Shown here: piece by piece, positions 1 through 64,000 of the stretch | Numbering within the stretch: the stretch's first letter is position 1 | Layout: the number at the start of each line of letters is the position of its first letter | Notes under the pieces: model-generated | Database searches by the model: none | What the model was told of the DNA's origin: nothing | The model's input: only the letters and a program-made list of their open reading frames with translations | Translations under genes and position numbers: made by a program | Assembly (NCBI GenBank): GCA_040289515.1 | Contig: PSLI01000002.1 | Span: forward strand, 20,014 to 84,013 | DNA length: 64,000 bases | Direction of reading: 5' to 3' | From: Candidatus Sysuimicrobiota bacterium | Lineage (GTDB): Bacteria > Sysuimicrobiota > Sysuimicrobiia > Sysuimicrobiales > Sysuimicrobiaceae

Positions 1-587
1 GTGCGGGGCGCAAAGAGCGGACCCGCGCCCGCATTCTGGAAGCTGCGCGTCGGGTGTTTGCCCGGTCCGGCTACCACGGCACCCTAATGGACCAGGTGGC
101 CCAGGAAGCCGGCCTCTCCAAGGGCGCGCTGTACGTGCACTTCCCCAGCAAGGAGGAGCTGTTCCTGGCCCTGCTGGACGCCGCCGCCGCCACCTTGGTG
201 GACCGGCTCACCCAGGCCATCGCGGCAAGCCGTGGCGGCAGGGCGAAGGTGGCCGCCGCGCTGGAAGCGGCGGTGGTGGCCTTCGAGGAGAACGAGGATT
301 TGACCCGGCTGTTTCTGGTGGAGTCGGTGGGCGCAAGCCCTCAGGTGGAGCAGCGGCGCTGGCAGCTGCGGGCGGCGCTGACGCAACTGGTGCGGGCGCA
401 CCTGGACGAGGCGGTGGCGGACGGCGACCTGCCCCCGCAGGACACGGAGCTCGCGGCGCTGGCCTGGATGGGCGCGGTCAGCGAGGTGGTGACCGCGTGG
501 CTAGCGGACCCAAGCTGGCCCCTGCGCCGGCGGGTCCCCGCGCTGACGGCGCTTCTGCTGCGGAGTGTGGGGTTCGCGGATGCCTGA
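1..587 (+). CDS. TetR/AcrR family transcriptional regulator (5' partial, frame 3)
   Basis: N-terminal HTH reads ERTRARILEAARRVFARSGYHGTLMDQVAQEAGLSKGALYVHFPSKEELF, which is the TetR signature. The ORF runs from the window edge to the stop at 585-587. Confidence 0.8.
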   Translation, partial: AGRKERTRARILEAARRVFARSGYHGTLMDQVAQEAGLSKGALYVHFPSKEELFLALLDAAAATLVDRLTQAIAASRGGRAKVAAALEAAVVAFEENEDLTRLFLVESVGASPQVEQRRWQLRAALTQLVRAHLDEAVADGDLPPQDTELAALAWMGAVSEVVTAWLADPSWPLRRRVPALTALLLRSVGFADA

Positions 588-1938
588 ACTCGGGTCGTAT
601 CCGGCCTCCGTGGCCCGGGGTTTCCAGGACCTGGCGCGCCGTGCTCGCGCGCTGGCCACTCGGTGGGGCCTGCCTGTGCTGGTGTGGGCCAGCGGGATGC
701 GGGAGCCTTCCCGGAGCGAGTGGGCCCTGCACGCGCGGGGCTGGGTGTGGCGCAAGCCGTCGGCGGGTGTTTCCGTGTGGGCGGCCGGATGCGCCTGGGA
801 GGTCCGGCTGCACGGGCCGGCACGCTTCTTGGATGCCGCCTCCGCCTGGGGCCGGCTCGCGGCCGGTGCGGTGGCCGAAGGGCCCGTGCGGCCGGTCGCC
901 TTCGCGGCTTTCGCCTTCCAGACGGGCAGCACCACAGGGCCGTGGAAGTCGTTCCCGGACGGGCTGCTGACAGTACCCCGGGTACTCCGGGTGCGGGTGG
1001 GCTGGCGCGAGTACCTGGCCTTGGGCTGCGTGGTGGGGCCCGAGGAAGACGGCGAGGTGGAGCACACGCTGCAAGTGGTGGACTCCGCCCGGGAGGCGCC
1101 TGCAGAACTGTCCGGGGAGGCTCGTTTGGTTCGCTGCGCTCCTGAGGAGGACCGCTGGGAGCAGGCGGTCAAGGAAGCGGAGGCGGCCTGCCGCGCAGGC
1201 CACCTGCACAAGGTGGTGGTGGCTCGCTGCGTGGAGGCCGCGGCTTGCGCGTCGGCGGACAGGGTATTGCACCACCTTTCCACCCGCTACCCCACCTGTA
1301 CCACGTTCGCCGTCTGCGTGCAGGGGGCGGTGTTCCTGGGCGCAACCCCCGAGACCCTCGTGCGGGTGCGAGGCGGCCACGTGCGGACGCAGGCCCTGGC
1401 GGGCACCGCACCGCGTGGGCGCGGGGCCGAACAGGACGAGGCCTTCCGGTACCGCCTGCGGTCTAGCCCCAAGGAGGCGCGGGAGCACCACCTGGTCCTC
1501 ACGCACCTGCAGCAGGTCCTGCGCCCTTTGTGTACCACCTTGCGTACGGGCCACCAGACGGTGGTCCGCTTGGCCAACGTGCAGCATCTGCGGACGACCC
1601 TCACTGGACAGCTCCGGGAGCCCCGCGCCCTCCTGGAGCTGGCAGGGCACCTGCACCCCACCCCGGCCACGGCAGGTATGCCCGTGCAGGCGGCTCTGGA
1701 CTGGATCCGTGCCCGCGAGCCGGTGGCCCGGGGCTGGTATGCGGGTGCTGTGGGCTGGGTGGACCCCGCAGGCGGCGAGTTGGCGGTGGCCCTCCGCTGC
1801 GCACTGCTGCGGGACGGGCGGGCTTGGGCGTTTGCGGGCTGTGGGATCGTGGCGGGTTCGGACCCGCAGCGGGAGTGGGAGGAGTCGCAGCTAAAGCTGC
1901 GGCCGGTGATGGAGGCCCTGGGGATGGCCTGGCCGTGA
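565..1938 (+). CDS. menF: isochorismate synthase (menaquinone-specific)
   Basis: Chorismate-binding C-terminal motifs are present (GTAPRG, PTPATAGMP, WYAGAVGWVD, FAGCGIV). Alternative ATG start at 580. The stop overlaps the menD GTG. Confidence 0.85.
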   Translation: MWGSRMPELGSYPASVARGFQDLARRARALATRWGLPVLVWASGMREPSRSEWALHARGWVWRKPSAGVSVWAAGCAWEVRLHGPARFLDAASAWGRLAAGAVAEGPVRPVAFAAFAFQTGSTTGPWKSFPDGLLTVPRVLRVRVGWREYLALGCVVGPEEDGEVEHTLQVVDSAREAPAELSGEARLVRCAPEEDRWEQAVKEAEAACRAGHLHKVVVARCVEAAACASADRVLHHLSTRYPTCTTFAVCVQGAVFLGATPETLVRVRGGHVRTQALAGTAPRGRGAEQDEAFRYRLRSSPKEAREHHLVLTHLQQVLRPLCTTLRTGHQTVVRLANVQHLRTTLTGQLREPRALLELAGHLHPTPATAGMPVQAALDWIRAREPVARGWYAGAVGWVDPAGGELAVALRCALLRDGRAWAFAGCGIVAGSDPQREWEESQLKLRPVMEALGMAWP

Positions 1939-3704
1939 GGGAGCCCGAGAACGCCACGTATGCCTTCTGCGCGGCCCTGATGGACGAGCTGTGGCGGTGC
2001 GGGGTGCAGGAGGTGTGCCTGTGCCCGGGCTCCCGCTCCGCTCCCCTTGCCCTCAGCGCCCTGCGCCACGCCGGCCTGCGCACGTGGACGTTGCTGGACG
2101 AACGTAGCGCCGGCTACTTCGCCACGGGCATGGCGCGGGCCTCCGGGCGTCCCGTGGCGATGCTGACCACCTCGGGCACCGCGGCCGCGAACCTGATGCC
2201 CGCGGTGGTGGAGGCGTACTACGCGGGGGTGCCCCTCGTGGTGCTGACCGCGGACCGCCCCCCCGAGCGGCGCGATTTCGGGGCGTTGCAGACCATCAAC
2301 CAAGTGCGGCTTTTCGGCAGGCACGTAAAGTGGTGCGCGGATCTTCCCCTGCCGGAAGCGGACGAGGCCGCCCTCCGGTTCGCACGCAGCCTCGCCTGCC
2401 GGGCGGTGTTCGAAGCGTGCGCACCCCCGCGCGGGCCGGTGCACCTGAACGTCCCCCTGCGGGAGCCGCTGGTGCCGGTGCACCAGGCGCGGCCCCGGGT
2501 TTGTCCGGAGGCCGAGCAGGGCCGACCTTCGGCCCCGTACACAGCATGGACGGTGGCAGACCCACAGCCCGCGCCACAGCAGCTGGACGAGCTCCTGGGA
2601 CACCTGCGGGAAGCCGACCGGGGCGTGGTGGTGTGCGGACCCCTGGACCGGCCGGACTTCCCGGAAGCGGTCTGTGGGCTGGCCCGTGTTCTGTCGTACC
2701 CCATCCTAGCGGACGCCCTGTCGCAGGTGCGGGCCGGAGCGCACGACCGTTCGGCGGTGGTGTCGGCGCACGAAGCGCTCCTGCGGGTTGGGTGGGTGGC
2801 CTCGGAGCTGAGGCCCGAGGTGGTGCTGCGGTTCGGCGCTACCCCCACGTCCCGCACGCTGCAGGCGTACCTGGCCTCGCACCCGGAGGCCTTCCAGGTG
2901 GTGGTCCACGGGGGTGGGGATTGGCCAGACCCGGACCACACCGCCCACCAGGTGGTCTGGGCGGACCCTGTGGCCTTCTGTCGGTGGGTGCGTTCCGTGC
3001 TAGCACCCCGCGCGCACACGGCCTGGTGGCGGAGTTGGCAACGCCTGGGAGCTGCCGCCGCGGCCGCGCTGGAGCGCTTTCTGGAGTCTGTGGAGGAACC
3101 CTTCGAGGGCCGCGTGTTCTGGGAGCTGGCGCAGCTGCTGCCCGACCCCTGCGTGCTGTTCGTGGGCAACAGCATGCCCGTGCGGGACCTGGACGCCTTC
3201 TTCCCGTGCAGCGGGCGGCGGGTGCGGATGCTGGCGAACCGGGGCGCGAGCGGCATCGACGGGGTCCCCAGTACCGCCCTGGGCGTGGCCGCATCCAGCC
3301 GGGAACCTGTGGTGCTGGTGGTGGGAGACGTCTCCTTCTACCACGACCTCAACGGCCTGCTGGCGGCGTGGCGGTTTGGCCTGGACCTGCTGGTGATCCT
3401 CCTGCACAACGACGGCGGAGGGATCTTCTCCTTCCTGCCGCAGGCGGAGTACCCCGAGGGGTTCGAGGAGCTGTTCGGTACACCCCACGGGCTGGACTTT
3501 CGGCCGGCGGTGGAGATGTTCGGCGGACATTACCGCCGGGTGAAGGACTGGCCCGAGTTCCGCCAGGCCGTGCGGGAAGGGTTGCAGCAGGGCGGCCTGC
3601 GGGTGGTGGAAGTCCGCACCGACCGGCGCCGCAACGTGGAGCTGCACCGACAGGCCTGGCAGGCGGTTCGCGAAGCGGCCGAACAAGCTTGCGAGGGGAG
3701 GTGA
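1935..3704 (+). CDS. menD: 2-succinyl-5-enolpyruvyl-6-hydroxy-3-cyclohexene-1-carboxylate synthase (ThDP-dependent)
   Basis: N-terminus reads [21 protein letters not shown]...[33 protein letters not shown], as in MenD. The GTG start overlaps the menF stop (GTGA). The long upstream extension of the track ORF (from 1530) is rejected. Confidence 0.9.
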
Positions 3705-3708
3705 CAGC

Positions 3709-4539
3709 ATGCACATCGTGTGGCGCCGCGTGGGGGACTACACGGACATCCTGTACGAGCACGGGGCGGAGGACGCGGCGGGCATCGCCAAGATCACCAT
3801 CAACCGGCCGGAGGTGCGTAACGCTTTCCGGCCTGAGACGGTCATGGAGATGATCGACGCCTTCAGCCACGCCCGGGACGACGCCTCCATCGGGGTGGTG
3901 CTGCTCACCGGGGCAGGCGGAGAGGCCTTCTGCTCGGGCGGAGACCAGCGGGTGCGGGGGCACGGAGGCTACGTGGGGCAGGATCGCATCCCGCGGCTCA
4001 ATGTGCTGGACCTCCAGCGGCTCATCCGGGTGATCCCCAAGCCCGTCATCGCCTTGGTGGCGGGCTACGCCATCGGCGGCGGGAACGTGCTGGCGACCGT
4101 GTGCGACCTCACCCTCGCGGCGGAGAACGCCATCTTCGGCCAGACAGGCCCCCGCGTCGGCAGCTTCGACGCGGGGTACGGGTCCACGTACCTCGCCCGC
4201 ATCGTGGGGCACAAGAAGGCCCGGGAGATCTGGTACTTGTGCCGGCAGTACACGGCCCAGCAGGCCCTGGAGATGGGGCTGGTGAACGCGGTGGTCCCCC
4301 TGGAGCGGCTGGAGGAGGAGGGCGTGCGCTGGGCCCGGGAGATCCTGGAGAAAAGCCCCCTGGCCATCCGGCTGCTGAAGGCGGCCTTCAACGCGGACAC
4401 GGACGGGCTGGCGGGGCTCCAGCAGCTGGGAGGGGATGCCACCCTGCTGTACTACCTCACGGACGAGGCGAAGGAGGGCCGGGATGCGTTCTTGGAGAAG
4501 CGCAAGCCCGACTTCTCCAAGTTCCCCCGCTTCCCATAA
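3709..4539 (+). CDS. menB: 1,4-dihydroxy-2-naphthoyl-CoA synthase (crotonase fold)
   Basis: Near-canonical MenB sequence ([37 protein letters not shown]). GGAGG RBS is present. Confidence 0.95.
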
Positions 4540-4558
4540 GGCGCCGAGCGGGTGGCGG

Positions 4559-5413
4559 GTGTGGTGGCTGGCTGCCCGGCCCGCCACCCTGCCCGCGGCC
4601 GTGAGCCCCGTGGTAGTGGGAAGCGCCACCGCGGCCAGCTCGGGCAGCTTTCACCCGCAGGCGGCATTTGCCTCCCTCCTGGTGGCCCTGCTGGTGCAGG
4701 TGGGGACCAACCTGGCCAACGACGCCCACGACTACCTGCACGGTGTGGACCGCCTCTCTCGCAAGGGCCCCCTGCGGGTGACCGCCACAGGGCTGCTGGC
4801 ACCCCAACAGGTGCTGCGGGGTGCGGCTGTGGCCTTCGCCGGAGCCTGCTTGGCGGGGCTCTACCTGGTCTGGCTAAGAGGCTGGCTGCTGGGGCTGGTG
4901 GGGCTCAGCTGCATAGCTGCGGGCCTCGCGTACACCGCCGGTCCCCGGTTCGGGTATCGCGGTCTCGGGGACGTGTTCGTCTTCGTGTTCTTTGGGCTGG
5001 TGGCGGTGGTGGGTACCGACTACGTGCAGACCGGCTCGCTGCGTTCCCAGGCGGTGTGGGCGGCCGTGCCCGTGGGGTGTACGTGCACCTCCATCCTGGT
5101 CGTTAACAACCTGCGGGACATCCCCACGGACCGGGCCGCCGGCAAGCGCACGCTAGCGGTGCGGTTGGGCCCCTTGGGCACCCGCATGGAGTACACCCTG
5201 TGTTGGGTGGTGGCCTTGGTGTGGCCCTTGCTGTCGCGGCCGTACCTAGCTCAGGCCTTCTGGCTGCCGTGGCTGGTGGCCCCGCTGGTCGCCCACGTGG
5301 TCACACAGATATGGAGCACGGGCGAGGCAGCCGCCCTGAACCGCGCCCTGCGTGACACCGCGCGGCTGCACCTCGCCTACGGCCTGCTCCTGGCCGGTGC
5401 ACACCTGGCATGA
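4559..5413 (+). CDS. menA: 1,4-dihydroxy-2-naphthoate polyprenyltransferase (UbiA family)
   Basis: Polytopic membrane protein with UbiA motifs (NLANDAHDY, NNLRDIPTDRAAGKRTLAV). GTG start chosen just after the menB stop. A longer ATG start at 4484 would overlap menB. Confidence 0.85.
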   Translation: MWWLAARPATLPAAVSPVVVGSATAASSGSFHPQAAFASLLVALLVQVGTNLANDAHDYLHGVDRLSRKGPLRVTATGLLAPQQVLRGAAVAFAGACLAGLYLVWLRGWLLGLVGLSCIAAGLAYTAGPRFGYRGLGDVFVFVFFGLVAVVGTDYVQTGSLRSQAVWAAVPVGCTCTSILVVNNLRDIPTDRAAGKRTLAVRLGPLGTRMEYTLCWVVALVWPLLSRPYLAQAFWLPWLVAPLVAHVVTQIWSTGEAAALNRALRDTARLHLAYGLLLAGAHLA

Positions 5414-6894
5414 CGATCCCGGACCCCCTGGCATACTGGGCCCGGAGTGAGCCCCACCGGCCGGCCCTCCGCAACTTTCGGGAGGCGCTCACCTACGGGG
5501 AGCTGGAACGGCGGGTGCAGGCCGCCGCGCGGAGGCTCGCGGGCCTGGGGGTAAAACGGGGCGCGCGGGTGGCCCTGCTGCTGCGCAACGGGCTGCCCTT
5601 CGTGGTCGTGGTCCACGCCCTGGCCAGGCTCAAAGCCGTGTGCGTGCCCTTGAACGTGCGTCTCGCGCCGCCTGAGCTGCGCTGGCAGCTGGTGCACTGC
5701 GACCCGTATCTGGTGGTGGTGGACCCGCAGCTGGCGGACCGGGCTGAGCAGGCAGGGTGGAGTCGCACCGTGTGCGTAGATCCGGATCACCCGGAGCTTT
5801 TGCCGGAGGCGCGGCCGGAGCAGGTGCGCCCCACAGATCGTCACCCGGCGGGGGCGGTGCAGGGCATCCTGTACACCTCCGCCACCACGGGGCACCCCAA
5901 GGGCGCGCAGCTCACCTTCGGGAACCACTTCTGGAGCGCGCTGGCCAACAACCTGCACCTGGGCTGCGGCCCAGAGGGCACCTGGCTCGTCGTGCTGCCC
6001 CTGTACCACGTAGGGGGGCTGGCGGTGCTGTGGAGGGCGGCGCTCGCAGGGGCGCAGGTGGTGCTGCACGAGCAGTTCGACCCGGATGCTTTCCTGCGCG
6101 AGCTGGATGGTGGTGTGGCGTACACCTCTCTGGTGCCCACCCTGCTGGAGCGGATTCTGCAGGCACGGGCAGGCCGGCCGGCCCCGTCCACCCTGCGGGC
6201 GGTGCTGGTGGGAGGGGGGCCAGTGCGCGCCGAGCTGGTGGAGCGGGCCGCGCGGGCGGGCTGGCCCATCGCACCCACCTACGGCCTGACGGAGGCCACC
6301 TCGCAGGTAGCCACCCTCCACCCGAGCCTGGCCCTGCAACGGCCCGGCTGCGCGGGCCGTCCCCTCCTGGGAGTACAGGTACGCGCGGGTCGTTCTGCGG
6401 ACAACCCGGAGGAGATCCGGGTGCGCGGGCCCACGGTCATGAAGGGCTACTTTCGCAGGCCGGACGCCACCTCCCAGGCCCTGCGGGGCGGCTGGCTGCA
6501 CACGGGCGACGTGGGCTACCTGGACGAGGACGGCTTCCTGCACGTGGTGGACCGGCGGGAGGACCTCATCGTGACGGGAGGGGAGAACGTGTACCCCGCG
6601 GAGGTGGAGGCGGTGTTGAAGGCCCACCCTGGGGTGGAGGAGGCGGCCGTGGTGGGGGTGCCCGACCCGTACTGGGGTCAGCAGGTGGTGGCGTTTGTGC
6701 AGCTGAGGGCAAAAGGGGGGTTGGACCCACAGGACCTCGTGGCCTTCTGCCGGGAGCATCTGGCGGGCTTCAAGGTGCCCCGGAGGGTGTGGGTGGTGGA
6801 GGACCTTCCCCGCGCCGGCCTGGACAAGCTCCGCCGCGGGCAGCTTCGAGAGCGTGCGGCCCGGCTGCTGGCCGCCGAAACCATCTCCGGTTGA
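5410..6894 (+). CDS. menE: o-succinylbenzoate-CoA ligase (adenylate-forming)
   Basis: AMP-binding motifs are present (YTSATTGHPKGA, TYGLTE, GDVGYLDEDGFLHVVDRREDLIVTGGENVYP). ATGA overlap with menA. Confidence 0.85.
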   Translation: MTIPDPLAYWARSEPHRPALRNFREALTYGELERRVQAAARRLAGLGVKRGARVALLLRNGLPFVVVVHALARLKAVCVPLNVRLAPPELRWQLVHCDPYLVVVDPQLADRAEQAGWSRTVCVDPDHPELLPEARPEQVRPTDRHPAGAVQGILYTSATTGHPKGAQLTFGNHFWSALANNLHLGCGPEGTWLVVLPLYHVGGLAVLWRAALAGAQVVLHEQFDPDAFLRELDGGVAYTSLVPTLLERILQARAGRPAPSTLRAVLVGGGPVRAELVERAARAGWPIAPTYGLTEATSQVATLHPSLALQRPGCAGRPLLGVQVRAGRSADNPEEIRVRGPTVMKGYFRRPDATSQALRGGWLHTGDVGYLDEDGFLHVVDRREDLIVTGGENVYPAEVEAVLKAHPGVEEAAVVGVPDPYWGQQVVAFVQLRAKGGLDPQDLVAFCREHLAGFKVPRRVWVVEDLPRAGLDKLRRGQLRERAARLLAAETISG

Positions 6895-6945
6895 CCGTGG
6901 TAAACTGACCCCGTACCTCCTGCCGAAAACTTCCCGAAAGGAGCG

Positions 6946-7395
6946 TTGCCCATGCCGGAGATCACGAGGACCGCTAGCGCCACGTGGACGGGAGACCTGC
7001 GCACGGGGACCGGGTGGGTGAGCACCCCCAGCGGGGTGCTGCGCGAGACCCTGGTCACCTTCCCCTCCCGGTTTGAGTCCGCACCGGGCAGCAACCCCGA
7101 GGAGCTCATCGCGGCTGCCCACGCGACCTGCTTCAGCATGGCCCTTGCCGGCCGCCTCTCCCGGGAGGGGAACCCGCCGGAGCGCATCGAGACCCGCGCC
7201 ACCCTCACCCTCCAGATGGGCGAGGCGGGGGCCCGCATAACGCGGATCCACCTGCAGACGCAGGCCAGGGTACCGGGGATCGACGAGGCGAAGTTCCTGG
7301 AGCTGGCCGAGGCTGCCAAGGACGGCTGTCCGGTCTCCCAGCTGCTGAAGCCTGGGCTGGAGGCTCTTACGCTGGAAGCGCGCCTGCTGCCTTAG
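6946..7395 (+). CDS. OsmC/Ohr family peroxiredoxin
   Basis: 149 aa with typical OsmC sequence (AAAHATCFSMALAGRL...DGCPVSQLL). Confidence 0.85.
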   Translation: MPMPEITRTASATWTGDLRTGTGWVSTPSGVLRETLVTFPSRFESAPGSNPEELIAAAHATCFSMALAGRLSREGNPPERIETRATLTLQMGEAGARITRIHLQTQARVPGIDEAKFLELAEAAKDGCPVSQLLKPGLEALTLEARLLP

Positions 7396-7406
7396 ACAGT
7401 CGGCGT

Positions 7407-7435
7407 TTGACCGCTGCGGTGGGTAAGCGTACAAT
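7407..7435 (+). promoter_or_regulatory. sigma-A type promoter of the suf operon (TTGACC-17-TACAAT)
   Basis: -35 TTGACC at 7407-7412 and -10 TACAAT at 7430-7435, with a 17 nt spacer. Confidence 0.6.
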
Positions 7436-7443
7436 GGGGTTGG

Positions 7444-7466
7444 TTGTTGAGTGAATCAGTCAACAA
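7444..7466. promoter_or_regulatory. palindromic operator TTGTTGA-N9-TCAACAA overlapping the suf transcription start
   Basis: Near-perfect 7 bp inverted repeat just downstream of the -10 box. This is candidate SufR/Rrf2-type repressor site. Confidence 0.5.
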
Positions 7467-7493
7467 TTTAGGCCGTCCGAAACCGGAGGGACT

Positions 7494-8342
7494 ATGCACG
7501 ACCGCACGCCGGACCTGCTGATCCGCAACCTGCGGGCCAAGGTGGAGGAGCTGGACCGGGAGATCCTTAAGGGGGTTAACCTGGAGGTCCGCAAGGGGGA
7601 AATCCACGCCATCATGGGGCCCAACGGCTCCGGGAAGTCCACCCTGGCCAACGTGCTCATGGGCAACCCCTTCTACGTGATCACGGGCGGCGAGGTGCTG
7701 TACAAGGGCCGGGATCTGTTGGCGATGAGCCCCGACGAGCGGGCCCGGGAGGGGTTGTTTATCGCCTTCCAGTACCCCGTGGCCATCCCCGGGGTCAACT
7801 TCGCCTCCTTCCTCCGCACGGCCCTGTCGGCCCGGCGCGGCTACCAGAACGAGCTCATCCCCGTGCCGGAGTTCCAGCGGATCCTGCGGGAGAAGCTGGA
7901 CCTGTTGAAGCTGGACCCCAGCATCGTGACCCGCTACGTGAACGAGGGGTTCAGCGGCGGCGAGAAGAAGCGGGCGGAGATTCTCCAGATGGCGGTCCTG
8001 GAGCCGGAGATGGCCATCCTGGACGAGACGGACTCGGGCTTGGACATCGACGCGGTGAGGGTGGTGGCGGAGAACGTGAACCGGCTGTTCGAGCAGGCCG
8101 CAGGGAATTTGGGGATCGTACTCATCACCCACTACTCCCGCATCCTGCACTACATCCGCCCCCACCACGTGCACGTGATGCTGGACGGCCGCATCGTCAT
8201 CTCCGGTGGGCCGGAGCTGGCGGATGAACTGGAGCAGACGGGCTACGAGGGGCTGCAGGCCCAGTTCGCGGAAGTGGCCGCGGCCACGCCGGGGGACCAG
8301 CCGGTGCGGCGCGCGGGCAAGGTGTTCTGGGTGGCACACTGA
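7494..8342 (+). CDS. sufC: Fe-S cluster assembly ATPase SufC
   Basis: Walker [13 protein letters not shown] signature FSGGEKKR, and D-loop [19 protein letters not shown]. Confidence 0.95.
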
Positions 8343-8353
8343 GGAGGTGGACC

Positions 8354-9757
8354 ATGGCCACGAACCCCCTGGGCATCGACCTGGACGCGTACCAGTGGGG
8401 CTTCCGGATGCCCGAACACTACGTGTTCAAGTCCCGGAAGGGCTTGAGCCGGGAGGTGGTGGAGGAGATCTCGTACCTGAAGGGCGAGCCGGATTGGATG
8501 CGGGCCTTCCGGCTGCACAGCCTGGAGGTGTTCTGGAAGAAGCCCATGCCCACCTGGGGTCCGGGCCTGTCCGATCTGGACTTCGATGACATTTACTACT
8601 ACATCAAGCCCACGGAGCGCCAGGTCCGCAGCTGGGACGAGCTGCCCCAGGAGATCAAGGAGACCTACGAGCGGCTGGGGATCCCGGAGGCGGAGCGGAA
8701 GTTCCTGGCGGGGGTAGGGGCCCAGTACGAGTCCGAGGTGGTCTACCACAGCCTGAAGGAGGAGTGGGAGAAGCTGGGGGTCATCTTCGTGGACACCGAC
8801 ACCGCGGTCCGGCAATACCCGGATTTGGTCCGGGAGTACTTCGGCACCGTGGTGCCCCCCGAGGACAATAAGTTCGCAGCCCTCAACTCCGCCGTGTGGT
8901 CCGGCGGCTCCTTCATCTACGTGCCCGCGGGGGTCCAGGTGGAGGTTCCCCTGCAGGCGTACTTCCGCATCAACGCGGAGAACGTGGGGCAGTTCGAGCG
9001 GACCCTCATCATCGTGGAGCCGGGTGGCTACGTGCACTACGTGGAGGGCTGCACCGCGCCCATCTACACCACCGACTCCCTGCACAGCGCGGTGGTGGAG
9101 ATCATCGTGAAGGAGGGCGCCCGCTGCCGGTACACCACCATCCAGAACTGGTCCAAGAACGTGTACAACCTGGTCACCAAGCGCGCCGTGGCCTACCAGG
9201 ACGCCACCATGGAGTGGATCGACGGGAATCTCGGCTCCAAGATCACGATGAAGTACCCGTCCGTGTACCTGGTGGAGCCTGGGGCCAAGGCGGAAATCCT
9301 GTCCGTGGCCTTCGCGGGCGCGGGCCAGCACCAGGACCCCGGCGGCAAGGTGATCCACGCCGCCCCCTACACCCAGTCCTCCATCGTGAGCAAGTCCATC
9401 AGCAAGGACGGAGGTCGCGCGGGCTACCGGGGGCTGGTGAAGGTGTACAAGGGCGCCAAGGGGAGCAAGTGCGCGGTCCGGTGCGACGCCCTGATCCTGG
9501 ATGACCGGTCGCGCTCCGACACCTACCCCACCATGGAGATCGACGAGGAGGACGTGCAGATCACCCACGAGGCCACGGTGTCCAAGGTGAGCGACGAGCA
9601 GCTGTTTTACCTCATGAGCCGCGGCATCCGGGAGGACGAGGCGATGAACATGATCGTGCGGGGCTTCATCGAGCCCATCGCCAAGGAGCTACCCCTGGAG
9701 TACGCGGTGGAGCTGAACCGGCTCATCGCCCTGGAGATGGAAGGCTCCGTGGGCTAG
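8354..9757 (+). CDS. sufB: Fe-S cluster assembly scaffold SufB
   Basis: 467 aa with highly conserved SufB sequence throughout. Confidence 0.95.
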
Positions 9758-9782
9758 CCCGCCCAGCAGACGGGAGGACGCG

Positions 9783-11132
9783 GTGGTGGTACGGGAAGGC
9801 TTGAACGAGGCGGCTGTGCGCCGGCTGGCAGAGCTGTGGCAGGAGCCCGAGTGGCTTCAGGACCGGCGCTGGCAGGCTTGGGAGCTGTTTCGGTCCCTGC
9901 CCCTGCCGCCCAGTACCCACGAAGCGTGGCGGCGGACGCCTCCGGAGCGCCTCGCGTGGGACGGCCTCAGCCCCGTGCTGCAAGAGCAAGGCAGTGCGGA
10001 AGCCTGGCGGGCTGCGGAGGGCCTGCGAGGGGAGGAGCCGATCCTGGTGATGCACAACGGGGCCGCCGCAGGCTCCGCGGGCCTGGAAGCTCTGCACCGC
10101 GCGGGGGTGGTCTTCTGCGACCTGCGCACCGCGGTCCGGGAGCACGCGGACCTGGTGGAACCATACCTGTTCCGGGCGGGCCTGCGCGCGGAGGAGAGCG
10201 CCTTCACCGCCCAGCACGTGGCCTTCGCCACCGGGGGTGTTTTCCTGTACGTGCCTGAGGGGGTGGAGCTGGACCAGCCCCTGGTGGTCGCGGAGTGGGT
10301 GGACGGGGAGGCTCTGGTCGCCCCGCACACCCTGGTGGTGCTGCGGCCCCACAGCCGCGCTACCCTGGTGCAGCGGCGCACGGGTCGGGCGCGGGGCCTC
10401 GTGAACCTGGGCGCGGAGCTGGTGGTGGGCGAGGGCGCGCAGCTGCACTCCGTGCAGCTGCAGGACCTGCCCCAACCCGCGCGGGAGTTCGGTGTGGTGC
10501 GGACCCGGGTGGGCCGGGACGCCACGGCCCGCAGCCTGGTGGCTTCCTTCGGCGCGTCCGTGGAGAAGCTGTTCGTGGAGTCCCTGCTGGATGCCCCCGG
10601 GGGGTCTTCGGAGATGCTGGGTGTGTTCTTTGCGGACGACGCCCAGCACTACGACGTGCACACCCTGCAGGAGCACCAGGCGCCGCACACCGCCAGCGAC
10701 CTGCTGTACAAGGTGGCCCTGTTGGGGTCTGCGCGGTCGGTGTTCGCGGGGCTCATTCGGGTGCACCAGGGAGCCCAGAAGACCAACGCGTTCCAGTCGA
10801 ACCGCAACCTGCTGCTGTCTGCGGATGCCCGTGCGGACAGCAAGCCGGAGCTGGAGATCATGGCCAACGACCTGCGGTGCACCCACGGATCCGCGGTCAG
10901 CCGGCTGGAAGAGCAGCACCTGTTTTACCTGCAGGCCCGGGGCCTCACGCGGCAGCAGGCGGTCCACATGATCGTGGAGGGGTTCTTCGGGGAGGTGCTG
11001 GACCGGCTGCCCGTGGAGCGGGTACGGCTGTGGCTGGAGCAGAAGGTGGCGGAGAAGATGGGATCGCAGGCGCCCCTGGGCCGGGTGACGGCCCTGCGGG
11101 GCCTGCTGGAGGAGGTGGCGCAGGGCCGGTGA
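9783..11132 (+). CDS. sufD: Fe-S cluster assembly protein SufD
   Basis: Paralog of SufB placed immediately downstream. C-terminal motif reads LFYLQARGL...IVEGF. Confidence 0.85.
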   Translation: MVVREGLNEAAVRRLAELWQEPEWLQDRRWQAWELFRSLPLPPSTHEAWRRTPPERLAWDGLSPVLQEQGSAEAWRAAEGLRGEEPILVMHNGAAAGSAGLEALHRAGVVFCDLRTAVREHADLVEPYLFRAGLRAEESAFTAQHVAFATGGVFLYVPEGVELDQPLVVAEWVDGEALVAPHTLVVLRPHSRATLVQRRTGRARGLVNLGAELVVGEGAQLHSVQLQDLPQPAREFGVVRTRVGRDATARSLVASFGASVEKLFVESLLDAPGGSSEMLGVFFADDAQHYDVHTLQEHQAPHTASDLLYKVALLGSARSVFAGLIRVHQGAQKTNAFQSNRNLLLSADARADSKPELEIMANDLRCTHGSAVSRLEEQHLFYLQARGLTRQQAVHMIVEGFFGEVLDRLPVERVRLWLEQKVAEKMGSQAPLGRVTALRGLLEEVAQGR

Positions 11133-11476
11133 GCGGGTTCTTAGCGGTGGCCCGGGTGGAGGACATCCCCGACCGGCGCGGCAAGGCGTTCGAGGTGGCG
11201 GGGCGGCGCATCGCGGTGTTTAACCTGGGAGGGCACTTCTACGCCATCGATGACACCTGCACCCACGAGGAGGCCTCCCTGTCCGCGGGGCCGGTGATGG
11301 GGGAGATGGCCGTCTGCCCCCGCCACGGCTCCCGGTTCCACATCCCCACGGGGCAGGTCCGGTCGCTGCCCGCGGTGCGCAACGTGGCCACGTACGCGGT
11401 AAAGGTGGAGGACGGCTTGGTGTACGTGGACCCCACGCCCCGCGTGCACGCGGGCCGCATCCACGGCGGGGCCTGA
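11129..11476 (+). CDS. Rieske (2Fe-2S) ferredoxin-like protein inside the suf operon
   Basis: CTHEEASL...CPRHGSRF gives the CxH...CxxH Rieske ligands. The GTG start overlaps the sufD stop. Only the last 115 codons of track ORF 10295..11476 are taken as coding. Confidence 0.8.
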   Translation: MSGFLAVARVEDIPDRRGKAFEVAGRRIAVFNLGGHFYAIDDTCTHEEASLSAGPVMGEMAVCPRHGSRFHIPTGQVRSLPAVRNVATYAVKVEDGLVYVDPTPRVHAGRIHGGA

Positions 11477-11496
11477 AGGACGGCGAGGAGGGGACG

Positions 11497-12729
11497 GTGC
11501 CCATCCCCCCGGACGTGCGGCAGCACTTCCCCCTGCTGCAGAGGTCGGTGGACGGAAAGCCGCTGGTGTACCTGGACAGCGCGGCGACCTCGCAAAAACC
11601 CCGGGTGGTTCTGGAAGCCCTCCAGCGGTACTACGAGGAGTACAACGCCAACGTGCACCGAGGCCTGTACCGCATCGCGGAGCGGGCCACCCTGGCCTAC
11701 GAGGAGGCGCGGGCCAAGGTGGCTGCCTTCGTGGGCGGCCGGCCGGAGGAGCTGGTCTTCACCCGGGGGACCACGGAGGCCATCAACCTGGTGGCGTACG
11801 CATGGGGAGACGCGTACGTACGGCCAGGCGACGAGATCCTGGTCACCGAGATGGAGCACCACAGCAACCTCGTGCCCTGGCAGCTGCTGGCCCAGCGCCG
11901 GGGTGCCACCCTGCGGGTGCTGCGGGTCCGGCCCGAGGACGGAACCCTGGACCTGGAGGCCCTGGATGGGCTGCTCACGGAGCGGACCCGGATCGTGGCC
12001 GTGACCCACCAGTCCAACGTGGTGGGCACCATCAACCCCGTGCGGCACATCGCGGACCGGGCACACGCGGTGGGCGCCGTGGTGCTGGTGGACGGCGCGC
12101 AGAGCGTCCCCCACATGCCCGTGCGGGTGGATGAGCTAGGCTGTGACTTTTTGGCCTTCTCCGGACACAAGATGTGCGGTCCCACGGGCATCGGCGCCCT
12201 GTGGGGGAGGCGGGAGCTGCTGGAGGCCATGCCGCCTTTCCACGGAGGCGGGGAGATGATCGAGCGGGTGGGACTGGATCGTTCTACGTACAAGGACCCG
12301 CCGCACCGGTTCGAGGCGGGGACCCCCAACATCGCGGATGCCATCGCCTTGGGTGTGGCCGTGGGCTACCTGACCTCCGTGGGGATGGAGGCGGTGTGGG
12401 AGCACGAGAAAGCGCTGGTCCGCTACGCTTTGACCCAGCTGGCGGAAATGGAAGGCGTGCGGGTATACGGGCCCCGCGACCCCAAGCGGCGAGGGGGTGC
12501 GGTGGCGTTCACCGTGGAGGGGGTGCACCCCCACGATGTGGCCCAGGTGCTGGACGGGGAGGGTGTATGCGTGCGGGCGGGGCACCATTGCGCGCAGCCC
12601 CTGCACCGTGCCTTGGGAGTCCAGGCTACCGCCCGGGCCAGTGTGTACCTGTACAATACTCCCGAGGACGTGGACGCCCTGGTGCGCGGCCTGGAGCAGG
12701 TGCGGGCCTTCTTCGGGCGGGCCTCTTGA
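11497..12729 (+). CDS. sufS: cysteine desulfurase SufS (class II)
   Basis: PLP-lysine region SGHKMCGPTGIGALW. The catalytic-Cys loop GHHCAQP is present. Typical SufS length (410 aa). Confidence 0.9.
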   Translation: MPIPPDVRQHFPLLQRSVDGKPLVYLDSAATSQKPRVVLEALQRYYEEYNANVHRGLYRIAERATLAYEEARAKVAAFVGGRPEELVFTRGTTEAINLVAYAWGDAYVRPGDEILVTEMEHHSNLVPWQLLAQRRGATLRVLRVRPEDGTLDLEALDGLLTERTRIVAVTHQSNVVGTINPVRHIADRAHAVGAVVLVDGAQSVPHMPVRVDELGCDFLAFSGHKMCGPTGIGALWGRRELLEAMPPFHGGGEMIERVGLDRSTYKDPPHRFEAGTPNIADAIALGVAVGYLTSVGMEAVWEHEKALVRYALTQLAEMEGVRVYGPRDPKRRGGAVAFTVEGVHPHDVAQVLDGEGVCVRAGHHCAQPLHRALGVQATARASVYLYNTPEDVDALVRGLEQVRAFFGRAS

Positions 12730-12745
12730 ACCGGAGAGAAGCTGG

Positions 12746-13210
12746 ATGCTGCAGGACCTGTACCGGGAGATCATCCTGGACCACTACGCGCACCCACGCA
12801 ACCGGGGAAAGGTGGAGGGGGCGGACATCGCCGTGGAAGGGGTCAACCCCTCCTGCGGGGACGAGATCAGCCTGTACGCCCGGGTCCGGGACGGCCGCCT
12901 GGAGGAGATCCGGTTCGAGGGGCGCGGGTGCTCCATCAGCCAGGCATCTGCGTCCATGATGACGGAAGCCCTCCGGGGCAAGACCCTCTCCGCCGCCCTG
13001 GAGCTGGCCGAAAAGTTCAAGGCCATGATGCACGGACAGCCACCTGACGAAGAACACCTTGGGGAGCTAGTGGCCCTGCAGGGGGTGCGCCGCTTCCCGG
13101 TCCGTATCAAGTGCGCCACCCTGGCATGGGGGGCGTTGCAGCAGGGGCTCCGGGAGTACCAGGCGGGTGGGGCCTCCCGTACCGTAGCTTCCACAGAGGA
13201 CGAGCTGTAA
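12746..13210 (+). CDS. sufU: SufU/IscU-type Fe-S cluster assembly scaffold (sulfur acceptor)
   Basis: NPSCGDEISLY...GRGCSISQASASMMTE...KCATLAW carries the three Cys residues of the SufU signature. Confidence 0.9.
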   Translation: MLQDLYREIILDHYAHPRNRGKVEGADIAVEGVNPSCGDEISLYARVRDGRLEEIRFEGRGCSISQASASMMTEALRGKTLSAALELAEKFKAMMHGQPPDEEHLGELVALQGVRRFPVRIKCATLAWGALQQGLREYQAGGASRTVASTEDEL

Positions 13211-13250
13211 GCGCGTTCGGGCTCCACTAAACTGGTAACCTGGACTCACC

Positions 13251-13781
13251 GTGGCGGGCCGCGCTGGTTGGTGGGTGCTATCGGGGCTGGTGGCCGTCCT
13301 GGCCCTGGCGTGGCTTTTGGGGCAGCCCCGTCACACCCCCCGGGCGGGCCCGCAGAGGCTCCCCGCCGCCCCCGCCTTCGTGCTGGACACCCTGGACGGA
13401 CGCACTTTGGAGTTGGCGCAGCTGCGGGGTCAGCCCGTGGTGCTCAACTTCTGGGCCTCCTGGTGCGCCCCGTGCCGGAAGGAGATGCCGGTGCTGGTGC
13501 GGGCCTGGCAGCGACACGGCAAGCACGTTCACTTCGTGGGGGTGAACGTGCTGGACGACCCCGAGGAGGCTCAGCGCTTCCTGGAGGAGTTCCGGGTTCC
13601 CTATCCCTCGGTGCACGACCCCAGGGGCGACACCCTGCGGTGGTTCCGGGTGGTAGGGCTGCCCACCACGGTGTTTGTGAGCCGCGAGGGCGGTCTGGCG
13701 GGCTTCCACGCGGGGCCGTTCTTGGACCTGGAGGGGGAAGGGGCCCTAGAGCGGGCCATTCGGGAGGTGCTGAGCCGTTGA
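13251..13781 (+). CDS. TlpA/ResA-like membrane-anchored thiol:disulfide oxidoreductase
   Basis: N-terminal TM segment followed by a thioredoxin fold with WASWCAPC. Confidence 0.8.
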   Translation: MAGRAGWWVLSGLVAVLALAWLLGQPRHTPRAGPQRLPAAPAFVLDTLDGRTLELAQLRGQPVVLNFWASWCAPCRKEMPVLVRAWQRHGKHVHFVGVNVLDDPEEAQRFLEEFRVPYPSVHDPRGDTLRWFRVVGLPTTVFVSREGGLAGFHAGPFLDLEGEGALERAIREVLSR

Positions 13782-13804
13782 GGGCCTTGCGCGTGGAGGC
13801 ACGG

Positions 13805-14533
13805 ATGGTGAAGTCGGTCGGCAGAGATCGTGCCGCGGCCGCCCTGAAGGCGGCTACGGTGGTCCTGCTGGCCTTCATGGGCTTCCTCCTGGTGAGTCAG
13901 GCGCGGGCGGGCCGCTACTTCCGGGAGCAGCCGGAGGTGCGCACACGGAACCTGTACGCCCTTGCCACCATGCTGCGGCAGGAGCGGGAGGCACGGCGAC
14001 AGCTGGAGGAGGAGCTGGCCACCCTGCAGGAGCGGGTGCGGGAGTACGAGCAGGCCGCGGCCACGGGCAGGACAGCCCTGGAGGTCCTGCGCCGGCAGCT
14101 GGAGGAGTACCGGGTGGCGCTGGGCCTAGTGCCCGTGGAGGGGCCCGGCGTGGTGGTACAGGTCGCGGAACCGCGCCGGAGCGTCCGGGGGCCGGTGGCG
14201 GTGCAGTACCAGGATTTGGTGGCCTTGGCCAACGAGCTTTGGGCCGCGGGTGCGGAGGCGGTGGCGGTGAACGGCCAGCGGGTGGTGGCCAACAGCGGCT
14301 TTAGCCAGGTGGGCGGCACCATCCTGGTGAACCTGCGGCGCCTGTCTGCGCCGTTTGTGCTGGAGGCTATTGGGGACCCGGGTACCCTGGAGGGGGCCCT
14401 CAACATCCGGGGCGGCGTGGTGGAGGGGCTGAAGGGCCTGGGTTTGGACGTGCGGGTACAGCGGCGCGACCGCATCCGCCTGCCCGCCCTGCGGGGTGGG
14501 TTCAAGTTCGAGCACGCGCGGCCGGTCCCGTGA
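13805..14533 (+). CDS. DUF881 family membrane protein (YlxW/YlxX-like, cell-envelope/division associated)
   Basis: N-terminal TM, then a coiled-coil, then the C-terminal motif ALANELWAAGAEAVAVNGQRVV...PFVLEAIGDPGTLEGAL. Family recalled from memory. ATG at 13805 chosen, GTG at 13793 also possible. Confidence 0.6.
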   Translation: MVKSVGRDRAAAALKAATVVLLAFMGFLLVSQARAGRYFREQPEVRTRNLYALATMLRQEREARRQLEEELATLQERVREYEQAAATGRTALEVLRRQLEEYRVALGLVPVEGPGVVVQVAEPRRSVRGPVAVQYQDLVALANELWAAGAEAVAVNGQRVVANSGFSQVGGTILVNLRRLSAPFVLEAIGDPGTLEGALNIRGGVVEGLKGLGLDVRVQRRDRIRLPALRGGFKFEHARPVP

Positions 14534-15627
14534 CGCACGACGTGGTGGTGGCGGGGGCCTCCTTCGCGGGCCTGGCGGTCGTCCAGGCGGTGCAGGGCCG
14601 CGCCTTGGTAGTGGATCCGCGGCCCCTGGGAGAAGGGCAGACCTCCGCCTGCGGTGCTCCCCTGTCCGTGGTGGAGCGCGCGGGCGCCGCAGGGGCCGTG
14701 CAGCAGGTGCACCGCTTGCTGGTGCTGCACACCCGACGCCGGACGTTCGTGTGGGAGCTGCAGGAGCCGTTCTGCACCTTCGACTACCGGGCCTTCTGCC
14801 GTCTGGCGTGGCAGCGGGTCCAGGCGGAGCTGGTATCAGCGCAGGCGCGGTCTTTCGACGGCACCTGGGTGCACACCTCCGCGGGCCGGTTCGGCGCGGA
14901 GGTGGCGGTGGACTGCACGGGCTGGAGAGCGCGCCTGGCGGGTTCTGCACCTGGGGCCGAACGGCGACGCGGGGCTCGTTGGAAGTGGTTCGGGATCGAG
15001 ACGGAAATCCCGGCGGCCTTCGAGTCGGGCCTGCACTTCTACTTTTGGCCGGAGCTGGTCGAGGACGGTTATGCGTGGGCGTTCCCGTGCGGGGAGGTGG
15101 TGCGGTTCGGGGTGCTGTCGTACCGCGGCCGCACCCGGCTGCAGGATCCCCTGCACCGATTCCTGGCTTACTTCGCGGTGCAGCCCCGTGGCTACCACGG
15201 GGGTTTCCTGGGCGTGGGACCTGGCTGGCCGGGGGAGGGCCGGCTGTTCGTGGTGGGCGACAGCGGCGGCCACTGCCTGCCCCTCACGGGCGAGGGCATC
15301 CGGTCCAGTCTCCACGCGGGGTGGCTGGTGGGCGGCTTGGTAAGCGAGGTCCTGGCAGGGCGCATCAGCCTGCAGGAGGCGCACCGGCGCTACCGCCAGT
15401 ACCTCCGGGCCCAGGGCCCCACGGTGGCTTTCCTCGCGGCGGCCACGGGGGTCTTTGCGCGTTTGCCGCCTGCCTTGCTGGAGCGGGTGGTCGCCGCCTG
15501 CTCCATCCCGGCCGTGCGACGCGCCTTCCTGCGGCACTACCTGGCCACTTTTCCTCCCGGTGAGGTCTGCCACCACCCCGCCGCGGGCACCGGGCAGCAT
15601 CCCGGGCGCGTAATGCCTTCCCGGTGA
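14530..15627 (+). CDS. FAD-dependent oxidoreductase, geranylgeranyl reductase family
   Basis: N-terminal VVVAGASFAGLA dinucleotide-binding fold. Later motif GDSGGHCLPLTGEGI matches the GGR-type GDAAG..P.tGeGI. GTGA overlap with the upstream gene. Confidence 0.6.
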   Translation: MTHDVVVAGASFAGLAVVQAVQGRALVVDPRPLGEGQTSACGAPLSVVERAGAAGAVQQVHRLLVLHTRRRTFVWELQEPFCTFDYRAFCRLAWQRVQAELVSAQARSFDGTWVHTSAGRFGAEVAVDCTGWRARLAGSAPGAERRRGARWKWFGIETEIPAAFESGLHFYFWPELVEDGYAWAFPCGEVVRFGVLSYRGRTRLQDPLHRFLAYFAVQPRGYHGGFLGVGPGWPGEGRLFVVGDSGGHCLPLTGEGIRSSLHAGWLVGGLVSEVLAGRISLQEAHRRYRQYLRAQGPTVAFLAAATGVFARLPPALLERVVAACSIPAVRRAFLRHYLATFPPGEVCHHPAAGTGQHPGRVMPSR

Positions 15628-15660
15628 GTGGTACCCTGTTGGGTGTACGGAGTTTACTAG

Positions 15661-15747
15661 GCCGGAGTGGCGGAACCGGCAGACGCGCCGGACTCAAAAT
15701 CCGGTGGGCGCCAGCCCGTGTGGGTTCGAGTCCCACCTCCGGCACCA
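15661..15747 (+). tRNA. tRNA-Leu (anticodon CAA), class II with long variable arm, CCA encoded
   Basis: Acceptor GCCGGAG/CTCCGGC. Anticodon stem CCGGA/TCCGG with loop CTCAAAA. T-loop GGTTCGAGTCC. Ends ACCA. Confidence 0.9.
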
Positions 15748-15822
15748 GGGCGGATAGCTCAGCGGGAGAGCACGTCCCTTACAAGGACGGGGTCGCAGGT
15801 TCGACTCCTGCTCCGCCCACCA
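15748..15822 (+). tRNA. tRNA-Val (anticodon TAC), CCA encoded
   Basis: GGGCGGATAGCTCAGCGGGAGAGCACGTCCCTTACAAGGACGGGGTCGCAGGTTCGACTCCTGCTCCGCCCACCA, very similar to E. coli tRNA-Val(UAC). It abuts tRNA-Leu directly. Confidence 0.9.
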
Positions 15823-15858
15823 ACCGGCCGCCTCGGCAGCCGGACAGGAAGGCGCCCC

Positions 15859-16326
15859 ATGCGCGTGACGGTGCCATTGGAAGTCCGGTACGCGGAGACC
15901 GACCAGATGGGAGTGGTGCACCACGCGGTGTACGTGGTGTGGATGGAGGCCGCCCGGGTAGAGTTCCTCAAGCGTGTGGGCAGCCCCTACCACGAGCTCG
16001 AACGCGCGGGCGTGCGGCTGCCCGTGGTGGAGCTGGGTGTGGTGTACCGTGCTCCCGCGGCCTTCGGCCAGGTGGTGGAGGTAAGCTGCGAGCTGCGCCA
16101 CCTGGCCAGCCGGGCCGCTTCCTTCCACTACGCGGTTCACTCGGACGGGCGGCTGCTGGCCGAAGGCTTCACCCGCCATGTGTGCTGCGACGCCCAAGGT
16201 CGGGTGGTGGCGCTGCCCGAGCCCGTGCGCCGGGTGCTGGAAGCTGCGCGATCCGCCGCACCATCGAGCTCAAGGTCGGGCCGGCGGGGGCCATGCTCTA
16301 AAATAGGGCCGCAAGGCCCCGAATAG
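15859..16326 (+). CDS. hotdog-fold acyl-CoA thioesterase (YbgC/4HBT family)
   Basis: YAETDQMGVVHHAVYVVWMEAARVEFL has the characteristic 4HBT helix. The ~25 aa low-complexity C-terminal tail may be read-through. Confidence 0.75.
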   Translation: MRVTVPLEVRYAETDQMGVVHHAVYVVWMEAARVEFLKRVGSPYHELERAGVRLPVVELGVVYRAPAAFGQVVEVSCELRHLASRAASFHYAVHSDGRLLAEGFTRHVCCDAQGRVVALPEPVRRVLEAARSAAPSSSRSGRRGPCSKIGPQGPE

Positions 16327-16350
16327 GGCAGTAAGAGGAGGTGAGCACTC

Positions 16351-16524
16351 TTGGCAGTACGGACAGCCGTTCGGGACGCCGCGCTGAACTGCTACCGGGA
16401 GCTCGTGCGCATCCAAAAGGAGCTGCAGGGTCTGGGCGAGTACCCCAGCACCAAGGACGTCGTCAAGCAGGTGCAGGCGCTGGTGGAGGCACTGCAGCGC
16501 TTCATGCGGGAGGCTGGCGACTGA
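16351..16524 (+). CDS. hypothetical small protein (57 aa, TTG start)
   Basis: AGGAGGTGA RBS 7 nt upstream of TTG. Protein-like sequence LAVRTAVRDAALNCYRELVRIQKELQGLGEYPSTKDVVKQVQALVEALQRFMREAGD. It is not in the ORF track; a different frame from the listed 16341 ORF. Confidence 0.35.
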   Translation: MAVRTAVRDAALNCYRELVRIQKELQGLGEYPSTKDVVKQVQALVEALQRFMREAGD

Positions 16525-16555
16525 GGGGCCCTCGCGGTTGCGGGCCGGGGTGCCC

Positions 16556-18424
16556 TCAGCGCCCGTGGCCGTCGGGCTTCGCCCTGGGGCAGACGGCAAA
16601 CGGCCAGAAGTCCCGGCAGGTGGAACTGTACAGGTCGGGCGCAGACGGGCGGCTGTCGGGCTGCCTCCGCAGGGACTCGCGGAAGGCTGCCCACAGCAGC
16701 CTCGCTGCCTGGCCCCTGGTCAGGGCGTGGCGATCCACGGGCTCGGAGGTTGGCAGCCCAAGAGCACGCAGCAGGGCGGATGCGGCCGCCCCGGGCAGGG
16801 GGTAACCCAGGGTCGGGAAGGACGCCAGGCGCACCGCCTGAATCACGTCCACCGCGGAGTCGGGCCCGCGCGCGCGGAAGAAATGCTCCAGGTCCTCCAG
16901 CCACTCGCGCACGGAGATGGGCCGGCGCAGGTGCATGCCTCCCCGCAACCAGTACGAGCCGTTAAACAGGCCCCTGCGCAGCAGCTCCACCGCGTCCGGG
17001 TAGCCCGGATCCAGCACGTCGTCCAGGGCGGGCTGGCTGGGTGCCTGAAGCCGCACGCCCGCTAGGCGCAGCGCCTTGCGAAGCTGCTGCAGGGCCGTGA
17101 GGTTCTCCACGAGGGCCGCGGGCGGGCGACCCAGGGACCGTGCCACGACCGCGGCGATCCCCGCGGCCTCCCCGAGGGCCATCTGCAGCGGCACCACGCG
17201 CGTGGAGAACGCAGCCACGGAGTCGAAGGAGGCCGCTTGGGAGACCACCAGGAGATTGTCCACTCGCTCCGGCAGCAGGCTCCGCAGAGGCACACCGTAC
17301 GGCGCAGGCACACCTGGCAGGTAGGGGGCCTCCCCTGCGTAGTACGCTTGGCCGTCCAGGGGGTAGCCGCCCACGGCCACGGTGTCGGGAAAGTCGCGGC
17401 CGTACAGCACGTCATCCGCACGCAGCCGGTAGCGCCCCACCATGTGGCGGCTTTCGCGCACGTACAGGGCCGGTGCGGTGCCAGCAAGCTCGGCGGTGCC
17501 GAACACCTGCGGGCTAGCTAGGCGCAGGAATCTTACCACCCGCGTAACCTCCGCCTGCGCCTGGCGGTACGCGGCCACGGCACCGTCAGGGTCCGTGGCG
17601 TCCACCCCGAACACCTGCAGACCCTTCACGAGCACGCTCCCGTCCCCTTGCAGGGCCACCTCCAGGCCCCGGAGGACAAACCGGCTTGGGTCGCTGGGCA
17701 CGTACCTGCTTACGAGGCCACCGAACCCCCACACCAGACCCGGTCCGCGGCCGCCGTCCGCGCAGGGCCGGCGGGGGCACGCGGCCGGGGAGATCTGTGT
17801 CCACGACAGCCCCCGCAGGCGGAACACCAGGCTTGCGGCCATGGATCGGCGATCCAACCCTGTGTCTTCCCGGCCCCCGGTAAACCGCACGCCCGCCGCG
17901 ACGGCTAGCTGTGCCAGGTCCGTGGCGTCCACGAAGGTGGATGCGTGCACCGTCACCGGGCCGTCGGCCGCAGCCAGCGTGGCCGCCACCACACGGCTAC
18001 CCTGCAACTCGACGCCATCCAAGCGCCAGCCCAGCCGCAGCTGCACGCCGGAGGCTTCCAGGAGTTCCCGCAGGACGCGCTCCGCGCGGCGCACGTCCAC
18101 CCCGTCGAAGGAGCCCAGGCGTCTGGCGAACGACTGTGCCAGGCCGCCATATAGCAGAGCGCCGGAAGAATCCCACGACAGGTCGAGGGTGTTCAACCAG
18201 CTCTGCGAGAACGCCCCTCCCACCGAGGACGTCGGTTCCGCCAGCACCACCCGCAGGCCCCGAAAGGCCGCCGCGGCCGCCGCCGTCACCCCCTGGGGGG
18301 TGGCACCGTAGACCAGCACGTCCGCAACCACCGTGCGGGGCTGGGCGTACGCGATCCCCGTGGCGGCCAGCACCAACGCCGCCCCACACAGCGCACAGGC
18401 CCTGTGCCAGGGTTTGTAGGTCAC
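16556..18424 (-). CDS. secreted FAD-dependent oxidoreductase (PF12831-like) with ~200 aa C-terminal extension
   Basis: Signal peptide HRACALCGAALVLAATGIAYA|Q, then FAD-binding LVYGATPQGVTAAAAAAFRGLRVVLAEPTSSVGG. GTG start chosen at the signal peptide. The upstream 132 codons of the track ORF are rejected. Confidence 0.55.
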   Translation of the reverse strand: MTYKPWHRACALCGAALVLAATGIAYAQPRTVVADVLVYGATPQGVTAAAAAAFRGLRVVLAEPTSSVGGAFSQSWLNTLDLSWDSSGALLYGGLAQSFARRLGSFDGVDVRRAERVLRELLEASGVQLRLGWRLDGVELQGSRVVAATLAAADGPVTVHASTFVDATDLAQLAVAAGVRFTGGREDTGLDRRSMAASLVFRLRGLSWTQISPAACPRRPCADGGRGPGLVWGFGGLVSRYVPSDPSRFVLRGLEVALQGDGSVLVKGLQVFGVDATDPDGAVAAYRQAQAEVTRVVRFLRLASPQVFGTAELAGTAPALYVRESRHMVGRYRLRADDVLYGRDFPDTVAVGGYPLDGQAYYAGEAPYLPGVPAPYGVPLRSLLPERVDNLLVVSQAASFDSVAAFSTRVVPLQMALGEAAGIAAVVARSLGRPPAALVENLTALQQLRKALRLAGVRLQAPSQPALDDVLDPGYPDAVELLRRGLFNGSYWLRGGMHLRRPISVREWLEDLEHFFRARGPDSAVDVIQAVRLASFPTLGYPLPGAAASALLRALGLPTSEPVDRHALTRGQAARLLWAAFRESLRRQPDSRPSAPDLYSSTCRDFWPFAVCPRAKPDGHGR

Positions 18425-18470
18425 GTGGCACAACCAATACGGACTCTGCTGGCTCGGTTCCTGCTGCTCC

Positions 18471-18501
18471 TTGACCCAGGATCGCTCCTGCGGGCTAAAA
18501 T
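18471..18501 (+). promoter_or_regulatory. promoter of the ileS leader (TTGACC-19-TAAAAT)
   Basis: -35 TTGACC at 18471 and -10 TAAAAT at about 18496. Confidence 0.5.
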
Positions 18502-18509
18502 CGCCACAC

Positions 18510-18790
18510 GAGGTGACGAGGGGGAGCAAGGGCGCCGCAGGGAGGCCCAACCAGCGAGCCGCGGCGGTGAAAAGGCGGCGGGCCGGGCGGCGTAACCATC
18601 GCCCCGGAGCTTCCCGGCGAAACGGGAACCCGAGTAGCCGAGGACGGGGCCTCCACCGTGATCCGGAGGGCGGAATCGGAGGCGCAGCCTCCCGTTCCGG
18701 ACAAGCGCAGGCCCGTGGGGGCCTGAAGCGGGGTGGTACCGCGGGCTTCGGGGCCCGTCCCGGAGGGGACGGGCCCTTCCCGTTGAGGAG
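18510..18790 (+). promoter_or_regulatory. T-box riboswitch leader (tRNA-Ile responsive) with terminator/antiterminator
   Basis: Conserved T-box sequence AAGCGGGGTGGTACCGCGGG at 18727-18746. Terminator hairpin GGGGCCCGTCCC-GGA-GGGGACGGGCCC at 18750-18777, followed by TTCCCGTT. It sits directly upstream of ileS, as in Firmicutes. Confidence 0.7.
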
Positions 18791-18798
18791 GTGACGAC

Positions 18799-21700
18799 GT
18801 GGGGTTCGTGCCAGCATCATCCCGGGTGAACTTCCCGGAGCTGGAAGAGCGCATCCTGAAGTTCTGGGCTGACCAGGAGGTCTTCCGGAAGACCCTGGAG
18901 GCTCGTCAGGGCGGCCCGCAGTTCACCTTCTACGAGGGACCGCCCACCGCCAACGGCCTGCCGGGGGTGCACCACGTCCTGGCCCGCGCTTACAAGGACG
19001 CCATCCCCCGCTACCGCACCATGCGGGGCTACTTCGTCCCTCGCAAGGCCGGCTGGGACACACACGGCCTGCCTGTGGAGATCGAGGTGGAGAAGGAGCT
19101 GGGCATCAACAGCAAGCGGGAGATCGAGGCCTACGGGGTAGCGGAGTTCAACCGCCGGTGCAAGGAGTCGGTGTTCCGGTACGAGCGGGAGTGGGTGCGC
19201 CTCAGCGAGCGCATCGGGTTCTGGCTGGACTATGAGCACCCGTACGTCACGTACTCCGACGAGTACATCGAGTCGGTGTGGTGGATCCTCCGGCAGCTGT
19301 GGGACCGCGGGCTGCTGTACCAGGGTTACAAGGTGGTCCCCTACTGCCCCCGGTGCGGGACCCCCCTCAGCAGCCACGAGGTAGCCCTGGGGTACCGGGA
19401 GACGGAGGACCCCTCGGTGTTCGTACGCATGCGCCTGCGGGACGATCCGGCCACGTCCCTCCTGGTGTGGACCACCACCCCGTGGACCCTGCCCGCCAAC
19501 GTGGCGTGCGCGGTGCACCCGCAGGTGACCTACCGGAAGGTTCGGCAAGACGACGAGGTGCTGGTGGTGGCGCGGGACCTCGCAGAGGTGGCCCTGCAGG
19601 GCTCTTACGAGATCCTGGAGGAGGTGCGTGGGGAGGCCCTGGCGGGCCTGGCCTACGAGCCCCCTTTCCGTTTCTACCCGGAACAGGAACGGCTGTGGCG
19701 GGTGTGGCCGGCGGAGTTCGTCACCACCGAGGAGGGGACCGGGGTGGTCCACGTGGCCCCCGCGTACGGCGAGGAGGACCTGGAGCTGGCCCGGCGGCAC
19801 GACCTGCCTGTCCTCCACCCCGTGGGACCAGACGGACGCTACACGGACGAGGTCCCGCCGTGGGCGGGCAAGTTCGTGAAGGAGGCGGACAGGGAGATCG
19901 TGGCGGACCTGCGGGCCAGGGGCCTGCTGTACCGGGCCGGTACGGTCCGGCACACGTACCCCTTCTGCTGGCGGTGCGACAGCCCCCTCCTCTACTACGC
20001 CCGCACGAGCTGGCACGTGGCCGTCCGTCGCCACAAGGACCGTCTGCTACGGGCCAACGAGGAGATCCGCTGGATCCCCGAGCACATCCAGCGGGGCCGG
20101 TTCGGGAACTGGCTGGAAAACGTAGTGGACTGGGCCCTGTCCCGGGAGCGGTACTGGGGCACCCCCCTGCCCGTGTGGGTGTGCGAGGCCTGCGGGCACG
20201 CCCACTGCGTGGGCAGCCTGGCGGAGCTGCGGCAGATGGCCATGTACCTCCCGGAGCCCCTGGAGCTGCACCGCCCGTACGTGGACGAGGTCCGCCTGCG
20301 CTGCCCGCGCTGCGGGGGGACCATGCGCAGGGTTCCGGACGTCATCGACGTGTGGTTTGACTCCGGGGCCATGCCCGTGGCCCAGTGGCACTACCCCTTC
20401 GAGAACCGCGAGTGGTTCGAGCGGTCCTTCCCCGCGGACTACATCTGTGAAGGGATCGACCAGACCCGGGGCTGGTTCTACAGCCTGCACGCCATCTCCG
20501 TGCTGTTGTTTGACCGGCCCGCGTACCGGAACTGCGTGTGTTTGGAGCTGGTGTTGGACGAGCACGGGGAAAAGATGAGCAAGAGCCGGGGCAATGTGCT
20601 GGACCCGTGGAGCTTGATCCAGCGGTTCGGGGCGGACGCCCTGCGGTGGTTCTTCTTCTCCGTGAGCCCGCCGGGCATCCCCAAGCGGCTGGGCCCCGCC
20701 GCGGTGGAGGAGGTGGTGCGCCGCTTCTTCCTGACCCTGTGGAACACGTACGTGTTCTTCACCACGTACGCAAGCCTGGACGGCTTCGACCCCCTGCGGT
20801 GGCCGGCTCCCCCTGTGGACCAGCGGCCCGCCCTGGATCGCTGGTTGTGCTCCCGGTTGAGCGGTCTGGTGGCGGAGGCCACGGAGCACATGGAGGCCTA
20901 CAACCCCACGGACGCGGCCCGGGCCGTGGAGCGGTTTGTGGAGGACCTGTCCACCTGGTACGTGCGGCGAGGCCGCCGCCGCTACTGGAAGGCCCGGGAT
21001 CCCCACGACCAGCGCAGCGCCTACCACACCCTGTACGAGGCCCTGGTGGCGACCGCGAAGCTGATGGCACCCCTGGCGCCCTTCCTGTCCGAGGAGCTGT
21101 ACCAGAGCCTGGTGCGGGCCGGGGACCCGCAAGCCCCCGTAAGCGTGCACCTCACGGAGTGGCCGCAGGCCCGGCCGCAGGATCGCGACCCCGATCTGGA
21201 GCAAGCCATGGAGGAGGCGCGGTGGGTGGTGAGCCTGGGCCGAGCGGCGCGGTCCCGGGCCGGCGTTCGCGTGCGGCAGCCGCTTCCCGCGGCGGTGGTG
21301 GTGGCCCCGCAGTCCCTGCTGCACCGATACCCGGAGCTGGTGGCCCACGTGGCTGACGAGCTGAACTGCAAGCGGGTGGATCTGGCAAGTCAGGAGAGCG
21401 ACCTGGTGGAGTACGAGGTGAGGCCGAAGTTCGAGCGTTTGGGCCCGCGCTACGGGCCGAAGGTACAGGCCCTGGCCGCAGCCCTGCGCAACCTGTCCCC
21501 ACAGACCGCGCGCCGAGTGGCGGCGGAGGGACGGGCCGTGGTGGAGGTCGCTGGAGAGCAGGTGGAGCTGGGGCCCGATGATCTGGATGTGCGGATGCGG
21601 GAGCGGGAGGGGTTCGTGGCGGAGGCCGGGCGGGGGTTCGTAGTGGTGCTGGACACCCACCTGTCGCCGGAGCTCCGGCAGGAAGGGCTGGTGCGGGAAC

Positions 21701-21936
21701 TGGTGCACCACGTGCAGCAGCTGCGGCGCCAGGCCAAGTTACGGGTGGACCAGCGGGTGCACCTGCACCTGTGGGGTCCGGCGGAGGTCGTCCAGGCGGT
21801 GCAGGAGCACCGGGACGCCATCGCGGAGGAGGTCCTGGCGGACCGGGTGGAGTTGGGGCAGGAAGCGGATGGCTTCCGCATGGAGGTGTCCGTACTGGGC
21901 CACCCCGTGAAGCTTGTGCTGCAACCCCTCCCCTGA
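18799..21936 (+). CDS. ileS: isoleucine--tRNA ligase (type 2, about 1045 aa)
   Basis: HVLARAY motif (the class I HIGH-region variant). KMSKS present as KMSKSRGN. CP1 editing domain. GAGGAGGTGA RBS with GTG start. Confidence 0.95.
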   Translation: MGFVPASSRVNFPELEERILKFWADQEVFRKTLEARQGGPQFTFYEGPPTANGLPGVHHVLARAYKDAIPRYRTMRGYFVPRKAGWDTHGLPVEIEVEKELGINSKREIEAYGVAEFNRRCKESVFRYEREWVRLSERIGFWLDYEHPYVTYSDEYIESVWWILRQLWDRGLLYQGYKVVPYCPRCGTPLSSHEVALGYRETEDPSVFVRMRLRDDPATSLLVWTTTPWTLPANVACAVHPQVTYRKVRQDDEVLVVARDLAEVALQGSYEILEEVRGEALAGLAYEPPFRFYPEQERLWRVWPAEFVTTEEGTGVVHVAPAYGEEDLELARRHDLPVLHPVGPDGRYTDEVPPWAGKFVKEADREIVADLRARGLLYRAGTVRHTYPFCWRCDSPLLYYARTSWHVAVRRHKDRLLRANEEIRWIPEHIQRGRFGNWLENVVDWALSRERYWGTPLPVWVCEACGHAHCVGSLAELRQMAMYLPEPLELHRPYVDEVRLRCPRCGGTMRRVPDVIDVWFDSGAMPVAQWHYPFENREWFERSFPADYICEGIDQTRGWFYSLHAISVLLFDRPAYRNCVCLELVLDEHGEKMSKSRGNVLDPWSLIQRFGADALRWFFFSVSPPGIPKRLGPAAVEEVVRRFFLTLWNTYVFFTTYASLDGFDPLRWPAPPVDQRPALDRWLCSRLSGLVAEATEHMEAYNPTDAARAVERFVEDLSTWYVRRGRRRYWKARDPHDQRSAYHTLYEALVATAKLMAPLAPFLSEELYQSLVRAGDPQAPVSVHLTEWPQARPQDRDPDLEQAMEEARWVVSLGRAARSRAGVRVRQPLPAAVVVAPQSLLHRYPELVAHVADELNCKRVDLASQESDLVEYEVRPKFERLGPRYGPKVQALAAALRNLSPQTARRVAAEGRAVVEVAGEQVELGPDDLDVRMREREGFVAEAGRGFVVVLDTHLSPELRQEGLVRELVHHVQQLRRQAKLRVDQRVHLHLWGPAEVVQAVQEHRDAIAEEVLADRVELGQEADGFRMEVSVLGHPVKLVLQPLP

Positions 21937-22050
21937 AAACGCCCGCGATGGCGCGAGCCCCTGGGGCGGCTTGCGGGTTTGTGCTAAGATGAAGCGCCAG
22001 GGTGTGCGGAGCTGCGGCCCGCGCGCGCCCAGCGCTGTTTGGAGGGATCG

Positions 22051-22779
22051 ATGGCACGTACGGTGGGGGTCCTTGGCGGCATGGGACCCAGAGCGACCGT
22101 GGACTTCTTGCAGAAGCTCATTGAGCGTACGCCCGCGCGCCGGGACCAGGACCACCTTCGGGTGGTCGTGGACAACAACCCGCAGATCCCCGACCGCTCC
22201 CAGCACATCCTCGCCGGCGGCGAGGACCCCACCCCGGCCCTGGTGGCCACCGCGCAGAACCTGGAGCGGGCGGGGGCGGACTTCCTGGTCATCCCCTGCA
22301 ACACCGCGCACCACTTCCTGGATCGCATCCGGGCCGCGGTGCGCATCCCGGTCCTGGATATCACGGAGGCGGTGGCTGACCGGGCCGCGGCCTTCTCGGC
22401 CGTGGGGCTACTGGCCACGCGCGCCACGGTGGTGGCAAGTCTGTACCAGAAGGCCCTGGCAAAGCACGGCTGCCGGGTGCTGGTACCGTCCCCCAGGCGC
22501 CAGGAGCAAGTGGACCGGGCCATCTACGCGGTGAAGGCAGGCGACCTGGGCCCTCGGGTGCGGGCCTGGGTGCGGGAGGCAGCGGAGGAGCTTATAAGCG
22601 GGGGCGCCCAGGCCCTGGTGCTGGGCTGCACGGAGATCCCCCTGGTGGTGGATCCGGAGGAGTGGGGCGTGCCCGTGCTGGACTCCACCGCCTTGCTGGC
22701 GGAGGCGGCGGTCCGGGAGGCTCTGCAGGTAGGACACAGGCCGGGAATGGGGGCGGTGGCGGTAGCGTCGGGCGACTGA
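22051..22779 (+). CDS. aspartate/glutamate racemase family protein
   Basis: VGVLGGMGPRAT, IPCNTAHHF and LGCTEIP are the two catalytic Cys motifs of Asp/Glu racemases. Confidence 0.8.
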   Translation: MARTVGVLGGMGPRATVDFLQKLIERTPARRDQDHLRVVVDNNPQIPDRSQHILAGGEDPTPALVATAQNLERAGADFLVIPCNTAHHFLDRIRAAVRIPVLDITEAVADRAAAFSAVGLLATRATVVASLYQKALAKHGCRVLVPSPRRQEQVDRAIYAVKAGDLGPRVRAWVREAAEELISGGAQALVLGCTEIPLVVDPEEWGVPVLDSTALLAEAAVREALQVGHRPGMGAVAVASGD

Positions 22780-22859
22780 GCGGAGTTTCCGCAAGCACGG
22801 ACCGGGGGCTCTGGAAAACGACCGCACCGGAGGTCCCGAGCCACGAGCTGGGGGCGAGG

Positions 22860-23582
22860 ATGACAAAGAAGAAGGCGTCCGGGGCCAAGAAGGCCGAACG
22901 CAAACGGGTTAGGGAGGCCACCGCGGCGAGGTCCGCGCGCAAGCAGAAATCCAGCGGGAAGCCGGCTGCCCGGAAAGTCGCCAGCGCTTCCCAGCCCGAG
23001 GCCCAGGTCAAGCGGACCGGCACGGCCCACAGCCTCGGTCCGGCCACCCCCGCAAGCCGCATGGCCACAGCGACGGCAGGATCGGTGCTGCTGAGGCCGC
23101 CGCGGGTAGACCTCCCCTCCCCGACACCGGGGCGCCCGAGCCCACGGCCTGCTGCGTGGGCGGCACTTCCGGACCGGCAGGTACAGCCCGTGACGCCCGC
23201 GGAGTACCCAGAGTTCCGACGCCTGCTGCTGGCCGAGCGCGAGCGGCTGCTGCAGGAGCTTGCCAGCATGGGGGAGCGGCTGCAGCAGGTGGAGGAGATC
23301 GGGCTGGTAGAGGCCGCGAACGAGGACGACTATGGGGACGTGGCCTCGGAGGCGTTCGAGCGGGAGAAGGGCTTCGCCCTGGAGAACTCCGTGCAGGGCA
23401 TGCTGCGCATGGTGGAGGACGCCCTGCGGAAGCTGGATGCGGGCACGTACGGCACCTGCGAGCGTTGCGGGGAGCCCATCGACGTGGAGCGGCTGCGGGC
23501 GTTGCCCTTCGCCAACCTATGCATCCGGTGCAAGGCGGAGCAGGAGCGGGAGCTCGGAGGCGGGAACGGCTGGCCCGGCTGA
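22860..23582 (+). CDS. DksA/TraR-family C4 zinc-finger regulator (YlyA-like) with ~120 aa lysine-rich N-terminal extension
   Basis: C-terminal CERCGEPIDVERLRALPFANLCIRC zinc finger plus the DksA coiled-coil. Position between ileS and lspA matches B. subtilis ylyA. N-terminus is MTKKKASGAKKAERKRVREATAARSARKQKSSGKPAARKVA. Confidence 0.75.
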   Translation: MTKKKASGAKKAERKRVREATAARSARKQKSSGKPAARKVASASQPEAQVKRTGTAHSLGPATPASRMATATAGSVLLRPPRVDLPSPTPGRPSPRPAAWAALPDRQVQPVTPAEYPEFRRLLLAERERLLQELASMGERLQQVEEIGLVEAANEDDYGDVASEAFEREKGFALENSVQGMLRMVEDALRKLDAGTYGTCERCGEPIDVERLRALPFANLCIRCKAEQERELGGGNGWPG

Positions 23583-23590
23583 CCGCGGCG

Positions 23591-24043
23591 GTGCGCCCGG
23601 ATCTGTGGGGGGCCGCCCTGCTGGCGGCCACGGCGGATCAGCTTTCCAAGGCCGCGGTCCTCAGCCATCTGGACTTCGGAACCTCGGTGTGGGTGCTGCC
23701 CCCGGTTCTGCGCATCACCCTCTGGCGCAACACGGGGATCGCCTTCGGACTGTTGTCGGGTGCCAACGAGCTCGTGAGCCTGCTGGCGCTGCTGGCGGCG
23801 GTGTGGCTGGTTGTGCACCACCGGGACCGCTGGGGCGCGTCGGCTTTGGTGCGGGTGGGCGTGGGGATGGTGCTGGGAGGTGCTGCGGGCAACCTCCTGG
23901 ACCGCCTGCGCTACGGGTACGTGGTGGACTTCCTGGAGCTGCCGTACTGGCCTATCTTCAACGTGGCGGACGTGTGCATCGTGGTGGGAGGGGTTCTTCT
24001 GGTCCTGGGTGGTTTTAAGGCCAGCCGGCCTCCTCACCTGTGA
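23591..24043 (+). CDS. lspA: lipoprotein signal peptidase II
   Basis: WRNTGIAFGLL, NLLDRLRYGYVVDFL and FNVADVCIVVG are present. GTG start chosen. Confidence 0.8.
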   Translation: MRPDLWGAALLAATADQLSKAAVLSHLDFGTSVWVLPPVLRITLWRNTGIAFGLLSGANELVSLLALLAAVWLVVHHRDRWGASALVRVGVGMVLGGAAGNLLDRLRYGYVVDFLELPYWPIFNVADVCIVVGGVLLVLGGFKASRPPHL

Positions 24044-24785
24044 TCGGACTTTAGGGCGGTGCAGGAGGCGACCGTGGACCCCACCCTGCTGCGGACGGGA
24101 GGCCTGCGGATCTCCGCGTACGGCCTGTTCTTGCTGGCGGGCCTGGCCCTGGGCTTGTACCGCTTCGTCCGCACCTGCCACCGGGCTGGGCTGGGCCGGG
24201 CGGAAGCGCTGGACCTGGGCCTGAACCTGGCGCTCGTGGCCCTGCTGGGGGCCCGGGCGGGCTACGTCCTGGCGCACGCGGGGGCGTACGTCCAGGACCC
24301 GGTGCGGGCGCTGTGGGTGTGGCAGGATCGGGGACTCGCCTTCTACGGAGGGGTGGCGGCCTGCGTGCTGTGCTGTCGTTTGCTGCGGTCAGACCGGTGG
24401 GTGCAGATACTGGACGTCCTGGCAGCACCCGCAGCCCTCGGCTACACAGTGGGGGCCCTGGGAACCCTGTGGGTGTTCGTGGGCCGGCCCACGGATCTCC
24501 CGTGGGCCGTGGAGGTGGCGGGCACGCTGCGCCACCCGGTAGGGGCCTACCTCGCGCTGGCATCGCTGGCGGCGTACCGGTTGCTGGAAGGGCGCACGGG
24601 CGCAGCTGGCTCTGGGCAGGCACTGCTGGCCTACCTGGTGCTGCAGGGAACCGCACGGTTCGCCGCGGAGGCCTTCGTGGATCCCGTGACCACCTCCGCG
24701 GTGGCGGGCCCGCTTACCCTGGGCCAGCTGTCTGCCGCGGTGGTGGCCGCAGCTGGCGCCGTGGGACTGTGGTGGGGGAGACGAG

Positions 24786-27978
<3,193 letters not shown>

Positions 27979-28025
27979 CCGGGGCTTATCATACTAGTGC
28001 CGGCCGCGTCCGGAGGGGGCAAGCG

Positions 28026-28913
28026 GTGCGCAGCATGACGGGCTACGGAGCCGCGCAGGCAGACGGCGAGAGCGGGCGGTGGTGGGTGGAGGTGCGCAGC
28101 ACCAACCACCGCTTCCTGGAGGTGGCGGTACGCCTGCCCCGGGAGCTGGCTGCCCTGGAGGATCGCGTGCGTGCTGCGGTCGCACAGCGGGTGCGGCGAG
28201 GCCGCGTGGAAGTCCTGGTAAGGGAAGACGCCTCGCAGAGGGCCCGGGAGGCAGTGGTCGATACACAGCTGGCCCGGCATTACGCGCAGGCGCTGGAGCA
28301 GCTGCGGCAGGAGCTGGGGCTGGAAGAGCCCCTGACCCTGCAGGCCCTGCTGAGCCTGCCCGAGGTGGTGCGGCTGGAGGAGGCCCGGGCCGATCCCGAG
28401 GCCGCGTGGGAGGCCCTGCGGCCCGTGCTGGAGCGGGCGCTGGAGGAGTTGGTGCGGATGCGCTCCGCAGAGGGGGGCCGCTTGGCGAAGGACCTACAGG
28501 AGCGGGTGGTACGCCTGGAGGGCTGGGTGGAACACGTGGCGCGGAGGGCGGAGGAGCTGCCGCGGCAGTACGCGGACCGGCTGCGGCGGCGGGTAGCGGA
28601 GCTTCTCCAGGCCCTGGACGGGGAGGCATCCGTGGACGAGGCGCGGCTGGCCATGGAGGTGGCGGCGTTCGCGGACCGGTGCGACGTGAGAGAAGAGCTG
28701 GTGAGGCTACGCAGCCACCTGCAGCAGGTGCGGGACCTGGTGGGTGCCCCGGACGGGGCGGTGGGGCGCAAGCTGGAGTTCCTGCTGCAGGAGATGCAGC
28801 GGGAGGTGAACACCGTGGGAGCCAAGGCCCCGGACCTGGAGGTGGCCCGCGCGGTGGTGGAGATGAAGTCGGAGCTGGAGGCGATTCGGGAGCAGGTGCA
28901 GAACGTGGAGTAA
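28026..28913 (+). CDS. YicC/YloC family stress-induced endoribonuclease
   Basis: MTGYG N-terminus and the conserved C-terminal motif [13 protein letters not shown]. Confidence 0.85.
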
Positions 28914-28917
28914 GGGT

Positions 28918-29187
28918 GTGGAGCCCAGGCTGATCAACATCGGGTTCGGAAACGTGGTGGCCGCGCACCGCATCGTGGCCATCGTGAGCCCCGACAGCGC
29001 GCCCATCAAGCGCATCATCCAGGAGGCGCGGGAGAACGGGTCGCTCATCGATGCCACGTACGGGCGGCGCACGCGGGCGGTGGTGATCACGGACAGCGGC
29101 CACGTGGTCCTCTCCGCGGTTCAACCGGAGACCGTGGCGCACCGCTTCCTGTCCCGGGAGCCGGCGGAGGAGGCGGAGGAGGCGTAG
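28918..29187 (+). CDS. remA: RemA/YlzA family (DUF370) regulator
   Basis: [51 protein letters not shown] is near-identical to Bacillus RemA. Confidence 0.85.
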
Positions 29188-29204
29188 CGGTCCCGGAGGC
29201 GCGG

Positions 29205-29735
29205 GTGATCGTCACCGTCAGCGGGCTCATCGCCAGCGGCAAGACCACCCAGGCGCGCGCTCTCGCCGCCCGGCTGGGGTTGCGCTACCTATCCGCGGGG
29301 GAGGTCATGCGTCGGTGGGCGCAGGAGCGGGGGATGAACCTGCTGCGCTTCTCCGAGATGGCCGAGCAGGACCACGCCATCGACCGGGAGCTGGACCGCC
29401 TGCAGGTGGAGATGGCCCGGGAGGGCAACGCGGTGGTGGATTCCCGCCTGGGGGGATGGTTTGTGCCCGCCACCATGAAGGTGTGGTTGCGCGCCCCCTT
29501 GGAGGTGCGGGCCTACAGGGTGGCCCAGCGGGAGGGCGTGCAGTTCCAGGTGGCGCTGGAGGAGCTGCAGCGGCGGGAGGCCAGCGAGCGCCAGCGGTAC
29601 CGCGCCATCTACGGGATCGACCTGGACGACCTGTCCCCCTACCACGTGGTGGTGGACACCCACCGGTGGCAGCGGGACGAGGTGACCCAGGCGCTGGCGG
29701 AGCTGGCACGGGCCCTGATGGAGCGGCGGGGGTGA
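29205..29735 (+). CDS. cytidylate-kinase-like P-loop NMP kinase (at the position where gmk is expected)
   Basis: P-loop SGLIASGKTT, followed by the Cmk-like motif LGLRYLSAGEVMR. Confidence 0.6.
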   Translation: MIVTVSGLIASGKTTQARALAARLGLRYLSAGEVMRRWAQERGMNLLRFSEMAEQDHAIDRELDRLQVEMAREGNAVVDSRLGGWFVPATMKVWLRAPLEVRAYRVAQREGVQFQVALEELQRREASERQRYRAIYGIDLDDLSPYHVVVDTHRWQRDEVTQALAELARALMERRG

Positions 29736-30286
29736 GGGGCCGCACGGTGGTGGTAGGGGTGTGCGGGGGGGTGGCCGCTTTTAAGGCCGCCTCCCTCGTG
29801 AGCGCTCTGGCGAAGGAGGGCGCATCGGTTTGGGTGGTGCTCACCCGCTCGGGCCGGCGGTTCGTGGGCGAGGCCACCTTCCGTGCCCTTTCCCAAAACC
29901 CCGTCCTGGTGGACCTGTGGGACCCCCGCGGCCCGGACCCGGAGCCTCACGTGGCCCTGGGAGAGCGGGCAGACCTGGTGGTGGTGGCCCCTGCCACGGC
30001 CCACACCCTGGCCAAGCTGGCCGTGGGATTGGCGGACGACCCCGTGTGTGCCGTGGTGCTGGCCACCCGGGCCCCCGTGCTGCTGGCTCCCGCCATGGCG
30101 GAGCTCATGTGGCTGCACCCCGCCACCCGCCGCAACGTCGAGGTTCTGCGGGAGATGGGCTACCGGTTGGTGGGGCCCAATTACGGCCGCCTGGCCTCCG
30201 GACGCGAGGGTTGGGGCAGGATGGCGGAACCCCAGGAGATTCTGCAGGCGGCCCGAGCCCTGCTGCAGCTAGCACCCCACGGGTAG
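29732..30286 (+). CDS. coaC: phosphopantothenoylcysteine decarboxylase flavoprotein (CoaC domain only, no CoaB domain)
   Basis: VVVGVCGGVAAFKAASLVSAL and ADLVVVAPATAHTLAKLAVGLADD are present. 184 aa. GTGA overlap with the upstream kinase. Confidence 0.8.
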   Translation: MRGRTVVVGVCGGVAAFKAASLVSALAKEGASVWVVLTRSGRRFVGEATFRALSQNPVLVDLWDPRGPDPEPHVALGERADLVVVAPATAHTLAKLAVGLADDPVCAVVLATRAPVLLAPAMAELMWLHPATRRNVEVLREMGYRLVGPNYGRLASGREGWGRMAEPQEILQAARALLQLAPHG

Positions 30287-30312
30287 GCGTCTGCCGGAGT
30301 TTCGGGGCAGGG

Positions 30313-32694
30313 GTGGCCGTGTACGTGCTGGTCCTTCCGGACGTGGCAGCCCCGCTTGAGGGCCCGCTGCATTACGCAGTCCCGCCCGGCTGGGAGCCGT
30401 TGGCGGTGGGAGCGCGGGTGCTGGTGCCCCTGGGGGGTCGCACGGTGCCCGGGTTCGTAGTCGGTACCGACTCCGAAGCCCCCGTGGACACGGTGCTGCC
30501 GGTGCGGGAGGTGATCTCCCGCACGCCCCTGTTCGACGCGGACACCTGGGAGCTGGCCCGCTGGGTGGCGGAGCGCTACCTGAGCCACCCCCGGGACGCC
30601 CTGCGGGCGGCTTTTCCCACGCAGGCCGCTTCCAGGGTAGTGCGCCGGGTACGCCTCGTACGGGAGCCGGCTGGCCCGCTGCGGGAAGAAGGTGCGGTAG
30701 CCGAACTGATGGAGCGGCTGCGCGCGGGCCCGCTGCCCGAACAGGAACTGCAAGATGCCCCGCACCTGCGACGGGCTCTGGCGCGGCTGCGGCGCGCGGG
30801 GTGCGTGGAGTACGAGCTGGAGGCCCTGCCGCCGCGGGTGCGCCCCACCACGGAGGCGGTCCTGGAGCTGGCGGTTTCCCCGGAGCAGGCCTGGGAACTG
30901 GTGGGGCGGTGGCGGCGGACGGCCCCTCGGAAGGCGGCCGCACTGGAGAGGCTGCTGCGTTCTGAAGGGGTTGTGAGCTCCCACCTGGCCCGGGTGGTGG
31001 GCCGCTCCGCGCTGCGGGCTCTGGTGCAGGCGGGCGTGGCGGTGCAACGGCAGGTAGAGGTGGTGAGGGACCCCCTTGTGGGTACCTTCCGGGAAACGGG
31101 GCCGGCCTTGAACCCCACGGAGGAGCAGCGTGCTGCCTGCGCCGCAATCCAGCAAGCTCTCCAGAGCCGTCAGCACCGGGTGTTCCTTTTGCACGGCGTG
31201 ACGGGCAGCGGGAAGACGGAGGTGTACCTGCGGTGCGCGGCGGAGGCCGTGGCGCGGGGAGGCCAGGTGCTGGTGCTGATCCCGGAGATCGTGCTAGCCT
31301 CGCAAACGGTCGCCCGTTTTCTCGGCCGCTTTGGGGGCCAGGTGGCGGTGCTGCACAGCCAGCTGGGCGCGGGTGAGCGGTTCGACACGTGGCGCCGGCT
31401 GCAGGCTGGAGACTTCCAGGTGGTGGTGGGCACCCGATCCGCGGTCTTCGCGCCGCTTCCGCGCCTGCGCCTGGTGGTGGTGGACGAGGAGCACGAGACC
31501 GCGTACAAGCAGCCACAGGCACCCCGTTACCACGCCCGGGACGTGGCGGTGGAGCGCGCCCGCAGGGCGGCTGCGCCGGTGGTGCTGGGCAGCGCCACTC
31601 CCTCCGTAGAGTCCCTGTGGCGAGCCTGCCGGGGGGAGTGGGACTATCTGCGGCTGACGCGGCGGGTACGGGACCGGCCGCTTCCGGAAGTACAGGTGGT
31701 GGACATGCGGGCGGAGAGTGGGCGGCTGTTCTCCCGCGCCCTCCTGCAGGCCATGCGGGACCACTTGGAGCGCAAGGACCAGGTGCTGCTGTACGTGAAC
31801 CGAAGGGGCTACGCAGCCTGCCTGGTGTGCCGGGAGTGCGGCTACATACCCCGGTGCCGCCGGTGCGCGGTGTCCTTGACCTTCCACCTGTCCAACCGGA
31901 CCCTGCGCTGCCACTACTGCGGCCGGGTCCTGCGGGCTCCCAGCACGTGCCCCGGGTGCGGTGGCGTGGAGCTGCGGCCTTACGGCCCCGGAACCCAGCG
32001 GGTGGAGGAAGCATTAAGGAGCCTTTTTCCGGGTGTAGCGGTGGTGCGGGCCGACCGCGACACCCTGTCCCGGAAGGGCGCGCATGCGAAGCTAGTGGAT
32101 GCGCTCCGGTACGGGGAGGTACGAGTCGTGGTGGGCACCCAGGTGGTAGCCAAGGGGTTGGACCTGCCGCAGGTGGGTCTGGTGGGCGTGGTGGCGGCGG
32201 ACGTAGCGCTGTCGCTGCCGGACTTCCGGGCGGGCGAGCGCACGCTGCAGCAGTTGGTACAGGTGGCGGGCCGCGCGGGACGGGGCGACCGGCCGGGGCG
32301 GGTGGTGATCCAAACCTACCAGCCCGAACACCCAGCCATCCGGGCGGCCGCAGCGCAGGACGTGCGGGGCTTCTACGAGCGGGAGTGGGAGGAGCGGCGC
32401 CGCTTGGGCTACCCGCCCTTCGCGAGCCTCGTGCAGGTGGTGGTGGCCTCCCGCGGGGAGGGCAAGGCCGCGGAGGCCAGCCGCGCTCTGGCGCAGCGCG
32501 TGCGCGGGGTCGAAGTCCTCGGGCCCTCACCCGCGCCGCTCAGCCCGCTTCGGGGCTGGTGCCGCTGGCGCCTGATGGTGCGCAGCGCAGAGGAGGGTGC
32601 CTCGCGCGAGGCGGTCGGGGAGGCCCTGCGGGGCTGGCGGCCTCCCGCGGAGGTGCGGGTGGCGGTGGACGTGGACCCCGTGGAGATGCTATAG
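30313..32694 (+). CDS. priA: primosomal protein N' (replication restart helicase PriA)
   Basis: Walker A GVTGSGKTE, DEEH box, and the Cys-rich zinc module CRECGYIPRCRRCAVSLTFH...CHYCG...CPGCGG. GTG start chosen at 30313. The upstream part of track ORF 29830 is rejected. Confidence 0.9.
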   Translation: MAVYVLVLPDVAAPLEGPLHYAVPPGWEPLAVGARVLVPLGGRTVPGFVVGTDSEAPVDTVLPVREVISRTPLFDADTWELARWVAERYLSHPRDALRAAFPTQAASRVVRRVRLVREPAGPLREEGAVAELMERLRAGPLPEQELQDAPHLRRALARLRRAGCVEYELEALPPRVRPTTEAVLELAVSPEQAWELVGRWRRTAPRKAAALERLLRSEGVVSSHLARVVGRSALRALVQAGVAVQRQVEVVRDPLVGTFRETGPALNPTEEQRAACAAIQQALQSRQHRVFLLHGVTGSGKTEVYLRCAAEAVARGGQVLVLIPEIVLASQTVARFLGRFGGQVAVLHSQLGAGERFDTWRRLQAGDFQVVVGTRSAVFAPLPRLRLVVVDEEHETAYKQPQAPRYHARDVAVERARRAAAPVVLGSATPSVESLWRACRGEWDYLRLTRRVRDRPLPEVQVVDMRAESGRLFSRALLQAMRDHLERKDQVLLYVNRRGYAACLVCRECGYIPRCRRCAVSLTFHLSNRTLRCHYCGRVLRAPSTCPGCGGVELRPYGPGTQRVEEALRSLFPGVAVVRADRDTLSRKGAHAKLVDALRYGEVRVVVGTQVVAKGLDLPQVGLVGVVAADVALSLPDFRAGERTLQQLVQVAGRAGRGDRPGRVVIQTYQPEHPAIRAAAAQDVRGFYEREWEERRRLGYPPFASLVQVVVASRGEGKAAEASRALAQRVRGVEVLGPSPAPLSPLRGWCRWRLMVRSAEEGASREAVGEALRGWRPPAEVRVAVDVDPVEML

Positions 32695-32707
32695 ACTCGC
32701 TTCAGGA

Positions 32708-33202
32708 ATGCGCATCGTCACCCTCGACGCTCCGGGAGGCAGCATCCTCCGCAAGCGGGCGCGGCCTGTGGGCCGCGTCACGAAGGACGTGGTGCGCCTG
32801 ATGGACGAGATGGTGCAGGTCATGCGGCGGGCACCGGGTGTGGGGCTAGCGGCCCCGCAGGTGGGCCGGAGCGTGCGGGTGATCGTGGTGGAGTACAACG
32901 GAACGCTGTACCAACTTGCGGATCCTGAGATCACCCAGCAGGCCGGGTCGGAGCTGGGGCAGGAGGGGTGTCTGTCCCTGCCGGGCATCCTGTGTGATGT
33001 GTGCCGGGCGACCCACGTCGTGGTGCGGGGCAAGAACCGACGGGGTCGGACCGTGACCGTGCGCGCGGAGGGCTGGCTGGCCCGCATCTTCCAGCACGAG
33101 ATCGACCATCTGGACGGCGTCCTCATCACCGACCGCGTGGATAGCCCGGACCAGATCCACTACGTGGAGCGGGAACACCGGGTGGGCGAGGTGGTGGGCT
33201 AG
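32708..33202 (+). CDS. def: peptide deformylase
   Basis: GVGLAAPQ, EGCLS and QHEIDHL motifs are present. Confidence 0.9.
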   Translation: MRIVTLDAPGGSILRKRARPVGRVTKDVVRLMDEMVQVMRRAPGVGLAAPQVGRSVRVIVVEYNGTLYQLADPEITQQAGSELGQEGCLSLPGILCDVCRATHVVVRGKNRRGRTVTVRAEGWLARIFQHEIDHLDGVLITDRVDSPDQIHYVEREHRVGEVVG

Positions 33203-33209
33203 TGGCCGG

Positions 33210-34124
33210 ATGCGGGTCCTGTTCTTCGGCACGCCCCGCTTCGCGATCCCGTCCCTGGAGGCGGTAGCGCGCGCTCACCACGTGGTGGCGGTGGTCACGC
33301 AGCCGGACAGACTTTCCGGGCGCGGGCTTCGTCCGAGCCCGCCTCCCGTGGCGGCGCGCGCCCGGCAGCTGGGGCTCCCGGTCCTGCAGCCGGAGCGGCT
33401 CCGGGATGTGCGGGAACAGCTACAGGGCGCTTGCCCGGACGTGGGGGTGGTGGTGGCGTACGGCCGCGTCCTGCCCAGGTGGCTCGTTTCGCTTCCTCGT
33501 CTGGGGTGTGTGAACGTGCACCCCTCCCTGCTCCCACGATACCGGGGAGCCTCCCCCATTCAGGCCGCCATCCGGAACGGGGACGCCACCACGGGCGTCA
33601 CCGTGCTGCGGGTGTCCGAGGAGCTGGACGCGGGAGACGTGCTGGCCCAACAGGAGGTGGAGATCTCGCCGGAGGACACCGCGGGCAGCCTGGAGGCGAA
33701 GCTGGCGGAAGTGGGGGCATATCTTTTGGTGGAGGTCCTGGAGGCCCTGGAGCAGGGCCGGGTGCAGCCGCGCCCGCAGGACTCCACGCAGGCCACGTAC
33801 TGCGGCAAGCTGTCCAAGCAGGACGGCCTCATCCGATGGGACTGGCCCGCGGAGGTGGTGGAGCGGCACGTGCGGGCCATGGATCCGTGGCCCGTGGCGT
33901 ACACCGCGCACGGGGACAGGACGCTGAGGATCTGGCGGGTTAGAAAGACGGAGGGTTCGGGGCAGCCCGGCCAGGTACTGCGCCTGACCCCGCAGGGGTT
34001 CGTGGTGGCCACAGCAAAGGGGGCGGTGGAGGTGCTGGAAGTGCAGCCGCCCTCCGGGCGCCGCATGACAGCCGCGGAGTACGCCCGGGGCTACCGTCTG
34101 CAGCCGGGAGACCGGCTGGGCTGA
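33210..34124 (+). CDS. fmt: methionyl-tRNA formyltransferase
   Basis: N-terminus MRVLFFGTPRFA and HPSLLPRYRG motif. Confidence 0.9.
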   Translation: MRVLFFGTPRFAIPSLEAVARAHHVVAVVTQPDRLSGRGLRPSPPPVAARARQLGLPVLQPERLRDVREQLQGACPDVGVVVAYGRVLPRWLVSLPRLGCVNVHPSLLPRYRGASPIQAAIRNGDATTGVTVLRVSEELDAGDVLAQQEVEISPEDTAGSLEAKLAEVGAYLLVEVLEALEQGRVQPRPQDSTQATYCGKLSKQDGLIRWDWPAEVVERHVRAMDPWPVAYTAHGDRTLRIWRVRKTEGSGQPGQVLRLTPQGFVVATAKGAVEVLEVQPPSGRRMTAAEYARGYRLQPGDRLG

Positions 34125-34154
34125 TGGACAAAATGCGACCCGGTCCGTTACAAT
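34125..34154 (+). promoter_or_regulatory. promoter TGGACA-18-TACAAT upstream of the zinc metallopeptidase gene
   Basis: Sits in the fmt/peptidase intergenic region. Followed by RBS GGCAGGAGGTGA. Confidence 0.45.
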
Positions 34155-34172
34155 AGGGCAGGAGGTGAGCGG

Positions 34173-34865
34173 ATGCTGCTCTACGGGGGTCCGCTGTTCT
34201 GGCTGGCGCTTGTTGCCTTTGGCTTCGCCCTGTGGGCGCAGTTCAAGGTGATGAGCGCCTTCCAGCGGTACAGCCGCGTACCCGCGGGGGTGGGGCTGAC
34301 GGGTGCGGAGGTGGCGGCGCGGATCCTGCACGGGGCCGGCCTGTACGACGTACGGGTGGAGCCCGTGCGGGGACTGCTGTCGGACCACTACGACCCGCGG
34401 GCCCGGGTCCTTCGGCTTTCGCCCGAGGTGTACGGCACGCCCTCGGTGGCAGCGCTGGGTGTGGCGGCGCACGAGGTCGGGCACGCGCTGCAGCACCGGG
34501 AGAATTACGCACCCCTGGCCCTGCGGAACGCCATCGTTCCCGTGGCCGGCATCGGTTCGCAGCTTGGGATCTGGCTGTTTGTGGTGGGCATGCTCCTGGG
34601 CCGGTCCGGCGGGCTGCTCATGGATCTGGGGATCGTGCTGTTCCTGGGTGTGGTGGTTTTCACACTGGTCACCCTGCCGGTGGAGTTCGACGCCAGCCGG
34701 CGTGCGGTGGCGGCGCTGCAGGCCCACGGCCTGGTGACCCCTCGGGAGCTGGAAGGAGTGAAGGCGGTGCTGGGGGCCGCGGCCCTGACGTACGTGGCGG
34801 CCGCGGCAAGCGCCATCGTGGAACTCCTGCGTCTGCTGGCCATCCGCCATATGTCGCGGGAGTGA
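34173..34865 (+). CDS. membrane zinc metallopeptidase (YugP / PF04298 family)
   Basis: HEVGHAL zinc motif. TM segments flank the peptidase core. Confidence 0.8.
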   Translation: MLLYGGPLFWLALVAFGFALWAQFKVMSAFQRYSRVPAGVGLTGAEVAARILHGAGLYDVRVEPVRGLLSDHYDPRARVLRLSPEVYGTPSVAALGVAAHEVGHALQHRENYAPLALRNAIVPVAGIGSQLGIWLFVVGMLLGRSGGLLMDLGIVLFLGVVVFTLVTLPVEFDASRRAVAALQAHGLVTPRELEGVKAVLGAAALTYVAAAASAIVELLRLLAIRHMSRE

Positions 34866-36238
34866 CGGACAGGGCTTCCGCTGGTCGGGCCGGGCCGCGC
34901 ACCCGCGCGGCCCGGCGTGTCTTCGCAGACGTCCGTTCCGGAAGGGAGCTCGCCCTTCGGGTCCTCCAGCGGGTGGAGCTACAGGGCGCGTTCAGCAACG
35001 TGGCCCTGCAGGCGGCCCTCGCGAAGGCTTCCCTGCCCCCGGGTGAGCGGGAGCTGGCCACGGAGCTGGTCCTGGGTGTGTTGCGGTGGCGCAGCCGCCT
35101 GGACTGGACGCTGCAGGCCAAGTACGACCGCCCGCTGGCGGACCTGCCGGCTGCGGTGCGGCAGATCCTGCGCTTGGGGGCCTACCAGCTCCTGTTCCTG
35201 CACCGGGTGCCGGCTGCGGTGGCCGTGAGCTCCAGCGTGGAGCTGGCCAAGGAGTACGGACATGCGGGTACCGCCCGGCTGGTGAACGCCTTGTTGCGCC
35301 GGATCGGCCGGGAGGGGGAAGCGCCCCCGCCCGGGGCGGAGGACGAGCGACTGGCAACCGTCACCAGCCACCCGTTGTGGTTGGTACGGCGCTGGCTGGC
35401 CCGATGGCCGCAGGACGAGGTGCGGGCCCTGTGCCAAGCGAACAACGAGATGCCCTGGGCTCACGTGCGGGTCAACACCCTGAAGACCTCGGCCGCGGAC
35501 CTGGCCTCCCGGCTGCAGCAGGCAGGGCTGGAGGTCCGAAGGGGGTCGCTGCCGGAGTCCCTGTACGTCCGCGGCCCGCTGGAGGCCCGGCTCAATCTGG
35601 CGCAGGAAGGCCTGCTGGTGGCTCAGGACGAGGCGGCCATGGTGGTGGCTCACGCCGTGGACCCGCAGCCGGGCGACGTGGTGGTGGACGCCTGCGCGGC
35701 ACCCGGAGGGAAGGCCACGCACCTGGCCGCCCTGATGCGCGACCAGGGCCGGGTGGTGGCGTGCGACGTGCACCCGGGCAAAGTGGAAGTGCTGGCCCGG
35801 CGGGCTCGGCTCCTGGGTGCTACCTGCGTGGAAGCGCGGTGTTGCGACGCCCGGAACTTGGAGGTGCGGGACGCAGACCGGGTGCTGGTCGACGCCCCGT
35901 GTACGGGGCTGGGGGTGCTGCGGCGCCGCCTAGAGATCCGGTGGCGGGTGCAGCCGGGGCACCTGTCCCGGGCCGCGGAACTGCAACGGGCCATCCTGCA
36001 GAGCGCCAGCGAGGCGGTGCGGCCGGGCGGGGTGCTGGTCTACAGCGTGTGCTCCACGGAGCCCGAAGAGGGGGAGGCCGTCGTAGAATGGTTCCTGGCC
36101 TCCGGGTCGTTCGCCCCGGAGCCCTTCACGGTCCCGTGGCGGGAGGGGACCCTTCGGGCAGACGGCGGGATGCTCCGCCTGTGGCCCCACCACCACGGCA
36201 CCGACGGCTATTTCGTGGCGAGGATGCGCAGAAGATAA
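34862..36238 (+). CDS. rsmB: 16S rRNA (cytosine967-C5)-methyltransferase RsmB (Sun)
   Basis: NusB-like N-terminal domain. SAM motif DACAAPGGK. Catalytic motifs DAPCTG and SVCS. Confidence 0.85.
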   Translation: MTDRASAGRAGPRTRAARRVFADVRSGRELALRVLQRVELQGAFSNVALQAALAKASLPPGERELATELVLGVLRWRSRLDWTLQAKYDRPLADLPAAVRQILRLGAYQLLFLHRVPAAVAVSSSVELAKEYGHAGTARLVNALLRRIGREGEAPPPGAEDERLATVTSHPLWLVRRWLARWPQDEVRALCQANNEMPWAHVRVNTLKTSAADLASRLQQAGLEVRRGSLPESLYVRGPLEARLNLAQEGLLVAQDEAAMVVAHAVDPQPGDVVVDACAAPGGKATHLAALMRDQGRVVACDVHPGKVEVLARRARLLGATCVEARCCDARNLEVRDADRVLVDAPCTGLGVLRRRLEIRWRVQPGHLSRAAELQRAILQSASEAVRPGGVLVYSVCSTEPEEGEAVVEWFLASGSFAPEPFTVPWREGTLRADGGMLRLWPHHHGTDGYFVARMRRR

Positions 36239-37317
36239 TGGAGCATCCGGACCTTCGTTCCCAGTATGAGGAGGAGCTGCGCTCCTGGTTGGTAAGGCTT
36301 GGGGAGCCCCCCTACCGCGGCCGCCAGCTGGCCCGCTGGGTCCACGCGCACGGAGCGCGCAGCTTCGAGAGCATGACGGACTTACCGACCACCCTGCGGC
36401 GGCGCCTGGCGGAGGAGGCGCACCTCACCTGCCTGCAGGTGCTCCGCCGTACCACCTCCGCAGACAGGTCCACCACGAAGTACCTCCTGCGGTGCGGGGA
36501 CGGCAGCACCGTGGAGAGCGTGTGGATGCGGTACGCCGACGGCCGCCGCAGCGCGTGCGTCTCCACCCAGGTGGGCTGCGGCATGGGGTGCACCTTCTGC
36601 GCCACCGCCCTGGCGGGCTTGTACCGCAACCTCACCGCGGGCGAGATTACCGACCAGGTGCACGTCATGCAGCAGGACCAGGGGGAGCGGGTCACCCACG
36701 TGGTGTTCATGGGCATGGGAGAACCCCTGGCCAACCTGGATGCCACGGTGCGGGCGGTCCGACTGCTGAACGCCCCGTACGGGCTCCGGGTGGGGATCCG
36801 GCGCATCACGGTGTCCACCGTGGGCCTGGTCCCGCAGATCCGGCGCCTCGCGCAGATGAACCTGGGCTGCACCCTGGCCGTATCCCTCCACGCGCCGGAC
36901 GACGACTTGCGGACCCAGCTGGTGCCCGTCAACCGGCGCTACCCCCTCGCAGACCTTTTGGACGCCTGCCGGGAGTACGTGGCGCGCACGGGCCGGCGGG
37001 TGACCTTTGAGTACGTGTTCCTGGAGGGGCTGAACGACACGCCCGATCACGCGCGCCGCCTGGCACAGCGCCTGCGGGGCCTACGAAGCCACGTGAACCT
37101 GATCCCGTGGAACCCCGTGCCGTCCCTTCCATATCGGCGCCCCAGACCGGAGCACGTGCGAGAGTTCGCGCGCACCCTGCGGGAAGCCGGACTTCCCGTC
37201 ACGGTGCGGGTGGAGCGTGGCCTGGACATCCTCGCAGCCTGCGGGCAGCTGCGGGAGGCGCACAGGCCCGGAGGCGGGGTTGCGCGCAGCCTGCAGGCCG
37301 TGGCCGGGACGGTCTAG
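36238..37317 (+). CDS. rlmN: 23S rRNA (adenine2503-C2)-methyltransferase RlmN, radical SAM
   Basis: Radical SAM motif CVSTQVGCGMGCTFCAT and typical RlmN sequence. TAATG overlap with rsmB. Confidence 0.9.
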   Translation: MEHPDLRSQYEEELRSWLVRLGEPPYRGRQLARWVHAHGARSFESMTDLPTTLRRRLAEEAHLTCLQVLRRTTSADRSTTKYLLRCGDGSTVESVWMRYADGRRSACVSTQVGCGMGCTFCATALAGLYRNLTAGEITDQVHVMQQDQGERVTHVVFMGMGEPLANLDATVRAVRLLNAPYGLRVGIRRITVSTVGLVPQIRRLAQMNLGCTLAVSLHAPDDDLRTQLVPVNRRYPLADLLDACREYVARTGRRVTFEYVFLEGLNDTPDHARRLAQRLRGLRSHVNLIPWNPVPSLPYRRPRPEHVREFARTLREAGLPVTVRVERGLDILAACGQLREAHRPGGGVARSLQAVAGTV

Positions 37318-37331
37318 GCACAGGCGCCCTC

Positions 37332-37655
37332 GTGGAGGCCAAGACCCGCATCTTTCGCTTCCGGACCCCGCCGGTGCTGAGGGTGGTGGCGGGGCCGGGC
37401 CGCGGGACGGTGTGGGTGGTGCAGGGCACGCACACCGTGGGCCGCGGGCCCACCTGCGACCTGGTCCTGCCCGACCCAGCTGTGTCCAGGCAGCACGCGC
37501 TGGTGTGCTGGGGGCCGGACGGGACGGAGGTGGTGGATTTGGGGTCCACCAACGGCACGTACGTGAACGGGCGGCGCGTGGCTCGGTGCCGCCTGCAAGA
37601 CGGGGACCGTCTGCAGCTGGGGGAAGTCGTGTTGGAATATCGGGAGAGGCCGTGA
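37332..37655 (+). CDS. FHA-domain protein (small, cytosolic)
   Basis: FHA core reads GTHTVGRGPTCDLVLPDPAVSRQHALV...STNGTYVNGRRV. GTG start chosen. Confidence 0.7.
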   Translation: MEAKTRIFRFRTPPVLRVVAGPGRGTVWVVQGTHTVGRGPTCDLVLPDPAVSRQHALVCWGPDGTEVVDLGSTNGTYVNGRRVARCRLQDGDRLQLGEVVLEYRERP

Positions 37656-38086
37656 GCGAGGTCCTGCAGGCGCTGAGGTATGCCGTCCTGGCGGGCCTGT
37701 TCGTGTTTCTGTACCGTGTGGTGCGGGCTGTGGGGGACGACCTCGGGCAAGCGGCCTCCGGTGGGCCGTGGGCCGTACTGGTGGTGGAGGAGGGGCCCGG
37801 GCTGAGCCCTGGCGAGGTGTTCGCTGTGCGGGGCGAAGTCGTGGTGGGCCGCGCGTCCACCTGCGACGTGGTGGTCCCGGATCCGGGGGCGGGTGCCCGT
37901 CACGCACGGCTGGTGACGGAAGGGGAGGGGTTCTGGCTGGAAGACCTGGGAAGTCCCGGGGGCACGTACCTGAACGGACGCAAGCTGGAGGCCCCCGCTC
38001 CGCTGCGCCAGGGAGACCGCATGCGGGTGGCCTCCACGGTGCTGCGGTTCGTGCAGCCGCACAACACCTGGACAAAAGGGAGCTGA
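37652..38086 (+). CDS. FHA-domain protein with N-terminal transmembrane segment (FhaB/FipA-like)
   Basis: TM segment LRYAVLAGLFVFLYRVV, then FHA (GRASTCDVVVPDPGAGARHARL...SPGGTYLNGRKL). GTGA overlap with the preceding FHA gene. Confidence 0.7.
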   Translation: MSEVLQALRYAVLAGLFVFLYRVVRAVGDDLGQAASGGPWAVLVVEEGPGLSPGEVFAVRGEVVVGRASTCDVVVPDPGAGARHARLVTEGEGFWLEDLGSPGGTYLNGRKLEAPAPLRQGDRMRVASTVLRFVQPHNTWTKGS

Positions 38087-38093
38087 AGGACCC

Positions 38094-39251
38094 GTGCTCA
38101 GGCGTGCGGATCTGCACGGGCTTGTGCTGGCGGTGGGGTTGGGAGGGGTGGCGCTGGTGCACTGGGCCAGGAACCCGCAGGAGCCGCCGGTGGTCCTCGT
38201 GTATGCGGCCGCGGTGCTGTTCAGTTTCTTTGTGGTGGACGTCGTCCTACGCCCGAAGGAAACCCTCCTACTGCCGCTGACCGGACTGCTGGTGGCGGTA
38301 GGACTTGCGAACCTGTACCGGTTACGCCCGCAGCTGGTGGCCGAGCAGGCGGCATGGATGTGCGTGGGGCTGGCCCTGGGGGTGGCCGCCTCGCGGAGTG
38401 CCCGCACGGTGAGGGAGTTTGCGCGGGTACCGGCACTTGCAACTTTGCTCGTAGCGGCCTCCGTCGTTTTATGGGGTGGGTCACAGGTGGGGGCGTACCC
38501 GGTCGCAAAAGACATCCCCTCCCAGCTGGCCAAGCTGCTCGCGGTGCTCGTGGGTGCGGCAGAACTGCACCGGGGTTCCCTGCGGGGACCCGTGATGGCC
38601 GCGTGGGCGGCTGGGGTGGCGCTGGTTCTCCTGGGGGGGGACGTGAGTACCGCTTCGTTGCTGGTGTGGGTGGGTATCGTTGTAGCGTACTGCGCGGGCG
38701 CATCCTGGTCGACCCTCGTGCCCGCATTCGGCGGGTTCCTCTTGCTGGCGAGCTTGGCCCACGCGGGTCTGCCGCAGCTGACGGAGCGGGTCAAGGGGTG
38801 GGTCAACCCGTGGGGTGACCCCCTGGGTTTTGGCTACCCGCTGGTGCAGAGCCTGTTCGCCATGGGATCGGGGGGGCTGGTGGGCGCCGGTCCGGGCTTT
38901 GGCTACCCGGAGCTCGTGCCGCAGGGCCACACCACCTTCGCCCTGGCCGCGCTAGCTGAGGAGTGGGGGTTCGTGGGGGTCCTCGCGCTGCTCTCGGGCT
39001 ACGCGATGTGGGTGGGCAGGGCCCTGCGGTGGGCCGTGCTGGCACCATCCCGCTACGCCCGGTTGCTGGCAGCTGGCGCTGTGGCCCTGGTGGGCGGGGA
39101 GGCGTTCCTGGCTGGTGCGGCAGCCACCGGCCTGCTTCCCGCCACGGGCGCGGGCCTGCCGTTTGTGAGCTACGGGCCGGCTTCCGTGGTGGTGCACCTG
39201 GTGGTGCTGGGGCTATTGCTGGCCGCCCCGGGGTTGCAGGAGGCGCGGTGA
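38094..39251 (+). CDS. SEDS family peptidoglycan polymerase (RodA/FtsW)
   Basis: Polytopic membrane protein with SEDS motifs NPWGDPLGFGYPLVQS and GLPFVSYG. Confidence 0.85.
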   Translation: MLRRADLHGLVLAVGLGGVALVHWARNPQEPPVVLVYAAAVLFSFFVVDVVLRPKETLLLPLTGLLVAVGLANLYRLRPQLVAEQAAWMCVGLALGVAASRSARTVREFARVPALATLLVAASVVLWGGSQVGAYPVAKDIPSQLAKLLAVLVGAAELHRGSLRGPVMAAWAAGVALVLLGGDVSTASLLVWVGIVVAYCAGASWSTLVPAFGGFLLLASLAHAGLPQLTERVKGWVNPWGDPLGFGYPLVQSLFAMGSGGLVGAGPGFGYPELVPQGHTTFALAALAEEWGFVGVLALLSGYAMWVGRALRWAVLAPSRYARLLAAGAVALVGGEAFLAGAAATGLLPATGAGLPFVSYGPASVVVHLVVLGLLLAAPGLQEAR

Positions 39252-40564
39252 CCAGACGCGTTCGGATCCTTTTGGGGATCCACCTGGGGCTTGTGGTGTT
39301 GCTAGTCAGCTGGGTGGCCTACTGGCAGGTGGTGCGGGGTCCTGAGCTGGCCGTTCACCCCGGCAATCCCCGCTTGCTGCTCGCGGAAGAGCGCATCCAG
39401 CGGGGCAGGGTCCTGGACCGAAAGGCGCGCGTGCTGGCCTACAGCGTCCGCCGGGACGGGCGAACCCTGCGGGTCTACCCCGGCGGCGAGGTTTTCAGCC
39501 ACCCGGTAGGCTACCGCAGCTTGCTGCTGGGGAAGGCCGGGCTGGAGGCCACCTGGGACGCGGAGTTGTTGGGAGTGTTTGAGCGGAGGGCGTGGGAGCA
39601 GCTGCGCAGGCGGGGGGGTCGGCCTCCCGTTGGGCTAGATGTGGTGACCACCCTGGACGCGGAGCTGCAGCGGGCCAGCTGGGAAGCGTTGGGACCTCGG
39701 CCGGGTGCTGTCGTGGTGGTGGAGTTGCGTACTGGGCAGGTACTGGCCTCCGTCAGCCGCCCGGGATTCGACCCGAACCGTCTGGAGCAGAGGTGGGCCG
39801 AGCTGCGGTGGGCCCCGGGCTCCCCCCTGGTGGACCGTGCCAGCAGCAAGGTGTACCCCCCGGGGCGGACCTTTGGCATCGTGGTGCTGAGCGCGGCCCT
39901 GAGCCGGGGGCTGGTGGGCCTGGACAGCCCTGTCGGCTGCGGCAACGCCGCCGCGGTCCCTGCCCACCTGGTACGGGAGGTGCTCACCGCGGGGTGCACC
40001 CAGGGCTTGGTGCGGCTTGGTGAGGCCCTGGGCGGCAGGATCCTGCGGGAGATGGCGGAGGCCTTCGGGCTGGGCCAGCCACCAACCGGGGACGTGCCGG
40101 CAGCTGCGGGCCAGTTGCCAGAGGTCGGTGACCAGCTCCGCGACGATCTGACCCACGTGGTGGCGGGGGGAGGCCGGGTCTTGGCCTCGCCCCTGCAGAT
40201 GGCCGCCGTGGCGGCTACCCTGGGACGCGGGGGCGAAAGGGTGGAATTGCGCTTCGTCCAGCGCGTGCAGCACGCGGAGGGCCGGGCCCTGGAACGAACT
40301 TTTCAGCGGGCCCCGGTGCGCATCCTGGCAGTTGAGGTGGCTCAGGCGGTGGTGGAAGCCATGAGGGCTTCGGGTGGGGGATTACTCGCAGGGGTCCGGG
40401 GCACGGTGCGCGTGGGGCCTGCGCCCGTGGGGTGGTTCGTGGCGCTGACTCCGACAGATCTGCCGCGACTTGCCCTGGCGGTGGTGGTGGAGGGCGCCGG
40501 CGAGGAGGTGGCGTGGGCGGTGGCCGGGAAGGTCGCGCAGGCAACCCTGCGGGTGGTACCGTAG
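39248..40564 (+). CDS. PbpA-like class B penicillin-binding-protein homolog with degenerate catalytic motifs (predicted non-catalytic)
   Basis: Strong PbpA-like context DRASSKVYPPGRTFGIVVLSAALS. The SxxK position reads RTFG, SxN reads GCT, and KTG reads VRG. GTGA overlap with the SEDS gene. Confidence 0.8.
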   Translation: MTRRVRILLGIHLGLVVLLVSWVAYWQVVRGPELAVHPGNPRLLLAEERIQRGRVLDRKARVLAYSVRRDGRTLRVYPGGEVFSHPVGYRSLLLGKAGLEATWDAELLGVFERRAWEQLRRRGGRPPVGLDVVTTLDAELQRASWEALGPRPGAVVVVELRTGQVLASVSRPGFDPNRLEQRWAELRWAPGSPLVDRASSKVYPPGRTFGIVVLSAALSRGLVGLDSPVGCGNAAAVPAHLVREVLTAGCTQGLVRLGEALGGRILREMAEAFGLGQPPTGDVPAAAGQLPEVGDQLRDDLTHVVAGGGRVLASPLQMAAVAATLGRGGERVELRFVQRVQHAEGRALERTFQRAPVRILAVEVAQAVVEAMRASGGGLLAGVRGTVRVGPAPVGWFVALTPTDLPRLALAVVVEGAGEEVAWAVAGKVAQATLRVVP

Positions 40565-40587
40565 GCGCAGCGAAGGGAGGCCTGCGC

Positions 40588-42498
40588 GTGACGCTGGCGG
40601 GGTCGGTGCTGGCGGGACGCTACGAGCTGTTGGAGCCTGTCGGCCAGGGCGGAATGGCCACCGTGTACCGCGCCCGCCGCCTGCCGGACGGGAAGGTGGT
40701 GGCGGTCAAGGTTCTGCGGGAGCCATACAGCCACGACCGGGAGTTCGTGGAGCGGTTTCAGCGAGAGGCGGAGGCGGCCGCGTCCTTGGACCACCCGCAC
40801 GTGGTGGCGGTCCTGGACAGCGGGGAGCAGGCCGGCGTGCGCTTCCTCGTGATGGAGTACGTGGAGGGGGAGGATCTGAAGTCCCTTCTGCGGCGGTCCG
40901 GGCCCCTGTCGCCCGAGAAGGCCGCCCCCATCGCTGCCGCGGTGTGCGACGCCCTCCAGTATGCCCACGCCCGCGGGATCGTGCACCGCGACGTCAAGCC
41001 GCAGAACATCCTGCTCACGCCCACGGGGAGCGTGAAGGTGGCGGACTTCGGCATCGCCCGCGCCCTGAGCTCCGCCACCATCACGGAGACGGGGACCGTT
41101 TTGGGTTCGGTGCACTACCTGTCGCCCGAGCAGGCGCGCGGAGAGGCCGCCACCGCCGCCTCTGACCTGTACGCCCTGGGTGTGGTGCTGTACGAGATGC
41201 TCACGGGCCGTCTGCCCTTCGACGGGGAGAGCCCCATCGCGGTGGTGCTGAAGCACCTGTACGAGGAGCCCCCTTCTGTGCGGGAGGTGAACCCGGCGGT
41301 GCCCGCGTGGCTGGAGGGGGTGGTGCGGCGGGCCATGGCGAAGCGTCCGGAGGACCGGTATCCTTCCGCGGCGCACATGCGCGCGGACCTGCAGGGCCAG
41401 GCCGACCACTGGCGCCAGGGTCGCACGGTAGTTTTGGGAGGGCCTCCGCAGCGCCGCGTCCGGCGGAGGGGGCCTTCCGCGGCAGCCGTGGCGGCGGCGG
41501 TGCTGGTGGGGCTCGCTGCAGCCATGGCGGCGGGCTGGCAAGCCCTGCAGGTGTACGTGAACGTGGGAGAGGTAACATTACCCGACCTGCGGGGCCGCAG
41601 TTTCACCGAGGCGCAGGCGGTGGTCGCGGACCTGCGGCTGCACCTGGTGGTGGCAGGGCGACAGTACCACGACCGCTACCCTGCCGGCACGGTGGTGGAC
41701 CAAGATCCTCCTCCCGGACGCAGGGTGCGGGAAGGCCGCTGGGTGTCGGTGGTGCTGAGCCAGGGGACCGAGCGGGTGGTGGTTCCCGACGTGACCCGCA
41801 AGCTGCTGCCGGAGGCCACGTTGCTGCTGGAGCAGAGCCGGCTACGGGTGGGCTCCGTGCGGGAGGACTTCGACGACCAGGTGCCCCGCGGCACGGTGGT
41901 GATGCAGCAGCCGGCCCCGGGGTCGGAGGTAACCCGGGGTGCCGCGGTCGACCTGGTGGTGAGCAAGGGGCCGGAGCTCGTGACGGTTCCGCAGCTGGTT
42001 GGTCTCACTCTGGAACAGGCCCGCGCGGAGCTACACCGGTTGGGTCTCAGCCTGGAGCAGGTGGGCTACGTGGCGCGCGCGGATGTACCTCCGGACGTGG
42101 TGGTGGAACAAGCCCCTCCCGCGGGTTCCCGGGTCCGCCGCACACAGCGGCTCGGGGTCGTGGTGGCCGTCCGCCTACGGGAGGAAGCAACCCCGCGCCC
42201 CTTGATCTCCCCGCCCGCGCAGCCTGCCCCGTCGCCTGCTCACACCTCCCCCCGCGTACAGACCACCACGGAGCCGGTGAGCGGGTCGGTCCGCAGGGTC
42301 CGGCTGGAGGTCACCCTGCCGCCGGGGGACGAGGAGGAGGAAGTACGCGTGGTGGTGATCGACAACCGGGGCGTGCGGGTGGTGTACCGGCAGGTGCACC
42401 CGCCGGGCGACCGGGTGGTGCAAACGGTGGAGGTGGAGGGCTACGCCATCGTGCAGGTGTACTTCGGAACCCGTCTCGTCCAGGAGGTGCGACCGTGA
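40588..42498 (+). CDS. PASTA-domain Ser/Thr protein kinase (PknB/PrkC-like) with extra C-terminal beta-rich domain
   Basis: Kinase motifs VAVK, HRDVKPQN, DFG and SPEQ. TM segment, then three PASTA repeats, then a ~100 aa C-terminal domain. RBS GAAGGGAGG. Confidence 0.9.
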   Translation: MTLAGSVLAGRYELLEPVGQGGMATVYRARRLPDGKVVAVKVLREPYSHDREFVERFQREAEAAASLDHPHVVAVLDSGEQAGVRFLVMEYVEGEDLKSLLRRSGPLSPEKAAPIAAAVCDALQYAHARGIVHRDVKPQNILLTPTGSVKVADFGIARALSSATITETGTVLGSVHYLSPEQARGEAATAASDLYALGVVLYEMLTGRLPFDGESPIAVVLKHLYEEPPSVREVNPAVPAWLEGVVRRAMAKRPEDRYPSAAHMRADLQGQADHWRQGRTVVLGGPPQRRVRRRGPSAAAVAAAVLVGLAAAMAAGWQALQVYVNVGEVTLPDLRGRSFTEAQAVVADLRLHLVVAGRQYHDRYPAGTVVDQDPPPGRRVREGRWVSVVLSQGTERVVVPDVTRKLLPEATLLLEQSRLRVGSVREDFDDQVPRGTVVMQQPAPGSEVTRGAAVDLVVSKGPELVTVPQLVGLTLEQARAELHRLGLSLEQVGYVARADVPPDVVVEQAPPAGSRVRRTQRLGVVVAVRLREEATPRPLISPPAQPAPSPAHTSPRVQTTTEPVSGSVRRVRLEVTLPPGDEEEEVRVVVIDNRGVRVVYRQVHPPGDRVVQTVEVEGYAIVQVYFGTRLVQEVRP

Positions 42499-43169
42499 TC
42501 CGCCTGGCACCGTCTGTGCTATCCGCTGACTTCGCGCATCTGGCCGACCAGGTGGCGGAGGCGGAGGAAGGGGGCGCAGACTGGATCCACGTGGATGTCA
42601 TGGATGGGCGCTTCGTGCCCAACCTCACCGTGGGCCCGTTGGTGGTGGAGGCCATCCGCCGCTGCACCAGGCTGCCCCTGGACGTGCACCTCATGGTGCA
42701 GGACCCCGACCTCCTGCTGCAGGCATTCCGGGCCGCGGGAGCGGACCGTCTGTCGGTACACGTGGAAGTGTGTCCTCACCTCCACCGTACCCTGTCCCGC
42801 ATCCGGGAACTGGGTGCCGCCCCCGGCGTGGCCCTCAATCCCCACACGCCACCCGAAGCGGTGGAATGGGTGCTGGATGAGGTGGACACGGTGGTGGTGA
42901 TGACGGTCGACCCCGGGTTCGGTGGCCAGGAGTTCCTGCCCGGCATGCTGCGCAAGGTGCAGCAACTGGCCCGCCGCAAGAAGGAGCGGCACCTGCACTT
43001 CGAGCTGGAGGTGGATGGGGGGGTGGACGTGGATACGGGCATGCAGGCCGCGCAGGCGGGGGCCACGGTCCTGGTCGCCGGGCACTTCGTGTACCGCAAC
43101 CCCAAGGGGGTGGCCGCGGCCCTCCACGCTCTGCGGCAGGCCGTTTCTTTCGGGCTTGCGCGCACGTGA
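42495..43169 (+). CDS. rpe: ribulose-phosphate 3-epimerase
   Basis: Typical Rpe sequence (SVLSADF, HVDVMDGRFVPN, DPGFGGQ). GTGA overlap with the kinase gene. Confidence 0.9.
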   Translation: MIRLAPSVLSADFAHLADQVAEAEEGGADWIHVDVMDGRFVPNLTVGPLVVEAIRRCTRLPLDVHLMVQDPDLLLQAFRAAGADRLSVHVEVCPHLHRTLSRIRELGAAPGVALNPHTPPEAVEWVLDEVDTVVVMTVDPGFGGQEFLPGMLRKVQQLARRKKERHLHFELEVDGGVDVDTGMQAAQAGATVLVAGHFVYRNPKGVAAALHALRQAVSFGLART

Positions 43170-44206
43170 GCATCCTGCTCCTGTACCACCGGGACTGCCT
43201 CCTGCACGCCCCGCCGCGGCCGCACCCCGAGAAGCCCGAGCGGCTGCAGGCGGTACGGGAGGCGTTGGAGCGGGCGGAGCTGTGGGACCAGCTCCCCCAC
43301 GAGGAGCCGGCTCCCACCCCGTGGGAGCTGCTGGAGCTGGTGCATCCCCGCAGCTACCTGGACCAGGTGCGCCGCGCCAGCCGGGCGCCGGGGGTGTGGC
43401 TGGACCCCGACACCTACGCGGCGGAGGGGACCTGGCAAGCGGTGGTGGCCGCCACCGGAGCCGCGGTGCGGGCCGTGGAGGCGGTGGTGCGGGGTCCTCA
43501 CACCAGCGCGTTCGCCCTCGTGCGGCCGCCCGGCCACCACGCGGGGCCTAGTCGGGCCATGGGGTTCTGCCTGGTGAACCACATCGCGGTGGCAGCCCAT
43601 TACGCCCGGGAGCACCTGCACATCGAAAGAACCATGGTGGTGGACTGGGATGTGCACCACGGCAACGGCACGCAGGAGGTGTTCTACCGCGATGGGGGCG
43701 TGCTGTTCGTCTCCCTACACCAGGAGGGCTGGTACCCTGGCACCGGTGCGGTGGAGGAGACGGGTGCGGGCGAGGGGGAGGGGCTGACGGTGAACGTACC
43801 CCTGCCCCCGGGCGTGGGGGACGAAGGGTACCGGTCCGTGTTCGAGGAGGTTGTCCTGCCCCTGGGGGACGCGTGGAAGCCGGAGCTGGTGCTGGTTTCC
43901 GCAGGTTTCGACGCGCACCACTCCGACCCCCTGGGCCGCATGGCACTCACCCCGGCCGGGTTCGCCCGTTTGGCGGGTATGCTCCGGGAGGCCGTTCGCA
44001 GGTGGTGCGGCGGCCGTCTGGCGCTGGTCCTGGAAGGGGGCTATGACCTCCGCGCTCTGTCCCGGTGCGTGGAGGCCACCGTGAGGGTGCTCGCTGACCT
44101 GGAGGCCCCAGCTGCGGAGGGCCCCGTCTCCGAGATCCCGTATGGGGTGGTGCGGGAACGGATCCGGGTGGTCCGGCGCGTGCTGTCGCAGTACTGGTCC
44201 GTGTAG
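43166..44206 (+). CDS. histone deacetylase superfamily protein (AcuC / acetoin-utilisation-type deacetylase)
   Basis: RPPGHHA, DWDVHHGNGTQ and EGGY motifs are present. Confidence 0.85.
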   Translation: MSILLLYHRDCLLHAPPRPHPEKPERLQAVREALERAELWDQLPHEEPAPTPWELLELVHPRSYLDQVRRASRAPGVWLDPDTYAAEGTWQAVVAATGAAVRAVEAVVRGPHTSAFALVRPPGHHAGPSRAMGFCLVNHIAVAAHYAREHLHIERTMVVDWDVHHGNGTQEVFYRDGGVLFVSLHQEGWYPGTGAVEETGAGEGEGLTVNVPLPPGVGDEGYRSVFEEVVLPLGDAWKPELVLVSAGFDAHHSDPLGRMALTPAGFARLAGMLREAVRRWCGGRLALVLEGGYDLRALSRCVEATVRVLADLEAPAAEGPVSEIPYGVVRERIRVVRRVLSQYWSV

Positions 44207-44327
44207 GTTCGCCCGGAAGGCTGGTCCGCAGAACCTGGTCGCCTTGCCCAACTCGCCCCCGGCGGGTATAATGGCGAGCACCCGGGGCGGAAACGCCCTT
44301 TTTTCGCGTGTCGGCGCAGGAGGCGCT

Positions 44328-45548
44328 ATGTCCGAGGAGACTCGCACCCCCTCCGAAGAGGTCAGCATGGAGAGCGCCTTCCCCGAGCTGCAGGAACGGC
44401 AGATCGTGCGGGGTACCGTGGTACGGGTGGACAGCGAGGGCGTGCTGGTGGACGTGGGGGCCAAGTCCGAGGGGCTTATTCCCGTGCGCGAGTTCCGGCC
44501 CGGCGAGTCCCCCACCGACCTGCGGGTGGGCGACCAGATCGACGTGTACGTGATGCGGGTGGAGCAGGAGGAGGGCAACATCCTGCTCAGCAAGCGCCGG
44601 GCGGATGTGCAGCGGGCGTGGGAACGGCTGGAGACGGCCCTCCGGGACGGCCAGATCCTGCACGCCATGGTGGTAGACCGTGTGAAGGGCGGGGTGGTGG
44701 TGGATGTGGGACTGCGGGGCTTTGTGCCCGGCTCCCACATCGACCTCACGCGGGTGAAGGGCCGCAGGTTCGAGAACCTGGTGGGCGAGAGCGTGCCCTT
44801 GAAGGTCATCGAGATCGACCGCGAACGCAACCGCGTGATTCTTTCCCACAAGCAGGCGGTGGAGGAGGAACGAGCCCGGCGCCGGGAGGAGCTGTTCCGG
44901 ACCCTGCGGGAGGGCGACGAGGTGGAGGGGGTGGTGCGGCGGATCACGGACTTCGGGGCCTTCGTGGACCTAGGCGGGGTGGACGCCCTGCTGCCCATCA
45001 GCGAGATGGCGTGGACGTACATCAAGCATCCCTCCGAGGCGGTGCGGCGAGGTCAGACCCTGCGCCTGCGGGTAATCCGGGTGGACCCCTCCGCGGGCAA
45101 GATCAGTTTGAGCCTCAAGCAGGTGCTGCCGGATCCCTGGGTGGACATCCGGTCCCGCTACCGCGAAGGGGACGTGGTACGGGGCAAGGTGGTGCGGCTG
45201 GCGACTTCCGGGGCCTTCGTGCGTCTGAAGGACGTGGACGCCTTTTTGCCGCTGAGCGAGCTGGCGGAGCGGCGGGGCCAGAAGGTGGAGGAGCTGGTGC
45301 AGGTGGGCGCTACGGTGGAGGCCGTGGTGGTGGAGATCAAACCGGAGGATCGCCGCATGGTGGTGAGCGTGCGGCGGTTGCGGGAGCAGCGGGAGCGGGA
45401 AGAGCTGAGCCGGCACCAACAGTCCCAGGAGCGCGGGGGGGTCACCATCGGCGCGGTGGCGGGGGACGTGCTGCGGCAGGCGGTGCAGGGCACAAACCCA
45501 CAGGCGCCCGAGGAACCGTCCGAGCCGAACGACCGACAGGGCCAGTAG
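44328..45548 (+). CDS. rpsA: 30S ribosomal protein S1 (short four-S1-domain form)
   Basis: Four S1 repeats. RBS GGAGG. Confidence 0.9.
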   Translation: MSEETRTPSEEVSMESAFPELQERQIVRGTVVRVDSEGVLVDVGAKSEGLIPVREFRPGESPTDLRVGDQIDVYVMRVEQEEGNILLSKRRADVQRAWERLETALRDGQILHAMVVDRVKGGVVVDVGLRGFVPGSHIDLTRVKGRRFENLVGESVPLKVIEIDRERNRVILSHKQAVEEERARRREELFRTLREGDEVEGVVRRITDFGAFVDLGGVDALLPISEMAWTYIKHPSEAVRRGQTLRLRVIRVDPSAGKISLSLKQVLPDPWVDIRSRYREGDVVRGKVVRLATSGAFVRLKDVDAFLPLSELAERRGQKVEELVQVGATVEAVVVEIKPEDRRMVVSVRRLREQREREELSRHQQSQERGGVTIGAVAGDVLRQAVQGTNPQAPEEPSEPNDRQGQ

Positions 45549-45578
45549 CCCCCTTTGCCTGGCGGTGGTACTTTTTCA
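45540..45578 (+). terminator. weak intrinsic terminator after rpsA (GCCAG...CTGGC stem, then CTTTTT)
   Basis: Short hairpin followed by a T5 run. No other T-tracts occur nearby. Confidence 0.3.
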
Positions 45579-45581
45579 GTG

Positions 45582-45659
45582 CGGGGCGTGGCGCAGCTTG
45601 GCTAGCGCGCAGCGTTCGGGACGCTGAGGTCGGCGGTTCAAATCCGCCCGCCCCGACCA
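45582..45659 (+). tRNA. tRNA-Pro (anticodon CGG), CCA encoded
   Basis: Acceptor CGGGGCG/CGCCCCG. D-stem GCGC. Anticodon stem CAGCG/CGCTG with loop TTCGGGA. T-arm GGCGG-TTCAAAT-CCGCC. Confidence 0.85.
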
Positions 45660-45704
45660 AGCAGTTGAGGTCCCCGCGGATCGCGTCCGCGATTCGCGGG
45701 TGAG

Positions 45705-45720
45705 AAATCCGCCCGCCCCG
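45705..45720 (+). repeat. 16-nt exact duplicate of the tRNA-Pro T-arm/acceptor 3' segment (AAATCCGCCCGCCCCG)
   Basis: Identical to 45640-45655 inside the tRNA. A second nearby repeat is (A)GTTGAGGTCCCCG at 45663-45676 versus AGTTTAGGTCCCCG at 45818-45831. Confidence 0.6.
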
Positions 45721-45831
45721 GCTATTCCCTCGAAGGGTAGCGCAACTCTGTGGACGGGTCTGGTCTTCGGAGGGGAACCGCCGCCCGCGGGCTGCGGTCC
45801 CCCGCCGGTACCCCAGGAGTTTAGGTCCCCG

Positions 45832-45862
45832 TTGACAGGCACGGGCCGCCCCGCGGACTATG
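45832..45862 (+). promoter_or_regulatory. promoter of the thi operon (TTGACA-18-GACTAT)
   Basis: Perfect -35 hexamer, 18 nt spacer, and a -10-like hexamer just upstream of the TPP aptamer. Confidence 0.5.
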
Positions 45863-45869
45863 AAGCTGG

Positions 45870-45965
45870 AAGCGCACGGGGTGGTCGGCGGGAAACCGTC
45901 GGCCTGAGACAACACCCGTTGAACCTGATCCGGGTAATGCCGGCGGAGGGAATGCGCAGGACGTC
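45870..45965 (+). promoter_or_regulatory. TPP (THI-box) riboswitch
   Basis: GGGGTG...CTGAGA...ACCCGTTGAACCTGATCCGGGTAATGCCGGCGGAGGGA matches the THI-element consensus. It lies upstream of thiO-thiS-thiG-thiE. Confidence 0.85.
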
Positions 45966-46062
45966 TCCAGCGGATCCCCCGCAGCCCTGACTTCTTGAGC
46001 TTCCCTTCTGCGGGCAGGCGGCGCGATTGCGCTCCGGTTCGGGTTGCGCGAAGAGGTACCGT

Positions 46063-47174
46063 GTGAGACCCGACGTGGCCGTGGTAGGTGCGGGCGTCAT
46101 CGGCCTCGCGGTGGCGGACGCGCTCGCCGACAGCGGCCGCCGGGTGGTGGTGCTGGAGCGCGACCGGGTGGGCGAGACCTGCGCGGCGGCGGCGGCCGCA
46201 GGCATGCTGGCGCCCGCCGCCGAGGCGGACACCACTCCTCCGGCCACCACGCAGCTTGCCCTGGCCAGCCACCGCATGTACGCGGAGTGGGTAGCCCGGC
46301 TGGAGTCCGCTTCCGGCGTGGAGGTGGGGTTTGACCGCGCCGGTACGGTGGTGGTAGCCCTGGACGCCGACGACCTGCGGGAGCTGGTTCACTTGGAGCG
46401 AGTGCAGCAGCGGTTCGGCCTGCGCACGCGCAGGCTGTCGGGCGAGGAGGCACGGGAGCTGCAGCCTTCCCTGGGCCCATCGGTGGTGGGGGGACTCCTG
46501 CTGGAGGAAGACTGGCAGGTGGATCCCCGACGGCTGCTGCAGGCGTTGCGGCGAAGCGTAGAGGTTCGGGGCGGGCAGGTGGTGGAGGGCGCCGAGGTAC
46601 AGGGCCTTTGGCGCAAGGATGGCACCTGGTGCGCGGTCCTGCGGGGCGGGGGGGAGGTAGCCTGCCCCACGGTGGTGGTGGCCGCGGGCGCCTGGACGCC
46701 ACAGCTGCTGCCCCCGGAGGTGCACCGGATCCCCGTACGTCCGGTTCGGGGCGTGGCCCTACGCCTGGCCGCTGGGCTGCAGACTCGCCGCGTGGTGCGC
46801 ACGCCCCGGGTGTACGTGGTGCCGCGGGCCTGGGGAGAGACGGTGGTGGGCGCCACCGTGGAGGAGCGGGGCTGGGCACGGGAGGCGCTCGCGGGTGGCG
46901 TGTACGAGCTGCTCCGGGAGAGCCGGCGCGCGCTGCCGTGCGTGGACGAGATGCCCCTGCAGGAAGTGGTGGTGGGCTTCCGCCCCGCCATCCGGGACAA
47001 CGTCCCCGCCATCGGCGCCCTGGACGAAGGTCACACGCTGTGGGTGGCCACGGGCCACTACCGCAAGGGGGTGGAGCTGGCACCGCTGACCGCAACCGTG
47101 GTGCGGCAGCTGCTGGACGGGGAAAGCCATCCGCTCGCCGGGTGGGTGGACCCGCGCCGGTTCGCGGAGAACCC

Positions 47175-47178
<4 letters not shown>
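46063..47178 (+). CDS. thiO: glycine oxidase ThiO (FAD-dependent)
   Basis: DVAVVGAGVIGLAVA Rossmann fold. DAO-family. GTG start with GAAGAGG RBS. Confidence 0.85.
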
Positions 47179-48192
<1,014 letters not shown>

Positions 48193-48195
48193 GAG

Positions 48196-48861
48196 GTGTT
48201 GTTGGCACAGACGCAGCCGGCGTGCCCCACCACAGGCGGCACCGTTGAGGTGCCGCGACTGCTGGTGGTGGCGGACGTGGACGGCGCGGGCGGCCCGGTG
48301 GCCTGGGAAGGCGTGCTGCTGCGGCTGGCCGGGCTTCCCCCGGGGCTGCAAGTGGCCGTGCAGGTGAGGGCCAAGGGCCGCCCGCCGGCGGAGCTGCGGC
48401 AGCTTGGGGCGAAGGCGCGGGAGCTGCTAGCGGATCGCGTCCCCGTGGTGCTCAATGGGCCGCCCGCGGTGGCCTGTACCCTCCGTTTGGCGGGCGTGCA
48501 CTGGCCGGAAGCGGAGATTCCCAGCGCGGTACCCCGGGAGGCAGAAGGGCTGCTGCGGTCTGCGAGCGTGCACGGTCTTGTTGCGGTGCGCAGGGCGCAG
48601 CGCGTTGCCCACTACGTGCTGTTCGGGCCTGTGTTTGAGCCAAGGTCTAAGCCAGGTACCGGCGCCGGCGTGGAGGCCCTGCGGCAGGCCTGCGCTGCCA
48701 GCCGCCTGCCCGTGCTGGCCATCGGCGGGGTGACCGCGGAACGGGTACCCCTGTGCGTGCAGGCCGGCGCGGCGGGCGTGGCGGTGGTGTCCGCGGTGGT
48801 ACGGGCCGCAGACCCGGCGCGGGAGGTGCTGCGGCTGCTGGACGCTCTACCGGGAGGGTGA
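48196..48861 (+). CDS. thiE: thiamine-phosphate synthase ThiE (divergent)
   Basis: LFGPVFEPRSKPGTGAG...LAIGGV fits the ThiE C-terminal motifs. AGGAGG RBS. Confidence 0.7.
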   Translation: MLLAQTQPACPTTGGTVEVPRLLVVADVDGAGGPVAWEGVLLRLAGLPPGLQVAVQVRAKGRPPAELRQLGAKARELLADRVPVVLNGPPAVACTLRLAGVHWPEAEIPSAVPREAEGLLRSASVHGLVAVRRAQRVAHYVLFGPVFEPRSKPGTGAGVEALRQACAASRLPVLAIGGVTAERVPLCVQAGAAGVAVVSAVVRAADPAREVLRLLDALPGG

Positions 48862-48920
48862 CCGGGGTCTGCCTTCCAGCCCTGCAGGGGTCCGAGCGCC
48901 TGGCGGGGAACACCATCCCG

Positions 48921-49613
48921 ATGGATCTGCGGGAAGCACTGTGGACCCTCCACCTCCTGGATGTGGCCATCGGCGAGCGGCAGGGGGCCGCGGATGCCCT
49001 CGCCACCGACACGGGTACCGCCGCACGGCTGGCTGAGCTGCGGGAACGGTTGGAGTCCCTGCGCGCCCGCGCACGGCAGGTGCGTTCCTGCCAGCAAGCC
49101 GCGGAGCTGCAGCTGCAGTCTCTTCGGGAAAAACGGCAACGCCTAGAACGTGAGCTGTACAGCGGGCGGTTGAGCCCGCGGGAGCTGGTGAACCTGCAGC
49201 GGGAGCTGGACGCCTTGGCGCGCCAGTACGCGGAACTGGAGAGCTGGATCCTCGGGCAGATGGAGGAGGCGGAATCTGTGGAGCGGGAGCTGGAAGACCT
49301 GGACCGGGAGCTGCAGCGCCTGGAAGCCGTGTACCGGGAAGCCGTGGAGGACCAGGCGGCGCGGTCCAGGGCCCTGCAGGTGGAGCTACAGACCCTGCGG
49401 CAGCGCAGGGGGGCGCAGGTGGCTTGCATGGATCCGCAGCTGGTGCAGCAGTACGAACGACTACGCCAGCGGCTCCACCCCCCGGTGGCCAAACTGGTGG
49501 GGAAGGCCTGCGGGGGCTGTCACGTAAGCCTGGCCCGCGCCTTCCGGGAGCGGCTGATCTCCGCGCCCGTACCTCTCGCCTGCCCCGCGTGCGGGCGGTT
49601 GCTGGTGCCGTGA
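48921..49613 (+). CDS. COG1579-type coiled-coil protein with C-terminal C4 zinc ribbon
   Basis: Long coiled-coil, then CGGCHVSL...CPACGRLL. It sits upstream of rnhA, as in mycobacterial synteny. Confidence 0.75.
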   Translation: MDLREALWTLHLLDVAIGERQGAADALATDTGTAARLAELRERLESLRARARQVRSCQQAAELQLQSLREKRQRLERELYSGRLSPRELVNLQRELDALARQYAELESWILGQMEEAESVERELEDLDRELQRLEAVYREAVEDQAARSRALQVELQTLRQRRGAQVACMDPQLVQQYERLRQRLHPPVAKLVGKACGGCHVSLARAFRERLISAPVPLACPACGRLLVP

Positions 49614-50242
49614 AGGTGGTGGTGCGTCCCGATGGCGCCTGCCGGGGAAACCCGGGGCCGGCGGGGATCGGGGTGGTGCTGGAGGACGCCTCGGGCCGCG
49701 TCTTGCGGGAGGTGTCTGAGGCCATCGGTCCGGCCACCAACAACGTGGCGGAGTACCGAGCTTTGCTGCGGGGTCTGGAGGAGGCGCGCCGACTGGGCGC
49801 TCGTGAGGTGGAGGTCCGCACCGATAGCCAGCTGGTGGCCCGCCAGCTCCTGGGCCGCTACCGGGTACGGGATCCGGAGCTCAAGAGTTTGTTCGACTCC
49901 GCGCAGAAATCCCTGCAGGCCTTCCAGCGGGTGGTGGTGCGGAGCGTGCCGCGGTCGGAGAACGCAAGGGCGGATCAGCTGGCCAGGCGCGCCGTGGCTA
50001 CTCCGGACCCTGTGGAGGCCTTGGTGCAGGCCGCGCGTGCGGGCCGGGCAGAAGAGGCCGTCGCTCTTTTGCGGCGGCTCTCGGGGGAGGCGGTGCGAGA
50101 GGCTGCGGAGAAGCTGGCGAGAGAGCTAGCGACCCTCCCCCTTCCCAACCGTGGGAAAATAGAAGCGGGAGCGGGCCGGGCGGCCGCGCCGCCCGAGGGC
50201 GGTGAGGAAAGTCCGGGCTCCACAGGGCAGGGTGGTGGGTAA
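49610..50242 (+). CDS. rnhA: ribonuclease HI (C-terminal tail overlaps the rnpB 5' region)
   Basis: DGACRGNPGPAGIGVV, EYRALL, TDSQ and ENARADQLA are catalytic DEDD-type motifs. The last ~80 codons are low complexity. Confidence 0.8.
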   Translation: MKVVVRPDGACRGNPGPAGIGVVLEDASGRVLREVSEAIGPATNNVAEYRALLRGLEEARRLGAREVEVRTDSQLVARQLLGRYRVRDPELKSLFDSAQKSLQAFQRVVVRSVPRSENARADQLARRAVATPDPVEALVQAARAGRAEEAVALLRRLSGEAVREAAEKLARELATLPLPNRGKIEAGAGRAAAPPEGGEESPGSTGQGGG

Positions 50243-50532
50243 CGCCCACCCGGGGTGACCCGAGGGAAAGTGCCACAGAAACATACCGCCGGCCCCGCGA
50301 GGGGACGGTAAGGGTGAAAAGGTGCGGTAAGAGCGCACCGGCGGTGTGGTGACACGCCGGCCAGGCAAACCCCACCCGGAGCAAGGCCGAGTAGGGGGAG
50401 ATGAGGTGGCCCGCCGATCCCCGGGTAGGCCGCTAGAGGCCTCCGGCAACGGAGGTCCCAGAGAGATGGCCGCCACACCGGGGTTCGCCTCGGTGTACAG
50501 AACCCGGCTTACAGGCCCGCTCCCGCCCGGAA
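50163..50532 (+). ncRNA. rnpB: RNase P RNA (bacterial type A)
   Basis: GAGGAAAGTCCGGGCTCCACAGGGCA is the P4 5' strand. GGTAAGGGTGAAAAGGTGCGGTAAGAGCGCACC and ACAGAACCCGGCTTA are also present. P1 pairs GGGAGCGGGCC with GGCCCGCTCCC. Roughly 370 nt. Confidence 0.85.
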
Positions 50533-50577
50533 CGTAGAGGTGGAGGGCACAGGGCCCCAACTCCGGTGGGTGCGAGG

Positions 50578-50838
50578 ATGACCTGCCCGTATTGCAACAG
50601 CGAGAACGTGGTCTGTAACGTCACCATCCGCTGGAACCAGGTGCGAGGAGTTTTCGTGCCACGCCGCGGCCACTACTGCACCACCTGCGGGAAGTCCTTC
50701 GAGCCGACCCCCGAGGATGGGCTGACCCTGGGGTCGGTGGTCCTGGAGGAGATCACCCCAGCCATCCGCAAGCTGCAGGAAAGCGGAGACGTGATCGTTA
50801 TCCGGCACCGGGACGGCGTCCACGAGGTCGTGTACTAG
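50578..50838 (+). CDS. hypothetical C4 zinc-ribbon protein
   Basis: CPYCN...CTTCG. 86 aa. Confidence 0.5.
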   Translation: MTCPYCNSENVVCNVTIRWNQVRGVFVPRRGHYCTTCGKSFEPTPEDGLTLGSVVLEEITPAIRKLQESGDVIVIRHRDGVHEVVY

Positions 50839-50844
50839 CCGCAG

Positions 50845-50866
50845 GCCCACCGCGGTCCGGGTGGGC
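50845..50866 (+). terminator. hairpin GCCCACC-N8-GGTGGGC after the zinc-ribbon gene
   Basis: 7 bp perfect stem. No U-tract follows (TTCCCGCC). Confidence 0.3.
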
Positions 50867-50969
50867 TTCCCGCCATGGTACCTGGTACCGTCTGGACTGG
50901 CGGGCACCGCCGACAGCGCTTGGTGAAGCCGGGCAGGGCCCACGCGCAGCCACCCCCCCCAACCCCCCT

Positions 50970-51398
50970 TTGATGGCGCAGGTGGTGGTGGATCGCCGGG
51001 AGGCGCGGTCAGGCGTCCCGGAGCGGCTGCGGGCCCTCGGGGTGGAAGTGGTGAAGGCCCCCCTGCCCGTGGGCGACTACGTGCCGAGCCCGCGGCTGCG
51101 CCGGGCCTTCCTGCGCCCTCTGTACGTGATCGATGGCAAACGTGTGTACGGACTGCGGCAGGTACACCCCAACTGCGCCCGGGCAGGGCTTGCGATCCTT
51201 CCGGTGACGTACGGCATCCCCACCGTGTTCACGGAGGACGCGGAGGACACCGCCGCGTTTCTGCTGCTGGTGGCGCGGCGGGAGCAGTGGGGACAGGAGG
51301 TCCGCGAGGAGGAGCTGGCGCAGGTCCCGGGCATCGGCAGGGTGTTGGCCCGTCGGATCCGGGAGGCCATGGCGGGCGCCCCCGGCCGGGAAGAGTAG
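50970..51398 (+). CDS. ERCC4 (XPF/Mus81)-like nuclease-fold protein with C-terminal helix-hairpin-helix
   Basis: VVVDRRE...PVGDYV resembles the ERCC4 core. The ERK motif is not evident. C-terminal LAQVPGIGRVLARRIREAM is HhH-like. Low-confidence family call. Confidence 0.4.
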   Translation: MMAQVVVDRREARSGVPERLRALGVEVVKAPLPVGDYVPSPRLRRAFLRPLYVIDGKRVYGLRQVHPNCARAGLAILPVTYGIPTVFTEDAEDTAAFLLLVARREQWGQEVREEELAQVPGIGRVLARRIREAMAGAPGREE

Positions 51399-51415
51399 AT
51401 CGCCCCGCGAGGCCG

Positions 51416-52906
51416 TCAGCGGACCAGGGTGATCCGGCCCTCCACCCGGGGGCTGATGGTTCGCATTTTCTGGATGGCCTCCATGACCGCGTTGGCCATG
51501 ATGGGGCCGTCCACGGGCGACACCAGCACCCGGCCGCCGGCCAGCATGGCGTAGCCGTCCCCGCCGCGCAGCAGGAAGTCGTTGGTGGCGACCGTGTAGG
51601 TGGCTGCGTCGTCCAACGGCCGGTCGCCCACCCGGACGTCCAGGATGCGGGAGCCCGCAGGCCGGGTGGGGTTGAAGGTGTAGCGGAGCCCTGACACCTG
51701 CGGGAAGCGACCCGCTACCTGCTCCCACTGGCTCACGCCGTTCTCCAGGGCCTGACGGATCACCGCCCCGCGCAGTTCCACCTTCACGACCACGTTCCCG
51801 AAGGGCAGCCAGGCCAGGACGTCCTTGCGTGTGATGCGGCCCGCGGGGAACAGGGCGTTGGTGCGGATGCCACCCCCGTTGGTGATGGCCACGTCGGCTC
51901 CCACCGCGGCCCGCATGACGTCCGCGATGAAGTTCCCGAGGTTAGACTCCTGCTGACGGACGGTGGTATTGCGGGCGTCCAGGGGGACCGTGGTCTCGCC
52001 GATGACCACCTCCAGCTCCCGGCTGAGGGCCTGCGCGTAGCGCTCCACCAGCTTGGCCATCTCGGGATCCCGGGGCACCCGTTCGTCCACCGGGACCAGT
52101 TCGTGCTGAGCCCTGCGGGAACCGTCCAGAGCTAGACGCGTCACCCCCAGCCACTTCACGTCCGAGCCCGCCTTCGCCACCAGCCGGCCGTCCACGGTGG
52201 CGGTGAGCGGGTCGTGCTCGTGCCCGCCGATCACCAGGTCCACCTCCGGCACCTGCCGGAGGAGCTGCTGATCCTCGGACACGCTGAGGTGCGTAAGGGC
52301 CACGATGACCCGGGCCCCGCGGGCGCGGAGGATGCGGACCACTTCCCGGGCGACGGCGATCACGTTGCCGAAGGTGGTGTTGCCTGGGCTGGACAGCACC
52401 GCGGTTTCCTCCGTGAGCAGGCCCACCACGCCCACGGGGACTCCCTCCGGGGAGAGGACCAGCCACGGCTTCACGCCGGGAAAGGGGCGCAGCCCAGGGG
52501 CGAACACGTTGCTCACCACCCACGGGAAGCGGGACTCCCGCACGCGCCGAGCGAGCTCCTCCGGCCCGTAGTCGAACTCGTGGTTGCCGAAGGTGGCGGC
52601 GTCCACGCCCAGCTGGTTGAGGCCCTCAATCATCTGGGCCCCCTTAAACACGGAGGACTCCACCGAAGGGGAGATGAGGTCCCCCGCGAACAGGAGAAGC
52701 TTCGGCCCCTTCTGGGCCCGGTAGCGCTTCACCACGGTGGCGAACCGGTCGAACCCGCCCAGCTTGCCCCCGTCCGTGGGGCCCAGCTGGTAGACGTCGT
52801 TGAAGTGCAGGATCGTGAGGACCGGCGGCCGGCCGGAGCCAGTCCCTGCGGCCAGGAGCGCCAGTACGAGGGCGAAGCCAACCAGCTGGATCTTACGGGT
52901 CGTCAT
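51416..52906 (-). CDS. secreted bifunctional metallophosphatase / 5'-nucleotidase (UshA family)
   Basis: Signal peptide. GDLISPS and GNHEFD in the metallophosphatase domain. C-terminal 5'-nucleotidase domain. RBS GGGGGAGGG. Confidence 0.85.
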   Translation of the reverse strand: MTTRKIQLVGFALVLALLAAGTGSGRPPVLTILHFNDVYQLGPTDGGKLGGFDRFATVVKRYRAQKGPKLLLFAGDLISPSVESSVFKGAQMIEGLNQLGVDAATFGNHEFDYGPEELARRVRESRFPWVVSNVFAPGLRPFPGVKPWLVLSPEGVPVGVVGLLTEETAVLSSPGNTTFGNVIAVAREVVRILRARGARVIVALTHLSVSEDQQLLRQVPEVDLVIGGHEHDPLTATVDGRLVAKAGSDVKWLGVTRLALDGSRRAQHELVPVDERVPRDPEMAKLVERYAQALSRELEVVIGETTVPLDARNTTVRQQESNLGNFIADVMRAAVGADVAITNGGGIRTNALFPAGRITRKDVLAWLPFGNVVVKVELRGAVIRQALENGVSQWEQVAGRFPQVSGLRYTFNPTRPAGSRILDVRVGDRPLDDAATYTVATNDFLLRGGDGYAMLAGGRVLVSPVDGPIMANAVMEAIQKMRTISPRVEGRITLVR

Positions 52907-52970
52907 GGGCATCCCTCCCCCGTTAGGATAGGGCTCCGGGTCGCCGGATACCAAGGGTTACCATGGGGCC

Positions 52971-53948
52971 ATGAGGCGGTGGCTTCGGGTGGCGAAGGAT
53001 GCGGTCCGGGGCTTTCAGGTGCACGACGGCCCGGTGCTGGCCGCTGCCATCGCATACCACGCCCTGCTGTCCGTCTTTCCCCTGTTCGTGGTGGCGCTGG
53101 CCGCGGCCGCTACCTTCGTGGACGAGCACGCGGTACAGGCGGCGCTGGCCCGCACCCTGGCTTTGTACCTGCCACCGGAGGCGTTGGAGGAGATCCTCCG
53201 GAACGTGGCAGAGGCCAAGCGGGCGAGGGGCCCCGTAGGAACGGTGGCGGCTGCGGGGTTCCTGTGGGCGTCCAGCGCCGCCGCAGGGGTGGCCCGCCGT
53301 GCCCTGAACCGCATCTGGGACGTCCGGACCTCGGGGCCGTGGTGGAAGCGCAAGCCGTTGGAGGTGGTCGCCACCGTGGTCGTGGCGGGGATCTTCGGGG
53401 CCTCCTTGCTGGGCTCCGTGGCCCTGCCGGCCGTGGAACGGCTGGGCATGGCCGTTCCAGGCCTCGCCCGGCTGGCGCGGTACCTTTCGGCCCTGGGGGC
53501 GCCTGCGGTGCTTGCGTTCCTGGCCTTCCTGTGGGTTTACCGGGTGCTGCCGCACCGGCGGAGCAGCTGGCGCGAACTGTGGCCGGGAGCGTTGGTGGCG
53601 GCGGTGCTGTTCGAGCTAAGCCGCCAGGTGGTGTTCTGGAGTGTGGGCCGCGTGGTCCATTACCAGCTGGTGTACGGGTCGCTGGGCGGGGTGGTGGTGT
53701 TCCTGGTGTGGGGGTACGGGGTGGCCGCCGGATTCCTCTTCGGTGCGGAGGTCAGCCGTGCGGTGAACGAACAGCGGGGAGCCGCCCCGCGCGGGTGCGG
53801 CGGAGCGGGCCACGGGGTCACGGGACCAGGACCGGGCGGCCCAGCACGCGGCCGCGGCCACCAGATCCAGGGCCTCGTTCACCCGGGAAAGAGGCAGCGG
53901 ACGTGTGTGCCAGCGAAGCGGCCCGAACGGGCGAGTTCCACGACCTGA
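52971..53948 (+). CDS. YihY/BrkB family membrane protein
   Basis: Polytopic protein with YihY-like sequence. The low-complexity C-terminal ~50 aa are probably read-through over a gene remnant. Confidence 0.7.
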   Translation: MRRWLRVAKDAVRGFQVHDGPVLAAAIAYHALLSVFPLFVVALAAAATFVDEHAVQAALARTLALYLPPEALEEILRNVAEAKRARGPVGTVAAAGFLWASSAAAGVARRALNRIWDVRTSGPWWKRKPLEVVATVVVAGIFGASLLGSVALPAVERLGMAVPGLARLARYLSALGAPAVLAFLAFLWVYRVLPHRRSSWRELWPGALVAAVLFELSRQVVFWSVGRVVHYQLVYGSLGGVVVFLVWGYGVAAGFLFGAEVSRAVNEQRGAAPRGCGGAGHGVTGPGPGGPARGRGHQIQGLVHPGKRQRTCVPAKRPERASSTT

Positions 53949-54110
53949 TGCAGCTGGGGAAGGGAGCCCCAAACGCTGGTGGTGAGATGCGGCTCCTCCG
54001 GCACGTCTCCGAAACCGAAGGGCACTCGTCCTCCCGTGGCACCCACCTGGACCAGTACCCCGCCGGGCTGCAGGGCGCGTAGGCCGAGCTGCAGGCTGGC
54101 CGTAGGAACC
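53879..54110 (-). pseudogene. C-terminal fragment of a zinc-type (MDR) alcohol dehydrogenase / quinone oxidoreductase
   Basis: [22 protein letters not shown]...LPQLHQVVELARSGRFAGTHVRCLFPG resembles an MDR C-terminus. No N-terminal catalytic domain is present upstream. Confidence 0.25.
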
Positions 54111-54302
54111 CACGAAGTCCAGCACCACCCGGGCGGGGCTTGGCTTCTCGGAGGGGCGCAAGACCCGGTCCGCCCCCAGTTCCGCAACCGACGAGGATTT
54201 TTCCCGCTGCCGCTCCACCACCTCCGGGGATGAAGGGCGTGGTGGTGGTCCGGTAGTGCACCGCGCAAGCTGCGGGTCGGATGGAATTCAAAGGAGGCCG
54301 AG

Positions 54303-54698
54303 ATGCCGTCAGACGAGGAACGGGCCGTGCTGCAGCAGGTGGAGGCCTTCGTGCACGCGTGGAACCGGGGGATGCCAGGGCCGCTGCCGCCTTCTACGCG
54401 GAGGATGGTATGCGCGTTGGGCGCCTTCGGTGAGGAGGCGCGGGGTCGGGCGCAGATCGAGGCAGCCTTTGAGGAGCTGCTCCGCAAGACCATGGCGGGG
54501 GCAACGGTGCGGATGGAGCCGGGGAGTGTCCGGATGCTGTCTTTGGAGTTCTGGGTGTGGCAGGGCAGGTTCGAGATCGCCTTGCCCGACCAGAAGACGG
54601 CGCTGAAGGGTCACGCGGTGCAGGTGATGCAGGAGGTCCAGGGCCGCTGGCGGGTGCTCGAGGGGCACCCGAAACTGTTCCCCTCACGCGCACAGTGA
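54303..54698 (+). CDS. NTF2/SnoaL-like (DUF4440-type) protein with an internal out-of-frame segment
   Basis: VEAFVHAWNRG...GAFGEEARGRAQIEAAFEEL. The expected GDARAAAAFYAEDGMRVG segment is encoded in the -1 frame between about 54370 and 54425. Confidence 0.5.
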   Translation: MPSDEERAVLQQVEAFVHAWNRGMPGPLPPSTRRMVCALGAFGEEARGRAQIEAAFEELLRKTMAGATVRMEPGSVRMLSLEFWVWQGRFEIALPDQKTALKGHAVQVMQEVQGRWRVLEGHPKLFPSRAQ

Positions 54699-54726
54699 CG
54701 GAACGGTTCTGGTAGGAATCCCGCCC

Positions 54727-54845
54727 GTGGGTGCAGAACTACCCACCGGGGGCTGGGACCGTGCGTGGGTAATATAGAGCCAGAAAAGCCAGGGGGTGAC
54801 CACGGTGAGGCAGAACTACCCACCGGGGGCCGGGACCGTGGGTGG
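54727..54845. repeat. tandem direct repeat (two ~38 bp copies) each with internal palindrome TACCCAC-N18-GTGGGTA
   Basis: (G)CAGAACTACCCACCGGGGGCYGGGACCGTGSGTGGGT occurs at about 54729-54768 and again at 54808-54847, with one or two mismatches. Confidence 0.6.
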
Positions 54846-54870
54846 GTGTTCCCCGCGGGGAGCTTGTGTG

Positions 54871-55992
54871 GCTGTCCGGCTGGCGATTGTGGCGATGGCC
54901 CTGGCGCTGGCGGCGGGTCCGGCCAGCGGCCAGGCGGCGATCCCGGAAGACCAGGAGCTCGCGGTGGGCCGCGCGGTGGCCGCACAACTGGTGGCCCAGT
55001 ACGGGCTGGTGGTGGACCCCGAATGGCTCGCCTTCCTGGCGAACCTGCGGGATCGGTTGGTGCCCTTCTCCGGGCGGCCGAGCATTCCCTACCAGCTGGC
55101 CCTCCTGGAGCACCCGGAGCCCAACGCGGTGAGCACCCCGGGCTGGATCTTCGTGACCACGGGGCTGGTGCGTCTGGGGTTAGGGGTGGACGCGTGGGCC
55201 TTTGTCCTGGGGCACGAGGTGGCGCACACCGCCCGACGACACGTGGCGCAGCACGTGGCGCGCTACCAGGTGGGGCAGATCGCCAGCATCCTGGCCGCCA
55301 TCCTAACGGGTAGCCGCGCCGCAGGGGATCTGGTGCAGGTGCTGCTGCAGATCTCCACCCTCGGATTCTCGCGCGAGCTGGAGCTGGAGGCCGACCGGGA
55401 GGCGCTGCGGATGCTGGTGGAAGCCGGGTTTGACCCGCAGGCGGGCCCGGGCACCCTGAGCTGGTTCAACGAGGTTACCGGACGGCGGCGGGAAAATACC
55501 CACTGGGCCGGCACCCACCCCGGGTTTGCGGACCGCGTGCAGGCGGTGCGGCGGGCGTACGAGGATCTGGCGGGCCGGGGTTTCCCGCTGCGGGTCCGGT
55601 ACTTCCGCCACGTCCACGAGGTGGGGCCGGTGCGCCTGCGACCCCTGCGGCTGGCGGAGATGAGGGATTCCTGGCAGCTCCTCTTGGCCGTAGAGAACGG
55701 CACCGACCGATCCCTGGTGCTCGGCACCCTGGAAGCTACTCTCCACAGCCCGGATGGGCCGCTCGCCGTGCGCTTCCTGCGCTCTACCTTGCCCGGGGAA
55801 GTCCCCCCTCGCGGCCGGGCGGAGGGGCTGCTGGTGTTCGACAGGCGCACATCTAGCTGGCCCAGCGCCCTGGCAATGCCCGTGGGATCGGGGCCGGAGC
55901 GGATGGAGGTGGGGTTGGACCTGAGCTCGGGAGGGCCCTTCGCTCCGACCCCGCAACCCAGCCCGCTTCCCCGGCCACCCGCGCTGCCGTGA
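54871..55992 (+). CDS. secreted M48-family zinc metallopeptidase
   Basis: Signal peptide VAVRLAIVAMALALAAGPASGQAA. HEVAH zinc motif. Start is uncertain; the track ORF begins at 54796. Confidence 0.7.
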   Translation, partial: AVRLAIVAMALALAAGPASGQAAIPEDQELAVGRAVAAQLVAQYGLVVDPEWLAFLANLRDRLVPFSGRPSIPYQLALLEHPEPNAVSTPGWIFVTTGLVRLGLGVDAWAFVLGHEVAHTARRHVAQHVARYQVGQIASILAAILTGSRAAGDLVQVLLQISTLGFSRELELEADREALRMLVEAGFDPQAGPGTLSWFNEVTGRRRENTHWAGTHPGFADRVQAVRRAYEDLAGRGFPLRVRYFRHVHEVGPVRLRPLRLAEMRDSWQLLLAVENGTDRSLVLGTLEATLHSPDGPLAVRFLRSTLPGEVPPRGRAEGLLVFDRRTSSWPSALAMPVGSGPERMEVGLDLSSGGPFAPTPQPSPLPRPPALP

Positions 55993-56261
55993 GCACATGG
56001 TGTCCTCGCTCCGGGAACGCCGCCGGAAGTTCCTCGAGATGGCCTGGCGGATGCGGCGCGGATGCTGGGGACGGCTTCGGAGGCGGATCGCGAGGAGACC
56101 CGTGCAGCCTTCCGGCGGTGGCTGCCGGACGCTTTGGAGGACCTCGAGGGCCTGATCTACCTCGGGGAGCTGGAAACGGAAGGGCCTGGGCCGTGAGCCA
56201 GCAGGGCACAGGGGCGAGCGGGCGCAGTTTCCGGTGAAAACACGAAACGCCTGAGCCTCCC

Positions 56262-56819
56262 TCAATGCCGCTCGGGACGCTTGAGCCGCTCCTGATAGCG
56301 GGAGCGGAACTTTGCCAGCTTCGGTGCAATGACCGCGGCGCAATACGGCTGGTCGGGGTGGCGGCGATAGTAATCTCGGTGGTACTCCTCCGCCGGGTAA
56401 AACTGTGTGAGGGGGACCACCTCCGTGACGATGGGGTCGGGCCAGATGCGCTCCTGCTCCAGCTGCCGGATGAGCTCCCGGGCGATGCGCTCCTGCTCGG
56501 GGCTGTGGGTGAAGATGGCGGAGCGGTACTGGTGGCCCACGTCCGGACCCTGGCGGTTGGGGGTGGTGGGATCGTGCACCGCGAAGAACACTTCCAGCAG
56601 CTCGCGGTACGAGATCTGGTGGGGGTCGAAGGTCACCTGCACGGCCTCCGCGTGCCCCGTGGTGCCGGTGCACACCTGCTCGTAGGTGGGGTTGGGCACG
56701 TGGCCCCCCGCGTACCCTGCGACCACGTCCACCACGCCCGAAAGTTCCTGGAACACCGCCTCTGTGCACCAGAAGCAGCCGCCGGCGAGCGTGGCCACCT
56801 CCGTCTGTCGCTCTCCCAT
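56262..56819 (-). CDS. msrA: peptide methionine sulfoxide reductase MsrA
   Basis: GCFWC active-site motif and typical MsrA sequence. Confidence 0.9.
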   Translation of the reverse strand: MGERQTEVATLAGGCFWCTEAVFQELSGVVDVVAGYAGGHVPNPTYEQVCTGTTGHAEAVQVTFDPHQISYRELLEVFFAVHDPTTPNRQGPDVGHQYRSAIFTHSPEQERIARELIRQLEQERIWPDPIVTEVVPLTQFYPAEEYHRDYYRRHPDQPYCAAVIAPKLAKFRSRYQERLKRPERH

Positions 56820-56831
56820 GCTCCCACCTCC

Positions 56832-57596
56832 TCAGCCCAGGATAGCCTGCCGGAGGGCCCGGGTGAACTGCGCCGTGGTGTGGGACCCCCCGAGATCCGG
56901 GGTGCGGGCGCCCTGGGCCAGGGCCGCGCGCACGGCCTCCTCCAGAAAGCGGCCCGCGCGGGAGGCCGCGGGGTCGCGGGGGCGGCGGCCCAGCCAGTCG
57001 AACAGCATGGCTGCAGACAGCACTTCGGCGATGGGGTTGGCGATCCCCTTACCCGCGATGTCCGGCGCGAGCCCGTGCACGGCCTGTGCCATCGCGTGGT
57101 GCTCCCCCGCGTTGAGGGACGGAGCCAGGCCCAGGCTGCCCACCAGGCCCGCGGCCTGGCCGCTGAGGATGTCACCGAACAGGTTGGTGGTCACCAGGAC
57201 GTCGTAGCGCTGCCGGTCGCGCACGAGGGAGTAGGCCGCCGCGTCCACGTGGGCGTCGTCGAAGGCCACGTCTGGGTAGCCGGCGGCCACCTCGCGGCAG
57301 CAGTCTAGGAACAGGCCGTCCCCGCGCCGTAGCACGTTGAGCTTGTGCACCACGGTGACACGCACAGGCCGCCCGCGCTGCGCGGCGCGGCGCCGCGCCA
57401 GGTCGGAGGCGTACTGCGCGATGCGCAGGCACTCCCGACGGCTGACCACCCGGAGGCTCACCACCATCTCCGGGCTAATCCGAAGCTCCGCGTCCCCTTC
57501 CAGCACGTTGCGGTCCGCGTAGAAGCGCTCCGTGTTCCCCACCACCACCAGGTTCACGGCCTCGTACCGGCTGGGGACTCCGGGGAGGGTGCGCAT
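56832..57596 (-). CDS. isocitrate/isopropylmalate dehydrogenase family protein lacking the N-terminal ~100 aa (possible truncated gene)
   Basis: Aligns to IPMDH from the RENTEG-like region (VVVGNTERFY) through LVTTNLFGDILSGQAAGLVGSLGL and GLAPDIAGKGIANP. No GDGIGPEV N-terminus in any frame. The upstream space is taken by the divergent thiolase gene. Confidence 0.5.
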   Translation of the reverse strand: MRTLPGVPSRYEAVNLVVVGNTERFYADRNVLEGDAELRISPEMVVSLRVVSRRECLRIAQYASDLARRRAAQRGRPVRVTVVHKLNVLRRGDGLFLDCCREVAAGYPDVAFDDAHVDAAAYSLVRDRQRYDVLVTTNLFGDILSGQAAGLVGSLGLAPSLNAGEHHAMAQAVHGLAPDIAGKGIANPIAEVLSAAMLFDWLGRRPRDPAASRAGRFLEEAVRAALAQGARTPDLGGSHTTAQFTRALRQAILG

Positions 57597-57704
57597 CTGG
57601 CAGACCAACACGAAAAAGCCCGGAACGGGCTCGTAGCGGCCGCTGGCCGCCCGCAGCCGGCTTCCGTATCCTGGAAGGGAGCGTTTTGGGTCGGAGGTGC
57701 GCAG

Positions 57705-58859
57705 GTGGGGGAGCCGGTGGTCGTGGATGCGGTCCGCACACCCATCGGGAAGCGGGACGGGCTGCTGCGGGCTGTGCGGCCCGAGGTGCTGTACGCCCGG
57801 GTGCTGGACGCCCTGCTGCAGCGCAACGGGATCCCCGCAGAGGTGGTGGACGACGTGATCACCGGGTGCGTGACCCAGGCGGGCGAGCAGGGGATGAACG
57901 TGGGGCGGCTGGCGGTGCTGTCCTCGTCCTTGGGCCATCGGGTACCCGCGGTGACCTTGAACCGGATGTGCGGCAGCAGTCAGCAGGCGGTGCACTTCGC
58001 GGCCCAGGCCATCGCCGCGGGCGACGCGCGGGTGGTGATTGCGGGCGGTGTGGAATCCATGACCCGGGTGCCCATGTTCCTGGATATCGGCGATTTGGCG
58101 AAGTTGAGCCCCCCGGTTCAGGGAAAGTACGAGCTGGTGCACCAGGGGGAGTCCGCGGAGCGCATCGCGGACTGGTACGGGCTGTCGCGGCGGGAGCTGG
58201 ACGAGTACAGCTACCGCAGCCACCTGCGGGCCGCCCGCGCCACCCGGGAGGGCTGGTTCCGCGGCCACCTGGTGCCCATCGAAGGCCTGGACCCCCAGGG
58301 CCGTCCCGTGCAGGTGGAGCACGACGAGGGGATCCGGTTCGATCCCTCCCTGGAGTGCATGCTGCAGCTGCCCCCCGTGTTCCGGCCCGACGGCCGCGTC
58401 ACCGCGGGTAACAGCTCCCAGATCTCCGACGGGGCGGCTGCGGTGCTGGTGGTGGACCGGGAGTTCGCCCGGGCCCACGGCCTGAGGGTGCGGGCCCGGT
58501 TCCGGGCGCGGGTGGTGGTGGCGGGAGATCCCACGTTGCAGCTCATGGAGGTGGTTCCCGCCACCCGGGTGGCGCTGCAGCGGGCGGGACTGGCATGGAA
58601 GGACCTGGATGTGGTGGAGATCAACGAGGCCTTCGCCAGTGTGGTGTTGGGCTGGGCTCGGGAGCTGGACGCGAACCTGGAGCGGGTGAACCCCAACGGC
58701 GGAGCCATCGCACACGGCCACCCCCTGGGTGCTACGGGCGCGGTGCTGATGGCCAAGCTGGTGGATGAGCTGGAGCGCCGCGACGGACAGTTCGGCCTGC
58801 AGGTGATGTGCATCGGCCACGGGATGGCCACCGCCACTGTCCTGGAACGGGTAAGCTGA
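57705..58859 (+). CDS. acetyl-CoA C-acetyltransferase (thiolase II)
   Basis: VVDAVRTPIGK N-terminus. Active-site Cys in NRMCGSSQQAV. C-terminal GHPLGATGA and CIGHGMATA. RBS GGAGGTG. Confidence 0.85.
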   Translation: MGEPVVVDAVRTPIGKRDGLLRAVRPEVLYARVLDALLQRNGIPAEVVDDVITGCVTQAGEQGMNVGRLAVLSSSLGHRVPAVTLNRMCGSSQQAVHFAAQAIAAGDARVVIAGGVESMTRVPMFLDIGDLAKLSPPVQGKYELVHQGESAERIADWYGLSRRELDEYSYRSHLRAARATREGWFRGHLVPIEGLDPQGRPVQVEHDEGIRFDPSLECMLQLPPVFRPDGRVTAGNSSQISDGAAAVLVVDREFARAHGLRVRARFRARVVVAGDPTLQLMEVVPATRVALQRAGLAWKDLDVVEINEAFASVVLGWARELDANLERVNPNGGAIAHGHPLGATGAVLMAKLVDELERRDGQFGLQVMCIGHGMATATVLERVS

Positions 58860-58868
58860 AAGCCCCGG

Positions 58869-60299
58869 ATGGAGCAAGAAGCACCGCAAGGGCTGGACGC
58901 CTTCTTCGCGCCGCGGGGCGTGGCCGTGGTGGGCGCTTCCGCGGAGCCGGGTGGGGTGGGTCACCAGATCGTGACGCAGCTGCAGCGGACCCGCTACCAG
59001 GGCGGCGTCTACCCTGTGAACCCAAGAGCCAGGGAGGTGCGAGGCCTTCCCTGCTATCCTACCGTGCTACAGGTGCCGGGCCCCGTGGACCTCGCGGTGG
59101 TGGCTGTCCCGGCGGCCGCATGCCTGGTGGTGGCCGCGCAGCTGGCGGCCCGCCGGCAGCAGCGGAAAGACCTGGCCGGCGCGGTGGTGGTCTCCGGAGG
59201 ATTCGCAGAGACGGGAAAGCAGGGGCGGGAGCTGCAGGACCAGCTGGTCCGCACGCTGCGCACCGCGGGGGTGCGGTTGGTGGGGCCCAACTGCCTGGGA
59301 GTGGCGGACGCCCACACGGGCCTGACGACCAGCTTCGATTTGGGACCGTACCCCGCAGGCGGCGTGTCCCTGCTGAGCCAGAGCGGGGCCTTCGCCATGT
59401 CGTTCCTCCATTGGGCGTTGCCCTGGCAGATGGTCGGTTTGTGTAAGCTGGCCTCCGTGGGCAACATGGCGGACGTGACCCTCACGGAGCTTTTGGCGTA
59501 CCTGGCGGACGACCCGTGCACCCGGGTGGTGGGGGTGTACCTGGAAGGCCTGGCGGACGCGCGGACGTTCGTGCACACCGCGGCCGCGGTGGCCCGACGC
59601 AAGCCGGTGGTGGTGCTGAAGCCCGGGCGTACGGAGGCAGGAGCCCGGGCGGCTTACAGCCACACGGGGTCCGTGACCAGCCCGGACGCCATCTACGAGG
59701 GTGCCTTCCGGCAGGCGGGGGTGATCCGAGCCCGCACGGTGTCGGAGTTCTACGGCGTGGTGCGGGCTCTCGAACGGCTGCCGCTGCCCGCGGGAGAGCG
59801 AGTGGCGGTCCTCAGTGCGGTGGGCGGCCCCGGCACGGTGTGCGTGGACGAGGTGGCCGCGCAGCCTCACCTGCGCCTGGCGCGTTTCTCCCCGCACACC
59901 CTCCAGCGGCTTGCGGCCGTGCTGTCCCCCATCGCCGCCGTGGGCCGGCCGGAAGGCTACGTGGACATGACGGGGGCGCTTTCCGCCCGCACCCACGGGG
60001 ACGCGCTGCGCGTTCTGCTGGAGGACGACGAGGTGGACGCGGTGGTGCTCCTCACGCCGCCCCCGAGCTTCCTGGACGAGGAGGAAGTGGCGCAATCCGT
60101 GCTGGAAGCTTACCACGCACAGCCTGCCGAGCGGCGCAAGCCGGTGCTGGTGGTGCTCACCTTCGGCGACGCGCCAGCCTCCGCGCGGCGGCTGCTGGAA
60201 CAGGGCGGGCTGTGCACCTTCGAGTTCCCGGAGGAGGCGGCCTGGGTTTTGGGCCGCATGGTGGAGTACGTGCGGTTTCGAGCCCGAGGTGGGTCATGA
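58869..60299 (+). CDS. ADP-forming acyl-CoA synthetase alpha subunit (CoA-binding plus ligase-CoA domains)
   Basis: GVAVVGAS...GVYPVNP CoA-binding fold. NCLGV and SQSGA motifs. Confidence 0.8.
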   Translation: MEQEAPQGLDAFFAPRGVAVVGASAEPGGVGHQIVTQLQRTRYQGGVYPVNPRAREVRGLPCYPTVLQVPGPVDLAVVAVPAAACLVVAAQLAARRQQRKDLAGAVVVSGGFAETGKQGRELQDQLVRTLRTAGVRLVGPNCLGVADAHTGLTTSFDLGPYPAGGVSLLSQSGAFAMSFLHWALPWQMVGLCKLASVGNMADVTLTELLAYLADDPCTRVVGVYLEGLADARTFVHTAAAVARRKPVVVLKPGRTEAGARAAYSHTGSVTSPDAIYEGAFRQAGVIRARTVSEFYGVVRALERLPLPAGERVAVLSAVGGPGTVCVDEVAAQPHLRLARFSPHTLQRLAAVLSPIAAVGRPEGYVDMTGALSARTHGDALRVLLEDDEVDAVVLLTPPPSFLDEEEVAQSVLEAYHAQPAERRKPVLVVLTFGDAPASARRLLEQGGLCTFEFPEEAAWVLGRMVEYVRFRARGGS

Positions 60300-60994
60300 A
60301 CCACCCGGTGGTGGCGCGGGCGCTGGAGGAAGGGCGGCTGGCCCTGCGGGAGTGGGAGGCGTACGAGCTGTGTGCCGCTTACGGGATTCCGCACGCGCGG
60401 TGGCTGCTGGCACGCACCGAGGAGGAGGCGGTGGCCGCGTGGCGCCAGCTCGGTGGCGCGGTGGCGCTGAAGGTGGTGTCGCCCGACGTGCTCCACAAGT
60501 CGGACGTGGGCGGGGTTCTGGTGGGCGTGGAGGGTGAACCAGCGATACGGGAAGGCTTCCGACGGCTCTGCGCAGAGCTGGCGCGCCACGCGCCCCAGGC
60601 CCGCTGGGAGGGGGTGCTGGTGCAGCCGGTGATCTCGGGCTGCGCAGAGGTGGTGGTGGGGGGGCTGCGGGACCCGCAGTTCGGCCCCGTGGTGATGGTG
60701 GGCGCCGGAGGGATCTTGGTGGAGGTGCTGCGGGACGTGGCCTTCCGCCTGGCACCCCTGGACCGGGAGGAAGCGCTGGAGCAGATCCGGGAAACGAGCT
60801 GTTACCGGCTGCTGCAGGGCGTGCGGGGCCGGCCACCCGCGGACCCCGCGGCGGTGGCCGAGGTGTTGGTTCGGGTGGGCGAGCTCCTTGTGAGCGAGCC
60901 GCACGTTCGGGAGCTGGACCTCAACCCGGTGGTGGCGGGTCCCCACGGCTGCTGGGCGGTGGACGCCCGGGTGGTCCTGGACGCAGAACCCTAG
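60296..60994 (+). CDS. ADP-forming acyl-CoA synthetase beta subunit (ATP-grasp)
   Basis: ATP-grasp-like sequence VALKVVSPDVLHKSDVGGV. ATGA overlap with the alpha subunit gene. Confidence 0.8.
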   Translation: MNHPVVARALEEGRLALREWEAYELCAAYGIPHARWLLARTEEEAVAAWRQLGGAVALKVVSPDVLHKSDVGGVLVGVEGEPAIREGFRRLCAELARHAPQARWEGVLVQPVISGCAEVVVGGLRDPQFGPVVMVGAGGILVEVLRDVAFRLAPLDREEALEQIRETSCYRLLQGVRGRPPADPAAVAEVLVRVGELLVSEPHVRELDLNPVVAGPHGCWAVDARVVLDAEP

Positions 60995-61063
60995 ATGTCG
61001 TAGCAAAGCCGCGGCGTCCGTCACAGCGGCCCACACTGTCGACGGGATGGTGGAGGTGATGCC

Positions 61064-62293
61064 GTGGACCAGCCCGACGCGGTGGTGATTGGCGCCGGCA
61101 CCGTGGGGCTCAGCTGCGCGTGCGCCTTGGCGGAGGCCGGGCTGCGGATTCTGGTGCTGGAACGCCACCGGCCGGGGGCGGGTGCATCCTGGGCCAACGC
61201 GGGGTGGGTGGTCCCTTCCCACAGCGTGCCTCTGGCCGAGCCCGGGGTTGTGCGCAGGGGCCTGCGCTGGCTTGTCCACCCGGAAAGCCCCGTGTATGTG
61301 CCCCTGCGCGCGGACCGGTTCCTGTGGAGCTGGCTGTGGCGCTTCCTGCGGTCCAGCACCAACTCCCACGTGCGCCGGGCCCTGCCTTTGCTGGTGCGGC
61401 TGCAGCTCCGCAGCTTCAAGCTGTACGAGCGGCTGGCGGTGGAGGAACCGGACTTTGGGTGGTGCCAGGCCGGGTCTTTCACCGTGTTCGCGGACCGGCG
61501 GCAGCTCGAGGAGGCCTGCGAGGAGGTGCGGTGGCTGCGCCAGGAGGGGATCAGGGCAGAGGTGCTGGACGCCCACGGTGTGCGGGAGCGGGAGCCGCTG
61601 CTGCGCGGGGACCTGGTGGGTGGGGTGTACTTCCCCGGGGACGCACACCTGGACCCCGCGGCCCTGGTGGAGGTGCTGGCGCGTCGCGCAGCGCGGCTGG
61701 GCGTGGAGGTGCGCACCGGCCAGGCCGCGCGCTTGCGCCGGCGCGGCCGGATGGTCCTCGTGCAGGCGGACGCAGCGGAGCTGCAGCCCCCAGCGGTGGT
61801 GGTGGCCGCGGGCGCGTGGAGCGGTCTGCTTCTGCGCCAGGCGGGCTTTTCCCTGCCCCTGGTGCCGGCCAAGGGGTACAGCGTGACGGTGACAGACGCG
61901 CAGCTCCCGTCTAGCCCGCTGATGCTGAGCGAGGCCCGGGTCGCGGTAACGCCCCTTCCGGGCGGTCGGTTGCGCCTGGCGGGCACGCTGGAGCTGGGGG
62001 TGTGGAGCCTACGGCCGAATCCACGGCGCGTGGCGGCCATCCGCCGGGCCGCGGCGCGCTACCTCACCGTGGGGCCCGAAGGTGGGGAAGTGTGGGCGGG
62101 TCTGCGCCCGTGCACGCCCGACGGCCTACCCGCGGTGGGCAGGCCGTCGGTAGCGGACAACCTGGTGGTGGCCACGGGGCACGGAACCTTCGGCATCTCC
62201 CTGGCCGCGGTCACCGGGGAGCTGGTGGCAGGCGCGGTGGTGGGCCCAGCGCCCGAGGACCTGCTGCCCCTGAGCCCCGACCGGTTCACCTAG
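61064..62293 (+). CDS. FAD-dependent D-amino-acid dehydrogenase/oxidase family protein
   Basis: DAVVIGAGTVGLSCACALAEAGLRILVLER Rossmann fold. DAO-family C-terminus. Confidence 0.75.
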   Translation: MDQPDAVVIGAGTVGLSCACALAEAGLRILVLERHRPGAGASWANAGWVVPSHSVPLAEPGVVRRGLRWLVHPESPVYVPLRADRFLWSWLWRFLRSSTNSHVRRALPLLVRLQLRSFKLYERLAVEEPDFGWCQAGSFTVFADRRQLEEACEEVRWLRQEGIRAEVLDAHGVREREPLLRGDLVGGVYFPGDAHLDPAALVEVLARRAARLGVEVRTGQAARLRRRGRMVLVQADAAELQPPAVVVAAGAWSGLLLRQAGFSLPLVPAKGYSVTVTDAQLPSSPLMLSEARVAVTPLPGGRLRLAGTLELGVWSLRPNPRRVAAIRRAAARYLTVGPEGGEVWAGLRPCTPDGLPAVGRPSVADNLVVATGHGTFGISLAAVTGELVAGAVVGPAPEDLLPLSPDRFT

Positions 62294-63435
62294 CCCTCGG
62301 GGCGAGCGCGCGCCAGCTGCGCGGCCAGGTGCGCCACCTGGTGTTCCACCTCGGCCGGCATGAGGTGCAGGCCCGGCGGGTAGTGATGACCGTGTTCGAG
62401 CAGGTGCGCAAGGCCGGCCAGCAGCAGGGCGGAGGTGAGGTCGAAGGCGTCGTAAGGGTCGCCCGGCCCGGCAGCTAGGTTGAACATGGCCCCGCCCGCC
62501 AGGAGGTACACCCGCTTGTTGCCCAATCGCACCTCCTCCACGTGCGGCCGCACAAGGCGCGTAGGGTGGCGCCGCAGGGCTTCCACGTCCAGCTCGCGGT
62601 TCGTGTGGCCCACGTTGAGCAGGAAGGCACCGTCCCGGAGGAGCCGGAAGTGCTCTTCCCGCACCACCCCCTCGCGGCCCGTGGCGGTCACCACCACGTC
62701 CGCCAGGGGTAGGGCTTCTTGCAGGGGCCGCACCGCGCAGCCCGCGTGTCGGGCCAAGAGCTGCCGGTGCGCAGCAACCTCCGCCACCATCGGGATGGCG
62801 CCCAGCAGCCGCGCGTACTCCGCCACCCCTTGCCCCACGGGACCGTAGCCCACCACCAGCACGCGCTTGCCGTACAGGGTCACGCGGGCCACGTCGAGGA
62901 ACGTGGACCACGTCACCAGCCCCACCAGGTAGCGGTTGTGCAACCCTTCCTTGAGCGGCAGCGCGTTCCAGTCGAGCACGGGGAACGGCAGGCGCAACGT
63001 CCGGAGCCGCTCCACGCCGGTGCCCGTGGCCTCCATGGCGGCCCGCACAGAACGGGCCACCTCGGGATCGTGGGCAGCGCGACACGCCAGATCTGCCCCC
63101 ATCTCGCACAGGTAGTGCGGCCGCAGGCCCAGGGTCCACCGGAACCCCTCCTCCCAGTCGGAGTCCGACATGCCGCTCCACGCGTGCACTTGGGCCCCGC
63201 AGGCCCGCAGGTGGTCACACACCTCCTGGCGGACGGTGGCAGGGTTACAGGTGACCACCAAGGTTTCGGCACCAGCCCGCAGCACCGCCTCGACCACGGG
63301 GACCGTCTTGATGTCCAGGTGCACGGAGAAGGCCACGCGGGTCCCGCTTAGGGAGCGGCCTGCCACCGTTTCCGCCACGCGCCCCGTGAGGGGCGTGTGC
63401 TGCCGCAGGTACTCCAGCTCCTCCGCGAATCCCAT
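62290..63435 (-). CDS. adenosylhomocysteinase family protein (short form, 381 aa)
   Basis: HLDIKTVPVVEAVLRAGAE, CNP, and the NAD-binding fold LVVGYGPVGQG...NVGHTNRELD. Confidence 0.7.
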   Translation of the reverse strand: MGFAEELEYLRQHTPLTGRVAETVAGRSLSGTRVAFSVHLDIKTVPVVEAVLRAGAETLVVTCNPATVRQEVCDHLRACGAQVHAWSGMSDSDWEEGFRWTLGLRPHYLCEMGADLACRAAHDPEVARSVRAAMEATGTGVERLRTLRLPFPVLDWNALPLKEGLHNRYLVGLVTWSTFLDVARVTLYGKRVLVVGYGPVGQGVAEYARLLGAIPMVAEVAAHRQLLARHAGCAVRPLQEALPLADVVVTATGREGVVREEHFRLLRDGAFLLNVGHTNRELDVEALRRHPTRLVRPHVEEVRLGNKRVYLLAGGAMFNLAAGPGDPYDAFDLTSALLLAGLAHLLEHGHHYPPGLHLMPAEVEHQVAHLAAQLARARPEG

Positions 63436-63561
63436 GGGCTGCCCGGGTACCCGGCGCAGATGGTACCATGCCGGCCCGCAAACCCGCAGCCGCAGGCTTA
63501 GCAGGAATGACGGCGCGGGCTGCGAAGACGGTGGAAAAACCCCATCGGGGAGGTGGTGACC

Positions 63562-64000
63562 GTGTGCGGGCCGGTGGTGATGGAGGCGGTGGCGAAGGAG
63601 GTGAGCCGCCGTGGGTTTCTGAAGGGCGCGGCGGCGGCGGTGGCGGCGGCGGTGGGGACGCAGCTTTTGGACCCTCGCCCGCTGTTGGCGTCGCCGGGGA
63701 TCCGCGGGTTCCGCCGGATCCGAGACCTCACCCACACCCTGAAGCCCACGTTCCCGTCGTTTTCAGGGCAGCCCGTGTTCAAGAGCGAGGTGGCCGTCAC
63801 CGTCCAGAAGGACGGCTACTACGGACTCAACGTGAGCTACTTCGAGCACATCGGCACCCACATGGACGCGCCCGCGCACTTCGGTGACGGCGCCCGCACC
63901 GTGGAGCAGCTGTCGCCCGCGGTGCTGGTGGCACCCGTGGCCGTGGTGCACATCCATGAGCGCGCTGCCAAGGACCCAGACGCCCAGGTCACGCCGGACG
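63562..64000 (+). CDS. Tat-secreted cyclase-family protein (kynurenine formamidase-like), 3' partial
   Basis: Tat signal SRRGFLKGAAAAVAAA. Cyclase motif HIGTHMDAPAHF. It runs off the window end. Confidence 0.6.
   Translation, partial: MCGPVVMEAVAKEVSRRGFLKGAAAAVAAAVGTQLLDPRPLLASPGIRGFRRIRDLTHTLKPTFPSFSGQPVFKSEVAVTVQKDGYYGLNVSYFEHIGTHMDAPAHFGDGARTVEQLSPAVLVAPVAVVHIHERAAKDPDAQVTPD

Follow-up and report, generated by a model that had tools for sequence, protein, structure and literature searches.

The actinobacterial fhaA-pknB cluster lies in an origin-proximal neighbourhood and, in M. tuberculosis, corresponds to Rv0020c-Rv0014c (fhaA-fhaB-pstP-rodA-pbpA-pknA-pknB). The locus described here, which lies in a 64-kb stretch of DNA analysed as a whole (the window), is collinear with it and shares an FHA protein, a membrane-anchored FHA protein (best match FhaB/FipA), a SEDS protein, a PbpA-type bPBP, and a PknB-type PASTA kinase. 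It differs from the actinobacterial operon in that PstP, PknA, and FhaA_N are absent, the SEDS and PBP proteins are without their catalytic residues, and pThr-contact residues are missing from the second FHA protein (FHA2); moreover, the cluster is embedded instead between rlmN and rpe. The latter position recalls the B. subtilis prpC-prkC-cpgA(-rpe) locus, which has the same flanks, i.e., priA, def, fmt, rsmB, and rlmN upstream and rpe downstream (PMC6449344), and whose kinase likewise has three PASTA domains followed by a C-terminal domain, as well as a conserved Thr in the juxtamembrane region (PMC6449344; bioRxiv 10.1101/2025.11.01.686061). In Firmicutes, rlmN is normally found just 5' of prpC, and the window rlmN holds the same position before the module. 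However, the window locus has neither prpC nor cpgA, carries four extra genes (two FHA, SEDS, and PBP) between rlmN and the kinase gene, and has an HDAC-family gene after rpe.

Organization of the locus

GC3-based gene calling, applied to the window (71% G+C) together with Pfam, places five co-directional genes at 37332-42498 (+), with rlmN on one side and rpe on the other (Table 1). Pfam matches of the called genes give priA, def, fmt, a Zn-peptidase gene, rsmB, and rlmN as the upstream flank and rpe as the downstream one. The FHA-FHA-SEDS-PBP-kinase order and Firmicutes-like flanks reported in the first-pass annotation are thus confirmed. The annotation was also right that pstP, pknA, and the DUF3662/FhaA_N part of FhaA are all missing from the module; an FhaA_N profile detected no such domain in the window. 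The possibility that the FHA reading frames are mis-called can be set aside, as they are conserved in seven assemblies and show dN/dS of 0.16-0.24 in close pairs.

Table 1. Genes of the module and its flanks, with window coordinates
Feature	Coordinates	Strand	Support
rlmN (radical-SAM 23S rRNA methyltransferase), upstream anchor	36238..37317	+	Pfam RlmN_N + Radical_SAM
FHA1, soluble, FHA domain only, 107 aa	37332..37655	+	PF00498, E 2e-23
FHA2, FhaB/FipA-like, 144 aa, N-terminal TM + FHA domain	37652..38086	+	PF00498, E 8e-17
Pseudo-SEDS, RodA/FtsW-family polytopic membrane protein, 385 aa	38094..39251	+	PF01098, E 4e-45
Pseudo-bPBP, PbpA type, 438 aa	39248..40564	+	PF21922 (PbpA dimerisation domain) + PF00905
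PASTA Ser/Thr kinase, Stk1/PknB/PrkC type, 636 aa	40588..42498	+	Pfam Pkinase + 3 PASTA + ~100-aa C-terminal stretch
rpe (ribulose-phosphate 3-epimerase), downstream anchor	42495..43169	+	PF00834, E 3e-77
Histone-deacetylase (HDAC)-family protein	43166..44206	+	PF00850, E 1e-96

Four-nucleotide GTGA overlaps join FHA1 to FHA2, SEDS to PBP, the kinase to rpe, and rpe to the HDAC gene, while the intergenic gaps measure 14 nt (rlmN/FHA1), 7 nt (FHA2/SEDS), and 23 nt (PBP/kinase), the last containing a ribosome-binding site, AAGGGAGG. The tight coupling of the genes suggested earlier is confirmed, with the correction that the kinase gene starts at 40588 and has no overlap with the PBP gene. The transcription unit that includes the kinase gene and rpe probably ends with the HDAC-family gene; a terminator-like hairpin, which is weak evidence, lies 3' of it at 44284-44299. 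In all related loci, rlmN is located 5' of the FHA genes, and rpe keeps its position in all those compared; the HDAC-family gene follows rpe in all CSP1-3 loci.

The kinase and the FHA proteins

The kinase has retained its catalytic motifs (VAVK, HRDxKPQN, and DFG) and its activation loop, which are intact in all loci, and with 572 bits it passes the 450-bit cut-off of NF033483 (Stk1/PknB). Within the clade, its identity amounts to 76-79%. The kinase domain is followed at a distance of ~20 residues by juxtamembrane Thr280, and then by a TM segment (298-316), three PASTA domains, and a Pro-rich linker that leads to a C-terminal beta-sandwich of seven strands. Thr280 is placed like T290 of B. 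subtilis PrkC, a phosphosite needed for activation (bioRxiv 10.1101/2025.11.01.686061). The C-terminal domain had been noted as an extra one, but it is not special to this operon: its model (pLDDT 84) yields only generic Ig-like fold matches, and the domain, as well as Thr280, is conserved in every relative whose contig includes that part.

FHA1 corresponds to the FHA domain of FhaA without FhaA_N and the linker, as seen in an alignment with the 243-264 aa FhaA proteins of loci L004, L010, and L013-L015. Its pThr-binding residues (GR, SRxH, and STNGT) are intact, an invariant Thr within TR[VI][YF] lies just on the N-terminal side of the FHA domain, and a search for a TM segment in FHA1 predicted none. 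FHA2 has one N-terminal TM segment (residues 10-28), and its best NCBIfam match is FhaB_Rv0019c (80.6 bits, under the 125-bit cut-off). Since Gly replaces both the Asn of NGT and the Ser of SxxH, the FHA domain of FHA2 is probably weakened or no longer binds pThr. Across the clade, the Asn is lost in 7/7 members and the Ser in 6/7, compared with none in the outgroups.

Loss of catalytic motifs in the SEDS and PBP proteins

The catalytic Asp of SEDS is absent from the window protein, in which the HTD motif reads HTT. The Thr aligns with D255 of T. thermophilus RodA (6BAR), the position occupied by Ala in 6BAS. Erosion extends to the E..K, DLGG, and SYGGSS motifs, the conserved Glu of E..K being lost, and the protein scores 148 bits with TIGR02210 (rodA), whose cut-off is 337 bits. 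As 147 of the 150 nearest SEDS cluster representatives keep the catalytic Asp, this residue is not dispensable. Because the SEDS protein of L003/HR32, which belongs to the PP2C-less loci, still has the Asp, glycosyltransferase loss may have occurred later than, or independently of, the loss of TPase activity.

The PBP consists of an N-terminal TM segment, the PbpA dimerisation domain, and a transpeptidase fold. Its degeneracy, already pointed out in the first-pass annotation, is complete with respect to the TPase motifs: SxxK reads RTFG, SxN reads GCT, and KTG is absent. In the best solved relative, M. tuberculosis PBPA (3UN7, E 5e-41), the S and K of SxxK align with R and G, respectively. Among the PBP homologues, all three motifs are gone in P0001-P0018 and present from P0019 on.

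Origin of the reduced operon

The source genome belongs to an uncultivated hot-spring bacterium of the phylum CSP1-3/Sysuimicrobiota (SILVA "GAL15"), near Ca. Tepidifontimicrobium (PMC11604079), and is not that of a Firmicute. The loci of relatives were examined together with their surroundings, up to ~10 kb in either direction where the contig allowed. More distant relatives (L004 and L016-L021) carry a complete FhaA-FhaB-PP2C-SEDS-PbpA-PASTA-kinase set between rlmN and rpe, with PP2C and FhaA_N at the places expected from the actinobacterial operon. These clusters have the same position, order (rsmB-rlmN-[cluster]-rpe-HDAC), and kinase architecture as the window but, unlike it, keep FhaA_N, PP2C, the SEDS HTD/YTD motif, the PBP S-x-x-K / SCN / KTGT motifs, and the FHA2 SxxH/NGT residues. 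Since the complete set occupies the exact rlmN...rpe position in distant relatives, the window module is a derived reduction, and the operon is best read as a reduced descendant of the Terrabacterial fhaA-fhaB-pstP-rodA-pbpA-pknB cell-wall signalling operon. The layout is thus not a hybrid peculiar to this genome, as had been proposed.

A PP2C-less order like that of the window recurs in independent assemblies (L002/L008, L003/L009, L005, L006, L007, and L012), and the reduced layout is common to at least seven independent assemblies. The tree built from rlmN and the kinase recovers the reduced clade with 100% bootstrap support and places it within lineages that have the full cluster, whereas the branching of L004 and L010 relative to it reaches only 55%. 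The changes in this clade, to which Ca. Tepidifontimicrobium and its relatives belong, comprise a clean deletion of the PP2C gene from the operon, loss of the FhaA N-terminal domain, and the motif losses in PBP, SEDS, and FHA2. A PP2C gene in the operon, which would make this gene order ordinary, is indeed the norm for the wider lineage, but the immediate clade is PP2C-less as a rule. PP2C loss and motif losses are not strictly linked, as L010 is without PP2C and yet keeps all catalytic motifs. Chloroflexota clusters (L013-L015) resemble the window in their FHA-FHA-SEDS-PbpA order with no PP2C between FhaB and SEDS; unlike the window, they have a full-length FhaA and intact catalytic motifs, their flanks differ, and no PASTA kinase was found within ~8 kb of them.

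Proposed function and alternatives

The explanation that we consider probable, though well short of certain, is that the reduced operon encodes a PASTA-kinase/FHA signalling unit together with a retained, non-catalytic SEDS-bPBP pair acting as a scaffold or regulator, a role suggested by conservation patterns. Alternatively, SEDS, PBP, and FHA2 might be functionless remnants on the way to being lost, whose frames survive in the tightly coupled operon only because their disruption would reduce expression of the downstream genes (kinase, rpe, and HDAC). This idea is in keeping with the close packing of the unit, whose junctions are 4-nt overlaps or short gaps, and with the variety of residues that replace the SEDS catalytic Asp (T, G, S, P, and H), which is expected of an unconstrained site. 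Moreover, within-clade identity is lower for SEDS (0.46), PBP (0.58), and FHA2 (0.61) than for the kinase and rlmN (0.76-0.80), i.e., the former evolve faster. The dN/dS of SEDS, up to 0.48 for a single close pair and 0.59 for a distant one, also speaks against the preferred explanation, since part of this protein may be nearly unconstrained. However, dN/dS calculated for close pairs only (SEDS, 0.25-0.48; PBP, 0.29; rlmN, rpe, kinase, and HDAC, 0.06-0.23) is far under 1, and frame upkeep alone constrains no amino acids; pseudo-SEDS and pseudo-bPBP are under purifying, though relaxed, selection. The reading frames are full-length with many invariant residues across lineages at 45-65% identity, and conservation is regional rather than uniformly low. 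In particular, the mean pairwise identity of the PBP N-domain in the clade (0.67) is on a par with that in active relatives (0.64), the TPase domain is relaxed (0.55 vs 0.68), and extracellular loop 4 (ECL4) is the best-kept region of SEDS (score 0.65); the two proteins keep the regions through which they probably contact each other. Finally, the clean removal of PP2C indicates that deletion is tolerated in this operon, and the remnant explanation is therefore considered unlikely. Even less credible is a reading of the elongasome module proposed in the first-pass annotation as a distinct, enzymatically working pair of SEDS and PBP-like proteins, controlled by the PASTA kinase with its two FHA adaptors and unusual solely for the missing partner phosphatase. 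Although the module parallels the mycobacterial elongation/division cluster in gene content and order (PMC11898655) and L003 has kept its SEDS Asp, the SEDS Asp and E..K Glu, all three TPase motifs, and the FHA2 pThr-binding residues are lost in the window, both SEDS and PBP fall far under NCBI curated family cut-offs, and the Asp is hardly ever given up by the nearest SEDS proteins.

With respect to the phosphatase, no PP2C/SpoIIE-family member was found by Pfam among the called genes of the 64-kb window (IleRS left out), nor did a profile made from 120 PP2C proteins detect any PP2C when all six frames of the entire window were scanned. The claim that the kinase has no partner phosphatase hence stands for the operon and the window; extended to the genome, it exceeds that scope. 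It is a tenable, if tentative, idea that a PP2C (PstP-like or other PPM) has been relocated elsewhere in the genome, so that signalling is still reversible and only the operon layout has changed; this is compatible with the preferred explanation for the remaining genes. A PP2C phosphatase often serves several kinases and does not have to be encoded beside them, L010 and the Chloroflexota loci also have no adjacent PP2C next to active-looking enzymes, and the search covered the 64-kb window and, in relatives, flanks of up to ~10 kb. Weak negative evidence comes from the 120 top-ranking relatives of the L004 PP2C: all five with examined context (P0086, P0087, P0088, P0091, and P0081, the L004 PP2C itself) are located within FhaA-FhaB-PP2C clusters belonging to other lineages, and none is from a reduced-clade contig.

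Under the preferred explanation, i.e., a signalling unit with a non-catalytic SEDS-bPBP pair, the PASTA kinase would sense muropeptides or lipid II outside the cell and autophosphorylate at the activation loop and the conserved juxtamembrane Thr280, and the pThr marks that it makes would be read by FHA1. The SEDS-bPBP pair would no longer make peptidoglycan but would persist as a membrane complex, possibly as a scaffold, substrate-binding, or regulatory partner of either the kinase/FHA system or active synthases encoded elsewhere. Dephosphorylation, if any, would depend on a phosphatase encoded outside the operon. A precedent for a useful or essential bPBP role without transpeptidase activity is provided by engineered TPase-dead B. 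subtilis PBP2B and C. difficile SpoVD, which stay functional according to the accounts given in PMC12516126 (citing Sassine 2017 and Shrestha 2025) and PMC12713402. These are point mutants made in the laboratory that work together with an active SEDS, whereas the window bPBP has lost all three motifs naturally, as have its counterparts throughout the clade, and its SEDS partner is without the catalytic Asp as well.

Organization of the module

The module between rlmN and rpe is a reduced version, shared by its whole clade, of the fhaA-fhaB-pstP-rodA-pbpA-pknB operon, from which PP2C and the FhaA_N domain (DUF3662) have been deleted. Judged from their sequences, the PASTA kinase and one FHA reader (FHA1) are intact; FHA2, the SEDS protein, and the class B PBP (bPBP) have lost their canonical functional residues yet are still conserved. 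As the G+C content of the window is 71%, raw ORF lists are mostly noise, and a clean gene map was obtained from third-position GC profiling (see the table). Pfam support is strong for all five genes of the module. A simple hydropathy scan predicts no transmembrane segment in FHA1, one N-terminal helix in FHA2 (residues 10-28), a multi-pass SEDS protein, one N-terminal helix in PBP, and a single segment in the kinase (residues 298-316). GTGA overlaps occur at four junctions (FHA1/FHA2, SEDS/PBP, kinase/rpe, and rpe/HDAC), and the remaining junctions are gaps of 14, 7 (FHA2/SEDS), and 23 nt. A promoter/terminator scan hints only weakly at a unit from approx. 34.1 to 44.3 kb.

Features of the module and of other parts of the window
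Feature	Position	Strand	Remarks
Menaquinone-type run, followed by suf cluster	676-6894 and 7494-13210	+	
tRNA genes (three)	15661-15744, 15748-15819, 45582-45656	+	Rfam
Sigma-70-like site	34125-34154		ahead of Zn_peptidase_2 gene
Zn_peptidase_2 (PF04298) membrane protein	34173-34865	+	between fmt and rsmB
FHA1	37332-37655	+	107 aa; Pfam
TR[VI][YF] segment of FHA1	37332-37380		residues 1-16
FHA2	37652-38086	+	144 aa; Pfam
SEDS protein	38094-39251	+	385 aa; Pfam
Class B PBP with PbpA dimerisation domain	39248-40564	+	438 aa; Pfam
PASTA Ser/Thr kinase	40588-42498	+	636 aa; Pfam
HDAC-family gene	43166-44206	+	overlaps rpe stop codon by 4 nt
TPP riboswitch	45867-45969	+	69 bits (gathering score 54)
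thiO-thiS-thiG-thiE cluster	46063-48861		preceded by the TPP riboswitch
RNase H/RVT_3-like ORF	49610-50242		3' end overlapped by RNase P RNA
Bacterial RNase P RNA class A	50168-50527	+	297 bits

Pfam annotation of the flanks places an NFACT protein (minus strand), yicC, remA, a cytidylate-kinase-like gene, a coaC-like flavoprotein gene, priA, def, fmt, a Zn-peptidase gene, rsmB, and rlmN upstream of the module, and rpe, an HDAC-family gene, and an S1-domain gene downstream. The priA-def-fmt-rsmB-rlmN and rpe flanks described in the first-pass annotation are thus confirmed, and their resemblance to the Firmicutes arrangement is real; the genome, however, is not that of a Firmicute. The window PBP shows 100% identity to a protein of a MAG labelled "candidate division GAL15 bacterium", and an ENA contig carrying the kinase is collinear with the window. 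Scanning species-representative genomes with the PBP alignment matched Candidatus Tepidifontimicrobium thermophilum (64% identity), Candidatus Sysuimicrobium calidum, and several other MAGs, including "Armatimonadota"-labelled ones. CSP1-3, i.e., Sysuimicrobiota, corresponds to the SILVA GAL15 group and constitutes a phylum within Terrabacteria, in which Sysuimicrobium and Tepidifontimicrobium are placed in one family (PMC11604079). The Firmicutes-like synteny therefore belongs to a different Terrabacterial phylum.

Loss of catalytic residues in SEDS and PBP

Family membership of the SEDS protein is clear (PF01098, E 4e-45; Thermus thermophilus RodA 6BAR, E 1e-23). Asp255 of T. thermophilus RodA, located in the HTD motif of extracellular loop 4 (ECL4), is essential for SEDS glycosyltransferase activity. 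In the 6BAR alignment, the window protein carries Thr at this position, which is occupied by Ala in entry 6BAS. Within the reduced clade (the window, Ca. Tepidifontimicrobium, and relatives), the residue is T, G, S, or P, with Asp retained in HR32 (L003) alone; Asp is present in all outgroups. Asp is kept in 147 of the 150 SEDS cluster representatives nearest to the window protein (drawn from 1.84 billion proteins), and the three exceptions are its nearest relatives. Motifs E..K, DLGG, and SYGGSS are also eroded.

The PBP combines a PBPA dimerisation domain (PF21922) with a transpeptidase domain (PF00905), and its best solved relative is Mycobacterium tuberculosis PBPA (3UN7, E 5e-41). In the alignment with 3UN7, the active-site Ser and Lys correspond to Arg and Gly, respectively; in particular, SxxK reads RTFG, SxN reads GCT, and K(T/S)G reads VRGT. 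All three motifs are lost in the homologues of the clade (P0001-P0018) and kept in P0019-P0044. Both proteins score far below NCBI equivalog cut-offs (for SEDS, 148 bits vs. the 337 bits of TIGR02210).

The main alternative to a retained function, namely, slow decay of genes masked by operon coupling, is disfavored by two kinds of evidence. For the most closely related genomes compared pairwise (L005, L006, and L012; dS 0.15-0.35), dN/dS is 0.25-0.48 for SEDS and 0.29 for PBP, alongside 0.06-0.23 for the neighbors rlmN, rpe, kinase, and HDAC and 0.16-0.24 for both FHA genes, which speaks against decay. Moreover, conservation is distributed unevenly along the proteins, which also makes decay less likely: the PBP N-terminal domain is conserved at 0.67 in the reduced clade vs. 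0.64 in active relatives, and the transpeptidase domain at 0.55 vs. 0.68. In SEDS, ECL4 is the best-kept region (0.65), and the loop with the E..K motif is the least kept (0.26 vs. 0.48). In the published RodA-PBP2 structure, the bPBP pedestal reportedly contacts SEDS ECL4; the pattern of conservation is therefore consistent with a preserved SEDS-PBP interface. An assembly or binning artefact was also considered and rejected, as at least seven independent assemblies share the gene order and the residue states.

FHA proteins and the PASTA kinase

FHA1 consists of an FHA domain alone and aligns as the counterpart of the FHA domain of FhaA. The FhaA_N profile found no match in the window, so the absence of the DUF3662 part of FhaA that had been noted at first pass holds. 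The GR, SxxH, and NG(T/S) residues of FHA domains contact the phosphothreonine (pThr) peptide, and the corresponding FHA1 motifs are intact (VGR, SRQH, and STNGT). FHA2 has the architecture of FhaB/FipA (a transmembrane helix and an FHA domain), and its best NCBIfam match is FhaB_Rv0019c (80.6 bits vs. a cut-off of 125). Of these motifs, only GR is kept in FHA2, the others reading GARH and SPGGT; all 7 clade members lack the Asn of NGT and 6 of the 7 lack the Ser of SxxH, and both residues are retained in all outgroups. Miscalling of the FHA ORFs, which the first-pass annotation had named as a refuting outcome, was rejected given their Pfam matches, the alignment with FhaA, and the dN/dS of both genes.

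FHA1 starts just before the invariant Thr of a TR[VI][YF] motif, and this Thr-Arg pair immediately precedes the FHA domain in all FhaA/FHA1 proteins of the related loci L002-L015, including those of Chloroflexota. The Thr could be a kinase target giving a self-binding switch like that of GarA/OdhI.

The VAxK, HRDxKPQN, and DFG motifs and the activation loop of the kinase are intact in all loci, and the protein scores 572 bits against the NCBI curated Stk1/PknB PASTA model NF033483 (cut-off 450). The juxtamembrane Thr280 (PT[VA]V), approx. 20 residues after the kinase domain, is conserved in relatives and is placed like T290 of Bacillus subtilis PrkC, a phosphosite required for activation (bioRxiv 10.1101/2025.11.01.686061). 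The approx. 80 C-terminal residues are predicted to form a seven-strand beta-sandwich (mean pLDDT 84, approx. 90 over the fold). Foldseek against the PDB returned only generic Ig-like matches (best E 2.5e-3) and no specific tie to the Firmicute PrkC/Stk1 C-terminal domain. A homolog search with the kinase extracellular region yielded mostly short PASTA-only fragments, which served as a shallow alignment of the C-terminal domain. The domain is strongly conserved wherever the kinase C-terminus is readable, including lineages with the full cluster (FhaA-FhaB-PP2C-SEDS-PbpA-PASTA kinase). Thus, the extra domain is present as initially described, but it is not confined to the reduced operon.

Absence of a phosphatase gene from the window and origin of the reduced locus

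Pfam detected no PP2C or SpoIIE family match in the called genes of the window other than IleRS, and a six-frame scan of all 64 kb with a profile from 120 PP2C proteins gave no PP2C match. The PstP position between fhaB and rodA is empty, FHA2 being followed immediately by SEDS. Within 64 kb, the operon therefore lacks PP2C, as the first-pass annotation had stated. A relocated PstP-like PP2C was sought by a homolog search from the PP2C of L004, and the nearest matches were in-cluster copies of other lineages only; every PstP-like gene context examined lies inside such a cluster.

The order rlmN-FHA-FHA-SEDS-PBP-kinase-rpe-HDAC without PP2C is found in independent assemblies of the window's clade (L002/L008, L003/L009, L005, L006, L007, and L012). 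At the same site, between rlmN and rpe-HDAC, the full cluster with PP2C occurs in L004 and the L016-L021 group, which are more distant relatives (one a forest-soil contig) and whose FhaA of 243-253 aa comprises FhaA_N and FHA. In a neighbor-joining tree of rlmN and kinase, the reduced clade (100% bootstrap) is nested inside full-cluster lineages; hence, the reduced state of the window is derived. In Ca. Sysuimicrobium calidum (L010, 4374-9319), rlmN is followed by full-length FhaA, FhaB, SEDS, PBP, and kinase without PP2C, and all catalytic motifs are intact, indicating that the PP2C gene can be lost separately from enzyme degeneration. The order of L010 relative to L004 has a bootstrap of only 55%. 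In Chloroflexota (L013-L015), FhaA-FhaB-SEDS-PbpA with intact motifs is found, and neither PP2C (profile scan) nor a PASTA kinase (tblastn) was detected within approx. 8 kb. PknA is absent from the window and from all CSP1-3 relatives examined.

In another lineage (L022, 3539-5755; L023, 2928-4649), an unannotated ORF of at least 739 aa comes after FhaA-FhaB-PP2C and extends past the contig end. Lengths of approx. 880-900 aa are common among the nearest SEDS relatives in the representative library, and the ORF may be a SEDS-bPBP fusion of the kind described in a global SEDS/bPBP survey (PMC12516126).

Relation to known systems and possible role

The gene set and its logic are already known. 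The mycobacterial fhaA...pknB operon is well described (PMC11898655, PMC6554272), as is the Firmicutes prpC-prkC-cpgA arrangement at this neighborhood (PMC6449344). Like the actinobacterial cluster, the module has a PknB-type PASTA kinase as its distal gene, but it lacks the second kinase PknA, the FhaA_N domain, and the pstP gene. With the Firmicutes locus it shares the flanks priA-def-fmt-rsmB-rlmN and rpe; however, a PBP-like gene rather than prpC lies upstream of the kinase, and rpe rather than cpgA (rsgA) overlaps the kinase stop codon. The available passages of the global survey report that PbpA-type bPBPs adjoin kinase and phosphatase genes and contain no description of natural loss of catalytic residues (PMC12516126). 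A partial coverage of the literature, which is no proof of novelty, yielded nothing specific on naturally non-catalytic SEDS or bPBP proteins or on this gene neighborhood outside Actinobacteria. Three aspects appear to be new: the natural pair of pseudoenzymes, the gradation of reduced forms within one lineage, and the complete actinobacterial-type set embedded in a Firmicutes-type neighborhood.

It is proposed that the kinase/FHA1 pair would remain a working cell-wall sensing pathway and that the SEDS-PBP pair would persist as a membrane complex devoid of catalysis, with a role in scaffolding, substrate binding, or regulation. A broader reading is that the pair evolved into a non-catalytic complex serving a PASTA kinase/FHA pathway without a dedicated phosphatase, for example as a co-receptor binding lipid II or nascent glycan or as a docking platform, and, separately, that the operon ancestral to the Firmicutes prpC-prkC and actinobacterial fhaA...pknB loci of Terrabacteria may have been preserved in CSP1-3; taken as a whole, this reading is speculative and rather unlikely. 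Should the pseudo-SEDS/pseudo-bPBP pair prove functional, it would illustrate how a cell-wall synthase can naturally be converted to signalling or scaffolding, and it would allow structural and regulatory SEDS-bPBP roles, at which laboratory TPase-dead mutants only hint, to be separated from catalysis. The series from the full cluster through a PP2C-less form with active enzymes to a PP2C-less form with dead enzymes offers a natural dissection of the interdependence among the conserved PknB/PstP/FhaA/FhaB parts. Moreover, the CSP1-3 arrangement physically joins the Firmicutes prpC-prkC neighborhood and the actinobacterial fhaA-pknB set, which is relevant to how PASTA-kinase signalling arose in Terrabacteria. 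Were the CSP1-3 operon ancestral, PrpC/PstP and PrkC/PknB would be positional orthologues, and Firmicutes would have lost the FHA-SEDS-PBP genes at this site.

Other features of the window

The HDAC-family gene follows rpe in every related locus examined (L002-L021) and may be part of the unit that contains the kinase; in Firmicutes, rpe has cpgA and thiN around it. The Zn_peptidase_2 gene keeps its location in all related loci (L002-L004, L016, and L019). The thi cluster is also found after the S1 gene in L001-L003 and is absent from L004. One of the tRNA genes lies directly 3' of the S1-domain gene. Given the overlap with RNase P RNA, the 3' end of the RNase H/RVT_3-like ORF is probably over-called. 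The menaquinone-type run encodes a chorismate-binding enzyme, a TPP enzyme, an enoyl-CoA hydratase family protein, a UbiA prenyltransferase, and an AMP-binding enzyme; it is followed by a suf cluster for Fe-S assembly, with a Rieske protein among its products, and both look ordinary.

What the first reader, a model, noticed from the sequence alone, without database searches (positions are those of the whole stretch)
39248..40564. Full-length PbpA-like penicillin-binding-protein homolog with all three catalytic motifs substituted (predicted pseudo-enzyme)
The protein has unmistakable class B transpeptidase context around the active site: DRASSKVYPPGRTFGIVVLSAALS, versus the PbpA-type D-R-A-v-a-e-t-YPPGSTFK-vit-t-AAAL. 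Serine and lysine of SxxK are replaced (RTFG). The SxN region reads GCT (AGCTQGLVRLG) and KTG reads VRG (AGVRGTV versus AGKTGTA). The ORF is intact at 438 aa and translationally coupled to the SEDS polymerase gene by a GTGA overlap. This does not look like decay. It looks like a maintained non-catalytic PBP that could scaffold the SEDS protein or sense or present peptidoglycan to the adjacent PASTA kinase.
Basis: partly seen in the sequence, partly recalled or inferred. Interest (0 to 1): 0.75.

Follow-up and report, generated by a model that had tools for sequence, protein, structure and literature searches.

The report
Doubly inactive SEDS–PbpA cell-wall pair
In an uncultivated hot-spring lineage (Candidatus Sysuimicrobiota), two partner proteins that normally build and cross-link the bacterial cell wall have both lost their catalytic residues yet stay conserved next to a wall-sensing kinase, so they probably now do a non-enzymatic job.

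Summary
ORF 39248-40564 encodes a full-length PbpA-type class B PBP. Profile, sequence and structure-based comparisons place RTFG, GCT and VRG exactly on SxxK, SxN and KTG.

- **Not an error or decay.** All 18 sequence clusters of a monophyletic Sysuimicrobiota (CSP1-3/GAL15) clade lack the three motifs. The syntenic sister clade has them intact. dN/dS is 0.21-0.27, against 0.16 for the catalytic orthologues.
- **The upstream SEDS "polymerase" is degenerate too.** The invariant catalytic Asp is Thr here (Gly, Ser, Ala or Pro in relatives). The equivalents of E. coli FtsW W138, Q147 and G381, shown experimentally to be essential, are also lost. The gene is nonetheless under purifying selection (dN/dS 0.23-0.31).
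- **Conservation has moved to the contact surfaces.** The PBP pedestal and SEDS ECL4/TM8 are best kept, while both active-site regions have drifted.
- **A second, independent case exists.** A much larger family of motif-less PbpA proteins occurs in Anaerolineae, paired or fused with intact SEDS.

Most likely the pair is a catalytically dead SEDS-bPBP complex kept as a structural or regulatory part of the FHA/PASTA-kinase wall-growth module. Its actual role is inferred, not shown.

The parts
37332..37655 (+). Short FHA-domain protein (FhaA position, about 107 aa). It lacks the FhaA_N domain that sister-clade orthologues carry.
   Evidence: The FHA match is and the start-codon scan. Sister loci encode a 242-243 aa FhaA with PF12401. 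Dead-clade loci encode 108-117 aa.
37652..38086 (+). FhaB/FipA-like protein with an N-terminal hydrophobic segment and a C-terminal FHA domain. Its GTG start overlaps the stop of the preceding gene.
   Evidence: NF049868 FhaB_Rv0019c, 1.3e-22, which is below the curated cut-off. PF00498 is found, the hydrophobic segment at residues 2-28, and the start codon.
38094..39251 (+). SEDS (RodA/FtsW) homologue, 385 aa, predicted non-catalytic.
   Evidence: PF01098 at 3.8e-45, but below the NCBIfam rodA and ftsW equivalog cut-offs. AF2 pLDDT is 90.2, and the only significant PDB fold matches are RodA and FtsW. Catalytic-residue substitutions are shown. dN/dS is 0.23-0.31.
38514..38534 (+). SEDS ECL2 segment I141-K147 (IPSQLAK), replacing the canonical FQPSExxK. 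The preceding 'GARxW' tryptophan is absent.
   Evidence: Seen in the alignment with T. thermophilus RodA, with 47 intact SEDS proteins and with E. coli FtsW. Q147 maps to Ile, E150 to Gln and W138 to a gap. ECL2 identity within the dead clade is 31%, against 75% in the sister clade.
38934..38936 (+). Codon for Thr281 of the SEDS protein, the position of the invariant catalytic Asp (T. thermophilus RodA D255, E. coli FtsW D297).
   Evidence: HTDF aligns to HTTF. The column is Asp in 47 of 47 outgroup SEDS proteins and Thr, Gly or Ala in 7 of 7 clade members. The mapping onto E. coli FtsW is.
39248..40564 (+). PbpA-type class B PBP homologue, 438 aa, with a TM anchor, pedestal and transpeptidase fold but all catalytic motifs replaced. 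This is the finding.
39866..39877 (+). Residues 207-210, RTFG in place of SxxK.
   Evidence: In the dead clade the Ser column reads R12/A4/T2 and the Lys column G13/R4/Q1. Both are invariant (24/24) in intact relatives.
39992..40000 (+). Residues 249-251, GCT in place of SxN. The central Cys250 is invariant in the clade, as is Cys231.
40394..40402 (+). Residues 383-385, VRG in place of KTG.
40588..42498 (+). PASTA Ser/Thr kinase (PknB/Stk1 type), 636 aa, with all kinase motifs present, one TM segment and three PASTA domains.
   Evidence: NF033483 scores 572 bits, above the cut-off of 450. Pfam finds Pkinase plus three PASTA domains. VAVK, HRDVKPQN and DFG are visible, and the TM segment is.

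Best explanation
**What the two genes are.** The ORF encodes a PbpA-type class B penicillin-binding-protein homologue that keeps its membrane anchor, pedestal and transpeptidase fold but has lost every catalytic residue. The SEDS gene translationally coupled to it (38094-39251) has also lost its catalytic aspartate and other essential active-site residues. Both are the positional orthologues of an ordinary, catalytically intact RodA-PbpA pair in the cluster FhaA-FhaB-(PP2C)-RodA-PbpA-PASTA kinase.

**When it happened.** The losses occurred once, in the ancestor of one Sysuimicrobiota clade. Both genes have stayed under purifying selection since.

**What is shown.**
- Both active sites are lost.
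- The loss is a single ancient event.
- Selection still acts on both genes.
- Conservation has shifted to the surfaces that mediate SEDS-bPBP contact in solved complexes.

**What is inferred.**
- The two proteins still form a membrane complex.
- That complex neither polymerises nor cross-links peptidoglycan.
- It serves as a non-enzymatic structural or regulatory component of the wall-growth module run by the adjacent PASTA kinase and FHA proteins.
- It may still bind lipid II, as laboratory FtsW mutants at the same positions do.
For: **PBP motifs.**
- They are replaced at positions fixed by the profile, by the Mtb PbpA alignment and by the model.
- These are exactly the columns that are invariant in 24 of 24 intact relatives.

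**Distribution.**
- All 18 clusters of the clade are degenerate, while P0019-P0042 are intact.
- The dead clade is monophyletic in 100 of 100 NJ bootstraps. Dead clade plus sister group together in 94 of 100.
- Synteny from def to S1 is identical in the dead loci (window, L001-5, L007, L017, L023) and the intact sister loci (L015, L021, L022).

**SEDS residues.**
- T. thermophilus RodA D255 aligns to Thr.
- That column is Asp in 47 of 47 outgroup proteins and Thr, Gly or Ala in 7 of 7 clade members.
- On E. coli FtsW numbering the window protein lacks W138 and has Q147I, G199S, D297T and G381P. Every subclade-1 orthologue carries three to five such changes.
- W138A, Q147E, G199A, D297A, Y379A, G380A and G381D do not complement, yet those mutants still bind FtsI and lipid II (PMC8765783).
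- Mutating the invariant Asp abolishes polymerase activity, whereas inactivating the bPBP transpeptidase site does not (bioRxiv 10.1101/358663).

**Selection (bootstrapped NG86, unsaturated pairs).**
- PBP: 0.27 [0.18-0.37] and 0.21 [0.14-0.31].
- SEDS: 0.23 [0.16-0.33] and 0.31 [0.23-0.44].
- Intact sister pair: 0.16 (PBP) and 0.20 (SEDS).
- Neighbouring genes: 0.03-0.24.

**Where constraint sits.**
- PBP pedestal 69% identity versus transpeptidase domain 55% in the dead clade. In the sister clade it is 64% versus 68%.
- SEDS ECL2 31% and ECL5 57% in the dead clade, against 75% and 79% in the sister clade.
- ECL4 (65%) and TM8 (71%) are the best-kept parts of the dead SEDS.
- ECL4-pedestal contact is the known activation interface (PMC8765783, introduction).

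**Folds.** Both are confidently predicted, and the SEDS model matches only RodA and FtsW.
Against: - No biochemical data exist, so 'inactive' is inferred from residue identity.
- Subclade 2 (L017, Bacterium HR32) keeps the catalytic Asp, Q147 and SYGG. It has lost only the W138, E150 and K153 equivalents, so its SEDS may be less certainly dead.
- dN/dS is somewhat higher than for neighbouring genes, and SEDS is the fastest-evolving gene of the block at 42-56% identity. Constraint is real but relaxed.
- Complex formation is inferred from conservation patterns and 4-nt overlaps, not modelled or measured.
- The link to the kinase is by gene order only.
- I could not inventory the rest of these genomes. 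It is therefore unknown which enzymes build the wall, or whether a second intact RodA-PbpA pair exists.
Confidence: 0.6

Rival explanations
1. Only the PBP is dead. The SEDS protein still polymerises glycan strands using a modified active site. The dead PBP acts purely as its allosteric activator, and cross-linking is left to other enzymes. This is the situation inferred for Anaerolineae.
For: - Transpeptidase-inactive bPBPs still activate SEDS polymerase in vitro (bioRxiv 10.1101/358663).
- In Anaerolineae a motif-less PbpA is paired or fused with a fully canonical SEDS.
- The SEDS fold is retained here.
- Subclade 2 keeps the Asp.
Against: - The window SEDS lacks the invariant Asp and the equivalents of W138, Q147 and G381. 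Each is individually non-complementing in E. coli FtsW (PMC8765783).
- The replacing residues differ between orthologues (Thr, Gly, Ser, Ala, Pro), so no new catalytic residue is fixed.
- The active-site loop ECL2 has drifted to 31% identity.
Confidence: 0.12
2. The pair acts as a built-in brake, decoy or lipid II receptor. It binds lipid II and/or divisome and elongasome partners without turning over substrate. It would damp wall synthesis or report precursor levels to the PASTA kinase and FHA proteins. This is a more specific version of the best explanation.
For: - FtsW mutants at the same positions are dominant-negative while still binding lipid II and FtsI (PMC8765783).
- The operon is conserved with an intact PASTA kinase and two FHA proteins.
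- In Actinobacteria this locus is a phospho-regulated wall module, and PbpA is a kinase and phosphatase substrate (PMC6554272).
Against: - Nothing tested here bears directly on lipid II binding or on kinase interaction.
- ECL2, part of the putative substrate cavity, is poorly conserved, which argues against a precise ligand site.
- No conserved cytoplasmic Thr is evident at the PBP N-terminus.
Confidence: 0.2
3. The genes are on their way to being lost. They are relaxed remnants of an elongation system the lineage no longer uses and have no present function.
For: - Both genes evolve faster than all neighbours.
- Their GC3 is slightly lower.
- The locus has also lost the FhaA N-terminal domain.
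- Long ORFs survive easily by chance at 71% G+C.
Against: - dN/dS is 0.21-0.31 with upper bootstrap limits of 0.44 or less, close to the catalytic orthologues.
- Full-length alignable proteins of 433-445 aa occur in all 18 clusters across roughly 50% sequence divergence.
- 93 invariant columns remain in the PBP.
- Conserved 4-nt overlaps are kept.
Confidence: 0.05
4. The proteins have been neofunctionalised into enzymes with a different chemistry, using new catalytic residues in the old folds.
For: - Arg at the former Ser position is kept in 12 of 18 clade members, and Gly at the Lys position in 13 of 18.
- Ten clade-specific conserved residues exist.
Against: - The former active-site positions vary between subclades: R/A/T, G/R/Q, G/D/P/A and others.
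- The clade-specific residues are mostly hydrophobic or structural (V, P, W, L, F) and scattered.
- No new conserved nucleophile or acid appears in either protein.
Confidence: 0.03

Closest known systems
M. tuberculosis and actinobacterial RodA (Rv0017c) - PbpA (Rv0016c) in the fhaA-fhaB-pstP-rodA-pbpA-pknA-pknB locus
   Same: - Best sequence and fold match is Mtb PbpA (3UN7 at 4.9e-41, TM 0.80).
- Same two-domain PbpA architecture (PF21922 plus PF00905).
- Same gene order: FHA, FHA, SEDS, PbpA, PASTA kinase. Linkage of pstP, rodA, pbpA and the PASTA kinase is conserved across Actinobacteria (PMC6554272).
   Different: - All three transpeptidase motifs and the SEDS catalytic residues are replaced.
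- There is no PP2C phosphatase gene in the locus.
- FhaA lacks its N-terminal domain.
- There is a single kinase.
- The cluster is embedded in a def-fmt-rsmB-rlmN ... rpe context.
Laboratory catalytic mutants: E. coli FtsW W138A, Q147E, D297A and G381D, and transpeptidase-inactive bPBPs
   Same: - The substitutions fall on the same residues.
- Such FtsW mutants still localise and still bind FtsI and lipid II (PMC8765783).
- Transpeptidase-dead bPBPs still bind and activate SEDS (bioRxiv 10.1101/358663).
- Catalytically inactive bPBPs can still support division when another bPBP is present (PMC12516126, citing Sassine 2017 and Shrestha 2025).
   Different: Here the changes are natural, affect both partners at once, are fixed in a whole lineage and are kept by selection.
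Motif-less PbpA-like family of Anaerolineae (Chloroflexota), found here
   Same: - PbpA architecture with all three motifs lost: T/AxxQ, ACP and HxG in 104 of 120 top hits.
- Adjacent or fused to a SEDS gene, with FhaA and FhaB upstream.
   Different: - Independent origin.
- Its SEDS is fully canonical, with W, FQPSExxK, H[ST]DF and SYGG.
- No adjacent PASTA kinase.
- I found no paper describing it.
Degenerate LytM (dLytM) factors such as EnvC, NlpD and DipM (from general knowledge, not tested here)
   Same: Cell-wall enzyme homologues that lost their catalytic residues and work as regulators or activators of other wall enzymes.
   Different: Unrelated fold. They are hydrolase regulators, single proteins rather than a dead enzyme pair, and their targets are known.
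PBP-fold sensors BlaR1/MecR1 and PbpP
   Same: A penicillin-binding fold used for signalling rather than synthesis (PMC8092216, title and abstract).
   Different: Those sensors keep the active-site serine and signal through acylation. The protein here has no nucleophile.

Membership tests
Class B PBP, PbpA subtype (D,D-transpeptidase) | Transpeptidase (penicillin-binding) fold, PF00905 | tested here: met
   PF00905 at 5.9e-25, covering profile positions 1-296 of 299. The AF2 model matches Mtb PbpA at TM 0.80.
Class B PBP, PbpA subtype (D,D-transpeptidase) | N-terminal membrane anchor plus PbpA-type pedestal or dimerisation domain | tested here: met
   Hydrophobic segment at residues 7-25. PF21922 at 9e-09, above its cut-off.
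Class B PBP, PbpA subtype (D,D-transpeptidase) | SxxK motif with nucleophilic Ser and general-base Lys | tested here: not met
   RTFG aligns to STFK. Ser and Lys are invariant in 24 of 24 intact relatives.
Class B PBP, PbpA subtype (D,D-transpeptidase) | SxN motif | tested here: not met
   GCT aligns to SCN.
Class B PBP, PbpA subtype (D,D-transpeptidase) | KTG motif | tested here: not met
   VRG aligns to KTG.
Class B PBP, PbpA subtype (D,D-transpeptidase) | Covalent binding of beta-lactams and transpeptidase activity | not testable with these tools
   Needs a Bocillin-FL or activity assay.
SEDS peptidoglycan glycosyltransferase (RodA/FtsW), upstream gene | FtsW/RodA/SpoVE fold with ten TM helices | tested here: met
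   PF01098 at 3.8e-45. AF2 pLDDT is 90.2 and the only significant PDB matches are FtsW and RodA. The protein scores below the NCBIfam rodA and ftsW equivalog cut-offs.
SEDS peptidoglycan glycosyltransferase (RodA/FtsW), upstream gene | Invariant catalytic Asp in ECL4 (TtRodA D255, EcFtsW D297) | tested here: not met
   Thr281 here. The column is Asp in 47 of 47 outgroup proteins and non-Asp in 7 of 7 members of the aligned clade set. Subclade 2 (L017) keeps Asp.
SEDS peptidoglycan glycosyltransferase (RodA/FtsW), upstream gene | Other residues essential for polymerisation (EcFtsW W138, Q147, G199, Y379, G380, G381) | tested here: not met
   In the window protein W138 is absent and the changes are Q147I, G199S and G381P. 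Essentiality comes from PMC8765783.
SEDS peptidoglycan glycosyltransferase (RodA/FtsW), upstream gene | Cognate bPBP partner encoded alongside | tested here: met
   4-nt GTGA overlap with the PBP gene. The same overlap occurs in orthologues.
SEDS peptidoglycan glycosyltransferase (RodA/FtsW), upstream gene | Lipid II polymerase activity | not testable with these tools
   Needs an in vitro lipid II assay.
Actinobacterial-type FHA/PP2C/RodA/PbpA/PASTA-kinase wall-regulation locus | Linked FhaA, FhaB, SEDS, PbpA and PASTA kinase genes in this order | tested here: met
   The sister clade shows the complete version.
Actinobacterial-type FHA/PP2C/RodA/PbpA/PASTA-kinase wall-regulation locus | PP2C phosphatase (PstP) in the locus | tested here: not met
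   tblastn with the L015 PP2C finds nothing in the window or in any dead-clade locus. PP2C is also absent from the intact sister loci L021 and L022, so it is not tied to the catalytic loss.
Actinobacterial-type FHA/PP2C/RodA/PbpA/PASTA-kinase wall-regulation locus | Active PASTA Ser/Thr kinase | tested here: met
   NF033483 scores 572 bits, above the 450 cut-off. VAVK, HRD and DFG are present.
Actinobacterial-type FHA/PP2C/RodA/PbpA/PASTA-kinase wall-regulation locus | Phosphorylation of PbpA or RodA by the kinase and recognition by FHA proteins | not testable with these tools
   Known for mycobacteria (PMC6554272). No data exist for this lineage.

The most novel reading that the evidence does not exclude
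An entire SEDS-bPBP synthase has been converted, by loss of both active sites, into a non-catalytic membrane device. It would still bind lipid II and/or wall-synthesis partners and would work with the adjacent PASTA kinase and FHA proteins. It could act as a precursor sensor or as a built-in dominant-negative brake on wall growth. Together with the independent Anaerolineae family (dead bPBP with a live SEDS), this would show that the non-enzymatic roles of these proteins are enough for natural selection to keep them.
Probability: 0.25. Interest if true: 0.85.

Novelty: new variant of a known kind. Interest (0 to 1): 0.7.

Why it matters
SEDS-bPBP pairs are the core machines of bacterial wall growth and major antibiotic targets.

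- **The open question.** Laboratory work shows that bPBPs activate SEDS polymerases independently of their own catalysis, and that dead FtsW still binds lipid II and its partner. Whether these non-catalytic activities matter on their own in nature has been an open question.
- **What this adds.** There are two natural experiments. One is a lineage where both partners are dead but conserved. The other is a large Anaerolineae family where only the bPBP is dead, sometimes fused to a live SEDS.
- **What they allow.** They give ready-made, evolution-vetted separation-of-function variants with intact orthologues for comparison.
- **Annotation.** The proteins are currently named 'peptidoglycan glycosyltransferase', 'penicillin-binding transpeptidase' or 'FtsW/RodA/SpoVE family' in the source annotations.
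- **Interpretation.** They bear on how wall synthesis and beta-lactam susceptibility are read in uncultivated phyla.

Tried and rejected
1. **Other PG synthases in the same genome.**
   - The rest of the window holds housekeeping genes only: men, suf, IleRS, Lgt, RqcH, def, fmt, thi and others. There is no dcw cluster and no second PBP or SEDS.
   - Extending beyond the window failed. One edge protein sits only on a 3.6-kb Logan contig, and the other is not on record.
   - Supplementary tables of the Sysuimicrobiota paper hold no ftsI, mrdA, rodA, ftsW or mreB entries.
   - Neither phylum paper discusses the wall.
   - The sister clade's FtsI fragment had no close relative among the proteins fetched.
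2. **The Asp/Glu racemase at 22039-22779 as evidence for D-Glu and peptidoglycan synthesis.** It is an aspartate/cysteate-racemase type, not MurI. Dropped.
3. **Loss of the PP2C phosphatase as coupled to the catalytic loss.** Rejected, because the intact sister loci L021 and L022 also lack it.
4. **Glu to Gln at the TtRodA E108 position as inactivating.** Downgraded, because E150A is tolerated in E. coli FtsW (PMC8765783).
5. **Primary papers on RodA D255 (PMC6035859) and B. subtilis RodA W105/D280 (PMC5161649).** Neither is held. Residue essentiality is therefore cited from PMC8765783 and bioRxiv 10.1101/358663.
6. **Literature searches for naturally inactive bPBPs or SEDS.** They returned nothing relevant. 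The 2025 survey of morphogenetic synthases covers domain architectures, not active-site integrity.
7. **Sequencing or assembly error.** Excluded by 18 independent clusters from NCBI, ENA, JGI and Logan assemblies.


Full report
**1. The observation.**
- Window 39248-40564 (+) is an uninterrupted 438-codon frame starting at GTG. Its start overlaps the TGA of the upstream ORF (GTGA, 39248-39251), and a GGAGG lies just upstream.
- Pfam finds a full-length Transpeptidase domain (PF00905, 5.9e-25, profile 1-296 of 299) and the PbpA dimerisation or pedestal domain (PF21922, 9e-09).
- The closest solved protein is M. tuberculosis PbpA (3UN7, 4.9e-41). HMMER's alignment places YPPGRTFG on YPPGSTFK, GCT on SCN, and VRG-T on KTG-T. 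No alternative triad is placed elsewhere.
- An AlphaFold2 model (pLDDT 89.4, pTM 0.87) superposes best on Mtb PbpA (TM 0.80).
- In an alignment with 24 intact relatives, the columns invariant in all 24 but replaced here are S207, K210, S249, N251 and K383. Q308 (23 of 24) and H394/A395 (22 of 24), near the active site, are nearly invariant and also replaced.

**2. Who carries it.**
- The identical protein and the identical upstream protein are annotated in MAGs named 'candidate division GAL15 bacterium'. That taxon is now Candidatus Sysuimicrobiota, also called CSP1-3. It is an uncultivated phylum with thermophilic hot-spring members (PMC11604079).
- Of the 42 best homologues, P0001-P0018 (50-65% identical, 433-445 aa, from NCBI, ENA, JGI and Logan assemblies) all lack the three motifs. 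P0019-P0042 all have STFK/S-x-N/KTG.
- A bootstrapped NJ tree makes the 18 degenerate sequences monophyletic (100 of 100). Their sister is the intact group P0019-P0027 (94 of 100).
- In species-representative genomes the degenerate gene occurs in at least six species, including Ca. Tepidifontimicrobium thermophilum and Bacterium HR32.

**3. Orthology.**
- Dead-clade loci (window, L001-L005, L007, L017, L023) and intact sister loci (L015, L021, L022) share the same order: priA-def-fmt-Zn peptidase-rsmB-rlmN-FHA-FHA-SEDS-PBP-PASTA kinase-(rpe)-HDAC-like-S1. L021 and L022 lack rpe at this position.
- The window pair is therefore the positional orthologue of an ordinary catalytic RodA-PbpA pair, not a spare paralogue.
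- The arrangement is the actinobacterial fhaA-fhaB-pstP-rodA-pbpA-pknB module (PMC6554272).
- It sits inside a def-fmt-rsmB-rlmN...rpe context. From general knowledge, that is the context of prpC-prkC in Bacillus.
- One sister locus has the PP2C phosphatase (L015). The others and all dead-clade loci do not, so that loss is not coupled to the catalytic loss.
- The dead clade does have a shortened FhaA (about 107-117 aa, no PF12401 domain), against 242-243 aa in the sister clade.

**4. The partner is degenerate too.**
- The upstream 385-aa protein is a SEDS homologue (PF01098, 3.8e-45). It falls below the NCBIfam RodA and FtsW cut-offs.
- Aligned to T. thermophilus RodA, the catalytic D255 (HTDF; 6BAS is the D255A mutant) corresponds to Thr (HTTF). 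FQPlELAK corresponds to IPSQLAK, and the upstream 'aW' tryptophan has no counterpart.
- In an alignment with 47 other SEDS proteins, the Asp column is Asp in 47 of 47 and Thr, Gly or Ala in the 7 clade members.
- I mapped the proteins onto E. coli FtsW (sequence taken from NC_000913.3) and compared them with the mutational study PMC8765783. In that study W138A, Q147E, P196T, G199A, Y242H, R243L, D297A, G371S, Y379A, G380A and G381D fail to complement, while E150A, H295A and T296A are tolerated.
- The window protein lacks W138 and has Q147I, G199S, D297T and G381P. L001, L002, L003, L004 and L023 each carry three to five such changes, with different replacing residues.
- The sister-clade proteins are canonical at every position the paper reports as highly conserved across SEDS proteins. 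At P196, Y242 and R243 they read R, H and V, so those three FtsW positions are not informative for this lineage.
- Subclade 2 (L017, HR32) is intermediate. It has lost the equivalents of W138, E150 and K153 but keeps Q147, D297 and SYGG.
- Independent biochemistry shows that mutating the invariant Asp abolishes FtsW polymerase activity, whereas inactivating the bPBP transpeptidase site does not (bioRxiv 10.1101/358663).
- The SEDS fold itself is confidently predicted (pLDDT 90.2) and matches only FtsW and RodA structures.

**5. Selection.**
- For closely related, unsaturated pairs (dS 0.23-0.39) I computed Nei-Gojobori dN/dS with codon bootstraps.
- Dead clade, L001-L002: PBP 0.27 [0.18-0.37], SEDS 0.23 [0.16-0.33].
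- Dead clade, L003-L023: PBP 0.21 [0.14-0.31], SEDS 0.31 [0.23-0.44].
- Intact sister pair, L021-L022: PBP 0.16 [0.11-0.22], SEDS 0.20 [0.13-0.30].
- Neighbouring genes span 0.03-0.24.
- Both genes are therefore clearly under purifying selection, only modestly relaxed.
- At deeper divergence they are the fastest-evolving genes of the block: SEDS 42-56% and PBP 54-65% identity, against PknB 66-77%.

**6. Where constraint sits.**
- In the dead clade the PBP pedestal is more conserved (69%) than the transpeptidase domain (55%). In the sister clade and the outgroup the order is reversed (64 versus 68%, and 37 versus 46%).
- In the dead SEDS, the active-site loops ECL2 and ECL5 have drifted to 31% and 57%, against 75% and 79% in the sister clade. 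ECL4 (65%) and TM8 (71%) are the best-kept parts.
- ECL4-pedestal contact is the known activation interface of RodA-PBP2 (PMC8765783, introduction). Packing of the bPBP TM helix against TM8 and TM9 is from my knowledge of the 6PL5 complex.
- Two cysteines (C231, and C250 in the middle of the former SxN) are invariant in the clade. They lie at or next to the two cysteines of Mtb PbpA in the alignment, which suggests the extracytoplasmic domain is still kept folded.
- The 4-nt overlap between the two genes is conserved.
- I infer, but have not shown, that the two proteins still form a complex.

**7. A second, independent case.**
- A profile of the dead clade searched against 1.84 billion cluster representatives collapsed the whole clade into one representative. 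It then hit ordinary PbpA proteins, several SEDS-PbpA fusions, and 15 further representatives with all three motifs gone.
- Searching with one of these (P0236) showed a large family labelled Anaerolineae. In it, 104 of the best 120 proteins read T/AxxQ, ACP and HxG instead of SxxK, SxN and KTG.
- Their loci read FhaA-FhaB-SDR-PNP-SEDS-PBP with no kinase.
- There, and in the natural fusions P0233 and P0243, the SEDS part is fully canonical.
- The tree separates this group from the Sysuimicrobiota clade.
- A naturally transpeptidase-dead PbpA is therefore not unique to this window. In Anaerolineae it fits the established 'bPBP as allosteric activator' role. The combination of dead bPBP and dead SEDS was seen only in the Sysuimicrobiota clade.

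**8. Mechanism.**
- Shown: both active sites are gone, the loss is ancient and single, both genes are selected, both folds are retained, and the interface regions are preferentially conserved.
- Inferred, and the most likely reading (about 0.6): a non-catalytic SEDS-bPBP membrane complex kept as a structural or regulatory component of the wall-growth module defined by the FHA proteins and the intact PASTA kinase. The kinase scores 572 bits against the Stk1/PknB equivalog and has VAVK, HRD, DFG and three PASTA domains.
- E. coli FtsW mutants at the same residues still bind lipid II and FtsI and are dominant-negative (PMC8765783). A more specific and more novel reading follows: the pair is a lipid II-binding sensor or brake. 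That reading is untested, and the poor conservation of ECL2 speaks somewhat against a precise ligand site.
- Rivals, with my estimates: a still-active SEDS with a dead activator PBP (0.12), decay without function (0.05), new chemistry (0.03), and artefact (about 0).

**9. Limits.**
- I could not determine which enzymes build the wall in these organisms.
- The window holds no other synthase, and attempts to reach further genome sequence or published inventories failed.
- The sister clade has a dcw cluster with an FtsI-type bPBP 6 kb downstream. In the dead clade that position holds thi genes instead.
- NG86 estimates in a genome with 84-90% GC3 are approximate, so the neighbouring genes serve as the internal control.
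- Open reading frames persist easily at 71% G+C, so ORF intactness alone was not used as evidence.

**10. Verdict.**
- Its picture of a dead PBP scaffolding a live SEDS polymerase is wrong for this locus, because the SEDS is dead as well.
- I found no description of either natural case in the searchable literature.
- I class it as a new variant of a known kind: pseudoenzyme derivatives of cell-wall synthases. It is of real interest to the SEDS/bPBP field.

Noticed in passing
Loci L019 7001-8392 and L020 7001-8407; proteins P0236 and P0350-P0468: A large Anaerolineae (Chloroflexota) family of PbpA-like proteins lacks all three catalytic motifs (T/AxxQ, ACP, HxG; 104 of the 120 best hits). They sit next to a canonical SEDS gene and downstream of FhaA-FhaB-SDR-PNP. 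The origin is independent of the window's clade, and I found no paper describing it.
   Followed up: partly
Proteins P0201, P0203, P0209, P0213, P0226, P0230, P0233, P0243 and others: Natural single-chain SEDS-PbpA fusions of about 870-910 aa are common among the closest relatives. Most have both active sites intact. P0233 and P0243 combine an intact SEDS half with a motif-less PBP half. Fusions as such are reported in PMC12516126, but their active-site state is not.
   Followed up: partly
Window 37332-37655, compared with L015 4486-5217, L021 5571-6302 and L022 5574-6302: The first FHA protein of the operon is only about 107-117 aa in the dead clade and lacks the FhaA_N domain (PF12401) found in the 242-243 aa sister-clade orthologues. 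The locus was therefore remodelled in more than the two enzymes.
   Followed up: partly
L015 5718-6728, compared with the window, L001-5, L017, L021 and L022: A PP2C phosphatase gene lies between FhaB and SEDS in one sister-clade genome only. It is absent from the locus in the other sister genomes and in all dead-clade genomes. The PASTA kinase therefore has no phosphatase encoded alongside it.
   Followed up: yes
Window 32597-45548: The gene order def-fmt-Zn peptidase-rsmB-rlmN-[FHA-FHA-SEDS-PBP]-PASTA kinase-rpe is a hybrid. It combines the Bacillus-type fmt-rsmB-rlmN-prpC-prkC-...-rpe neighbourhood (from general knowledge) with the actinobacterial fha-rodA-pbpA-pknB module.
   Followed up: no
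L021 15131-17401 and L022 15126-17401: In the sister clade a dcw cluster (mraZ-rsmH-ftsL-like-ftsI, with a PF03717-type bPBP) begins about 6 kb downstream of the module. In the window and in L017 the corresponding position holds thiO-thiS-thiG-thiE instead.
   Followed up: no
Window 45867-45969 (+): A TPP riboswitch (RF00059, 69.4 bits) lies directly upstream of the thiO-like DAO gene (46027-47178) and the thiG and thiE genes.
   Followed up: no
Window 50168-50527 (+); 15661-15822 (+); 45582-45659 (+): RNase P RNA class A (296.7 bits), adjacent tRNA-Leu(CAA) and tRNA-Val(TAC) genes, and tRNA-Pro(CGG).
   Followed up: no
Window 42100-42498, C-terminal ~100 residues of the kinase: After the third PASTA domain the kinase carries a Pro/Ser/Thr-rich linker and a ~70-residue beta-rich tail (…VRRVRLEVTLPPGDEEEEVRVVVIDNRGVRVVYRQVHPPGD…) with no Pfam match.
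   Followed up: no
Window 565-6894 and 7494-12729: A menaquinone gene set (chorismate-binding MenF-like, MenB-like enoyl-CoA hydratase, UbiA/MenA prenyltransferase, MenE-like AMP ligase) is followed by a suf Fe-S cluster operon (SufC, SufB, SufD, SufS).
   Followed up: no
Window 22039-22779 (+): The Asp/Glu racemase family protein scores best against the cysteate-racemase (CuyB) and aspartate-racemase models, not glutamate racemase MurI. It says nothing about peptidoglycan precursor synthesis.
   Followed up: yes

Follow-up and report, generated by a model that had tools for sequence, protein, structure and literature searches.

In the 64-kb stretch of DNA analysed here (the window), a reading frame for a type-1 RNase H (rnhA) runs on into the gene for RNase P RNA (rnpB), and the question raised by the locus is whether the two genes truly share sequence and, if they do, whether the shared part is of any use as protein. 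The sequence-only reading of this locus had placed the start of rnpB, at about position 50163, inside the 3' end of the rnhA frame and had offered two explanations: a genuine overlap, implying co-transcription and processing of the RNA, or a true rnhA stop further upstream that had been lost to an indel.

The boundaries of rnpB were set by a cmscan search against Rfam. On the forward strand, the model RF00010 (RNaseP_bact_a) matched positions 50168–50527 with 296.7 bits (E 4.7e-96), against a gathering score of 100, and the match spans positions 1–367 of the 367 in the model, untruncated. The RNA carries both stretches that are universally conserved in class A, GAGGAAAGUCCGG... and ACAGAACCCGGCUUA, and its 5' and 3' ends are closed by the P1 helix, in which 50168–50177 are paired with 50514–50523 (helices of this RNA are named P1, P2, P3, P8 and so on by the class-A nomenclature). 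P1 can be extended in the window by three pairs, to 50165/50526, and the 5' end of the gene may then be 50165. Pairing upstream of Rfam position 1 (at −2 and −3, up to 3–4 bp) was seen in five to six of nine relatives, some of it with two-sided changes, in a set of closely related sequences that does not settle the choice between 50165 and 50168. Together, the covariance score, the conserved stretches and P1 identify the gene as one for bacterial class-A RNase P RNA, with predicted catalysis on pre-tRNA. Both possible 5' ends lie near the 50163 first proposed and upstream of 50242, where the rnhA frame ends, which bears out a start of rnpB within rnhA.

The RNase H frame is open from 49424, has its likely start at a GTG at 49610 and meets its first in-frame stop, a TAA, at 50240–50242, where the stop map agrees with the earlier reading. 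The resulting ORF of 210 codons plus TAA (49610–50242, forward strand) has homologues of 70–80% identity with the same length and tail. Taken with the Rfam boundary, the stop map gives an overlap between ORF and RNA gene of 75 nt (50168–50242, forward strand), or of 78 nt if P1 reaches 50165. This amounts to 24 codons plus the stop, so that the last 24 residues of the frame, close to the 25 or so first estimated, are rnpB read as protein. In the Rfam structure line, the shared segment takes in P3 as a whole, P1 and P2 by their 5' strands, the universal GAGGAAAGUCCGG stretch and the 5' strands that follow, as far as the loop of the GGUGGGUAACGCCCACC hairpin, a reach that had been understated as P1/P2/P3 and part of P4. 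The stop codon itself is the UAA in that loop, the P8 loop (50240–50242, forward strand), as placed by the covariance alignment and the stop map. A literature search for an rnhA/rnpB overlap found no description of one in the papers searched.

The G+C content of the window is 71%, and stretches taken at random positions in any of its frames are free of stops in 70% of cases at 36 codons and in 77% at 25 codons, so an open frame as long as this one past the folded domain of the protein is expected by chance. An indel introduced into the window by sequencing or assembly might also have deleted a stop or changed the frame; metagenome assemblies are the source of the sequences, and the linker after the last helix of the protein is prone to indels. 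Against such an artefact, the search table lists 210-residue proteins 100% identical to RnhA on four ENA contigs and in one JGI assembly, and the same frame and tail are present in the close relatives L088, L081/L082, L089, L090, L093 and L099, a set drawn from different samples and sources. With identical proteins in ENA and JGI assemblies that are independent of each other, an error of assembly is improbable, and the chance that the overlap arose in this way was judged to be minimal. The same tail is found in another nine clusters at 90% identity, and a tail made of rnpB read as protein occurs in at least 10 protein clusters in the databases.

A type-1 RNase H catalytic domain takes up residues 3–129 of the protein (49616–49996, forward strand). 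Pfam recognized it over residues 3–128 of 210 as both RVT_3 (1.1e-24; 87.1 bits, cut-off 21.6) and RNase_H (1.9e-11; 44.8 bits, cut-off 25.8), which leaves ~81 codons behind the domain, in keeping with the ~85 claimed for this long stretch. In an alignment of 22 sequences, E48, D72 and D122 never vary and D8 hardly does; these correspond to the acidic catalytic residues (Asp, Glu, Asp, Asp) of type-1 RNase H. An AlphaFold model of RnhA, built on 22 homologues, gives the domain a pLDDT above 95 and the fold of RNase H, matching 3hst, 4e19 and 3u3g at E 1e-16 to 1e-15 with an rmsd of 0.8–1.5 and superposing on 3hst with an rmsd of ~1.0 over 130 columns. The domain superposes on archaeal-type RNases H1 too.

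The structure 3hst is the RNase H domain of Rv2228c from Mycobacterium tuberculosis, a protein in which an N-terminal RNase H domain is joined to a CobC-type phosphatase. The catalytic domain of RnhA is 49–50% identical to that of Rv2228c. Unlike Rv2228c, RnhA has no phosphatase domain and bears a three-helix extension in its place. Its best NCBIfam profile is PRK07238, aligned over residues 1–146. With NF005567, the profile for the bifunctional RNase H/acid phosphatase, only profile positions 2–148 of 378 were matched and the score was 150.8 bits against a cut-off of 326, by which RnhA is not a member of the bifunctional family.

The extension is specific to the clade and comprises residues 134–174 (50009–50131, forward strand), with modelled helices at 134–143, 147–155 and 159–174. 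Block means of pLDDT are 82–92 over residues 131–170 and 78 over residues 171–180, and domain and helices taken together range from about 80 to 98. In the protein alignment, the three helices are found in relatives whatever their stop position, apart from L092, in which the extension is deleted. A fold search gave no match to the extension, as every match aligned the RNase H domain only (~130 residues). On the model and the alignment, the folded part of RnhA would end near residue 174, at about nucleotide 50131. The whole stretch behind the catalytic domain had been called low-complexity, a description that fails for residues 134–174, with their three confidently modelled and conserved helices. 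Residues 182–210 have a pLDDT below 50, and the tail from residue 175 to 210 is predicted to be disordered.

Selection on the protein was gauged from Nei–Gojobori counts in codon alignments. The RNase H domain has a pN/pS of 0.32–0.36, indicating purifying selection, and the helical extension one of 0.59–0.65, with third-position changes in excess. Beyond the extension, residues 175–210 and the stop (50132–50242, forward strand), which include the peptide GKIEAGAGRAAAPPEGGEESPGSTGQGGG, are read from rnpB DNA and the predicted promoter before it. In residues 175–186, pN/pS is ~1.0–1.5 and pS is low, which means that the DNA is conserved and the protein is not. The overlap proper, residues 187–210, has almost no substitutions, and the values among same-frame sequences (pS 0.066, pN 0.024) rest on too few changes to inform; this scarcity is conservation at the level of DNA. 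The few changes that do occur in the overlap replace one residue by another (Glu/Ala, Pro/Ser) and map to the loop of P3, a part of the RNA that can vary freely. By pN/pS, by pLDDT and by the reading of the same DNA in three frames among relatives, residues 175–210 show no constraint as protein.

To compare the locus across relatives, homologues with the extension (57–80% identity) were collected by protein search and the DNA of their loci was aligned. A metagenome DNA pattern scan returned eight stretches, three of them contigs already in the set, and added L094, L098 and L099; two more of its hits, L095 and L096, were chance matches inside unrelated coding sequence and were set aside. The gene order thiS-thiG-thiE, CT398-type Zn-ribbon gene, rnhA, rnpB, 86-aa ORF, mraZ and rsmH is common to all close relatives, and rnpB was found by Rfam directly 3' of rnhA in every one with enough downstream sequence. 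The contig of L093 is too short for an Rfam match but carries the rnpB P4 motif.

The position of the rnhA stop varies. Five positions were found in 11 close relatives, 67, 13 and 5 nt upstream of rnpB and 40 and 75 nt inside it. The frame of the window, with its 75-nt overlap, is shared by L088, L081/L082, L089, L090 and L099, by L093 on the evidence of its tail protein only and by the proteins P0005, P0007, P0010 and P0012. After a 1-nt deletion, L084/L085 and L094 overlap by 40 nt and stop at the TGA of GGUGAGG, as does P0015 judging by its tail protein. The remaining relatives stop upstream of P1: L083, L091 and L098 at the TGA inside CGTGAGAAAAT, 13 nt before rnpB; L092, which has lost the helical extension, at the TAG in AAAATAGAA, 5 nt before it; and L086 67 nt before it. 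In the DNA alignment A2, the frame entered depends on indels in a linker of variable length immediately past the last helix. The sisters L083 and L089, which are 8% apart, differ by a 2-nt indel and by stop state; between one sister lineage and the other, a single indel can displace the stop by as much as 90 nt. The stop states are interspersed in a neighbour-joining tree built from rnpB and the flanking genes, and among the relatives the DNA under the tail is read in all three frames.

An overlap conserved with the gene pair is contradicted by these comparisons. Because relatives stop upstream of P1 or in another frame, and because sisters differ, the 75-nt overlap is not a conserved feature, and neither of the two marks of a dual-use gene, conservation of the overlap and codon-level constraint on the protein, was found. 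The idea of a stop lost to an indel was correct in its mechanism, as linker indels do switch the frame (2 nt between L083 and L089). It erred in supposing a single true stop, of which there is none, and the state seen in the window is inherited and not a sequencing error.

Upstream of rnhA lies a gene for a CT398/DUF164-like coiled-coil protein with a C4 zinc ribbon (48921–49613, forward strand; Pfam CT398_CC 1.1e-15, Zn_ribbon_9). Its ORF opens at 48753, the ATG at 48921 having been chosen as the start from 232-aa homologues in relatives, and its TGA (49611–49613) overlaps the GTG start of rnhA as GTGA. A protein-alignment scan of a species-representative genome collection gave, among the matches listed, at least 80 distant RNase H loci of 40–57% identity. 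A full class-A rnpB stands downstream on the same strand, within 2.5 kb, in 17 of the 80 distant loci among those listed, and a Zn-ribbon homologue is directly upstream of rnhA in 24 of the 80. Distances from the stop to rnpB are 6, 11, 15, 16, 27, 31, 52 and 73 nt and upward, the gap being only 5–30 nt in many lineages; at L037, L039, L066 and L032 it is 645–1000 nt, and rnpB there follows other DNA. In none of the 17 distant loci do rnhA and rnpB overlap. Zn-ribbon gene, rnhA and rnpB form a tight same-strand unit in this lineage, Actinomycetota, Chloroflexota, Omnitrophota and deltaproteobacterial MAGs, the actinobacterial homologues having the same Zn-ribbon gene upstream and rnpB downstream.

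Part of this arrangement has been noted before. Pereira et al. 2011 (PMC3372290) described a DUF164/CT398 (FlgZ-like) Zn-ribbon gene followed by an RNase H gene in several phyla; their paper also shows that in Borrelia burgdorferi the flgZ homologue has the RNase P RNA gene downstream of it, which is treated there as a single case. In the present comparison, by contrast, rnpB follows on the same strand in those 17 of 80 distant loci listed and in all close relatives, often at the short distances given above. The adjacency of rnhA and rnpB is old and widespread, and the overlap a local accident of that adjacency.

The age of the adjacency and its presence in 17 of 80 listed loci could also be taken to favour an overlap that is selected, either because the tail has a role or because ending translation within rnpB links the making of RnhA to that of RNase P RNA, for instance through non-stop mRNA and tmRNA. 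The 75-nt state does occur in at least 10 protein clusters at 70–80% identity and, from its sequence, normally terminated RnhA in the window needs an mRNA with at least 75 nt of rnpB. Selection of this kind is nevertheless very improbable: relatives stop upstream of rnpB or inside it in another frame, with sister taxa differing; pN/pS is ~1 or more in residues 175–186, and the overlap changes in the P3 loop alter the amino acid; the tail is predicted to be disordered; and none of the distant pairs overlaps. Neutral overrun of a stop-less rnhA into conserved promoter and rnpB DNA is preferred as probably the best explanation overall, and within it the tail itself is very likely a neutral by-product.

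The DNA entered by the rnhA frame before rnpB holds a predicted extended −10 element, TGgGAAAAT (50152–50160, forward strand; TG at 50152–50153, hexamer at 50155–50160), which lies inside the rnhA ORF and ends 8 nt before Rfam position 1 of rnpB. Over 11 sequences, A50156 and T50160 (hexamer positions 2 and 6) never vary, and the TG varies hardly if at all. The segment CCCTTCCCAGGCGTGnGAAAAT, with CGTGnGAAAAT included, is conserved in alignment A2, in which all three frames are represented among the sequences that read it. The outgroup L086 is without the TG and has instead a perfect TATAAT, 2 nt further upstream. A CCTTCCC box upstream of the −10 region (50140–50146, forward strand) is kept as DNA in 9 of 11 relatives; it also stands before tRNA-Leu (15616–15622) and, as a variant, before tRNA-Pro. 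The arrangement TTCCC-N(4-8)-TGNNANNNT has only two sites in the 64-kb window, 15618–15637, upstream of tRNA-Leu (15661), and 50142–50160, upstream of rnpB, and tRNA-Pro (45582) is preceded by the close variant CCTTTGCC-N6-TGGTACTTT. Both tRNA genes with the TGg-TAnnnT layout stand in intergenic DNA, and the motif that they share with rnpB was defined after the sites had been seen. Among the 17 distant loci with rnpB, 14 have a TANNNT ending 5–14 nt upstream of the RNA gene, against 1.07 expected from the loci's own background; in the Corynebacterium locus L062, TAGAAT begins with the very TAG that stops rnhA.

A generic sigma-70 promoter scan of 48000–51500 found no promoter; the scan needs both hexamers and is blind to promoters with an extended −10 only. 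No −35-like hexamer 17 nt upstream of the −10 is conserved in the relatives (A2). As a candidate −35 box, TTCCCA (50142–50147) was rejected, its spacer to the −10 hexamer being only 7 nt. Conservation of the −10 region argues that rnpB probably has a promoter of its own, lying within the rnhA frame at its 3' end, from which transcription of the RNA would start at about 50165–50168.

The other way to obtain the RNA would be processing alone, in which rnpB has no separate promoter, is only co-transcribed with the thi, Zn-ribbon and rnhA genes and is excised by an endonuclease of the RNase E/G or Y type at the A/U-rich patch GAAAAUAGAA, which would define the 5' end. A TPP riboswitch lies at 45867, and from there on all genes share one strand and either overlap or follow each other closely. 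A search of 48000–51500 found no terminator-like site, neither between rnhA and rnpB nor after. These observations, the short rnhA–rnpB gaps in many lineages and the lack of a recognizable −35 box all suit processing, as does the possible extension of P1 to 50165, near the A-rich patch: were that the 5' end, only 4–5 nt would separate it from the −10 hexamer, a short distance for a transcription start and one that suits a cut better. Yet the invariant bases are exactly the TG, A(2) and T(6) of a −10 element, the outgroup has TATAAT in full, the same layout precedes two intergenic tRNA genes, and TANNNT keeps its distance in most distant loci, some of them with gaps of 645–1000 nt. In E. coli, moreover, the 5' end of rnpB is the end of the primary transcript, i.e. 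the transcription start. Processing as the sole source of the RNA was accordingly rated unlikely. The sequence-only reading had drawn co-transcription and processing from a genuine overlap; the overlap of ORF and RNA is real, in at least 10 clusters, but it is not conserved, and the conserved extended −10, 8 nt upstream, means that processing is not required. Because no terminator-like site was found, read-through transcription into rnpB is likely all the same, and from the sequence of the window only read-through transcripts can give normally terminated RnhA.

An RNA gene with a promoter inside the preceding frame has known counterparts. DapZ, just before the dapB stop, MicL, inside cutC, and MicX are non-coding RNAs with a promoter in the upstream ORF (review PMC9438474). 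The window resembles them in that the promoter of the downstream RNA, here a predicted one, is within the 3' end of the preceding frame, and in that the RNA shares sequence or orientation with the mRNA 3' end; primary and read-through transcripts can coexist. It differs from them in the kind of RNA, which is RNase P RNA, a housekeeping ribozyme and no Hfq-type regulator, and in that 75 nt of the structured RNA itself are traversed by the ORF, whose embedded part is not functional coding sequence. With class-A rnpB genes such as that of E. coli, the gene has in common a full-length, high-scoring RNA, the universal stretches and a −10 box, here a predicted one, just upstream; what sets it apart is that its first 75 nt are inside a protein-coding frame.

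Neutral overrun, the preferred explanation, can be set out as follows. In a very GC-rich lineage, rnhA would have no stop of its own, and translation would end at whichever stop triplet of the conserved promoter and rnpB DNA happens to fall in frame, the choice of frame depending on small insertions and deletions in the variable linker that follows the last helix. In the frame of the window, the first stop is the UAA of the P8 loop, which would add ~36 disordered and unselected residues, 24 of them from rnpB. The DNA past residue 174 would be conserved for reasons at the RNA level, comprising the CCTTCCC box, TGnGAAAAT and then rnpB. Most RNase P RNA would probably be a primary transcript from its own promoter, and transcripts from the thi, Zn-ribbon and rnhA genes would also run on into rnpB, these alone giving full-length RnhA. 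The best reading is that rnhA and rnpB are functionally adjacent genes and that only an ORF, and no functional protein, overlaps the RNA gene.

A link between the two genes is conceivable apart from the tail. The unit of Zn-ribbon gene, rnhA and rnpB may reflect functional coupling, with RNase P RNA matured partly from the 3' end of rnhA mRNA; where the stop is inside rnpB, the 5' cut would leave a non-stop rnhA mRNA and tie RnhA output, by way of tmRNA rescue, to RNase P RNA processing. This was considered decidedly unlikely and, as the overlap is not conserved, any coupling of rnhA and rnpB cannot depend on the overlap itself.

For annotation, the locus means that in very GC-rich genomes a coding frame can cross a promoter and continue far into the gene of a structured RNA although the two do not overlap functionally, and that the C-terminal 36 residues of this 'RNase H' are not to be read as meaningful protein sequence. 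It also shows clearly how constrained DNA next to a gene can provide that gene's stop codon. Two side results may prove more useful than the overlap: the widespread, tight synteny of rnhA and rnpB, together with the Zn-ribbon gene, and the extended −10 layout and CCTTCCC box that stable-RNA genes of this uncultured lineage appear to share.

The rnhA gene and rnpB (50168-50527) belong to a same-strand run of genes that begins with the thi genes, continues into the CT398/DUF164-like coiled-coil and C4 zinc-ribbon gene and has no recognisable terminator along its course as far as rnpB. The thi genes are headed by a TPP riboswitch (45867-45969; 69.4 bits), upstream of which the arrangement TTGACA-18 nt-GACTAT can be seen (region 45832-45969). 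RnhA itself carries a clade-specific three-helix C-terminal extension (50009-50131, residues 134-174; pLDDT of about 80-92), for which a fold search against solved structures returned matches limited to the catalytic domain. The extension is deleted in one close relative, L092.

Between rnpB and mraZ lies an ORF of 86 aa (50578-50838), the product of which contains two CxxC pairs (MTCPYCNSEN...CTTCGK) and matched no family above its cut-off in Pfam and NCBIfam profile searches. Its length and location are kept in most close relatives, the counterpart being 75 aa in the outgroup L086 and called as 113 aa in the relative represented by L084 and L085. In L084, the 60 nt at the end of rnpB (3073-3429) also fall within the gene caller's 113-aa ORF (3370-3711). 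That longer ORF is probably the 86-aa one with its start codon placed too far upstream, and the overlap is therefore probably another spurious one between a CDS and rnpB.

A common upstream layout, defined post hoc from the three sites themselves, was found for tRNA-Leu (15616-15637), tRNA-Pro (45552-45574) and rnpB (50140-50160). It opens with a box, either CCTTCCC or CCTTTGCC; after a gap of 5-6 nt comes TGg, followed by a hexamer of the form TAnnnT or GAAAAT. The CCTTCCC-type box was ruled out as a normal -35 element because its distance from the predicted -10 hexamer is only about 7-9 nt in these three stable-RNA genes of the window. tRNA-Leu (15661-15747), which ends in an encoded CCA, is followed by tRNA-Val (15748-15822) with zero spacer. 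For tRNA-Pro, only 7 nt separate the predicted -10 hexamer TACTTT (45569-45574) from the mature 5' end at 45582, as assigned by ARAGORN, so that the primary transcript would be expected to carry a leader of 0-2 nt. Judged from this predicted element, cleavage by RNase P might be little needed or dispensable for this tRNA.

Among the matches listed for distant RNase H loci, which come from many phyla, 17 of 80 had rnpB downstream of an RVT_3-type RNase H gene on the same strand, often within 6-30 nt, and 24 of 80 had a CT398-type zinc-ribbon gene directly upstream of the RNase H gene (examples of these distant loci are L074 2501-3328, L045 2501-3266, L062 2501-4099 and L029 2501-3385). From gene order, the zinc-ribbon gene, the RNase H gene and rnpB look like an old three-gene neighbourhood.
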